Below are positions 1 to 32,000 of a DNA stretch of 32,000 nucleotides, piece after piece. The position numbers and the translations under genes were made by a program. The notes under the pieces were generated by a model. That model had not been told where the DNA came from and did not search any database. It saw only the letters and a program-made list of their open reading frames with translations. The stretch's first letter is position 1. Each line of letters starts with the position of its first letter. The stretch comes from Propionibacteriaceae bacterium (lineage in GTDB: Bacteria > Actinomycetota > Actinomycetes > Propionibacteriales > Propionibacteriaceae). Location: NCBI GenBank assembly GCA_031256725.1, contig JAIRQE010000019.1, forward strand, positions 90,001 through 122,000, written 5' to 3'.

Positions 1-72
1 GGAGCTAAGGGGATTCGAACCCCTGGCCTTCTCATTGCGAACGAGACGCGCTACCAACTGCGCCATAGCCCC
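1..72 (-). tRNA. tRNA-Ala (anticodon CGC); discriminator/CCA lie beyond the window edge
   Basis: The reverse complement folds as a cloverleaf. Acceptor stem is GGGGCUA/UAGCUCC, including the G3:U70 alanine identity pair. D stem is GCGC/GCGC. Anticodon stem is UCUCG/UGAGA with loop UUCGCAA (CGC). T arm is AGGGG-UUCGAAU-CCCCU. Confidence 0.93.
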
Positions 73-92
73 AGAGGCGATTACTTCGCCTG

Positions 93-164
93 AGCCTCCG
101 ATGGGTGTCGAACCCATGACCTTCCGCTTACAAGGCGGATGCTCTACCGCTGAGCTACAGAGGC
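93..164 (-). tRNA. tRNA-Thr (anticodon UGU)
   Basis: The reverse complement is 72 nt. Acceptor stem is GCCUCUG/CGGAGGC. D arm is GCUC-AGCGGUA-GAGC. Anticodon stem is UCCGC/GCGGA with loop CUUGUAA (UGU). T arm is AUGGG-UUCGACA-CCCAU. Confidence 0.93.
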
Positions 165-245
165 CTGCCGGAGAGATATTCTAGCAGCATCTTCGCCATT
201 CTTGCCTAACTGAGTTACTATGAACAAGAACTCTTGTACCAAGAA

Positions 246-1082
246 CTAAAGGGGGCCAACCCTCAGACTGAAACTGATGGAATGGTCTCTTCCAGGGCTT
301 AGGGAGATCGCATGTTCACCCACATTGGCGGTTTCCACGCAGATCATTGAGGTCCAACCGTCGTCACTCATATCGGGGAGACTCTTCGCCTTCTCTATCC
401 ACGGATTCCATACGATGACGTCCTGGGAACCCTTGCGGGAGAGGAAGATCTCCCTATCCATGGTGGGATCTTGTATGACGATATCCCCGGTTGTGTGGAA
501 GATACGATCAGTTTCTTCAGTGATCATCAGGTCCGTACTTTGGGTGTGTGGGCCAGTGAAATGCCCTGCCACACGATCAAGGTACGGCGCACCATTAAGC
601 CCCTTAATCACAGTTTGGCGCACATCCCCAACTCTGAGATAGGTGTGAAGGGACTCTTCAAAGACAAAGCGAGTATCGCCCGTGTTGCGTACATTCAGGG
701 TTGCGCTGAAATCTAAACCGAAGGTCACATCGTAGGTCAGGCAATAGGAGTAATTGAACTTATCTGGGCTAGCGTTGACGAGAATATACCTCGCTGAAAC
801 AGTGTCCTCGTTCTCGGTTGAACTCACCAAACGCCACTCACTGAGTCGGCCAAAGCCGTGGAGTGGGAAGGAGACCCCGTTGATGCCTGCACCAAACCAG
901 GGCCAGCAAATCGGAATCCCTCCACGAATCGGCGAATGAGAATCGAAAGCTGTCTTGTCGCTCAGCCAAAGTACTGGCTCATGGCCGAAAGGAGTCCAAT
1001 CAACAACCTGGGCCCCGTGATGAAAGACAACACCTTGTGCCATGGGGCAGGCATACACACGAGGTGCCAGAAGTGAACTCAC
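246..1082 (-). CDS. D-hexose-6-phosphate mutarotase-like protein (aldose 1-epimerase superfamily, YeaD-like)
   Basis: 278-aa ORF with the RGGIPICWPWFG motif typical of glucose-6-phosphate 1-epimerases and beta-sandwich-like sequence throughout. The start is uncertain: GTG at 1082 or ATG at 1043, and neither has a clear SD. Confidence 0.8.
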   Translation of the reverse strand: MSSLLAPRVYACPMAQGVVFHHGAQVVDWTPFGHEPVLWLSDKTAFDSHSPIRGGIPICWPWFGAGINGVSFPLHGFGRLSEWRLVSSTENEDTVSARYILVNASPDKFNYSYCLTYDVTFGLDFSATLNVRNTGDTRFVFEESLHTYLRVGDVRQTVIKGLNGAPYLDRVAGHFTGPHTQSTDLMITEETDRIFHTTGDIVIQDPTMDREIFLSRKGSQDVIVWNPWIEKAKSLPDMSDDGWTSMICVETANVGEHAISLSPGRDHSISFSLRVGPL

Positions 1083-1150
1083 AGAACTAGATTACGCTGA
1101 GATGACCTACTTGTCGATAAGTCTCCCGTATGTAGATACTTACATTTGCC

Positions 1151-1606
1151 TTAAATGATGACAGATTCCTCATAGGCTTTGATGAGTTCAAGTCGACGCA
1201 TATGGCGGGAAGCCCCCGAAAACTCTGTTGTGAGGAAGGCCAATACAAGATCAATAATCTGCTCCTTGGAGTGCATCCTTCCCCCGATTGACGCGACATT
1301 GGCATTATTGTGCTTACGGGCCAGGCGGGCCGTATCATGGGAGTGTATGAGTGCAGCGCGTACACCCCGTACCTTGTTGGCTGCAATGACCTCGCCATTA
1401 CCCGAACCACCCAGGACGATTCCCAAAGATCCTGGATCCTCTATGACCGCTTCGGCTGTCGGAAAGATATACACAGGGTAATCATCATCAGAATCGTAGG
1501 CATCTGCCCCATGATCGATCACCTCGTACCCTCGACTGGTGAGGGCTTGAACAATGGCGTTCTTCATCTCGAATGCCGCATGGTCTGTACCTATATGAAC
1601 ACGCAT
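1151..1606 (-). CDS. rpiB: ribose-5-phosphate isomerase B
   Basis: 151 aa with near-collinear resemblance to actinobacterial RpiB (MRVHIGTDHAAFEMK..., GSLGIVLGGSGNGEVIAANKV, ARKHNNANV..IGGRM). AAGGAG SD lies 6 nt upstream of the ATG at 1606. Confidence 0.93.
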   Translation of the reverse strand: MRVHIGTDHAAFEMKNAIVQALTSRGYEVIDHGADAYDSDDDYPVYIFPTAEAVIEDPGSLGIVLGGSGNGEVIAANKVRGVRAALIHSHDTARLARKHNNANVASIGGRMHSKEQIIDLVLAFLTTEFSGASRHMRRLELIKAYEESVII

Positions 1607-1634
1607 GGTGATCTCCTTCTTGTATGTACCAGAA

Positions 1635-2627
1635 TTAGCCTACGCGAAACTCCCAGGTGGTCGTACGACAGTACTCTTCACCTGGCCTGAGGATAGTTGA
1701 TGGAAAATCTGGTCGCCTGGGAGCATCAGGGTACTCCTCGGTTTCCAAGGCGATACCTGTACCTTTGCCTCCAGCCCCCTCGGGATGGGAGATCCTTGGG
1801 TTGGTCATCATGTGACCAGTGTAGATCTGTAGAGCAGGATAATCCGTGTGGAAAATGAGTTCCCGCCCCGATTCCTGGTGACGAAGAAGAGCTACCTGCC
1901 TCATTCCACTGCCATTAAGGATGAGAGCATGATCAATACCACCAGTGGCAATCACCTGAGGATCCGGTTCTGCAAACGCTTCGCCGAGAAGTCTTGATCC
2001 GCGGAAATCGAAGGGGGTTCCATCTACCGCCACTGGGGCTTCAGGCAATGGGATGAGGTTCTTGTTCACAGGGAGGTACTGACTGGCCCCAACCTGAAGT
2101 AGATGCCCATCAATAGTCTCGCTACCACCAGATAGGTTGAAGTACGGGTGGGAGACGATGCTGATGACCGTTGGTACCTCTGTGGTTGCGATGACCTTAT
2201 GGGTGAGTGACCATCCTTCCAAGACATAGGCCACTTTCACGTGGATTGGACCAGGAAACCCCTCATTGGGATCAGACCAACTAAGACTCAGGGTTAGACT
2301 CTGGTCATCAACCTGAGCCACCTCCCAATCCTGATAACTAAATCCATGGGATCCGCCATGGAGAGTGGCGACCCCATTGTTGTTCAGATCCGGGGTGTAC
2401 CTTCTCCCGTCGATCTCGTATCCACCCGCAGCGATCCTATTCCCGAAGGGACCCACAATTTCCCCAAAATAGCCACTGCTTGCGATTCGATCCTCCTCAG
2501 TGGCATACCCCAAAACTACTGAAGAAATGCGACCATGTCGATCTGGCATACAGATATCATTCACGCAGGCACCACGGCTCCAGATCTCAACCGTGAAATC
2601 ATCGCGACCCAAGATCACTTTCTCCAT
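1635..2627 (-). CDS. galM: aldose 1-epimerase (galactose mutarotase family)
   Basis: Contains the TLHGGSHGFSYQDWEV and HPYFNL motifs of aldose 1-epimerases. I place the start at the ATG at 2627 (MEKVILG...), which is preceded by GGAAGGGGAG, rather than at the ORF-track start of 2672. Confidence 0.88.
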   Translation of the reverse strand: MEKVILGRDDFTVEIWSRGACVNDICMPDRHGRISSVVLGYATEEDRIASSGYFGEIVGPFGNRIAAGGYEIDGRRYTPDLNNNGVATLHGGSHGFSYQDWEVAQVDDQSLTLSLSWSDPNEGFPGPIHVKVAYVLEGWSLTHKVIATTEVPTVISIVSHPYFNLSGGSETIDGHLLQVGASQYLPVNKNLIPLPEAPVAVDGTPFDFRGSRLLGEAFAEPDPQVIATGGIDHALILNGSGMRQVALLRHQESGRELIFHTDYPALQIYTGHMMTNPRISHPEGAGGKGTGIALETEEYPDAPRRPDFPSTILRPGEEYCRTTTWEFRVG

Positions 2628-2716
2628 AATGGCTCCCCTTCCAGAAATAACCCATCTCAACCCAGTGGTCATTTCTCACACTAGAGTGATCCTAGGACCA
2701 CTCGGGAAAGGATGAC

Positions 2717-4000
2717 ATGAGCGACATTCTCATCAAGGACGTATCCCTTGCTTCAGGGGTACGTACAGATCTTGGGATCCATGCTACTCGCTTTGTCGAT
2801 ACAGCTTCATTGGTCCAACCGGTGGTAATAAACGCTAGTGGGCTGATGGCTTTGCCTGGGTTGGTTGACCTTCACACCCATCTACGTGAGCCCAGTCCCC
2901 AACCGGCTGAGACCATCTCCAGTGGTACCCTTGCTGCCGCCAAAGGCGGATTCACAGCAGTCTTCGCCATGGCAAACACTGATCCTGTAACCGACACTGC
3001 TTCAGCGGTACGAAACCTGCGTACCCTGGCCGCAGATGCTCACGCCGAAGTCATTCCAGTGGGTGCCATCACCCGAGGTCTGCAAGGTCGTGAGGTGAGT
3101 GAGATCGAAGCAATGAACGATGAGGGCGTCAACTTTTTCTCGGATGATGGATTCTGCGTGATGGATGCAAGCATCATGCGCGAAGCCCTGTTGCGAGTTG
3201 GCTACAGTGGTGGAGTCGTTGCCCAACACAGTCAAGATCACAACATTGCTGGACCCTGTGCGTGTGTACCCGATGGAGTTGAGGTTCCTCCCCTGGCGGA
3301 AGAGGACACGACCTGGCATAGGGTTGCCGAGGCTTCAATCATTGCTCGCGATGTTCAACTTGCTATGGACACTGGCACCCATCTTCACATCTGTCATATC
3401 TCCACAGCAGAGGCTGTGGATGTGGTTCGCTGGGCAAAGGAGAAAGGTGCACCCGTTACAGCTGAAGTAACTCCACATCATCTTCTGTTGGGTAGCGAAC
3501 TAGTAGGTTCCTTAGACACCCGCTTCAAAGTCAATCCTCCTTTGCGTAACGATGAGGATAGGCACGCACTACGCCTAGCCCTGGCCGACGGTACTATTGA
3601 TGTTGTTGGTACTGACCACGCCCCCCATCTCCCTTCCGACAAGGAAAAACCCTTCCCTCAGGCCAAACCAGGAATGGTTGGACTCGAATGGGCTCTCGGA
3701 GTTGTCATCGAAACCATGATTAACACCGGTCTCATGGATTGGGTCACCTTAGCCAAACGCACCTCCCATACCCCTGCTCGGATCGGCAAGATCTCGTACT
3801 GTCAAGGTAGGCCACTAGCCATCTCCGAGCGGGCAACCTTCACACTGATCGACCTCACTCGACGGGCCATAGTCGATAAGGATCTCGCCCTGACCCAGGG
3901 CCGAAACAATCCCTATCACGGTCTTGATCTGCCCGATCCGGTCCTGGCAACCTTCTGGGAGGGTCGTCCCACCTATGCCTCATTTCTCTTTGAGAGCTGA
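2717..4000 (+). CDS. pyrC: dihydroorotase (cyclic amidohydrolase)
   Basis: 427 aa with the metal-binding DLHTHLREP (HxH) and GTDHAPH motifs and KVNPPLR, at the typical length of class I dihydroorotases. GGAAAGGATGAC precedes the ATG. Confidence 0.85.
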   Translation: MSDILIKDVSLASGVRTDLGIHATRFVDTASLVQPVVINASGLMALPGLVDLHTHLREPSPQPAETISSGTLAAAKGGFTAVFAMANTDPVTDTASAVRNLRTLAADAHAEVIPVGAITRGLQGREVSEIEAMNDEGVNFFSDDGFCVMDASIMREALLRVGYSGGVVAQHSQDHNIAGPCACVPDGVEVPPLAEEDTTWHRVAEASIIARDVQLAMDTGTHLHICHISTAEAVDVVRWAKEKGAPVTAEVTPHHLLLGSELVGSLDTRFKVNPPLRNDEDRHALRLALADGTIDVVGTDHAPHLPSDKEKPFPQAKPGMVGLEWALGVVIETMINTGLMDWVTLAKRTSHTPARIGKISYCQGRPLAISERATFTLIDLTRRAIVDKDLALTQGRNNPYHGLDLPDPVLATFWEGRPTYASFLFES

Positions 4001-5092
4001 CCACATACCTGGCTTGGATTCACGAGCAAACCCTAACTGCTTGAGTTGAGCCAGACTGACCAGCAGGGAGATCACCGACTCTCCTGTAAGGATTGCCAAC
4101 TCGTCTACAGAAACCGATCGATTCATGGGAAGAGCCTCATGGATTCGTTTCTTGTCCTCAGCAAGATTATCGAAGAGAGTGTCCTGGGCTCTGTGATACT
4201 CAGGGATGGTTGTATCAACAGGATTGAGTACTGAAAGGATTTCCTCTGCAGTACTCACCAGTATGGCCTCACCTCGTCTGATAAGTCGATGCGGGGTAAC
4301 TGACATAGCGGAGGTAACAGGTCCAGGTACAGCCAGTACTTGCCGCCCTAGAGATAGAGCCCAACTCACCGTGTTCTGTGCTCCACTGCGTACAGCTCCT
4401 TCAACAATGACAGTGGCCCTAGGTAGGGCAGCTATCAGCCGATTACGAACAAGAAATCTTGATTTTGACGGATGGCAGGAGGGTGGGTACTCACTGACCA
4501 CAGCCCCCTTCTCTGCCACACCTGTTATCAACCCAGAGTTGCCTGATGGGTAGTAATTCGCCAGGCCGCTAGCCATGACAGCCACTGTTAGTCCATGTGC
4601 TGCCAATGCTCCCCTGTGGGCAGCAGAATCAATCCCGTAGGCGCCTCCAGACACCACAGGAAAACCGCTCTCAGCCACCCCTGAAGCCAGGTCAGCCGTC
4701 ACATGGTCACCATAGGCTGTGCTTGCTCGTGACCCGACTATTGATATTCCTCGACTGAGTTCACTGATTCTTGCTGGACCTTTGACCCACAATCCCAAGG
4801 GTTGCCCACCTCTACCACCCACTGGCTCAGACCAGGAGAGATCCGTCAGCCCTACTGGCCATTCCTCATCACCAGGTATGACGAATCGCGCACCGATTGC
4901 TATGGTGTGGCGAGAAATCTCTTCCGGTTTCACCTCTGCGGCACGTTGAGCCATTGCTGTTCGCCTCCGACCTGAACGCAGGTGTTCCCAGACCTCCACT
5001 GCGCCCTGTTCCTCAATGAGCTTCATCAGGGCAGGGTCTCCCCCATCCTGACAGGCAGCCAAACCCATCCTCGCTGTTCTCTCATCTATCAT
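3980..5092 (-). CDS. dprA: DNA-processing protein DprA
   Basis: 370 aa with the SGGAYGIDSAAHRGAL, VVSEYPP and FLVRNRLIAAL motifs of the DprA Rossmann-like domain. Its ATG overlaps the upstream gene's TGA (ATGA) at 5089-5092. Confidence 0.92.
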   Translation of the reverse strand: MIDERTARMGLAACQDGGDPALMKLIEEQGAVEVWEHLRSGRRRTAMAQRAAEVKPEEISRHTIAIGARFVIPGDEEWPVGLTDLSWSEPVGGRGGQPLGLWVKGPARISELSRGISIVGSRASTAYGDHVTADLASGVAESGFPVVSGGAYGIDSAAHRGALAAHGLTVAVMASGLANYYPSGNSGLITGVAEKGAVVSEYPPSCHPSKSRFLVRNRLIAALPRATVIVEGAVRSGAQNTVSWALSLGRQVLAVPGPVTSAMSVTPHRLIRRGEAILVSTAEEILSVLNPVDTTIPEYHRAQDTLFDNLAEDKKRIHEALPMNRSVSVDELAILTGESVISLLVSLAQLKQLGFARESKPGMWSALKEK

Positions 5093-6621
5093 TGTGGATT
5101 CTCCTGTCCCTGTCTCAGAGCTAATGCCAGCGCTAGATGATCCCCACTGGGACGATCTGCTTCAAGTAGGTCAGCCACCGTCCACGCAACTTTGAGTACC
5201 TTGTCCACTCCACGCGCGGACAGACTCCCGTTGATCACAGCCGAATCGACCATCCCCATGCCTGTGGGCAATGGAAGTTCTTTGCGGACAAACCTCCCAG
5301 GCAATTCCGCATTCGTGGTCCATGTAGTATTTCGGAGACGATCCGACTGGCGAATCCTGGCGGCCTGTACACGCTCAGCAACTGTGAGAGAACTGTCAAC
5401 ATCCATGGACTGCTTATCAGCCAAGCATTGTCTGACTGGAAGAATCCGCGATTGGATATCAATACGATCCAGGATCGGCCCCGAGACTCGTGCCCCGTAT
5501 TTTCGGATCGCCATGGGTGTACACGTACACTTACTCCTCGGCGTTGACGCCAAGCCACATGGACAAGGATTCGCGGCTAAAACAAGTTGAAAACGGGCTG
5601 GATACTTCACTGAAAGTTCGCAACGCCCAAGGATGATCTCCCCCAGTTCCAAGGGAGTACGCATTGCCTCTAAGGCCTGAGTTGAGAATTCGGGGGCCTC
5701 ATCAAGGAAGAGAACTCCTCGATGGGCAAGGGAGACCGCACCAGGACGAGCAATCCGAGCTCCACCGCCTATGAGGGAAGCCAAGGACGCTGAATGGTGA
5801 GGGGCTGAGTAGGGAGGCCGTACTGGAAGAGAATCAATAGACAGATCCACTAGCGAATGGATGGCCGCAACCTCCATCGCCTCCCGAACACTCAAATCAG
5901 GAAGAATCGATGGAAGACATGAAGCCAAGAGAGTCTTTCCCACCCCTGGCGGACCATGGAAGTACAAATGATGTCGCCCAGCGGCAGCCACCTCCAAAGC
6001 GAATCGGGCTTCAGACAAACCCACAACATCCTTGAGATCAGGAGACGCCGAAACCTCGGATGGGCCCGGCACCTCCGCGATGGCATCCACCCCAGACTCC
6101 CCGTTAAGAACCTCAATGAGATCCTGGATATTCCTCACTCCATGAACGGTGAGACCTTCAACCAATCGAGCTTCATTCAACTGGGAAACGGGCACAACCG
6201 CACGTTCGATCCCCACACGTCTTACTCCCAACAAAGCCGGCAGCACTCCACGAACAGGATGAACCTTTCCATCCAGTCCCAGTTCCCCAAAGAGAACAAT
6301 CTCTTCCAAGACTGACGGGTGAATCACCCCTTCAGCCGCCAGTACTGCCGCAGCGATACCCAGGTCATAATGGGATCCCGCCTTCGGCAGACTCGCAGGA
6401 GTGAGGTTGATCGTCAGCACCTGAGGGGGCCAACTAAATCCCGCGCTCAATACTGCTGCCCGGCATCTCTCTTTAGCTTGGGTAAGAGCAGCATCAGGTA
6501 AGCCCACCATTGTCGTCCTTGGTAACCCCGATCCAGTCCATGCTTCAATGGTGACCACCATGGCTTCCATCCCCAGCAAGGCCACCGATTGGGACCTAGC
6601 TATCCCCCATACAGATGTCAT
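5089..6621 (-). CDS. YifB/ComM family Mg-chelatase-like AAA+ ATPase
   Basis: 510 aa with an N-terminal Lon-protease-like (ChlI N) region. Walker A is GPPGVGKT, Walker B is VLFLDEAPEF, and the ANPCPCG motif is present. There is an ATGA overlap with yraN at 6618-6621. Confidence 0.92.
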   Translation of the reverse strand: MTSVWGIARSQSVALLGMEAMVVTIEAWTGSGLPRTTMVGLPDAALTQAKERCRAAVLSAGFSWPPQVLTINLTPASLPKAGSHYDLGIAAAVLAAEGVIHPSVLEEIVLFGELGLDGKVHPVRGVLPALLGVRRVGIERAVVPVSQLNEARLVEGLTVHGVRNIQDLIEVLNGESGVDAIAEVPGPSEVSASPDLKDVVGLSEARFALEVAAAGRHHLYFHGPPGVGKTLLASCLPSILPDLSVREAMEVAAIHSLVDLSIDSLPVRPPYSAPHHSASLASLIGGGARIARPGAVSLAHRGVLFLDEAPEFSTQALEAMRTPLELGEIILGRCELSVKYPARFQLVLAANPCPCGLASTPRSKCTCTPMAIRKYGARVSGPILDRIDIQSRILPVRQCLADKQSMDVDSSLTVAERVQAARIRQSDRLRNTTWTTNAELPGRFVRKELPLPTGMGMVDSAVINGSLSARGVDKVLKVAWTVADLLEADRPSGDHLALALALRQGQENPQ

Positions 6622-6992
6622 AATCGTACCGCCCGCGCGTGAGTAATGGAGGCCTTCTTCCCTGGCTCAGCAAGGATCCCAATGGCATCAATCCTCACTC
6701 GGTCGTACCCCGCCTCATGGGTCACCATCCACATACATGCAAGGCGATGAAGACGTCGAAGCTTCTCGATTGTTATTGCCTCAAGTGGCTGCCCAAATCC
6801 CACCCCTGACTTGGCCTTGACTTCGCAAAACACAAGAGTACCCCGCGACGAGGTGGGATCGACAGCAATGATGTCGATCTCGCCAACTCGGCTATATCGC
6901 CAGTTTCTTTCCAAGATTTTCCACCCCAGATTTTCAAGGTACACAGTGGCCAGGTCTTCGCCCTTTTTTCCTATCGACCTACGCTTGTCCAT
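6618..6992 (-). CDS. yraN: YraN family (UPF0102) endonuclease-like protein
   Basis: 124 aa with GEDLA..YL...G..IL.RNWR, GEIDIIA and FCEVKA motifs of the YraN/UPF0102 family. It sits in the conserved position upstream of yifB-dprA. Confidence 0.88.
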   Translation of the reverse strand: MDKRRSIGKKGEDLATVYLENLGWKILERNWRYSRVGEIDIIAVDPTSSRGTLVFCEVKAKSGVGFGQPLEAITIEKLRRLHRLACMWMVTHEAGYDRVRIDAIGILAEPGKKASITHARAVRL

Positions 6993-7271
6993 ATTTCACC
7001 TCCACGTGAACCATGGGCGTACACAAGAAGAGGTTGTCATCTATCCAAAGGTCACGGGTACCTCAAAAAACTATCCACAGATTCACCGATTCTCAGCATT
7101 TCCTAGAATCAAGGACTGTTGCTTCTTGTTTTTGATTCTGGATCCTGCGACTTCACGCAGGATGACAGTGGATACCACAGGATGACAATGCCCGAACCCC
7201 ATCAGCCTGTACGGCACAGAATCCAGAACCGTCTGCGCGCAGTGCAGGCTTCATCGCAGAATCCAGAGTGT

Positions 7272-8283
7272 CTACCCCAATTCCCGGGATCTCATGAACA
7301 CATCCAAAGACTCTTTCAAGATCGCCCGAGCCATCGGCAAAGCCACAACAGGCAGAAGTACCAAAGCAGGAATGAAGGTTTGAGCGTAATCACCCGCAGT
7401 TAGTTCCGTGTTGATGTGGAACCAAACCTCCGAGATTCTCCAGGCAATGTAGTACGCCGTCGCAGCGCCAATAGGGATGGCCACAATCATCGCCAGGATT
7501 CCCAGAATCCAGGTCTCAGTCAGGATCGTCGCCACGACCACCCGATCCCTAAAACCCAGACTCCTCAACAACTGATAATCAGGAGCCCTCTTGGCAACGG
7601 TATACCCCAAGCAAGCCAACACGAATAGCAGGCCAACTCGGCGGCAAACGCGCACCCAACCATCCAGATAATCTCCCCGGATGGCGTTTCCGACCCGAGA
7701 CCCGTCGAATAGCATCCAAGGGGGTCATCCGACTTACCTGTACTGCTGCATAGATCGCAGCCCCACTGAACACAACTGCCACCGCAACCGCAGCCACCCA
7801 CACATAGAAAGCCGTAAGGTGGATTTCAGCGATAGGCAGCCCCACCGAATAGGCAAACTCAGTAATAAACAGCTGGGCTAGAAGGTACCCCAGCCCAATA
7901 CCCAAGCCCACAGACACCACAGCCAATCCCACGATGATCACCATGAATGCTCGCACCAGACTTCCTGCGGTGTACCCCAAGGTCATGAGTACACCCAAGG
8001 CCCATCGTTCCTTAGCCAACCATTGAGCCAAAAGAAAGAAGGTCACAAACACTGAAGACAGCCCAGTCACCCCAACGATCACTGGAACAACCGTTGCAAA
8101 CGCCGCCAGATTCTTCTCCAGGTACAAGGAGGAAAACTGTTCATCGGAGGCTAATGCATAGGCCTGACTCAGATGATGGTCACCAGCATAATCAAGGATC
8201 TCCTGGCGTACCTTGTCAAGGTCCTCGGCAGTGGAACGGATCAGAACAGAGTTGAACAGCCTACCCGGAGGATGCCCCAACAT
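7272..8283 (-). pseudogene. decayed FtsX-type ABC permease (N-terminally truncated and frameshifted, two ORF fragments 7579-8283 and 7272-7715)
   Basis: Two overlapping ORFs in different frames each carry FtsX-like TM2-TM4 sequence (...SRMTPLDAIRRV at the end of fragment 1; LRSLGFRDR.. plus TM helices in fragment 2). Fragment 1 begins inside what looks like an extracytoplasmic domain, with no TM1. Fragment 2 lacks its own TM1 and extracytoplasmic domain. Confidence 0.55.
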
Positions 8284-8455
8284 AACCAGTTTTAGGCAAA
8301 AGGGTTGCCGACCTTCGCATAATCTCCTCTATTTCCCCTAATTGACCCTTAACCAACCCCTGAACTCGTTTATTTCGAGATGGATATTTACTTATTCGCG
8401 ATAGAATTATTTTTCACCACGCATATACAGTGGTCAGCACTGGGGAAGGGGCGTT

Positions 8456-11400
8456 GTGCTTCATCTAGAGGATGTCCGAAAAACATATCGAACAGGAAGT
8501 TTCATTCAGCAAGCTCTTGACGGTGTCACCATGACCTTCCGCGACAATGAGTTTGTCGCGATTCTTGGCCCCTCAGGCTCTGGCAAAACCACCATGCTCA
8601 ATATCGTTGGTGGTTTGGATCACTGCGATTCTGGCAACCTGGTCATTGATCAGGTATCAACCAAGGAGTACACAGATCGCGACTGGGACACTTATCGCAA
8701 TAACCGTATCGGCTTCGTCTTCCAGAACTACAACCTCATCCCCCACCAAAGCGTTTTGGCGAATGTTGAACTGGCGCTAACCCTATCGGGAGTCTCCAAG
8801 GCTGAAAGGTCTGAGCGGGCCCGCCAGGCCCTTGAGCAAGTCGACCTCCTTGAACATATCCATAAACTCCCCAATCAGCTCTCAGGTGGTCAGATGCAGC
8901 GTGTGGCCATTGCACGCGCATTGATCAACGACCCCGAGATCCTTCTTGCCGATGAGCCCACTGGCGCCTTGGATTCCAAGACTGGCGTCCATGTTATGAA
9001 CCTTCTCCAGGGGATCGCCAAAGAGCGACTGGTGATCATGGTGACCCACAACCCTGAGTTAGCTGCTGAGTACGCCACACGTACGATCTCCCTGCGTGAC
9101 GGAAAGGTTGTCAACGATACCAATCCCTATAGACAACCCAAGAAGGGCCGTGATGCAAAGGAGGCCCACCGTACTGCGATGAGCTTCCTCACCGCCATCG
9201 CTTTAAGCTTCAAGAACCTGCTGACGAAGAAGGGCCGTACACTCATGACGAGTTTCGCAGGCTCTATCGGGATCACGGGAATCGCGGCCATCCTTGCTTT
9301 GACTAATGGGGTCAACGCCTATATCCGTGGGGTTGAGGAGAATACGCTCTCCTTGTACCCACTGTCGATCAGTACCCAGGGAATCGACCTGAGTTCGATG
9401 CTCTCCATGGGAAGCACTATCAGCCAGGGTGCCGCCGAGAAGGGCGATGCTGATCTCTACGAAGTCAAGATGATATCGAAGATGTTTGAGGAAGTCGGAT
9501 CCAATGATCTTGAGTCCCTCAAAACCTATCTCGACTCCCCAGAATCAGACATCGATTCCTATGTCAAAGCGATTCAGTACAACTACAACATCACTCCGCA
9601 GATTTTCTCCAAGGCTCAAGCCGATACTGTGAAACAAGTGAACCCCAACAACATGTTCTCCTCTTTGGGTTTCTCTGGGGACTCACCCTCATCAATGATG
9701 AGCATGGGAATGACCGCAAATGTTTTTTCCTCACTTCCTGATGATCTGAGCCTTCTTGAAGGGCAGTACGATATCCTCGCTGGCCATTGGCCAGAATCCA
9801 GCCATGAATGCATCCTGGTGGTGACTGAATCTGGTGGAATCTCTGACTTCGTTCTCTATGCTATGGGTCTGCGCGATCCAGCTGAACTCGACAAAATGAT
9901 CGAGGATATGGCGGAGAACAACCCCGTCACAGTACCCACAGATCGCAAGGTGTTCTCCTATGAGCATCTGTTGAAAGTCACCTTCTCTGTCGTCAACGCC
10001 GTCAACTTCTATGAGTACGACGAGACCTATGAGGTATGGGCAGATCGACGTAACGATGACGAGTGGATGAAGAAGGCAGTACAAAGTGGGGAGACTCTGA
10101 AGGTCGTGGGTATCGTAAGATTCAATCCCAATGCCACTGCTCAAATGCTACGCCCAGGTCTCTACTACCCCACCAGCTTGGTCTACCATCTCATGGATCA
10201 AGCAGGTGATTCGGCGATCGTGAATGAGCAGCTCGACTCCCCCGACGTGAATGTCTTTTCTGGCAAAACATTCGCCTATGAGGCTGAGAATCCCGCGATG
10301 GCTGACTTCGATTTCTCATCCATGTTGAATGTGGATCCCAATGCAATAACCGATATGTTCGCCATGGACTTCTCAGGTATGACGATGCCGAAAATGGACA
10401 ACCTCAGCAACCTTGGATCAACTATGGATATGTCATCAATGTCGGGGAAAATGCCCCCCATGGATCTCAGTGCCATCCTGTCCGACGTTGACATCAAGAT
10501 GGATCCTGATGCTCTTGAGGCCCTCATCACACAAACGATGACCGATTATCTCTCAGACACCCTTTTAGGTACCGCACCTCCGACCGCATCCCCAGGGATA
10601 CCACAGATACCCACAGAATTCTCCACGCAGATTCCTACGTCCCCCCCCACGAGTCTGCCGACATCCTGGCCTACTCTTCCCACTGAGGTACCTACGATAA
10701 ACCAAACTGAATCCGAATCACGTGGACCCGGATCAGAACCCTCTCCAGAAGCGGTGGCTTCTGTACCCTCGGAAACACCTGAGTCGCCAGCGGAAACCGC
10801 GATACAGCTACCAACTTCTATGCCCACTGAGTTTCCAACCTCCGTGCCCAGCGGAATACCCACAGGTCCTCCTACTGGAATGGTTCCAGATGAGAGTTTC
10901 GCAGAATGGTTCACTCAACCTGGCGTACAAGCGCAGTTCATGCAGCGCCTCGTGAACGTTATTAATACTGAGGAAATCAGTCAACAGGTATCTGCGAGCA
11001 TTGCTGAGTCTATGCAAGCGGCCATGCAGTCCATAGTGACTGACATGATGACTAGACTACAAAGTGAGTTAGCGTTAGCACTGAGGGCCACGATGACCCA
11101 GATGACCAACCAGATGTCTGATGCAATGAACTTTGACCCAGACACCATGTCAGAGATCTTCAAGTTCGACATGGACCCAGAAAAGCTGACTGGACTCATG
11201 ATGTCGATGATGAGTAATCAGTCCAACTCCCTAGATGCGAACCTCCGTCAACTGGGGTACGCCAATATGGATATCCCTTACTCTATTGATATCTATCCTT
11301 TAGATTTCGCATCCAAGGAGAAGGTCCTCACCATCCTTGACGGATACAACGATCATATGAACTCCCTTGGTAAGGAGGATCAGGTCATCACCTATACCGA

Positions 11401-11848
11401 CATTGTGGCTACGTTAATGACCTCAGTGACCGACATCATCGACAAGATCTCAACAATACTCGTTGTCTTCGTCTCCATCTCTTTGGTTGTGTCCTCAATC
11501 ATGATTGGTGTCATCACCTTCATCTCAGTCCTGGAAAGACGCAAAGAGATTGGCATCCTAAGAGCCCTTGGAGCATCCAAACGCGACATTGGTAATGTCT
11601 TCAATGCGGAGACTTTGATTGTTGGCTTCGTAGCTGGGTTGATGGGTGTACTCATCACCCTGCTCCTCACACTAATCGTTAATCCGATCTTTTACCTTTT
11701 CACAGATGTGTACAGAATCGCTCGACTGCCTCTCAATGCTGCACTGATTCTGATTGGTGTCTCAATGCTGCTGACCTTCCTCGCGGGTCTCATCCCCAGT
11801 TCAGCAGCCAGTCGTAAGGACCCTGTCGAAGCCCTCCGTAGCGAGTAG
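8456..11848 (+). CDS. MacB-type ABC transporter, fused ATP-binding domain plus single FtsX permease domain with a very large extracytoplasmic insert
   Basis: 1130 aa. GTG start at 8456 is preceded by GGGGAAGGGG. Walker A is GPSGSGKTT, signature is LSGGQMQRVAIARAL, Walker B is LLADEPTGALD. TM1 lies around aa 260-285. The C-terminal FtsX block has ERRKEIGILRALGASKRDI plus three TM helices and the terminal KDPVEALRSE. Confidence 0.9.
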   Translation: MLHLEDVRKTYRTGSFIQQALDGVTMTFRDNEFVAILGPSGSGKTTMLNIVGGLDHCDSGNLVIDQVSTKEYTDRDWDTYRNNRIGFVFQNYNLIPHQSVLANVELALTLSGVSKAERSERARQALEQVDLLEHIHKLPNQLSGGQMQRVAIARALINDPEILLADEPTGALDSKTGVHVMNLLQGIAKERLVIMVTHNPELAAEYATRTISLRDGKVVNDTNPYRQPKKGRDAKEAHRTAMSFLTAIALSFKNLLTKKGRTLMTSFAGSIGITGIAAILALTNGVNAYIRGVEENTLSLYPLSISTQGIDLSSMLSMGSTISQGAAEKGDADLYEVKMISKMFEEVGSNDLESLKTYLDSPESDIDSYVKAIQYNYNITPQIFSKAQADTVKQVNPNNMFSSLGFSGDSPSSMMSMGMTANVFSSLPDDLSLLEGQYDILAGHWPESSHECILVVTESGGISDFVLYAMGLRDPAELDKMIEDMAENNPVTVPTDRKVFSYEHLLKVTFSVVNAVNFYEYDETYEVWADRRNDDEWMKKAVQSGETLKVVGIVRFNPNATAQMLRPGLYYPTSLVYHLMDQAGDSAIVNEQLDSPDVNVFSGKTFAYEAENPAMADFDFSSMLNVDPNAITDMFAMDFSGMTMPKMDNLSNLGSTMDMSSMSGKMPPMDLSAILSDVDIKMDPDALEALITQTMTDYLSDTLLGTAPPTASPGIPQIPTEFSTQIPTSPPTSLPTSWPTLPTEVPTINQTESESRGPGSEPSPEAVASVPSETPESPAETAIQLPTSMPTEFPTSVPSGIPTGPPTGMVPDESFAEWFTQPGVQAQFMQRLVNVINTEEISQQVSASIAESMQAAMQSIVTDMMTRLQSELALALRATMTQMTNQMSDAMNFDPDTMSEIFKFDMDPEKLTGLMMSMMSNQSNSLDANLRQLGYANMDIPYSIDIYPLDFASKEKVLTILDGYNDHMNSLGKEDQVITYTDIVATLMTSVTDIIDKISTILVVFVSISLVVSSIMIGVITFISVLERRKEIGILRALGASKRDIGNVFNAETLIVGFVAGLMGVLITLLLTLIVNPIFYLFTDVYRIARLPLNAALILIGVSMLLTFLAGLIPSSAASRKDPVEALRSE
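10571..10890 (+). repeat. Pro/Thr/Ser-rich low-complexity linker inside the ABC fusion protein
   Basis: Translates to TAPPTASPGIPQIPTEFSTQIPTSPPTSLPTSWPTLPTEVPT...LPTSMPTEFPTSVPSGIPTGPPTG, with recurring (I/L/M)PT(E/S)(F) units. The mirror-image antisense ORF 10546-10914 is an artefact of this composition. Confidence 0.8.
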
Positions 11849-11873
11849 GACTACGAAAATCCCAGGATTTGGA

Positions 11874-12185
11874 TTACTCCTGATCGGGTACCTGAAGGTC
11901 TGAGTGGGTGATCTCCTCAATGGAGACATCCCTGAAGGTGAGTACCTTAGCTGTTTTAACGAAGCGAGCCGGGCGGTACATATCCCAGACCCAGGCATCA
12001 GCCATGGAAACCTCGTAGTAGATGTCGCCACCATCTGTACGTACCTTCACGTCGACGTTATTGCATAGGTAGAAACGACGCTCAGTTTCGACAGCATAGG
12101 TGAAGATGCCGACAACATCCTTGTACTCCTTGTACAGGGCAAGTTCCAGATCGGACTCGTAGGATTCCAGTTCTTCAGTGCTCAT
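11874..12185 (-). CDS. DUF2469 domain protein
   Basis: 103 aa. MSTEELESYESDLELALYKEYKDVVGIFTYAVETERRFYLCN... matches the conserved actinobacterial DUF2469 protein that normally follows rnhB. Its start overlaps the rnhB stop (12182-12185). Confidence 0.88.
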   Translation of the reverse strand: MSTEELESYESDLELALYKEYKDVVGIFTYAVETERRFYLCNNVDVKVRTDGGDIYYEVSMADAWVWDMYRPARFVKTAKVLTFRDVSIEEITHSDLQVPDQE

Positions 12186-12793
12186 GATTGTCCTACTCTA
12201 GTGGTTCGAGCCACGTTCCCATAGCTCATGCGATGCTGTGTACAGGGTCCTAATTCATCAAGATGTCGTTGATGGAGGGCTGTGGCATAGCCCTTGTGCT
12301 TGGAAAACTCGTAGTCAGGGAAGGTTTTGTCGAGATCATTCATGATTCTATCTCTGGTGACCTTTGCAACAATGGATGCTGCTGAAACACAGGGGGAAAC
12401 CTTGTCCCCCTTCCACATCCCAACACTCGGCATCGTGAGTCCTGGTACGGCAAAGCCATCAGTGATGACGAATCCTGGGGTGATAGTCAGGTCTAGTACA
12501 GATTGACGCAGGGCATGGATATTGGCCGCCTGTATCCCCATACGATCGCATTCACTGGCCTCAACAATAACCCAGGAGACAGCCAAAGCCCGTTCAAGGA
12601 TCAACGGGTACAATGCCTCCCGCCGAGCCTCACTTAGGTTCTTAGAGTCGTCAAGCCCCTCAATCATTCGAGATGGTTCACTCGATAGGATCACAGCCGC
12701 AGCAACCAAGGGGCCAGCACAGGCTCCTCGTCCTGCCTCATCTGCACCAGCAACGGGCCCTAAGCCTGCTGTGAGAAGCATGTGGTCATACAT
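12182..12793 (-). CDS. rnhB: ribonuclease HII
   Basis: 203 aa with the catalytic GADEAGRGACAGPLVAAAV (DEAGRG) motif, DSK and ASI(V/L)AKV motifs. Confidence 0.93.
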   Translation of the reverse strand: MYDHMLLTAGLGPVAGADEAGRGACAGPLVAAAVILSSEPSRMIEGLDDSKNLSEARREALYPLILERALAVSWVIVEASECDRMGIQAANIHALRQSVLDLTITPGFVITDGFAVPGLTMPSVGMWKGDKVSPCVSAASIVAKVTRDRIMNDLDKTFPDYEFSKHKGYATALHQRHLDELGPCTQHRMSYGNVARTTRVGQS

Positions 12794-12805
12794 CGTCTCG
12801 GGGGA

Positions 12806-13564
12806 TCATGTACAACTCCACTCGGCCTCGTCCACTGCTGGTGGTGGCCCGGGATCAGGTACATCATCAAAGGTTTCAGGAACAGAGAACCATTGAGCGC
12901 GGGAGAACGGCCTAAGAATCGCAAAGACTGATCCCTGTACAGAATCAAGCTTCGGAGTGGCGATGTCGACAGAGGAAGTCGAACACAGCATTGCTCGTGA
13001 ATCCTTGGATGAATCCCGATGGTCTCCCAAAACAAACATATGCCCTTGCGGTACGTGGATCTCGAAGGGGCGAAGGGCCACAGAATTCATGGCATACACC
13101 AGATAGGGTTCATCAAGGGGTTCCCCATTCACTGTGATATTTCCATCAACATCACAGCAGACGACATGATCCCCCTCAAGACCAATCAGCCGCTTGACGA
13201 GGTATTGTTCGTCAAGGGGGGGAACGAACTTCAGGAAGGCCATGACCTTCTTCCACTGAGGTGCCTCATCGTAATTCTGGGGTAGCCACCCAAGATCATC
13301 ACGGAAAACCACGATATCTCCACGCTCGGGTTGCCCCGGTTTCCATGCGAGGATCATGTCGCTGACTTGAAGTGTATTCTCCATTGATCCAGAGGGAACC
13401 ACATAGTTCTGAAGGAGGAAGATCCGCATCAAGGCAACGACGACACAGGCGATAATCAGGTAGATACCCATATCACGGATCCACCGTAGGAGCGAGACCC
13501 ACCATCGTGTCTTGGGCTCGGACGGTGATTGACCATCGACTGGGGACGTTTGCTCATCGACCAT
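12806..13564 (-). CDS. lepB: signal peptidase I
   Basis: 252 aa with an N-terminal TM helix. Box B is SGSMENTL (catalytic Ser), box D is KRLIGLEGD (catalytic Lys), and box E is GDHRDSSKDSR. Confidence 0.92.
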   Translation of the reverse strand: MVDEQTSPVDGQSPSEPKTRWWVSLLRWIRDMGIYLIIACVVVALMRIFLLQNYVVPSGSMENTLQVSDMILAWKPGQPERGDIVVFRDDLGWLPQNYDEAPQWKKVMAFLKFVPPLDEQYLVKRLIGLEGDHVVCCDVDGNITVNGEPLDEPYLVYAMNSVALRPFEIHVPQGHMFVLGDHRDSSKDSRAMLCSTSSVDIATPKLDSVQGSVFAILRPFSRAQWFSVPETFDDVPDPGPPPAVDEAEWSCT

Positions 13565-13654
13565 GTCAGTTCCTCAGACTTCAGTGTGCATGAATACTCT
13601 GCTGGACTTACTATTAGATTGTTCTAAGGATCGACCAGCAGAGCCTTCCGAGCC

Positions 13655-14005
13655 TCAGATGAAGCGCTTCTCTTTGATCTTGGCCTTCTTGCCACGTAGA
13701 CCACGCAGGTAGTACAGCTTGGCGCGGCGTACATCGCCACGACGCTCGACCTCAATGCGCTCAATGATTGGGGAATGTAGGGGGAAGGTACGCTCGACAC
13801 CAACACCGAAAGAGACCTTACGTACGGTGAAAGCCTCTTGGATGGATGACCCCGTACGGGAGATGACCGCACCAGCGAAAACCTGGATACGGGAGCGGTT
13901 GCCTTCGACAACCTTCACATGGACCTTGACGGAATCGCCTGAGCGAAAATCTGGGATATCGTCCCTCAAAGACTCGGCGTTCACGGCTTGAATAAGCTGA
14001 TTCAT
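13655..14005 (-). CDS. rplS: 50S ribosomal protein L19
   Basis: [48 protein letters not shown]... is canonical L19. I use the ATG at 14005, preceded by GGAGGA, rather than the ORF-track start at 14023. Confidence 0.95.
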
Positions 14006-14157
14006 GTTTCCTCCAGGTGCCACAGGTCACCGCAGTTCGTTGTCGAAACGACTTCCACGGCTATCCCCCCTGTGGCAGGGGCCGTCGAAGCGCAATCACC
14101 AATTCTGCCATATTCACCCCCACCTTTCCACATTGCCCGAGTTTCGAGCCGAAATTC

Positions 14158-14181
14158 CCCTCATAAGATCCCTCATAAGAT
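14158..14181. repeat. perfect 12-bp tandem duplication (ccctcataagat x2) in the rplS upstream / mntH downstream spacer
   Basis: Read directly: ccctcataagat at 14158-14169 and again at 14170-14181. Confidence 0.9.
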
Positions 14182-14271
14182 CACGCAAGTCGACCAGTAC
14201 ACCCTGAAAGACTTCACACAGTCACCATAGGTTGGGTTTCGAGACTTGCATTGAGCGAGGATGGAAACAGT

Positions 14272-15492
14272 TCATCCAGTGATAAGAAGTATGACCAACA
14301 TGAGGTTCAGTACCACGATGGCACCCACAGCGAGCCACGAGATCACAGTGAGCATGGGTTTACTTGCATACTGACCGAGGAACCGACTGCTGGTGTACCT
14401 CACTAAAGGAATCAGAGCGAAAGGTATGCCGAAGCTCAAGACCACCTGACTTAAGACTAAAGCCCAGGTTGGATCGACCCCTATGGCAAGGATGATCAGA
14501 GCAGGTACGAGTGTGATAAGTCTCATGACTATTACTGGTACCTTTCTTTTCAGCAGATCCCTCATGATCGTGACTCCCGCGTAAGCGCCTACAGATGTTG
14601 AGGCCAAGCCTGAGGCAAGTAGACCGATGGCGAACAGTGCCCCCACCACTGGACCGAGATTGGTCTCGATGGCCCGATGTGCGCCCTGGATGGAATCAGT
14701 GCCAGGGACACCGGACAGTGCCGAGGCAGCCAGAACGAGCATGAGGATATTGACACCGCCTGCGAAGAAGAGGGAAACGAGTACCTCCCATCGTGTGGAG
14801 CGAAGAGTTGCTGGCATATCCATGGAGGCCCTGGGTCCATGACGATCCACGGCCAAAGAGGAGTGTGCATAGATCGCATGGGGCATCACTGTGGCTCCCA
14901 GCATTGAGGCAGCCAGAAGTACGGATTCACGTCCAGAAAAACTGGGGATCAGCCCTTGGGCTGCTTGCCCCCACTGTACTCCTGAGACGAAGACCCCAGC
15001 TAAAAACCCGATGGTGATGATCAGGAGCAAGCCGATGATGACACGTTCAAAGGAGCGTTGCCCGCGTTTGGATTGCCAGGCAAGCAGTCCGAAAGAGACC
15101 ACACCGACGATGATCCCTCCAAGGAGAAGGGGTACCCCAAAGAGGATCTCTAAGGCAATAGCCCCTCCAATAACTTCAGCCAAATCAGTCGTGATGGCCA
15201 CGATCTCAGCCTGGGCGAAATAGGCCAGTCGTGTGCTTCGACGGGTACGCTCCCCCAACAGTTTCGACAGACTCTTTCCAGTGACGAGGCCCAGTTTCGC
15301 GGAGAGGTACTGCACGAGCACCGCGATGGTATTTGCAAGAACGAGGACCCAGATGAGCTTGTACCCAAAGCGCGCCCCTGAGGTCAGATTGGCAGCCACA
15401 TTCCCCGGATCCACATATGCAACCGAGGCCACGAATGCTGGCCCCCATAGCCATGCAAGACTGCGGATCCTAGTGGGAGATTTCTGCGCCAT
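14272..15492 (-). CDS. mntH: Nramp-family divalent metal (Mn2+/Fe2+) transporter MntH
   Basis: Contains the YVDPGNVAANL (DPGN) and MPHAIYAHS motifs and many TM segments. The ORF track starts at a TTG (15528); the first ATG is at 15492 (MAQKSPTRIRS...). The start is not resolved. Confidence 0.9.
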   Translation of the reverse strand: MAQKSPTRIRSLAWLWGPAFVASVAYVDPGNVAANLTSGARFGYKLIWVLVLANTIAVLVQYLSAKLGLVTGKSLSKLLGERTRRSTRLAYFAQAEIVAITTDLAEVIGGAIALEILFGVPLLLGGIIVGVVSFGLLAWQSKRGQRSFERVIIGLLLIITIGFLAGVFVSGVQWGQAAQGLIPSFSGRESVLLAASMLGATVMPHAIYAHSSLAVDRHGPRASMDMPATLRSTRWEVLVSLFFAGGVNILMLVLAASALSGVPGTDSIQGAHRAIETNLGPVVGALFAIGLLASGLASTSVGAYAGVTIMRDLLKRKVPVIVMRLITLVPALIILAIGVDPTWALVLSQVVLSFGIPFALIPLVRYTSSRFLGQYASKPMLTVISWLAVGAIVVLNLMLVILLITG

Positions 15493-15596
15493 ATTCTTAG
15501 TCTGTCGTATCCAGTTTTGGTGTGGCAACTAAGTTCCGAGATACACGACTCTAAAATTATTGGCTCTCACCCTGCACATTACTGGTCTCGGTGTAG

Positions 15597-15619
15597 CATC
15601 AATATACCTCATCAATATA
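15597..15619. promoter_or_regulatory. 10-bp direct repeat (catcaatata, 13-bp period) in the mntH / cassette divergent spacer; candidate operator or promoter element
   Basis: catcaatata occurs at 15597-15606 and 15610-15619 within an AT-rich 160-bp divergent intergenic region. No function has been demonstrated. Confidence 0.2.
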
Positions 15620-15687
15620 ACTCTCCGAAATAATCATGGTGATTTATGTTAACATCAGTAATAGTGCGACCAAAGGAGGGATCAGCG

Positions 15688-15957
15688 ATGATTCGCATTG
15701 CCATGGATGTTCTTGAGGGTTTGGCTTCTAACTTGAAGACCATGACTTCGGTGTTGGATGCGGCAGTAGATGGTCCTGCCACAGGTACAGCAACTGGTCA
15801 TGACGGTGTTGATGCTCAGATGGGGGATTTCATACGAGTGTGGCAATCTAGCCGCGAAACAAACATGGATGGCATCAATACCTTGGGTGCGCTCATGACA
15901 TGCACTGTTGAGGGGTTCCGTGATCTAGACGAGCATTATCTCGCAACTCAAAGTTAG
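15688..15957 (+). CDS. small helical WXG100/EspC-like protein (candidate T7SS-type helper or co-substrate)
   Basis: 89 aa from the ATG at 15688, with AAAGGAGGG SD 7 nt upstream (ORF track starts at 15646). The pattern is helix - Gly/Thr/Ala-rich turn (GPATGTATGHDG) - helix, with F..VW in the second helix, as in WXG100-like proteins. There is no canonical WXG. Confidence 0.45.
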   Translation: MIRIAMDVLEGLASNLKTMTSVLDAAVDGPATGTATGHDGVDAQMGDFIRVWQSSRETNMDGINTLGALMTCTVEGFRDLDEHYLATQS

Positions 15958-15963
15958 GGGTTC

Positions 15964-17382
15964 ATGGTGAGAGATATGGAATTTCGCCCGTTGTTAGGCG
16001 ACGTGAACTATCTTCGGAATCGGTATAACACTTACGTGGGATGTGCCATGGACATGACCCGTACGGCCGATAGTGTCGTATTAGCTGTGAGTCAGGATCA
16101 TTCAGGACAAGGATTAGCTGCTGACGCGATTCGAGAACTAGCCACAAATGTTCACACGTCGATTACCATCTCAGGATTGGCCTATCGTGAAGTGGGTCGT
16201 GCCTTAGGTGACTATGCATATGGGTTGGAACAGGCCCAGATAATCGCTGATAGAGCATCGCGCACACTTGGAATACTCACCACTGAACTTCGCCACCTGG
16301 TCACAGTACAATCTCAGAAAGAAAATGCCTACAACGAGGCAAAACGATGGCGAACCTACTACCAGAACCATCCCAATCAGCCTGAGAAGCTCGTGTACTG
16401 GACCCGTGAAACCAAACAACGCTACACCTCATGGATGACCGCACAGGATGCTGTCGCCAGACACAAGAAACTCATCACAGCCCAAGAAGAAGCATGGCGG
16501 GAAGGCAAACAACGCAAGGATGCTGCTGCACGCATAGCAATGGAACGCATCAGCCAAGCAACCCACATGCTCTACAAAAACCAGCAAAGATTCACAACAA
16601 CCGGTCTCACTGCATGGCTGGGAGGATCACCCCTGTTCATTGACCTTGATTGGGAAAAACTGGCCGATTTCTTTGAAAGTCAGTATGAAGCCTTTCTGGA
16701 GTGGTGGGAATACGTATTGTCATCGGTGGCTTATGAGGTCGGTATTGCCGCATACAAATCTTGGATGGTTTATTCCCGCACCAGACAGTCAATTGACATG
16801 ATTCGTTGGTTCGTGATAACTGGGCCCTACATGCAAATCATGAAGAGGGTTTTCACTAGTGAAGAGAAACTTAGACGCATCTCCCGAGAGATTAAAAGGA
16901 TAATGGTTGGACGTCTCCTTCCTTTCGCAACCCTGCCCGTTGAAGTGGCACGCAGGGCCTATACAGGACCTATCGCAACTCTGATGTTACGCAGTGGGTT
17001 GATCGGAAAAATCTCCACTGCCGCCGGGAAAGTTATCCCGGTTGGCAGTGGAGCCCTAGCCATAACCGACGGAGTGTCTCGATTCGTTGACCCTCGTTAC
17101 TCTGGGACCCGCGGTGTTGTGGACCAAGTCATGGGTGGAGTTGAGGTCCTTGGAGGCCTCGGACTGGTTGCCCTTCCTTTCATACCAAATGCGTATGTGG
17201 CGATTGGTACAGCTGTCGCGTTGGGGATTGTGGGTGTGTGGGATTTAAGCAACATCGCCTATGACTGGCTAGAGGAACATCCCGAAGAAGTTATGACCGC
17301 GAGTGTGAAAACCATTCAAGTAACTGTGACTACAGTTCGGACTGTGCGTTTAGCCTGGGAAGTATTCAAAAAAAACCGTTAA
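15964..17382 (+). CDS. candidate T7SS-type (LXG / T7SS-signal-like) effector with glycine-zipper membrane C-terminal domain
   Basis: 472 aa. The N-terminal ~200 aa is helical, with ...RPLLGDVNYLRNR..., a degenerate WxG-like SGQGLAADAI and ALGDYAYGLEQAQIIADRA. This resembles the N-terminal secretion domain of actinobacterial polymorphic toxins. The C-terminus carries hydrophobic Gly-rich helices (MGGVEVLGGLGLVALPFIPNAYVAIGTAVALGIVGVW). It starts 7 nt after the previous gene's stop. Confidence 0.45.
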   Translation: MVRDMEFRPLLGDVNYLRNRYNTYVGCAMDMTRTADSVVLAVSQDHSGQGLAADAIRELATNVHTSITISGLAYREVGRALGDYAYGLEQAQIIADRASRTLGILTTELRHLVTVQSQKENAYNEAKRWRTYYQNHPNQPEKLVYWTRETKQRYTSWMTAQDAVARHKKLITAQEEAWREGKQRKDAAARIAMERISQATHMLYKNQQRFTTTGLTAWLGGSPLFIDLDWEKLADFFESQYEAFLEWWEYVLSSVAYEVGIAAYKSWMVYSRTRQSIDMIRWFVITGPYMQIMKRVFTSEEKLRRISREIKRIMVGRLLPFATLPVEVARRAYTGPIATLMLRSGLIGKISTAAGKVIPVGSGALAITDGVSRFVDPRYSGTRGVVDQVMGGVEVLGGLGLVALPFIPNAYVAIGTAVALGIVGVWDLSNIAYDWLEEHPEEVMTASVKTIQVTVTTVRTVRLAWEVFKKNR

Positions 17383-17415
17383 CCACAACTAGACCACGTA
17401 AAGAATGGAGGAGCG

Positions 17416-18228
17416 ATGAAAAATCGACCTAGTGAAACCCATGTGTTGACGCGAGCCAAACCCGGGGAATTAGTGTTACTCGGAATGCTCACCGATGAAC
17501 AGATCCTGGCTGTCGAAGGACTGGAACTTGCTCAACCGACTGTGCTTCCCTGGCATGAAACCCAACCCGATCCTGAAACCAGGATAGTCACCGCAGCACG
17601 GGCTTTGTTTGCAGCAGGTTTGTTCATTCCTGGAAGTGGCAAAGATGACTCACGTATCAGTGCAGACATGACTGGAATACTGTCTTCTAGGCGTGCCTCA
17701 CCAGTCCTTCTCATTATCGAACGTGAAACTTCAGAATCCCGACGTTGGAGTTATTCCTATCTGTTCAACACTGCTGTCCTAGAGGAACAAGTCAGCGCCG
17801 ATGGATTCCACACTTTCGTTGCACTGTCTACCAGTGATCTTGGAGACCATTTGGTGGGTCTACTTGACCCATTTGATACCGCTGGGAACACTGCCGAGTT
17901 AGGACGATTCACTTCCATCGACGACTTCGACAAAGACAAAGCAAGCTTCCCCATTGTTACTGAAGCAATCGCGGTGTCCACCATGACCCTACTCGACGCC
18001 CAAATCGGGCAAGCAACAACGATCATAGTATTTGCATCCGGAACTGGCGTCGCGATTCTAGAAACCCAGCAAACACCAGACGATGCAAATCAAACCTATG
18101 TGCTTCGTTGTGTATCACGCAAGGACTTGATCGAACTGACCTACCACCTCATCGCAGACTCCCAACTCCCAGACATCCAGACAGGAAATGAAACTGCGCC
18201 CCTCAACGATCCACCCAAGGTGATATAA
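17416..18228 (+). CDS. EspG-like protein (candidate T7SS substrate chaperone)
   Basis: 270 aa, acidic and soluble-looking. GGAGGAG SD lies 5 nt upstream. Length and pattern (LTDEQILAVEGLELAQPTVLPW..., AARALFAAGLF, PVLLIIERE..., GDHLVGLLDP) resemble the EspG family. The assignment is by eye only. Confidence 0.4.
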   Translation: MKNRPSETHVLTRAKPGELVLLGMLTDEQILAVEGLELAQPTVLPWHETQPDPETRIVTAARALFAAGLFIPGSGKDDSRISADMTGILSSRRASPVLLIIERETSESRRWSYSYLFNTAVLEEQVSADGFHTFVALSTSDLGDHLVGLLDPFDTAGNTAELGRFTSIDDFDKDKASFPIVTEAIAVSTMTLLDAQIGQATTIIVFASGTGVAILETQQTPDDANQTYVLRCVSRKDLIELTYHLIADSQLPDIQTGNETAPLNDPPKVI

Positions 18229-19130
18229 TGGGAACCAAAATCGGGACACGACCAACCCGGAAAATGATGAAAATCATCAACGATAACCCCTGGCTCGGCT
18301 CCGTCCTACACGTCGAACCATTCCGCCCCCTAAAACTCTTCGTCACTGGGGCAATCCTCCTGCTCATCGGGCCGTTTCTTTTCCTGGGCACACGGATTAC
18401 CCCGGAATACTGGCTGCTTCTCGAAGCCCTATTCTGGCCGGTGCCACTTATCTTAGCTGGATCACTATACAGATGTCGGCTCGTCATCTGCGAAGGAGGA
18501 GTCCTCATCGGCCCATCAACAATAACGTCAACGGTTGATATGATTCCTTATGATATGGTTTTTTTAATGTCACTAACAGCCGTACAGAACTTCTCACGCT
18601 TCCGACACATGGGAATCGACTGGGGAGAAAATGGGTCCGAACGATGGGGGAAATGGGGAATCGTATTCCGGAGTAGGGTGGGTGTTGTCTGGCTATCAAA
18701 AGAGTCGTTTGGGAAAGACAACCCAGACATCACCGGGGCCAAAACAAAAACCTTCCGTCAACACTGCCAAGACTTCCTAAAATGGAAAAAATACGTTGTG
18801 TATGAGGATGTGGGATATGACATCCCACTCAGTCTGACCGTTTTCGGGACCCGACACCACCCATCCGAAGTGATCACCCACATCCTCCGCGCTGCAGCAG
18901 ACCATGGAGGATGCCCCTGGGCCTTCAGTGTCCCCGCCGCCACAGAAACCCCTGTCACACTCCCACGACGCCAAAAAAAATTCCGACAAGCACTCCCACG
19001 AATCTTCGGCGACATGACACCCCCCACCATCCCACTAAGCGGATTCCAACCAACACACGAACCCCCCACAGAAAACGACCAGTCAAGTCACAACAACAAC
19101 CAACTAGTGCAACCATGGTACCTAGAATAA
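18228..19130 (+). CDS. membrane protein, two N-terminal TM helices plus bacterial PH-like (YdbS/DUF304-like) domain, Pro/Thr-rich tail; candidate immunity protein
   Basis: 300 aa. Its ATG overlaps the upstream TAA by 1 nt (ATAATGG). TM helices are LKLFVTGAILLLIGPFLFLG and YWLLLEALFWPVPLILAGSLY, followed by RLVICEGGVLIGP, which is typical of membrane-anchored bPH domains. An alternative start lies at 18261. Confidence 0.45.
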   Translation: MGTKIGTRPTRKMMKIINDNPWLGSVLHVEPFRPLKLFVTGAILLLIGPFLFLGTRITPEYWLLLEALFWPVPLILAGSLYRCRLVICEGGVLIGPSTITSTVDMIPYDMVFLMSLTAVQNFSRFRHMGIDWGENGSERWGKWGIVFRSRVGVVWLSKESFGKDNPDITGAKTKTFRQHCQDFLKWKKYVVYEDVGYDIPLSLTVFGTRHHPSEVITHILRAAADHGGCPWAFSVPAATETPVTLPRRQKKFRQALPRIFGDMTPPTIPLSGFQPTHEPPTENDQSSHNNNQLVQPWYLE

Positions 19131-19383
19131 ACAGAAGACCGGGTCACAACAAAGGAATCCACGATACCAAAAACAATTCCGAGTAGCCTGACATCGCTGC
19201 ATTCAAGCGTTCTATCTGTTGTGAATACAGACTGATAGTCTCAGTGCGGGGAGAACTCAGGGTGAGCAGGTCAAGATTGGTGCTCCGCTTCATTTCGCTC
19301 ACACTGACGAAGATCCGTACGTGGATACCAACCGGGAAAAGATGTCTGATAGTGCATTCCGTGCAGAATGGCTGAGATTCATA

Positions 19384-20364
19384 TCACTTGGATGGGTCAT
19401 CACCGCCCCACAGGGGAGTTGGGTAGGTACCCTCATCATGCATGGATTGGACTGCTTTTTGTACCTCGGGTTTGTCTGAGGCATAGGTGACTCCGTACCA
19501 CCTATTCCTGGCACTCAAAACTGTGACGTCAGCCAATCCGGCATGCATGAATCTTTCGACTAGATCGGGGAGGCCGTACTCACATGTCAGGGGATTTGAT
19601 GGCAGATGTTCGGTCAGGAAGATAGCGAATCCTTCTTGGGCTCGGCTGAGGAATTCTGGGGTTGCTCCCCAAAGATTCATGGACACTGGGGTGCCCAGTG
19701 GAAGCTCAATCCAGGATTGTTCATCGACTGTGTACCGGGCCCCCGTCTCAGTCGGTTCCAATCCATGACACTCCTCAATTCCCACAAGGAAGCCTTGCGC
19801 GTTGACCGTACACACTCCCCGAGAGACTGAACCATGATCGGAGAGGGTGTCTTCGATACGGAATCCCACCATGGCGAGGTGGAGGCGCGCATTGTCATCC
19901 TGCGCACTGCGACTTCGCGCATCACAGGCCCCATCGCAGGATCCAGGAGCTCTAGCGAGAAACTCAGCCAAGGACTCTAAAGCCTCAAACCCATAGAAAT
20001 CATCAGCATTGATTACTGCGAAGGGGCGATCCACTACTTCGGCAGCCGATAAGAGAGCATGGGCTGTCCCCCAGGGTTTAACTCGACCTTCGGGAACCTC
20101 AAACCCACTAGGGAGGTTACCCAAACTCTGATAGGCATAACGTAGGGGCACATGGCTGGCCAACCGGTCCCCGAATGCCGCGCGGAATTGGGGTTCGGTT
20201 TCTGGGTTGATCACCATGACAACGTCGTTGAACCCAGCTCGTACCGCATCGAAGATGGAATACTCGAGAATGACTTCCCCACAGGGGCCCATGGAATCAA
20301 TCTGTTTGAGTCCCCCATAGCGGCTGCCCATTCCAGCAGCCAGAATCACCAGTGTCGGTTTCAT
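19384..20364 (-). CDS. sugar-phosphate nucleotidyltransferase family protein (NTP_transferase fold)
   Basis: 326 aa. The N-terminal LVILAAGMGSRYGGLKQI matches the GxGxRxxxxK signature of nucleotidyl-sugar pyrophosphorylases. Substrate cannot be determined from sequence alone. Confidence 0.75.
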   Translation of the reverse strand: MKPTLVILAAGMGSRYGGLKQIDSMGPCGEVILEYSIFDAVRAGFNDVVMVINPETEPQFRAAFGDRLASHVPLRYAYQSLGNLPSGFEVPEGRVKPWGTAHALLSAAEVVDRPFAVINADDFYGFEALESLAEFLARAPGSCDGACDARSRSAQDDNARLHLAMVGFRIEDTLSDHGSVSRGVCTVNAQGFLVGIEECHGLEPTETGARYTVDEQSWIELPLGTPVSMNLWGATPEFLSRAQEGFAIFLTEHLPSNPLTCEYGLPDLVERFMHAGLADVTVLSARNRWYGVTYASDKPEVQKAVQSMHDEGTYPTPLWGGDDPSK

Positions 20365-20543
20365 TGAGGGCCCACTAGGACACTCATGGACTGCGGTGAA
20401 GGCAGGGGTATTCCCTCAGAAACGATTCTGGGCACAGGACGAGGATTCTTTCTCACAACGCCAGTTCCCCCGAACGAAGGAGTGGGATCCCGGCCACCCA
20501 TCGCGTTTTCATTGTTCTTCCTAATCAGCTTCTTTTATGCACA

Positions 20544-20577
20544 ACAGGGCGCATACCATAGCTGGTACACGCCCTGT
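20544..20577 (-). terminator. strong hairpin 16 nt downstream of sdhB stop (candidate intrinsic terminator without U-tract)
   Basis: ACAGGGCG(ca)TACCA-tagc-TGGTA(ca)CGCCCTGT gives 8 + 5 bp of stem with a 2-nt internal mismatch and a 4-nt loop. There is no T-run on either side. Confidence 0.35.
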
Positions 20578-20592
20578 CTCACATTGTGTGGC

Positions 20593-21360
20593 TTATGCGG
20601 TCTTGCCGTCTCCCCTGAAGAGGGAGGCGATGAGATCGCGGTTGAGTTGGCCAATGGACTCCAAGGGGATCTCCTTGGGGCACACTGAGGCACACTCACC
20701 GATGTTCTGACACCCACCGAAACCATTGGCATCATGGGCTGCGATCATAGCCTTCACACGCAAGCGGCGTTCAGGCTGACCTTGGGGAAGATTCGCCAGG
20801 TGAGTAATCTTCGCAGAGGTGAACAACATCCCGGAACCATTGGGGCAGGCTGCCACGCAAGCACCGCAACCAATACAGGTCGCCACGTCGAAGGCTCGAT
20901 CTGCCTGCCTCTTCGGGGCTGGAGTCGAGTGGGCTTCGGGGGCAGACCCAGTGTTTACCGAGATGAATCCACCGGCCTGGATGATCCGATCGAATGCCGA
21001 GCGATCAACAACGAGGTCCTTGATCACTGGGAAGGCACCCGTCCTCCATGGCTCCACTTCGATGACATCACCATCAGAGAAGCTACGCATATGTAGCTGG
21101 CAGGTGGTCGTCGCAACCGAGGACTCGTAACGCCCATGCGGTGAACCGTTGATCACGATGCCGCACATACCGCAGATACCTTCACGGCAGTCGTAGTCGA
21201 AGGCGACAGGCTCCTCATTCTTGGCTGTCAACTGCTCATTGAGCATGTCGAGCATCTCCAAGAAGCTCGTGTCCTCGGAGACATCATCAAGCTGATAGGT
21301 CACCATGGACCCAGCTGCATCCTTATTGGCTTGGCGCCAAACCTTGAGTGTGATTTTCAC
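20593..21360 (-). CDS. sdhB: succinate dehydrogenase / fumarate reductase iron-sulfur subunit
   Basis: 255 aa with three Cys clusters: [22 protein letters not shown] and [12 protein letters not shown]. Its start overlaps the sdhA stop (21357-21360). Confidence 0.93.
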
Positions 21361-23366
21361 TTGTAACTCCGTTGCTTCAACTCGATGGCCTCGTAGACCA
21401 GAGGTTCCTTATGAAGGACAGGCTTCTGCCCGTCACCTGTGAACTCCCAGGCAGCGACATAAGCGAATTCCTCATCATGACGCAGGGCCTCACCGTCTTC
21501 GGTTTGGGATTCACTGCGGAAGTGCCCACCACAGGATTCATGCCTATGAAGAGCATCGATACACATCAACTCACCGAGATCGATGAAGTCCGCAACCCGA
21601 CCAGCACGTTCGAGAGCCTGATTGAAGTCCTCATTCACTCCAGTGACGCGTACATTGGTCCAATACTCGTCACGCAGGGCGCGAATCTTTTCAATGGCGA
21701 TCTTGAGACCTTCTTCATCACGATCCATCCCGCAGTATTCCCACATGATGGCACCTAGTTCACGGTGGAAGGAATCAACCGAACGATCACCTTGAATGGA
21801 CAACAGTTTCTCGATGCGGTCCTTGGCTTCACGAAGAGCCTCAACTGATGCTGGGGTTGAATCGTCGATAGCCTCGAAAGGACCAGCAGCCAGATAGTCA
21901 TTGATCGTATTCGGCAATACAAAGTACCCATCAGAGAGCCCCTGCATCAAAGCCGAAGCGCCAAGACGGTTGGCACCATGATCAGAGAAGTTGGCCTCAC
22001 CGGTGACAAATAACCCAGTCACAGTGGACTGAAGGTCATAATCAACCCAAAGTCCGCCCATGACATAGTGGACAGCCGGATAGATACGCATGGGAGTCTC
22101 GTAAGGATTCTCACCTGTGATCTGAGCGTACATATCGAAGAGGTTGCCGTAACGAGCAGACACTTCCTTCTTCCCCAGACGCGCAATCGCATCAGCAAAG
22201 TCGAGGTACACCCCACGACGACGCTCAATAGTCTCGCCAGTCTCATGATCAGTCTCTGTGATCGCCGGGCCAACACCGCGACCTTCGTCGCACATGTACT
22301 TGGCTTGACGAGACGCAATATCGCGAGGTACGAGGTTACCGAAAGAGGGATAGATCCTCTCCAGATAATAATCGCGTTCATCCTCTGGAATATCGCGAGG
22401 ATCCTTCTCAGCATCCTCAGGGTTCTTAGGTACCCAAATGCGACCGTCGTTACGCAGGGACTCCGACATCAGCGTCAGTTTGGACTGATGTTCCCCTGTT
22501 ACAGGGATACAGGTCGGATGGATCTGTGTATAGCAGGGGTTACCGAAGTACGCACCCTTACGGTGTGCTCTCCAGTTTGCCGTCACATTGGATCCCATGG
22601 CATTCGTTGAAAGGAAGAAGACGTTGCCATAGCCACCAGTAGCGAGGACCACCGCATCGGCGTACCAAGCCTCGACCTCACCTGTCACCAGGTCGCGGGT
22701 CACGATACCGCGAGCGCGACCATCATGGATGATCACCTCCAACATCTCGTGACGGGAGTGCATGGTGACCGTACCTGCGGCAACCTGACGCTCCAGAGCC
22801 TGATAGGCCCCAATCAGGAGTTGCTGGCCTGTTTGACCGCGGGCATAGAAGGTTCGCTGTACCTGTACCCCACCGAAGGAGCGAGTGTCGAGCAGACCGC
22901 CGTACTCGCGGGCGAAGGGAACCCCCTGGGCCACGCACTGATCGATGATCCCAGCGGAGACCTCAGCCAGACGGTAGACATTGGTTTCACGGGCGCGGTA
23001 GTCGCCACCCTTGACCGTGTCATAGAACAACCTGAAAACCGAGTCGTTGTCGTTACGGTAATTCTTGGCTGCGTTGATACCGCCCTGAGCCGCAATGGAG
23101 TGCGCGCGCCGCGGGCTGTCCTGGAAACAGAAGTTGTGGACGTTGTACCCAGCCTCGCCAAGGGTTGCACCCGCAGCGGCACCGGCTAGGCCCGTACCCA
23201 CAATGATGACGGTCAGCTTGCGGCGGTTCGCCGGGTTGACCAACTTGGCTTCAAACTTGCGCGTCGACCACTTCTTTTCGATGGGGCCAGCTGGAGCCTT
23301 CGTATCACGAATCTCTTCGCCAACCGTGAAGTACGCTTTCGCGGAGGACTTAACTGTCGCTGCCAT
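21357..23366 (-). CDS. sdhA: succinate dehydrogenase / fumarate reductase flavoprotein subunit
   Basis: FAD-binding [13 protein letters not shown], the covalent-FAD His motif [11 protein letters not shown], and HYVMGGL are present. I use the ATG at 23366 (MAATVKSS...), 2 nt after the sdhC stop. The 71-codon upstream extension in the ORF track overlaps sdhC and is rejected. Confidence 0.93.
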
Positions 23367-23368
23367 AG

Positions 23369-24073
23369 TTAGCTCACCATCCCAATTAGTACGGCCACTG
23401 GAGGAAGAATAAAGCCTACAAACAGCAATGCTGCCACGAAATAGGCCAGGGCGTTGAGTACATTGCGTGCCCCGGTGCCAACGTTGGCACCCAAGGTAGT
23501 GAAGGCTGACCAGAAGCCATGCCTCACATGCATACACACTGCGCCAACAAAGATCGCATAGATGAGCACAACCCACCACTGCGAGAAGGCTCCAACAAAC
23601 ATAGAGTACGGGTCTTCAGCGTTAAAGGTATACCCTGTAGTGACCCAACCCACTGTGAACATGAGCAGGTGCAGGAGAAGCAGAGTACCCACAAGGATAC
23701 CCAGCCAACGCATGAACCGAGCCGACAAGGTTTGTTCCTTGCGACGGGTACGTACGTAGCGAGCCCCGCGTCCATGCAGGCTTGCCGCCCACAGAACTGC
23801 CATGCAGTAGATATGTAGTACCAAGCAGGTCAACAGGACGAGCCTGAAGATCCATATGAACCACCCCTGGGGAAGAATGGGGTAGAGGAGATCACCCTTG
23901 AGCCAATGCGCGTAATGGTTGTACTCGGATTGGCCAATGAAGATCTTGAGATTGCCAAACATATGCATGAGAAGGAAAGCGATCAGCACAAGGCCAGTCA
24001 AGGCCATGACGACCTTTTTAACCACCGTGGAACGTATCGCTTCCTGATGCACACTCAAAGATGTAGATGCCAC
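23369..24073 (-). CDS. sdhC: succinate dehydrogenase / fumarate reductase cytochrome b membrane subunit (single large subunit type)
   Basis: 234 aa with about five hydrophobic helices and conserved His residues ([33 protein letters not shown]). It sits first in the sdhCAB order. Confidence 0.85.
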
Positions 24074-24220
24074 TCCCCCACCCTATCGAACCTAGGGCCT
24101 TGTTAGGCAAGGATTTGAGAAATGATGTTCGATGTATGGGAAATAAATCTGCATCACGAGAACACGATAGGGTCGAAAGTCAGTAAAACATCGACAAGGA
24201 CAGGAAGTAGGGAGGTTCAC

Positions 24221-25549
24221 ATGACCCACAACGGAGATATCATTACAGGTGGTGTTGTTGGGGTACCTGAACTCGACTTTCCTGCGCCTGATGAGGGTAT
24301 CGATGTGAGTGAACCTCCGGTCGATCTGGTTCTTTCGATTGATGAGGAACCTGTTGATCTGATCCCCTCACTTGACGAGGGTCCTAGTGATAATCCTGTG
24401 GATCTGATTCCTGACGATGATCCGATTCCTGACGATGATTTGATTCCTGATGAGGATCTGGTTGCTGATGAGGATCTGGTTGCTGAGGTACCCACCCCAG
24501 ATGAGGTACCCCAGAATACTGAGGTCGAAGTCTTGGAAGATGACGACGCGGATGCTGACGTACCCTCTCCCCGGCAAGCTCAAAGGGCGGCTACACGAGC
24601 CATAAAGGAAGCCTTGATCGCACAGGCTGAACTGGTGGCGATGATCTCCCCCGCCAAAACTGCCCCCACCGAGATGAAGCAACTCCTTGAGCAATGGAAG
24701 CAGGCCGGACGTAGCACCAAATCTGAGGACAATGCCCTGTGGGAGAGATTCAACCGCGCCCAGGATCAGTTGTTCACCCGATTGGATCTTCTGCGCCAGC
24801 AACGCCAGGCTGACGCCACTGAGGCGAGACGACTCAAAGAATCACTCATCACGACAGCCGAAGATGTTTCCACTCGAGCCGATATCCGCCAGGCTGTTGA
24901 AACCATGGCCTCCCTCATGGCCCAGTGGAAACAGATCGGACAGACCACCGATGACAAGAGTCTGTGGCTACGCTTCAAGGCAGCCCGAGACCACCTCTAT
25001 GCTCGCCGTGGCGAGGAACGTACCAAGTCCAGGTCTGTACAACAGGATTCCTCTCACACCAAGAAGGCTCTCATTGAAGAGGTACGCGCACTCATTGGTT
25101 TCCCTGATCTTCACCACGCCCATGCAGAGGTACGCCGAATCCACATCGCTTTCCGCGAGGCGGGATACGCTGGACATGATCAGAACAAGAAACTGAGTGA
25201 CCAGTTCCGCCAAGTCACCCAAGAGTTCTACACCTGGGCCCGCAAGGAACCCACACGTCGCAAGGATGCTGGTCAACAGGGCACCTATGGACGCCGGGCG
25301 CGCCTCACTCAGCAGATCGAACAGGTGAAATCAGAGATTGCCCGCAGTGAAGCCCAACTCAAACTCACCGACCCTGCTGGTGCCAAGAAATCCCACGGAT
25401 CAACCATCACTGTGACCCTAGGTCAAGCCGGAGCCTACTCCTCCACCGCCGCTGAAGTCATGAGGCTAAAGATCCGCCTTGGCGATCTAGAAACCCAGGT
25501 ACACGCTCTGGATGAAAAACTGGCATGCACCTCACCTGAATCAGGGTAA
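24221..25549 (+). CDS. DUF349 domain protein with acidic repetitive N-terminus
   Basis: Contains repeated DUF349-like helical units (ALWERFNRAQDQLFTRL, SLWLRFKAARDHLYARR, KLSDQFRQVTQEFYTWAR). I use the ATG at 24221, preceded by GGGAGG, rather than 24122. Confidence 0.85.
   Translation: MTHNGDIITGGVVGVPELDFPAPDEGIDVSEPPVDLVLSIDEEPVDLIPSLDEGPSDNPVDLIPDDDPIPDDDLIPDEDLVADEDLVAEVPTPDEVPQNTEVEVLEDDDADADVPSPRQAQRAATRAIKEALIAQAELVAMISPAKTAPTEMKQLLEQWKQAGRSTKSEDNALWERFNRAQDQLFTRLDLLRQQRQADATEARRLKESLITTAEDVSTRADIRQAVETMASLMAQWKQIGQTTDDKSLWLRFKAARDHLYARRGEERTKSRSVQQDSSHTKKALIEEVRALIGFPDLHHAHAEVRRIHIAFREAGYAGHDQNKKLSDQFRQVTQEFYTWARKEPTRRKDAGQQGTYGRRARLTQQIEQVKSEIARSEAQLKLTDPAGAKKSHGSTITVTLGQAGAYSSTAAEVMRLKIRLGDLETQVHALDEKLACTSPESG
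24404..24487 (+). repeat. in-frame 18-bp (6-aa) tandem repeat, about 4.6 units
   Basis: ctgattcctgacgatgat / ccgattcctgacgatgat / ttgattcctgatgaggat / ctggttgctgatgaggat / ctggttgctgag encodes LIPDDD-PIPDDD-LIPDED-LVADED-LVAE. Confidence 0.85.
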
Positions 25550-25564
25550 CCAACTCATGGCCAG

Positions 25565-25598
25565 TCTTCATTTTTGACATAGCCTTCGGGAATGAAGA
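25565..25598. terminator. inverted repeat between convergent DUF349 and ClbS-like genes (candidate bidirectional terminator)
   Basis: TCTTCATT (25565-25572) and AATGAAGA (25591-25598) form an 8-bp stem with an 18-nt loop containing CC-TTCG-GG. The stem is AT-rich, so support is weak. Confidence 0.25.
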
Positions 25599-25600
25599 AA

Positions 25601-26119
25601 TCATCCAAGGGTGGTTTTCCAGGTTTTCAGAGCTTTTTTCAGCTTGGTCATTGCCCAGTCGTAGTGGCTTGACGTGGCTGAGACGAGGTAAGCCCCCAGA
25701 GAGGTTGTACCCGTCCATTTGTAGTACTTCTTTGTGAAGAGTTCCTCATTGGTATGCGACCCAATAATATTCATCATCTCGTCGAAGGTTGAAGCCAATT
25801 CGGACTGCGCCTGATCTAGAGGCACATCCTGGGTCCTTTCCCAGATGACCTGATTAAGGACAGCAGTCGTCTGCCAGGTGTACCCCTCTTCAGGCATCTT
25901 GGGTTGAATCCCAGCCATCCCCTCGTCGTACCACCTCTTCATCATCCGATGCCATTGAGTCAGGTGAGCCAGGACATCACGTACATTATGATCCCTATCC
26001 TCAAAATCAAAGTCTGCTATGCGTTGCTCGGGTGTCAGAGCCTCAATAAAGGAGACCAGCTTCTCGTATCCACCTTGAGCTGCTGCGGTGAGTTCTTCTT
26101 TGTTTGTTGGTCTGGGCAT
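25601..26119 (-). CDS. ClbS/DfsB family four-helix-bundle protein (DUF1706; colibactin self-protection-like)
   Basis: 172 aa from the ATG at 26119, with AGGAGG SD 6 nt upstream. It is collinear with E. coli ClbS as I recall it: PTNKEEL vs PSSKEEL, MPEEGYTWQ vs FPEEGFKWN, TNEELFTKKYYKWTG vs SNDELYGKPWYNKWTRG. The ORF-track start at 26194 is rejected. Confidence 0.75.
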   Translation of the reverse strand: MPRPTNKEELTAAAQGGYEKLVSFIEALTPEQRIADFDFEDRDHNVRDVLAHLTQWHRMMKRWYDEGMAGIQPKMPEEGYTWQTTAVLNQVIWERTQDVPLDQAQSELASTFDEMMNIIGSHTNEELFTKKYYKWTGTTSLGAYLVSATSSHYDWAMTKLKKALKTWKTTLG

Positions 26120-26199
26120 AGGTACCTCCTGAAAAGATGGGCCGTATTTTCGATAACACTCTGCCATAGTTATGGCTGAGAAACCAGTGAGCAATCTTC

Positions 26200-26889
26200 C
26201 TAGAGGTACTTGCTGGCTTCTCTGATACTGAGAGAGGCCATCTTTTCACGGTGCTCATTGATGAAGGTCCGCACCCAATCGGGGTTTGTTTTACTATACT
26301 CGCGAAGGCTCCAGCCAATGGCCTTGTTGATGAAGAACTCGGTTTGCCCAAGGTTGGCTATGATGATCGTGGCGAGAAGCTCCGCATCAGTATCGGCTTT
26401 GCGATCAAGTTGATGATCAATGGCAGTACGTCTCAGCCAAATGTTGTCGTCCCTGCTCCATATCAACAGAATCTCGTTCATTTCCTTGTGTCGCAGCGCA
26501 ATAGCACCAACAAGCAGATCCAAGGCATCAACAGTATCCCACCATGATTTCGTGACGATGAGTTGTTGGATCTTGGGAAGATCACTAGGGACAATAACCT
26601 GTTTGAACTTCATGAGATAGGAGATCGCGAGGTACTGAAACTCCCGTTGCGGCTTCTCCCAACACAGGTCGACGAAATCCCAGTCGATCCCCTCAGATCC
26701 TCGGATGCGTGCACTCCTACCCGCCTGATTCAAGAACTCACGACTGAGCAAAGCACGTTGAGGCTTCGGTATTCCCAGAAACTCGAACTGGTCCCGCATG
26801 TATGCCTTCATCGGCTGAGCCTTGACGGGATCAGCCGCCGCAGAGAAACGTTCAAGAATCTCGTACGTACCTATCTCCCTAACCGTCAT
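26200..26889 (-). CDS. DNA alkylation repair protein (AlkD/AlkC-like HEAT-like-repeat glycosylase family)
   Basis: 229 aa with typical family pattern: KAQPMKAYMRDQFEFLGI, SWWDTVDAL, NIWLRRTAI, NKAIGWSLREYSK. Confidence 0.8.
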   Translation of the reverse strand: MTVREIGTYEILERFSAAADPVKAQPMKAYMRDQFEFLGIPKPQRALLSREFLNQAGRSARIRGSEGIDWDFVDLCWEKPQREFQYLAISYLMKFKQVIVPSDLPKIQQLIVTKSWWDTVDALDLLVGAIALRHKEMNEILLIWSRDDNIWLRRTAIDHQLDRKADTDAELLATIIIANLGQTEFFINKAIGWSLREYSKTNPDWVRTFINEHREKMASLSIREASKYL

Positions 26890-26904
26890 CCTGCCACCCC
26901 TGTC

Positions 26905-26926
26905 ATACTGCGCGCAGTCGCAGTAT
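26905..26926. repeat. palindromic hairpin ATACTGCG-cgcagt-CGCAGTAT (contains the 10-bp palindrome CTGCGCGCAG)
   Basis: Read directly. It lies in the malQ 3' / alkD-like 5' spacer. The same CTGCGCGCAG decamer occurs at 7233-7242. Confidence 0.7.
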
Positions 26927-26952
26927 CCACAATAGCGAGTTTGTACGGCTGG

Positions 26953-26975
26953 ATTCTGCGACTAACGCGCAGAAT
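26953..26975 (-). terminator. hairpin ATTCTGCG-actaacg-CGCAGAAT, 12 nt downstream of malQ stop (candidate terminator, no U-tract)
   Basis: An 8-bp perfect stem and a 7-nt loop, positioned immediately 3' of malQ on the minus strand. Confidence 0.35.
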
Positions 26976-26986
26976 GACGGAAGTAC

Positions 26987-29110
26987 CTACCTTTGTCGAC
27001 CATTCATGATGTCGGTGAGTCGGGTCGTACTGCCCATCTCGAAGATCTCTTCCAGGGTGAGTCTTCTTCCTGAACTGTCCGCCAGTGGTACACGCCAGTT
27101 GGGGTACTCATCAATTGTTCCAGGCTGGTTCTGGCTCCTCTTCTCACCGACGAGGTCGGTTAATGCGACACATCTGAGGCGTGAAGGGGTCTGGTAGAGG
27201 AATCTGTACAACCCCTCCATGATTGTGGTGTGGTCGTCCTCGTCCTCAGTGATGTACCCGTGGGCCTTCAATGATCTTAGGACACTGGCTTGCTCAATTG
27301 CATCACGAGCAACCTCATCCTCCAAGGATTCGGTCAACAAGCCCAGACTGTACCTCAGCTCAACATGCTCATGGTCAAGATATCCCAGTGTTGGCGGCAG
27401 ATCATGGGTGGTCACTGAGGCCAAACATAGGGGTCTCCAGTACTGGGGATTGAGGGGATGCCCCTCAGAACTATTTTCGAACCAGATCACCGAGGTACCT
27501 AAGATCCCCCGACCAGCGAGGTACTCAACCACCCACGGTTCCACTGTGCCCAGATCTTCACCAATGATGAGCACTTCAGACCGATGGGCTTCAAGAACCA
27601 GTATCCCCATCATCGCCTCATGGTCATAACGAAGATAGGCGCCCTCGCTTGCTGACATTCCTTCCGGAATCCACCACAACCTGAACTGCCCAAGGATATG
27701 ATCAATGCGCACAGCACCCGAATGGGCGAAGATTGCGGACACCATCGTTCTCAAAGGTTCATAGGCCGTCGCAGCCAATCGATCTGGTCTCCATGGCGGC
27801 TGTTGCCAATCCTGACCGGCCTGGTTATAGGCATCCGGTGGAGCACCCACCGTGACCCCCTTGGCGAAGAGGTCGTGACGCGCCCAGGTTTCTTGACCCT
27901 CCCTGGATACTCCCACAGCAAGATCCGACATGACCCCTAGTCGCATTCCAGCATTCTTAGCCGAACTGTGAGCATATTTTGCTTGAAGGTCTGCAATCCA
28001 TTGAAGCCACATATAGAAGGTCACAGATTCCTCGTGATCTTTAGCGTAGTTCCTGACTGCTTCAGAAGAAGGATCCTGGTATTCCTGGGACCATTGCGTC
28101 CAGTCTTGACCCATCTCTTCTGTGAGTACACACCAGGTTGCGTACTGTTTAAGAACCTCACCCTCAGCTTTAATAAAGGCCTCAAACTCAATCTTGCGGC
28201 CAATACGTAACCCCTCCGAGAAGATTGCTTGAAGGGCTGGTTTCTTCTCGCACCAAACCAGATCACGGTCAATCTGTGTACCCGCCATAGCTGTTGTATA
28301 GGCCACGTGGCGATGTTGGTGTACAGCCTCGCGAGTCTCCTGTGAACCGGTGGCGTACTCCTGAATTCTTTCTGGGCGAATATAGATCGGGTTAATGTAC
28401 CGCCTTGTTGAGGGATAGTAGGGGGAAGCATTGAGGGGCTCGGTCACCTCGGCGGCATGGGTGGGGTTAATGAGAATGAAGTCGGCGTTGTGCTGAAACT
28501 TTGCCCAGACGGCGATCTCAGCAAGATCAACAAAGTCCCCCACACCCCAGGAGGATTCACCACACACTGAATAGAGTTGCACCATCAGACCCCACATCGG
28601 ATGATGGGCTACCTCGTTGACCCCGACCTGTTGAGGGGTCACAATCAGGACCGATTCCCAGGAGTTCTCATCACTTTCGAGGAAGATCGAATGGTAGCCG
28701 GGCTCAACCCAGCTTGGAAGCCTAAATGTTGCCCGACCGATCCAACGATCATTGATGACCCGGTCAGCTTCCCAGTTGTCGACCTGATCGAGGGCGAAGG
28801 TTGTACCCTCCTCTAGGCGTACCCAAACGTGTGCGGGGCGTCCTGCACAGACATGGACGTCAACATACTTTTCTTGGTTGTGTTGTACGACGATGCATTC
28901 CGGGATGGGTTTAAGCCAGACTCTCTCATCGGCTTCAATGAAAGCCTTGGTCAGCCAGTCCTCCTGCTGAGTGTCCACGCCGAGGGCTCGAAGGCATGCC
29001 ATGAGAGTCTCGTTGCTGGGCTGGCGATAATGACCCTTCCAATCCCAAAACTCTGTGTCGATACCGTATGCGTGAGCAAGACTGGCAAGCCGCGAATCGA
29101 TCCCCGACAT
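26987..29110 (-). CDS. malQ: 4-alpha-glucanotransferase (amylomaltase, GH77)
   Basis: 707 aa with GH77 catalytic-region motifs VRIDHILGQFRLWWIP, IGEDLGTV and TTHDLP, plus the long N-terminal domain typical of actinobacterial MalQ. Confidence 0.93.
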   Translation of the reverse strand: MSGIDSRLASLAHAYGIDTEFWDWKGHYRQPSNETLMACLRALGVDTQQEDWLTKAFIEADERVWLKPIPECIVVQHNQEKYVDVHVCAGRPAHVWVRLEEGTTFALDQVDNWEADRVINDRWIGRATFRLPSWVEPGYHSIFLESDENSWESVLIVTPQQVGVNEVAHHPMWGLMVQLYSVCGESSWGVGDFVDLAEIAVWAKFQHNADFILINPTHAAEVTEPLNASPYYPSTRRYINPIYIRPERIQEYATGSQETREAVHQHRHVAYTTAMAGTQIDRDLVWCEKKPALQAIFSEGLRIGRKIEFEAFIKAEGEVLKQYATWCVLTEEMGQDWTQWSQEYQDPSSEAVRNYAKDHEESVTFYMWLQWIADLQAKYAHSSAKNAGMRLGVMSDLAVGVSREGQETWARHDLFAKGVTVGAPPDAYNQAGQDWQQPPWRPDRLAATAYEPLRTMVSAIFAHSGAVRIDHILGQFRLWWIPEGMSASEGAYLRYDHEAMMGILVLEAHRSEVLIIGEDLGTVEPWVVEYLAGRGILGTSVIWFENSSEGHPLNPQYWRPLCLASVTTHDLPPTLGYLDHEHVELRYSLGLLTESLEDEVARDAIEQASVLRSLKAHGYITEDEDDHTTIMEGLYRFLYQTPSRLRCVALTDLVGEKRSQNQPGTIDEYPNWRVPLADSSGRRLTLEEIFEMGSTTRLTDIMNGRQR

Positions 29111-29130
29111 GAATCCCTCCTTTTATCTAG

Positions 29131-29970
29131 TTATGTTGTGTCCTTGACCCGAGTTTTCACCAAGAGGGTGGACGCGAACAGATCCGTCACTGATTGTTTG
29201 CGCTTATGCCAGATGGGCATGAGGACGTTGACTAATTGTACGAGAAGAAACCACGAGCTACCTGTCGAAAACAGTGCCCACCCCAGGCCCTTTGATATTG
29301 CCCGAAGCCACCCGGGTTTCTCCATCGTGAACTCCGGAAAATTCAATGCCTTCATCATTGCCGGACTTAGAGGCGCTTTGATGACTTTGACGCCCATGAC
29401 CTTGTGCCCAAGAGTCGCGCCTGACCCACCAAGCATGAGGATGCAGTACAAGGCCGTGACCCCGCTTAGAACGAGCATGAGGGTTGTGGTCGCACTCATG
29501 AGCGCCGGAGGTGGATTAAGTACCTGACCCAGCTGAAGCTTGGCCATGAACTCTTCACCATAGGCGGTGTACTGGGCCTGCCAGCGGTTCACGAAGTTGG
29601 GTGACCCGACGGAAATCACTAGTGCGGTGAGTACCCAAGCGATGATCGTGTCGATGACCCCCGAGGCGAAACGGCGCCACCATCCGGCAAGAGGCATGTC
29701 TAGGGCTGGGTCACGATGGACATCCCTGGATTGGAGGGAGGCATTCACCCGTGGCTGGGCCCGCTTGGGTTGGATGGTCGGTTTCTTAGTTTCGATCAGT
29801 GGAGGAGATGGGGTTGCTGCTACACGAACAACCTGGGTCCACGAGGTACCATCCCAGTAGCGTTCTAAGGCTGGATTCGCTGGGTCTGGGTACCACTGGG
29901 GAGCAGGGGTTGAAGAACCGTGTAGATCACTCACCCCACTATTGTGCCAGAGTGCTTCCACCATCGACAT
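29131..29970 (-). CDS. DUF2510 plus RDD family membrane protein
   Basis: Contains the WYPDPANPALERYWDGTSWTQ (DUF2510) motif followed by an RDD-type domain (AGWWRRFASGVIDTIIAWVL, TM helices). I use the start at ATG 29970 (or 29964). The longer ORF-track start at 30267 would overlap proB antisense and is rejected. Confidence 0.8.
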   Translation of the reverse strand: MSMVEALWHNSGVSDLHGSSTPAPQWYPDPANPALERYWDGTSWTQVVRVAATPSPPLIETKKPTIQPKRAQPRVNASLQSRDVHRDPALDMPLAGWWRRFASGVIDTIIAWVLTALVISVGSPNFVNRWQAQYTAYGEEFMAKLQLGQVLNPPPALMSATTTLMLVLSGVTALYCILMLGGSGATLGHKVMGVKVIKAPLSPAMMKALNFPEFTMEKPGWLRAISKGLGWALFSTGSSWFLLVQLVNVLMPIWHKRKQSVTDLFASTLLVKTRVKDTT

Positions 29971-30022
29971 AGTCGTTGTACCAAGTTGGGTAGACTTTTG
30001 TTCTACATAAGCAATCCATGAG

Positions 30023-31183
30023 GTGAGTATGACAACCAGCGAGCAGATCTCCACATCAGAGAGTGCCATTAGGGCCCATCTTTCCTCGGCGCGCAGGATC
30101 GTTGTAAAAGTGGGGTCCTCATCACTGGCCTCCACCGAAGCCGGGTTAGATATGGAACGCCTGAGCTCCCTTGTCGATGTTCTCGCCGCTAGACAATTGG
30201 CTGGTTCCGAGGTGGTGCTTGTCAGCTCTGGGGCTATCGCCGCCGGATTGGAACCACTCGGATTCACTCACCGTCCTGTCGATGTTGCACAACAGCAGGC
30301 CGCTGCTGCGGTGGGTCAGGGTCAACTCATGTCGGCCTATACCCAGGCTTTCGCTGCCCATGGGCTGCACACGGCACAGGTCCTTCTCACCAAGAATGAT
30401 TTGGCCCGCAAGTCGAGTTTCAATAATGCCCTTCGTACCTTTGGCGCTCTCACACGTTTGGGGGTCGTACCCGTTGTCAACGAGAACGACACAGTTGCGA
30501 CCAGGGAAATCCGCTTAGGCGACAATGACCACCTGGCTGCCCTCGTTGCAGAATTGGTACACGCTGATGGCTTGGTTCTTCTCTCCGATGTGGATGGACT
30601 CTATACCGCCCATCCCAAAGACCCTGAGGCTAAACGGATCACCTTTGTTAAAGATGTTCTCGAATTGGAGGTTGATGTTCTCACCCCTGGTACCTCCGGG
30701 GTTGGCTCTGGTGGGATGGCAACCAAGGTTGAGGCTGCTCGTTTGGCTGCTGGAGCAGGAATCCCCGTCGCCCTCGCCCGTTGGGATCAGGCTGGGGCCG
30801 TACTCGCAGGTGAACAGGTGGGTACAGTGTTCGCTGCCTCATCGAAGCGGATGTCCCGACGCCATGGATGGCTTGCTCACGCCTCCGACACCCAAGGCCA
30901 GATCTATGTTGATCCGGGTGCCGCCAAGGCTCTGATTGATACTGCCGCCTCCCTCTTGGCCATAGGTGTACGCCGAGTCGAAGGCCGATTCCATGCTGGC
31001 GACTCTGTCGAAATCATTGGCCCCAATGGCCTGATTGCTCGTGGAGTCGTCGCCTATGATTCGACTGATCTGCCGAAGTTGGTGGGCCGTACCTCGTCGG
31101 AACTCACCACCTCCATGGGGGGACAGTACGCAAGACCTATTGTCCATCGTGACGACCTTGTGATGAGTCGTACTGTAGTCTGA
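30023..31183 (+). CDS. proB: glutamate 5-kinase
   Basis: 386 aa with [22 protein letters not shown] and NENDTVA motifs and a C-terminal PUA-like domain. The start is GTG 30023 or ATG 30029. Confidence 0.93.
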
Positions 31184-31187
31184 ATCT

Positions 31188-32000
31188 ATGACGACACCCG
31201 ATTTTCATGATCAAGCATTGGGTGCGCGTGCAGCTGCCATCAGTGTGGCTACTGCCACTCGCGCCACCAAGGATGCCGCCCTTCATGCTATGGCTGATGC
31301 ACTCCTAGCCAATGAATTATCCATCCTCGTGGCCAATCAGGAGGATGTCGAAAGGGCTCGCGCCGCTGGTACCTCTGAAGCAATCATTGATCGTTTGAGC
31401 CTCGACTCTTCCCGCCTTGCGGCGATGGCTGAAGGTTTACGGGATCTGGCCCGCCTGGCTGACCCTGTGGGTGAGGTCACACGCGGCTGGCAGCTTCCCA
31501 ATGGTGTCCACATAGATCAGGTACGTGTCCCCCTCGGTGTCGTGGGGATCATTTATGAGGCTCGACCCAATGTGACCGCCGATGCAGCAGGGATCTGTCT
31601 GAAGTCCGGGAATGCTTGTTTGCTTCGCGGATCATCAAGTGCGGTGAGTTCCAATAGGGCCATTGTTCAGGCTTTGAAGGCTGGTCTCGACAAAGTTGGG
31701 GTCGATGCTCGCGCCGTGAACCTCATTGAGGGTGGTCATGAGATCACCGACGTCATGATGGCAGCCCGTGGGCTGGTCGATGTACTGATTCCTCGCGGGG
31801 GTGCCTCCCTGATTGAGGCCGTGGTACGAGGCTCCCAGGTTCCCGTCCTTGAAACAGGTACAGGCAACTGCCACCTCTATGTTGATTCAAGCGCCGACCA
31901 GGATATGGCATGTTCGATCATGTTGAATGCGAAAGTACAGCGCCCCTCAGTGTGCAACGCCTTGGAGACCCTGGTCGTTAATGCTGACATCGCTGGGGCC
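31188..32000 (+). CDS. proA: gamma-glutamyl phosphate reductase (partial, continues past window end)
   Basis: My own translation from the ATG at 31188, 4 nt after the proB stop: [39 protein letters not shown]...[10 protein letters not shown]...IPRGGASLI...[13 protein letters not shown] (catalytic Cys). The frame is open to position 32000. This ORF is absent from the ORF track because no stop falls in the window. Confidence 0.9.

Follow-up and report, generated by a model that had tools for sequence, protein, structure and literature searches.

In the EsxX locus of Staphylococcus aureus ST398, a T7SSb locus, the genes follow the order LapX3/LapX4, EsxX, ExiAB and ExiCD (Alcock et al. 2025, PMC12744356). 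LapX3 carries an FxxxD motif. ExiAB is soluble, binds the glycine zipper of EsxX and co-occurs with the toxin; ExiB alone, also soluble, neutralizes cytoplasmic EsxX, and the membrane protein ExiCD protects against external toxin (PMC12744356). Channel-forming effectors are countered by polytopic membrane immunity proteins in almost all cases (PMC12744356). [quoted passage not shown] 2026, PMC13444075), and as LXG-Lap1-Lap2 in Bacillota (Klein et al. 2022 and 2024). For the latter, the FxxxD export motif of Lap1 (LapD1 F77/D81) was experimentally shown to be required for LXG toxin secretion (PMC9600955). Toxin cassettes that stand as orphans far from the machinery are a usual feature of T7SS (PMC13444075). 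In one account of T7SS types (PMC11217815), EspG-like proteins are reported at T7SSh and T7SSi loci of Bacillota only; EsaE (DUF5081), the chaperone of S. aureus EsaD, has a predicted EspG fold (PMC11217815), and its presumed binding site is the helical N-terminus (PMC12478183).

A four-gene cassette in a Propionibacteriaceae genome

We analyzed a window of 32,000 nucleotides from a termite-gut Propionibacteriaceae genome, in which four intact, tightly packed plus-strand ORFs lie at positions 15688-19130. Their products, P1 to P4 (Table 1), are all hypothetical proteins in public records (MDR0489040-43, LBG99_06560-06575). A preliminary description of this DNA was right about the four plus-strand genes, the 33-nt spacer between genes 2 and 3 and the 1-nt TGATG overlap between genes 3 and 4; the spacer between genes 1 and 2 is actually 6 nt instead of the 7 nt it gave. 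Both minus-strand flanking genes that it named are present. Its statement that T7SS machinery is missing from the window was confirmed, since Pfam scans and ORF searches of the 32 kb detected neither a machinery gene nor a WXG100-like ORF. The profile-HMM search that it proposed gave no direct match of P1-P4 to a curated T7SS model, nor to any other Pfam or NCBIfam entry. No flanking direct repeats of the cassette were found, and no integrase (Pfam scans) or tRNA lies near it. The GC content of the cassette is 50.4%, versus 53.4% for the rest of the window, and 4.7% of equal-sized windows are equally low; GC3 of genes 1-3 is 0.47 to 0.50, values that dprA and rnhB match. The cassette is therefore indeed lower in GC, but by less than earlier hand counts indicated, and the hint at a foreign origin is weak.

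Table 1. Positions of the cassette genes, their domains and motifs, and the flanking genes in the window
Feature	Position	Strand	Description
Nramp/MntH gene	14272-15528	minus	Upstream flank
Shine-Dalgarno-like AAGGAGG	15673-15679	+	8 nt 5' of gene 1 start codon; read from sequence
Gene 1 (P1)	15688-15957	+	89 aa, pI 4.3; Lap1/Tap-like small partner, putative targeting factor
P1 FxxxD motif	15916-15930	+	F77-R-D-L-D81; alignment of partner proteins
Gene 2 (P2)	15964-17382	+	472 aa; predicted N-terminal secretion domain, low-confidence middle, C-terminal hydrophobic toxin-like domain
P2 N-domain	15964-16608	+	Residues ~1-215; predicted elongated three-helix secretion domain of T7SS_signal type
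P2 C-domain	16954-17298	+	Residues ~331-445; hydrophobic, rich in Gly/small residues; candidate membrane-active toxin domain
Gene 3 (P3)	17416-18228	+	270 aa, pI 4.5, soluble; predicted EspG fold; candidate cargo-domain chaperone/cytoplasmic neutralizer
Gene 4 (P4)	18228-19130	+	300 aa, pI 9.3; 2 TM and cytoplasmic domain; candidate immunity protein
P4 TM segments (predicted)	18327-18473	+	Residues 34-58 and 62-82; Kyte-Doolittle scan
NTP_transferase gene	19384-20364	minus	Downstream flank

A putative modular effector and its small partner

HMMER searches of 1.84 billion representatives with P2 yielded two disjoint sets of matches, to residues 4-200 and to residues 328-470. The N-domain was matched by P0007, P0009, P0015, P0016, P0019-P0023 and P0025-P0027 (E 5e-12 to 1e-3). 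Among these relatives, P0015, P0021, P0023, P0026 and P0027 match PF21725 (T7SS_signal), and P0021 (33.2 bits) and P0026 (27.5 bits) exceed its gathering score of 27, which supports the likeness to T7SS-signal toxins first noted from the sequence alone. Relatives of the N-domain carry other C-termini, for example with an HEFGH zincin-like motif or with other hydrophobic domains. In the AF2 model of the N-domain, helices were predicted at residues 14-43, 51-134 and 140-218 (pLDDT 80-98), forming an elongated rod modeled at pLDDT above 90; a Foldseek search with the P2 model found nothing but generic F-BAR-type helical matches. Of the N-terminal L10-L-G12-D13 motif, alignment A6 shows L10 as invariant and both G12 and D13 as conserved to at least 90%. 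The N-termini of homologs favor a start of P2 at 15964 or 15967 over the shorter NCBI (468 aa) and JGI (444 aa) calls.

The C-domain was matched by P0008, P0010-P0014, P0017, P0018 and P0024 (E 1.5e-10 to 2.6e-4); its signature is DG..(N/D)P.Y.G.RG..D...GG......G...GPVG....G.W.LGN...D with 9 invariant columns. In different proteins, this domain is fused to WXG100 (with a clear W-x-G), LXG-like or T7SS_signal N-domains. The hydrophobic stretch of P2 spans residues 384-432. With 12% Gly and no GxxxG, versus 2-9 GxxxG in its relatives, the window copy is the least glycine-rich member of the family and, unlike EsxX, lacks a canonical glycine zipper. Over its full length, P2 is homologous to the toxin of L011, a locus in a Propionibacteriaceae metagenome-assembled genome (E 2e-15). 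By its sequence relationships, P2 is supported as a modular T7SS effector. As in EsxX, a helical N-terminal secretion domain would be combined with a hydrophobic Gly-rich C-terminal membrane toxin, the latter a candidate in P2; the toxin domain belongs to an undescribed hydrophobic family, whereas Eat/LXG loci encode an enzyme such as GH183.

To classify P1, a profile was built from the 4 genes directly upstream of T7SS_signal-type toxins in L011, L019, L020 and L021, with P1 left out. This profile matched P1 with an E value of 1.7e-8 among 2043 ORFs, and BLASTP related P1 to the L011 partner (E 5e-6). FxxxD is kept in all six aligned partner proteins. Judged by these matches, P1 is a member of a Lap1/Tap-like small-partner family, with an FxxxD resembling the Lap1 export signal. 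The WXG100-like design attributed to it before was not upheld (hhalign probability against WXG100, 0.4%); one member of the family has weak DUF6317 and WXG100 matches. In 5/5 T7SS_signal-type loci, the partner gene immediately precedes the toxin gene and overlaps its start; gene 1 goes with the P2-type N-domain.

The order of a helical partner, a toxin with an elongated helical N-domain and an immunity gene is that of the Eat/Tap and LXG-Lap1-Lap2 loci, which likewise have a composite signal of partner and N-domain, FxxxD or YxxxD/E, and variable C-terminal domains. The cassette differs from them in having one partner gene and an extra gene for a predicted EspG-fold protein, and P1, unlike the Lap partners, is by HMM not DUF3130, DUF3958 or any TIGR family. 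The EsxX locus also encodes a small partner with a C-terminal FxxxD, but has two partner genes; none of the four cassette proteins is similar in sequence to its products.

The predicted EspG-fold protein and the membrane protein

The assignment of P3 to the EspG fold depends on an AF2 model built on a 5-sequence alignment (pLDDT 80.6, pTM 0.77). In a Foldseek search of the PDB with this model, the top 15 matches were all EspG1/3/5 (E 9e-9 to 3e-5, TM 0.47-0.64), and the first non-EspG match followed at E 8.5e-3 and TM 0.15. The full-length matches to EspG (PDB 4l4w, 4w4j, 6uuj, 5vba, 4w4l) have TM values of 0.60-0.65. The model thus supports a predicted EspG fold, and no other fold, for P3. 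Identity to EspG is 8-14%, and PF14011, DUF5081 and the PDB EspG sequences were unmatched even with a 12-member profile, so that P3 has no sequence-level link to EspG or EsaE. Gene 3 is acidic, as described earlier; the EspG likeness proposed for it is borne by the predicted fold and not by the sequence. Like EspG and EsaE, P3 is cytosolic, acidic, about 270 aa long and encoded beside a T7SS substrate, and it would presumably shield a hydrophobic surface of this substrate before export.

All loci examined have a P3 homolog beside the C-domain gene (E 1e-41 to 1e-125). The two occur together in 11/11 loci, whatever the N-domain, and P3 is absent from all three loci whose toxin has the N-domain alone in common. 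P3 tracks the toxin domain rather than the secretion domain; therefore, handling of hydrophobic cargo is more likely than a role as a PE/PPE-type N-domain chaperone. Indeed, co-occurrence ties P3 to the C-terminal cargo, whereas the target of EspG is the tip of the N-terminal PE-PPE bundle; PE/PPE proteins are absent at the cassette, unlike at mycobacterial ESX loci. ExiAB is likewise soluble and strictly co-occurs with its toxin, and cytoplasmic binding of a hydrophobic motif is proposed for P3 too; ExiAB is a DUF5085 heterodimer, however, and P3 a single chain of predicted EspG fold.

The two TM segments reported earlier for gene 4 were recovered, and their positions are conserved across alignment A1. 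Four P4 homologs had no Pfam matches, bPH_2 included, so that the PH domain assigned earlier to gene 4 gained no HMM support, and P4 had no PDB sequence matches. P4 homologs follow the toxin/EspG-like pair in L001, L003, L006, L011, L013 and L014. P4 proper is present in only 7/11 loci, and an unrelated 2-TM protein of 72-78 aa takes its place in L009, L010, L012 and L015; in all 11 loci, the toxin domain is followed by a P3 gene and one for a 2-TM membrane protein. L003 has a truncated second P4 copy in tandem, which resembles an immunity array. The EsxX locus has two 6-TM membrane proteins, versus the 2 TM of P4; its immunity proteins act on external toxin, as the candidate P4 would, and extra or orphan copies occur there too.

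Relatives' loci and the proposed role of the cassette

In L011, the order is small partner, toxin, P4 homolog, P3 homolog, and a divergent 1511-aa FHA + FtsK_SpoIIIE ATPase adjoins them; the recurrence of all four families beside a T7SS locus, proposed earlier as a point to survey, is thereby seen at an FHA-EssC-type ATPase. L009 and L015 show an operon-like run of an FHA protein, a Ser/Thr kinase, an EssC-like ATPase, WXG100, a WXG100-C-domain toxin, a P3 homolog and a small 2-TM gene (assigned by Pfam in L009, and in L015 by matching gene sizes and order, WXG100-profile matches and the upstream WXG100 sequence). In L019, an N-domain toxin is preceded, at about 2.5 kb, by an EssC-like ATPase and WXG100. 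The closest machinery type is T7SSd/e, in which an EssC-like ATPase containing FHA is accompanied by a Ser/Thr kinase (Garrett, Higginson and Palmer 2024, PMC11217815): L009, L011, L015 and L019 have ~1500-aa FHA + FtsK/SpoIIIE ATPase and WXG100 genes beside the toxin, and L009 the kinase and FHA protein as well, although neither TsdH nor TsdI was identified in the relatives' flanks analyzed, so that assignment to T7SSd is not established. The host is an actinobacterium whose relatives have an FHA-EssC/kinase-type system, in contrast to the S. aureus host of EsxX.

With a probability of roughly 0.6, we read the cassette as a T7SS membrane-targeting toxin with its partner, an EspG-fold chaperone and a membrane immunity protein, the functional steps being deduced from sequence, predicted fold and gene neighborhoods. 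The effector/chaperone/immunity logic of the preliminary description is supported by the T7SS_signal relatives, the predicted fold of P3 and the ATPase neighbor in L011. P2 would be the effector, with the elongated helical N-domain and its LxG-D as secretion handle, and its C-domain a hydrophobic Gly-rich cargo whose most likely action is to insert into the target cell's membrane and damage it. P1, as targeting factor, would bind the N-domain and provide the FxxxD export signal for an EssC/EccC-type ATPase. P3 would be dedicated to the cargo domain, keeping its hydrophobic helices soluble and harmless in the producer cytoplasm before export, and may be both chaperone and cytoplasmic neutralizer, as ExiAB is for EsxX and EspG for the PPE tip. 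P4 would guard the producer membrane against toxin from outside.

It appears unlikely that the cassette is instead a T7SS substrate module without antibacterial activity, in which the C-domain protein is a secreted or membrane-inserting T7SS factor (an envelope or pore component, or an EsxB-like co-substrate with a membrane anchor), P3 its export chaperone and P4 or the small 2-TM protein a membrane partner. In Antribacter, Promicromonospora, Myceligenerans and Cellulosimicrobium, the WXG100-C-domain, EspG-like and 2-TM genes directly follow a canonical WXG100 and an EssC-like ATPase, and the four genera have C-domain and P3-homolog proteins that resemble each other, as expected for a core component. 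This triad, conserved in the core T7SS locus of several Promicromonosporaceae genera, could serve as a housekeeping substrate and not as a variable weapon. A specific conserved function is suggested by the invariant Gly/Arg/Asp/Asn columns (three Asp, one Arg, one Asn), and the missing zipper of the window copy points the same way. Against this, shuffling of the C-domain among secretion domains of three kinds and its occurrence in a stand-alone cassette at a distance from any T7SS locus are hallmarks of polymorphic toxin cargo, the P4 tandem in L003 argues for immunity, and the closest architectures studied by experiment are toxins (PMC12744356, PMC13444075).

We consider it improbable that P3 is solely a cognate cytoplasmic immunity protein, binding the toxin tightly with no role in export, and P4 unrelated or accessory. 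Its strict association with the toxin domain, its acidic, soluble nature, as in many immunity proteins, the replaceability of P4 and the precedent of ExiB (PMC12744356) are consistent with such a role; however, P3 is structurally related only to T7SS chaperones of the EspG family, the third slot is always filled by a membrane protein, the usual immunity type against channel-forming effectors (PMC12744356), and immunity and chaperone roles are not exclusive. Least probable is a decaying remnant in a T7SS-free genome, or four unrelated orphans with fortuitous T7SS likeness: the machinery-free 32 kb, the lack of direct curated matches and the glycine-poor C-domain would fit, but the ORFs are intact and tightly coupled with a good ribosome-binding site, all invariant family residues are kept, the four families recur together beside a T7SS ATPase, and machinery-distant cassettes are usual (PMC13444075).

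On the toxin reading, the T7SS machinery would be encoded elsewhere in the genome, and the window copy would be an "orphan" cassette relying on it. The cassette looks like four undescribed protein families that make up a known kind of bacterial weapon.

Layout and surroundings of the four-gene cassette

The genes for P1 to P4 are intact, co-directional ORFs of a Propionibacteriaceae MAG that are deposited in public records as hypothetical proteins (MDR0489040-43). P1 and P2 are separated by 6 nt and P2 and P3 by 33 nt, and P3 and P4 share a 1-nt TGATG overlap; the preliminary description had given 7 nt for the first spacer and the same values for the other two. It had also placed minus-strand genes on both flanks, and these were found to encode an Nramp/MntH and an NTP_transferase protein. 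The other Pfam-assignable genes of the 32-kb window are housekeeping or transport genes, with no T7SS component among them, and the window holds no WXG100-like ORF.

Coordinates of the cassette, of other features of the window and of features in loci (L) that carry relatives of the cassette
Sequence	Feature	Coordinates	Strand	Remarks
Window	P1 gene	15688-15957	+	89 aa; AAGGAGG Shine-Dalgarno site 8 nt upstream
Window	P2 gene	15964-17382	+	472 aa
Window	P2 C-domain	16954-17298
Window	P3 gene	17416-18228	+	270 aa
Window	P4 gene	18228-19130	+	300 aa
Window	Nramp/MntH gene	14272-15528	-	flank of cassette
Window	NTP_transferase gene	19384-20364	-	flank of cassette
Window	FtsX ORF	7272-7715	-	FtsX permease domain
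Window	FtsX ORF	7579-8283	-	FtsX permease domain
Window	ABC ATPase-FtsX permease fusion	8456-11848	+	1130 aa
Window	sdhA ORF	21357-24073	-	740 aa as listed; GTG start
Window	ORF overlapping sdhA	23369-24073		234 aa; no Pfam match
L003	shortened P4 paralog	2176-2517		113 aa
L003	toxin triad/flagellar export operon region	3667-7307		upstream of flagellar export operon
L009	oxidoreductase gene	13113-14516
L010	oxidoreductase gene	11610-13052
L010	second WXG100-type cluster	16114-18083	-
L012	oxidoreductase gene	2224-3624
L015	oxidoreductase gene	11582-13033
L019	oxidoreductase gene	3184-4593
L019	soluble protein region	6521-8542		no Pfam match
L020	soluble protein region	2618-3920		no Pfam match; duplicated

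Public gene calls disagree on the start of P2 (468 aa at NCBI, 444 aa at JGI and 472 aa in Logan; window 15964-15976). Since the N-termini of the homologs align as M-x-D-x-x-F/Y-x-x-L-x-G-D, this comparison favours a start at 15964 or 15967, and the shorter calls would thus remove conserved residues.

The GC content of the cassette is 50.4%, compared to 53.4% for the remainder of the window, and a value as low is reached by 4.7% of windows of equal size; the anomaly suggested by the earlier hand counts was thus overstated. We observed no flanking repeats, no integrase in Pfam scans and no nearby tRNA around the cassette. On these grounds, and with a GC deficit of just 3 points, a mobile-element origin was rejected. 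Scans with promoter and terminator consensus sequences returned fewer sites than in shuffled controls.

Direct annotation was uninformative. Pfam and NCBIfam scans of P1 to P4 gave nothing significant, and against PDB sequences P2, P3 and three alignment profiles of the cassette families (A1, A2 and A9) gave chance matches only; beyond these, none of the four proteins had a PDB sequence match. A word-indexed search returned only P2 itself for P2, four metagenomic homologs for P3 and only two proteins for the P4 profile. A genome scan by peptide patterns of P3, which were too strict, found no relative, and a metagenome scan with P3 added one new short contig (L017). For collection scans, the alignments of the C-domain (12 sequences) and of the N-domain both varied too much.

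Two further regions of the window deserve mention. The two minus-strand FtsX ORFs overlap and may be parts of one permease gene that is frameshifted or split (7272-8283), and the ABC ATPase-FtsX permease fusion beside them is unusually long. The sdhA ORF carries a long N-terminal extension that overlaps the 234-aa ORF; sdhA probably starts at an internal position, and the 234-aa ORF may be a membrane-anchor subunit.

Domain architecture of P2 and its small partner

When P2 was run with HMMER exhaustively against 1.84 billion representative proteins, two non-overlapping sets of matches resulted: residues 4-200 matched 12 proteins of 123-842 aa, and residues 328-470 matched nine proteins of 323-466 aa. 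P2 itself gave no direct match to the putative T7SS secretion signal domain (PF21725, T7SS_signal) at E <= 1. Five of the proteins matched by residues 4-200 (P0015, P0021, P0023, P0026 and P0027; E 2.6e-5 to 9.8e-4) in turn match PF21725 at E 6.6e-8 to 2.1e-4, and two of these lie above its gathering score of 27 (P0021 with 33.2 bits and P0026 with 27.5 bits). By transitive homology to family members, the N-domain of P2 (residues ~1-215) therefore appears to be a T7SS_signal relative. An AF2 model of P2 from a 21-sequence alignment predicted an elongated three-helix rod for residues 1-210 (pLDDT 80-98; helices 14-43, 51-134 and 140-218), the remaining protein being of low confidence. Foldseek with this model returned generic F-BAR/BAR helical matches only, none at E <= 1e-3. 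The family shares a conserved L-x-G-D motif (residues 10-13); P2 did not match the LXG domain (PF04740), and the related toxin P0008 gave a weak match through its N-domain (E 0.004).

The C-domain (residues ~331-445) is hydrophobic and Gly/Ala-rich, with the invariant core DG...Y.G.RG..D...G. The copy in the window keeps all nine invariant residues and is the least glycine-rich of the family, with 12% Gly and no GxxxG compared to 14-24% Gly and 2-9 GxxxG in its relatives; a strict description of this copy as a glycine zipper was rejected, GxxxG being absent. The domain that precedes the C-domain elsewhere is clearly WXG100 (HWEGSD in L001, for instance), weakly LXG-like (P0008) or of the T7SS_signal type (P0013 and P0017). 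Conversely, the C-termini of the N-domain relatives are unrelated to that of P2. Shuffling thus runs two ways, with one toxin domain on different trafficking domains and one trafficking domain on different C-termini. Such shuffling is a signature of polymorphic toxins and marks P2 as a candidate.

A conserved tail, ...G(D)F(V)GGLF(G/S), marks the C-terminus of most proteins with the C-domain (P0010-P0014, P0017, P0018, P0024 and the toxins of L009-L015) and is missing from P2 and P0008. This GGLF-type tail could serve as an additional signal for secretion or sorting.

The preliminary description had ascribed a WXG100-like design to the product of gene 1. Neither Pfam nor hhalign upheld it: P1 did not match PF06013, the W-x-G motif is absent, and when the P1 family was compared with eight WXG100 domains by hhalign, the probability was 0.4%, so a WXG100 identity was rejected. 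The family member in L020 showed sub-threshold matches to WXG100 (E 1.6e-3) and DUF6317 (E 1.7e-4). A profile of small upstream genes that was built without P1 picked out P1 as its sole extra match among 2043 ORFs (E 1.7e-8). In the window, L011 and L019-L021, the gene of the partner adjoins the start of the toxin gene or runs into it; L019-L021 each have a 95-110-aa gene that overlaps this start. An FxxxD motif near the C-terminus is invariant in all six small partners (F77 and D81 in P1); the 88-aa partner in L006 has no BLASTP similarity to P1 and yet shares the motif. FxxxD of Lap1 (F77/D81 in LapD1) is needed for export of an LXG toxin (PMC9600955). P1 did not match DUF3130 or TIGR04197 in Pfam or NCBIfam; judged from its length of 89 aa (~90-110 aa for this type), its position directly upstream of the toxin and its C-terminal-side FxxxD, it fits a Lap1/Tap-like layout.

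EspG-like protein, membrane protein and neighbourhoods of related cassettes

An AlphaFold model of P3 built from five sequences (pLDDT 80.6, pTM 0.77) was compared to the PDB with Foldseek. The top 15 matches were all EspG1, EspG3 or EspG5 (E 9e-9 to 3e-5, TM 0.47-0.64), with ~199-305 aligned columns and the TM of up to 0.64 over ~269 columns; the first non-EspG match had a TM of 0.15. P3 is therefore predicted to adopt the EspG three-dimensional fold. Neither P3 nor any of 12 family members matched PF14011 or any other Pfam model at E <= 10, and PDB sequence searches by P3 itself or by profiles returned no EspG chain. The proposal of an EspG-like gene 3 was thus borne out at the level of the predicted fold, without a relation at the sequence level.

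We collected 11 independent loci (the window, L001, L003, L006 and L009-L015) from contigs with P3 homologs and a genome scan with the C-domain alignment. In HMM searches of all ORFs, a P3 homolog adjoined the C-domain gene in 11/11 loci (E 1e-41 to 1e-125). By comparison, L019-L021, in which the toxin shares the N-domain only, held no P3, P4 or C-domain homolog (0/3 loci). Judged from gene content, P3 tracks the toxin domain and not the secretion domain, which is a new feature of the cassette. Gene co-occurrence with the C-domain marks P3 as a candidate chaperone that would bind a cognate T7SS substrate and be needed for its export.

The two TM segments previously noted in P4 were confirmed, and P4 and three homologs matched no Pfam model, including bPH_2 (PF03703), at E <= 1; the PH domain that the preliminary description had proposed for P4 drew no support from these HMM searches. 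P4 homologs are found in the window, L001, L003, L006, L011, L013 and L014; in L009, L010, L012 and L015 their place is taken by a conserved 72-78-aa 2-TM protein whose gene overlaps the stop codon of the EspG-like gene. A membrane protein always lies behind the toxin/EspG-like pair, a position that suggests P4 as a candidate for immunity to the toxin. The shortened P4 paralog in L003 lies in tandem after a full-length copy and keeps the N-terminal motif, both TM segments and an LVVCDGGIIIG strand before it ends; it resembles orphan or decaying copies of immunity gene arrays.

A T7SS ATPase and WXG100 genes were found beside homologous cassettes or an N-domain toxin in L009, L011, L015 and L019. 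In L011, from another Propionibacteriaceae MAG, all four families are divergently adjacent to a 1511-aa FHA and FtsK/SpoIIIE ATPase, in the order partner, a toxin of 461 aa (E 2e-15 against P2), P4 homolog and P3 homolog. The L009 locus of Antribacter runs from an FHA protein, a Ser/Thr kinase, a 232-aa protein and a 1493-aa FHA-EssC-like ATPase to a WXG100 protein, a WXG100-C-domain toxin, an EspG-like gene and a small 2-TM gene. L015 (Promicromonospora) was assigned by gene sizes and order, which are as in L009, by WXG100 ORFs that match the WXG100 profile and by the sequence of the upstream gene, which reads as a WXG100 protein. In L019, an EssC-like ATPase and a WXG100 protein lie ~2.5 kb upstream of the N-domain toxin. 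This organisation resembles that of FHA/kinase-type T7SSd/e systems (PMC11217815). The WXG100-C-domain triad is conserved in core loci across genera, and this leaves room for the WXG100-C-domain protein being a non-toxin T7SS substrate; the two-way shuffling points instead to a toxin.

Several other genes lie near these loci. A second WXG100-type cluster in L010, 6 kb from the triad, consists of 96-aa and 141-aa ORFs and a 391-aa WXG100 fusion and points to several T7SS substrates within one locus. The N-domain toxins of L019 and L020 have a different hydrophobic C-domain, and homologous soluble proteins of ~200 aa are encoded downstream of them, followed in L019 by a polytopic membrane protein; for this other toxin family, a soluble and a membrane protein may form a parallel pair that gives protection. 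A ~470-aa pyridine-nucleotide-disulphide oxidoreductase gene recurs beside T7SS/toxin loci of different genera, as assigned by Pfam in L009 and L019 and by matching N-terminal sequences in L010, L012 and L015. In L003, the toxin triad lies just upstream of fliP, fliQ, fliR and flhB, with an 82-aa gene and a ParE-toxin gene inserted between fliP and fliQ.

A putative T7SS effector module and its meaning

Taken together, the domain shuffling, the predicted EspG fold of P3 and the relatives beside T7SS ATPases support the original reading of the cassette as a T7SS effector module. Its type would be a known one, assembled from four undescribed families. To our knowledge, the experimental demonstration of T7SS-delivered antibacterial toxins in Actinomycetota dates from no earlier than 2026, and knowledge of them outside Mycobacteriales is scarce. 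In the mechanism that we propose, P1 would bind the N-domain rod of P2 and provide the FxxxD signal to an EssC-type ATPase, and P3 would keep the hydrophobic cargo within the cytoplasm of the producer. The exported C-domain would then attack the membrane of a neighbour cell, and P4, or the small 2-TM protein, would shield kin.

The best experimental precedent is EsxX of S. aureus, for which LapX3 carries FxxxD (PMC12744356). There, the soluble ExiAB pair sequesters a glycine-zipper helix and strictly co-occurs with the toxin, and the membrane proteins ExiCD, which are also encoded by orphan genes, protect against external toxin (PMC12744356). An EspG fold was predicted for EsaE, the chaperone of EsaD (PMC11217815), and Tap-toxin-immunity "Eat" loci, which are ESX-4-dependent weapons, have been reported across Actinomycetota (PMC13444075).

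More tentatively, with a probability of roughly 40%, the EspG fold might extend beyond mycobacterial PE/PPE export to a new family of Propionibacteriales and Micrococcales dedicated to an undescribed hydrophobic T7SS toxin domain. This family would recognise the cargo domain and not the N-terminal secretion bundle, acting as both chaperone and cytoplasmic antidote, and the toxin domain would represent a new widespread family of actinobacterial membrane toxins that FHA-EssC-type systems could deliver via WXG100, LXG-like or T7SS_signal handles. If this is true, the P3 family would merge the roles of EspG/EsaE and ExiAB in one chain.

The split in co-occurrence is clean: the partner goes with the secretion domain, and the EspG-fold and membrane proteins go with the cargo domain. 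It therefore yields a testable prediction of what the EspG-fold chaperone recognises, a question that bears on EsaE of S. aureus as well, and relatives are carried by the culturable hosts Cellulosimicrobium and Promicromonospora. The four families, for which there is no curated model, comprise an FxxxD partner, a T7SS_signal-type effector with a new hydrophobic cargo domain, a putative EspG-fold protein and a membrane protein; the cassette and its relatives tie them to secretion loci of the FHA-EssC type that occur in Propionibacteriaceae and Promicromonosporaceae.

Follow-up and report, generated by a model that had tools for sequence, protein, structure and literature searches.

We propose that the 472-residue protein described here, encoded within a 32-kb stretch of Propionibacteriaceae DNA (the window), is probably a polymorphic T7SS/ESX effector. 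Its payload would be a glycine-rich, marginally hydrophobic hairpin of ~95 residues that acts on a cytoplasmic membrane, with a neighbouring EspG-fold protein as holdase or neutraliser and a small membrane protein as candidate membrane immunity factor. An earlier note on this DNA had suggested a secreted, membrane-inserting type VII toxin built around a glycine zipper; the toxin proposal has gained comparative support from the N-terminal domain, the modularity of the payload, the gene neighbourhood of relatives and the linkage to partner genes, whereas the glycine-zipper label had to be given up.

Layout of the effector and its N-terminal domain

The effector ORF (15964..17382, + strand) is real, as are the three peptides quoted from it in the earlier note, which we located at aa 247–270 (nt 16702–16773), aa 280–293 (nt 16801–16842) and, for the hairpin, aa 390–426 (nt 17131–17241). 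Other gene callers begin the protein at M5 (468 aa) or further downstream (444 aa). A helical, T7SS-type targeting domain of ~200 residues resembling PF21725/T7SS_signal (15964..16563, + strand) is followed by a helical, poorly conserved linker or pre-payload region (aa 201–342, 16564..16989, + strand), a conserved C-terminal module (aa 343–436, 16990..17271, + strand) and an amphipathic tail of 36 residues (17272..17382 including the stop codon, + strand). The linker, which contains the WWEYV... and IRWFV... segments, has low hydrophobicity and a low hydrophobic moment, and aligns only to the full-length homologue P0014 (23% identity). The tail is of the TVxTVxxAWxxF type, shared with P0005 and locus L007, while most relatives carry a ...GGLFG/S tail instead.

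Relatives of this protein emerged only from an exhaustive phmmer search of a 1.8-billion-protein library; word-index homology searches returned the effector itself or a single fragment, and a search for related loci with a 3-sequence alignment found one genome locus, outside the window's own genome. Neither the effector nor its small upstream partner, nor the 270-aa and 300-aa proteins encoded downstream, matched Pfam, NCBIfam or PADLOC, and a role for the locus in anti-phage defence was dropped on the negative PADLOC result. Sequence and profile searches against the PDB gave no match for the effector, its N-domain, its C-terminal module or the two downstream protein families, the best result being a non-significant ESAT-6-like match (E 0.033). 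No signal peptide was found in the effector, and the earlier statement that it lacks nuclease, deaminase and ADP-ribosyltransferase motifs holds more broadly, as no enzymatic toxin domain was detectable with Pfam, NCBIfam or PADLOC.

By phmmer, aa 4–200 of the effector match 12 proteins of 123–842 aa whose C-termini differ and are unrelated to one another, the pattern expected of a polymorphic family. Two of these relatives, P0018 (33.2 bits) and P0023 (27.5 bits), pass the gathering threshold of Pfam PF21725 (27 bits), and the window N-domain matches both across its whole length with library-wide E-values of 1.4e-4 and 8.1e-4, respectively; PF21725 itself does not match the window effector at E<=1. 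An HMM of the 12 relatives, built without the window sequence, nonetheless recovers it with 143.6 bits (E 6e-45, positions 5–199). An LxG-like motif, LLGD, lies at aa 10–13; Pfam LXG (PF04740) gave no match to the effector at E<=1, and among the relatives only P0005 reaches that family, below threshold at 17.4 bits. Read from their sequences, the payloads carried by this N-domain family include ones with HEFGH (P0013) and GWSQGG (P0018) motifs, and another hydrophobic module in P0006, P0012, P0016, P0019, P0020, P0022 and P0023.

Directly upstream lies a gene for a small helical protein of 89 aa (15688..15957, + strand), a candidate Tap/Lap-like targeting factor whose ATG at 15688 is preceded by an AGGAGG-like ribosome-binding site. 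It ends in an FxxxD motif (FRDLD, aa 77–81, nt 15916–15930), which has been proposed to direct the export of Lap proteins (PMC12744356), and so provides the small upstream partner with an export motif that is typical of Eat-type loci. The small upstream protein of the full-length homologue in L001 is 29% identical to it (E 5e-6), and the one in L002 is unrelated apart from FxxxD. In all three the motif falls within the last ~30 residues (aa 77 of 89 in the window, 81 of 110 in L001 and 76 of 88 in L002).

A conserved glycine-rich module without a glycine zipper

Glycine, alanine and valine account for 43% of aa 343–436, as against 20–22% of the first two-thirds of the protein, in agreement with the Gly/Ala/Val-rich C-terminal stretch noticed earlier, and the only stretch of the effector above 1.6 on the Kyte-Doolittle scale is aa 389–432. 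The module comprises, in order, a Gly-rich lead helix, a polar PxYxGxRGxxD cap (R383, D387), hydrophobic helix 1 (aa 389–407, nt 17128–17184, + strand), a PFIPN turn, hydrophobic helix 2 (aa 410–428, nt 17191–17247, + strand) and a WxLxNxxxD end cap (W426, N430, D434). The hairpin is read from the sequence itself, since single-sequence AF2 gave no dependable model of the effector (pLDDT 45). In the same phmmer search the module matched otherwise unrelated proteins with E-values from 1.5e-10 (P0005, the best match) to 2.6e-4, and the window copy scores 73.5 bits (E 8e-25) on an HMM built without it; the module is therefore not a chance feature. Residues G370, G381, R383, D387, G391, G398, G424, N430 and D434 are invariant in both alignments (A1 and A2). 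Conservation among relatives is confined to aa ~343–436 and a short tail, and the earlier treatment of the whole C-terminal half as one unit was therefore too generous. The window copy is the most divergent of the family: it lacks the GPVG turn, E394, P405 and P408 fall within helix 1 or close to it, and the helices span no more than ~17–19 residues.

The glycine-zipper assignment did not survive closer inspection. The defining motif, (G/A/S)xxxGxxxG or GxxxGxxx(G/S/T) (PMC12744356), has no match in aa 383–434, nor does GxxxG, and the small-xxx-small spacing described as repeated amounts to 3 pairs in the hairpin, no more than in composition-preserving shuffles (4.3 +/- 1.5). Across 13 family members, Gly–Gly spacing is depleted at i+4 (z -1.9) and enriched at i+6 (z +4.0). 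The two middle segments that had been called hydrophobic and amphipathic (aa 247–270 and 280–293) are neither TM-like nor amphipathic, with mean H of ~0.4, muH of 0.14–0.17 and dGapp above +5 kcal/mol. Nor do the hairpin helices qualify as stable TM helices: both are marginally hydrophobic on the translocon scale, at about +4 kcal/mol (summed Hessa dGapp over 19 residues of +4.3 for aa 389–407 and +4.1 for aa 410–428), compared with -0.17 kcal/mol for TM1 of the neighbouring membrane protein. This marginal hydrophobicity, together with the lack of a signal peptide and of an enzymatic domain, leads us to suggest that the module is a payload that inserts into a membrane after export.

Two downstream partner proteins

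The gene that follows (17416..18228, + strand) encodes a soluble protein of 270 aa with no sequence match in Pfam, NCBIfam or the PDB. Its AF2 model, computed from a 5-sequence alignment (pLDDT 80.6, pTM 0.77), is predicted with reasonable assurance to have the EspG fold: the top 15 Foldseek hits in the PDB are all EspG1, EspG3 or EspG5 (E 9e-9 to 3e-5, prob 1.00), with TM-scores normalised to the query of 0.47–0.64, and the next hit drops to 0.15. The family is rare, amounting to 5 sequence clusters at word-index sensitivity; none of 6 members matches Pfam, and the family profile finds no PDB sequence. Homologues of ~265 aa adjoin every C-module gene examined, and this linkage suggests that the protein may bind and shield the hydrophobic module, as a payload-linked chaperone or cytoplasmic neutraliser. 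It could also be a plain targeting chaperone.

The next gene starts with an ATG that overlaps the EspG-like stop codon and encodes a 300-aa membrane protein (18228..19130, + strand), a candidate membrane immunity protein that may nevertheless have some other role. By TM energetics, the protein has a single clear TM segment (aa 37–55) and a weaker hydrophobic segment (aa 62–80), and both its ends are probably cytoplasmic because the N-terminus carries 7 K/R residues. The conserved motifs are NPWLG..R..E.FRP and RLVICxxG; neither Pfam nor the PDB gave a match. Homologues occur in L001, L002, L005, L007 (with an additional partial copy), L010, L013, L018, L022 and L023, and are missing or undetected in L014, L015, L017, L021 and L024. 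A 160-aa gene downstream of the module in L004 was considered as a further homologue and rejected.

Gene linkage, neighbourhood and alternative explanations

Linkage between the module and the EspG-like gene was counted from both sides. Starting from the EspG-like gene, a C-module ORF lies beside it in 12/12 distinct loci with upstream DNA; starting from the putative toxin gene, an EspG-like gene is found within two genes downstream in 7/7. Once the overlap between the two counts is allowed for, there are 16 distinct loci with sufficient flanking DNA, and in all 16 the C-module is followed by the ~265-aa EspG-fold protein. A small membrane-protein gene is usually next to the pair. The N-domain, by contrast, varies: the module is found on WXG100-like N-domains (P0007, P0011, P0015, P0021, L004, L005, L010, L013–L015 and L017), on a weakly LXG-like one (P0005) and on other helical ones (P0008–P0010 and L018). 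For both the EspG-like and the membrane protein of the window, the nearest counterparts are in L005 (48% and 35% identity), a locus with an unrelated N-domain, while L001 shares the window's N-domain and has more distant partners in swapped order. These comparisons show a cassette that is not tied to the N-domain.

The genomic surroundings bear on whether the payload is a toxin. In L023 and L024 the module gene comes directly after a gene for an FHA and FtsK_SpoIIIE ATPase (~1480 aa) and one or two WXG100 genes, a slot that machinery and accessory genes also occupy. Such a position, and a payload without an enzymatic domain, would suit a T7SS-exported but non-toxic membrane factor in the producer's own envelope (a channel, a translocon or export helper, or a signalling or conjugation factor), for which the EspG-fold protein would be the secretion chaperone and the membrane protein a docking or assembly partner. 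There are precedents: pore-forming Esx proteins that aid toxin export are known (cited in PMC13444075), and a B. subtilis glycine-zipper T7SS 'toxin' has been proposed to serve as a signal (bioRxiv 10.1101/2023.08.02.551746). We nevertheless consider a non-toxic role unlikely. The 32-kb window has no T7SS core genes, its remaining genes being housekeeping ones, and most copies of the module are likewise far from such core genes and among housekeeping genes. The module has moved between at least three unrelated N-domains and, in L024, precedes two further WXG100-N-domain ORFs with other payloads, one of them Peptidase_C2, which is the behaviour of polymorphic toxins. In addition, the L004 relative appears to be frameshifted beside an intact partner gene, and the patchy, rare distribution of the module speaks against a core function.

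It is quite improbable that the hairpin is instead the buried core of a soluble, all-helical pore-forming domain of aa ~215–472 that unfolds on the membrane, in the manner of colicin, the diphtheria T-domain or Bcl-2. In colicins, a single amphipathic helix comes after an Ala/Gly/Val-rich hairpin close to the C-terminus, and the hairpin and amphipathic tail of the effector match this layout; marginal hydrophobicity is compatible with it, and the single-sequence AF2 model renders the whole C-terminal half helical at low confidence. However, only ~95 residues are conserved, the region that precedes them being variable or of low complexity, and the obligatory EspG-fold partner suggests external shielding rather than self-burial. 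Remote homology to known membrane-targeting toxin domains, which the earlier note had thought worth seeking, did not materialise either, with no Pfam match to Colicin or any other pore-forming family.

Two adjacent hydrophobic helices near the C-terminus (KD up to 1.9), a neighbouring membrane-protein gene and a window devoid of T7SS genes might suggest a resident two-helix anchor inserted by Sec/YidC, with no link to secretion or toxicity, but this is most improbable given the unfavourable dGapp of both helices beside the real TM segment next door, an N-domain from a T7SS_signal-related family, the cytosolic EspG-fold partner, relatives adjoining T7SS ATPase and WXG100 genes, and the lack of homology to any resident membrane-protein family in Pfam, NCBIfam or the PDB.

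Proposed mechanism and significance

The polymorphic effector is the reading that we favour. Some observations weigh against it: the window has no T7SS core gene, the canonical zipper motif of TspA, TelE and EsxX is missing, the window copy is the most divergent one, the family is rare, and in several loci the membrane protein is missing or undetected. For such an effector, the following sequence of events may be envisaged. The N-terminal domain would pair with the 89-aa FxxxD protein to form a rod-like T7SS export signal, while the EspG-fold protein would bind and shield the hydrophobic C-module in the producer cytoplasm, keeping it soluble and harmless until export. The exported hairpin, too weakly hydrophobic for capture by Sec/YidC, would then enter a membrane from outside, where its oligomerisation could dissipate ion gradients; the co-encoded small membrane protein would guard the producer and its kin.

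The locus supplies a payload family whose ~95-aa module has invariant R/D and N/D caps and which comes with two dedicated partner families; none of these three families is represented in Pfam or NCBIfam. The literature we consulted holds no description of such a cassette under PF21725 or as an EspG-like protein with a toxin. If the proposal is correct, membrane-targeting T7SS toxins would extend beyond Bacillota, the canonical glycine-zipper motif would not be required for them, and EspG-fold proteins would have a payload-specific role. More tentatively, the family may represent a new, phylum-wide actinobacterial T7SS toxin system, in which a payload-dedicated EspG-fold holdase or antitoxin buries a non-zipper hairpin of heptad-spaced glycines and a largely cytoplasmic protein with one or two TM segments confers immunity. 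Were this so, it would have converged in function with ExiAB/ExiCD from unrelated folds, and would hint that an ancestral task of EspG-type chaperones was to shield membrane-inserting segments.

Comparison with known systems

The closest parallels are EsxX, TelE and TspA (PMC12744356, PMC10434224), LXG toxins of T7SSb systems in Bacillota whose C-terminal glycine-zipper domains depolarise membranes. Like these, the window effector has a helical N-terminal T7SS targeting domain, a small upstream helical partner with FxxxD and a short, Gly-rich hydrophobic C-terminal payload that lacks an enzymatic domain. Two sets of proteins neutralise EsxX: soluble ExiAB, which binds the toxin's hydrophobic motif, acts in the cytoplasm, and the membrane proteins ExiCD act outside the cell (PMC12744356). 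The window likewise encodes a soluble partner and a membrane protein downstream. The differences are nonetheless considerable, and no sequence homology between the window cassette and EsxX, TelE or TspA was detected. Our loci are of Actinomycetota type (GC 53–74%), their N-domains are PF21725-like or WXG100-like rather than Pfam LXG, and the payload consists of two helices in a hairpin, bounded by conserved R/D and N/D caps, with glycines spaced at i+6 instead of a zipper at i+4. The soluble partner has the EspG fold in place of the DUF5085/GyrI-like SHS2 fold, and TM segments number one or two in the membrane partner rather than six.

In mycobacteria, EspG covers a hydrophobic patch on PE-PPE substrates; in S. 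aureus, the toxin EsaD has an EspG-fold chaperone, EsaE (PMC11217815). The 270-aa protein resembles both in being cytosolic, in its predicted fold (E 9e-9, TM ~0.6) and in being encoded beside a T7SS substrate. It differs from EspG, whose binding site is the tip of the PE-PPE targeting bundle, in co-varying with the payload at the C-terminus rather than with the N-terminal targeting domain; it also lacks a sequence match to the EspG proteins of Pfam or the PDB, and its family is found in organisms and at loci that lack PE/PPE genes. Pore-forming colicins and T6SS membrane effectors share with the effector an Ala/Gly/Val-rich, marginal hairpin near the C-terminus and an adjacent small membrane protein that is a plausible immunity factor. 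Unlike them, the window system has a much smaller conserved unit, a different export route and an additional cytosolic, chaperone-like partner, and the colicin pore-forming domain (PF01024) does not match the effector at E<=1.

Antibacterial T7SS toxins of Actinomycetota have only just been recognised. According to Benedict et al. 2026 (PMC13444075), the Eat loci (EatA-TapA1/A2-EatI) are ESX-4-dependent, loci combining Tap proteins with helical-domain toxins are widespread in the phylum, and about half of Eat-type payloads (47%) have no predicted function; the text consulted describes no EspG-type partner for Eat loci. The window locus follows the same plan, with an upstream Tap-like gene, an elongated helical N-domain, a variable payload and a putative protective gene downstream. 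Whereas EatA delivers a GH183 arabinanase countered by a lipoprotein inhibitor, the window effector carries a hydrophobic hairpin and is accompanied by an EspG-fold protein and a membrane protein.

Hydrophobicity and glycine spacing of the C-terminal region

The putative effector is encoded at 15964..17382 (+; 472 aa). In public gene calls its start is placed at M5 (468 aa) or still further downstream (444 aa); the N-termini of its homologues (M-x-D-x-x-Y/W-x-x-L-T-G-D) agree best with the start at 15964. An earlier note had proposed a glycine-zipper membrane-inserting toxin domain in its C-terminal half, citing three peptides, which we located at residues 247–270, 280–293 and 390–426 (the last at nt 17131–17241). 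Gly, Ala and Val make up 43% of residues 343–436, versus 20–22% upstream, and residues 389–432 are the sole strongly hydrophobic stretch (Kyte-Doolittle). The two middle peptides, described as hydrophobic and amphipathic, are neither TM-like nor amphipathic, because their hydrophobicity and helical moment (muH 0.14–0.17) are low. The hairpin region (residues 383–434) contains neither (G/A/S)xxxGxxxG nor GxxxGxxx(G/S/T) and lacks GxxxG altogether, and the supposedly repeated small-xxx-small spacing amounts to three pairs there, versus 4.3 ± 1.5 in shuffles. Across 13 family members, Gly-Gly pairs are depleted at i+4 (z −1.9) and enriched at i+6 (z +4.0) relative to shuffles, values that overstate independence since the sequences are related. 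Stable TM helices had also been proposed; values on the Hessa translocon scale are +4.3 and +4.1 kcal/mol for the two hairpin helices and +1 to +4 kcal/mol for those of relatives, compared with −0.17 kcal/mol for TM1 of the adjoining 300-aa membrane protein. The effector helices thus rank as marginally hydrophobic rather than as stable TM segments.

Modular architecture

Sequence searches of Pfam, NCBIfam, PADLOC and the PDB gave no match to the effector, and a word-index homology search returned only the protein itself. Its modularity was established by an exhaustive phmmer search, in which residues 4–200 (the N-domain) matched 12 proteins of 123–842 aa with unrelated C-termini, while residues ~343–436 (the C-module) matched nine others with unrelated N-termini; P0014 is the single full-length homologue. 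An HMM of the 12 N-domain relatives, built with the window excluded, recovers the window protein over the whole domain (143.6 bits, E 6e-45). Two relatives (P0018, 33.2 bits; P0023, 27.5 bits) exceed the gathering score (GA 27) of PF21725, described as a "putative T7SS secretion signal domain" (Pfam), and three more fall narrowly below it. Read from their sequences, the relatives' C-termini differ: P0013 carries HEFGH, P0018 carries GWSQGG, and others have a different hydrophobic module; such variety is what a polymorphic toxin family shows. That other module, W.K...I..ICDIA..LSLFL.WVP.LG...L, is conserved in most N-domain relatives (P0006, P0012, P0016, P0019, P0020, P0022 and P0023) and seems to be another membrane-type payload, unrelated to the first, attached to the same T7SS_signal-like domain.

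From sequence, the C-module is predicted to consist of a Gly-rich lead helix, then an invariant polar cap PxYxGxRGxxD (R383, D387), a pair of Gly/Ala/Val helices with a short turn between them, and a second cap WxLxNxxxD (N430, D434). With the window left out of its C-module HMM, the window protein still obtains 73.5 bits (E 8e-25). It is the most divergent family member, lacking the GPVG turn and carrying E394, P405 and P408. Elsewhere the module is borne by WXG100-like N-domains (P0007, P0011, P0015, P0021, L004, L005, L010, L013–L015, L017), a weakly LXG-like one (P0005) and other helical domains (P0008–P0010, L018, L020). In L004:5306-7154 a frameshift within the GWRGVG cap apparently divides the module-bearing gene into two ORFs (5306-6049 and 5677-6351), the EspG-like gene behind it is intact, and the locus adjoins an XFP phosphoketolase gene; the split could reflect toxin decay with the partner kept, or an assembly error.

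Gene cluster and partners

The effector lies in a tightly spaced or overlapping cluster, preceded by an 89-aa ORF (15688..15957, +) and followed by a 270-aa ORF (17416..18228, +) and a 300-aa membrane-protein ORF (18228..19130, +). Nramp and nucleotidyltransferase genes flank it in housekeeping surroundings, and no T7SS core genes occur within the 32-kb window. GC content falls to 0.49–0.515 across the cluster (15000–19000) versus a mean of ~0.53 for the window, and cassette relatives lie on contigs of 57–74% GC, which is weakly suggestive of horizontal acquisition. Elsewhere in the window, an unusually long 1130-aa fusion (8456-11848, +) joins an N-terminal ABC ATPase domain to a C-terminal FtsX-like permease domain, with a separate 234-aa FtsX-domain ORF just upstream on the opposite strand (7579-8283, −). 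A 234-aa ORF with no Pfam match (23369-24073, −) overlaps the annotated start region of an SdhA-like flavoprotein ORF (21357-23579); either that flavoprotein has been given a GTG start too far upstream, or the 234-aa ORF encodes an uncharacterised membrane-anchor subunit.

The small upstream protein tracks the N-domain, being homologous between the window and L001 (the P0014 locus, from a Propionibacteriaceae MAG) and unrelated in L002 (the P0005 locus). All three of these small proteins bear, near the C-terminus, an FxxxD motif, which has been proposed to signal the export of Lap proteins (PMC12744356). The small gene that precedes module-bearing P0008 (L021:3657-4004) belongs to Pfam DUF6507 (PF20117), which suggests that DUF6507 is a family of Tap/Lap-like partners in T7SS targeting.

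On short metagenomic contigs, a C-module ORF adjoins the gene of the 270-aa family in 12 of 12 distinct loci with upstream DNA and, from the toxin side, an EspG-like gene lies at most two genes downstream in 7 of 7; the membrane protein family is found in most loci, not all. Homologues of the 270-aa (46% identical) and 300-aa (27%) proteins directly follow P0005 in L002, and both partners are present, in swapped order, in L001. The closest counterparts of the window partners occur in L005 (48% and 35% identity), where the N-domain of the effector is WXG100-like and unrelated, while L001 shares the window's N-domain and has more distant partners; by these comparisons the cassette is decoupled from the N-domain. 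In L007:2143-2514 an extra partial membrane-family copy (HMM positions 4–107) directly follows a full copy, a kind of tandem duplication typical of immunity genes; on the same contig are genes for flagellar export (FliP/Q/R, FlhB) and for a ParE toxin.

An AlphaFold2 model of the 270-aa protein, made with five homologues, is confident (pLDDT 80.6, pTM 0.77). In a Foldseek search of the PDB with this model, each of the best 15 matches is an EspG1, EspG3 or EspG5 chaperone (E 9e-9 to 3e-5, probability 1.00; TM 0.47–0.64 normalised to the query), and the next match has a TM of 0.15; sequence methods miss this relationship. EspG covers a hydrophobic patch of PE-PPE substrates, and EsaE is an EspG-fold chaperone of the S. 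aureus toxin EsaD (PMC11217815). Since it is the C-module, rather than the N-domain, that the EspG-fold gene accompanies, we infer that the predicted EspG-fold protein binds the hydrophobic module.

Discussion

The finding of the earlier note is real and biologically coherent, but its label was wrong: the protein is a putative polymorphic effector of a T7SS, its payload a new glycine-rich hairpin of non-zipper type, and it has a dedicated partner of predicted EspG fold. In L023 and L024, a ~1480-aa FHA+FtsK_SpoIIIE ATPase gene and one or two WXG100 genes are directly followed by a module-bearing gene, and a WXG100 gene lies just downstream in L002. In Actinomycetota, FHA-bearing T7SS ATPases are found in the T7SSd subtype, reported from Olsenella and Bifidobacterium (PMC11217815). 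The position directly after the ATPase in two loci favours a non-toxic exported membrane factor, a role made unlikely by the dispersal, domain swapping and rarity of the gene. A soluble bundle like that of colicins, with the hairpin buried inside it, would be compatible with toxicity but is without support from conservation and appears distinctly improbable. That the effector is a resident membrane protein is scarcely credible, contradicted as it is by helix energetics, by an N-domain of T7SS type and by a partner with the EspG fold. In the L024 array (1-8972), WXG100-like N-domains occur in three consecutive ORFs, which carry a Gly-rich module (4001-4972), a Peptidase_C2 domain (6138-7310) and another payload (8275 onwards); this is a polymorphic effector array of a high-GC actinobacterium; L023:1-6566 has a similar T7SS ATPase/WXG100 neighbourhood.

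In a T7SS effector of this kind, the N-domain and the small partner would together form the T7SS export rod, and within the cytoplasm the EspG-fold protein would keep the hairpin in solution and prevent it from doing harm. After export, the hairpin may insert into a membrane and disrupt ion gradients, with the producer and its kin protected by the small membrane protein. A 2026 report describes an Actinomycetota locus type comprising a Tap partner, a helical-domain toxin and a protective gene, and gives 47% of payloads at such Tap-type loci as having no predicted function (PMC13444075). Among experimentally studied systems, the nearest precedent is S. aureus EsxX, whose hydrophobic motif is sequestered inside the cell by soluble ExiAB and whose external action is blocked by the membrane proteins ExiCD (PMC12744356).
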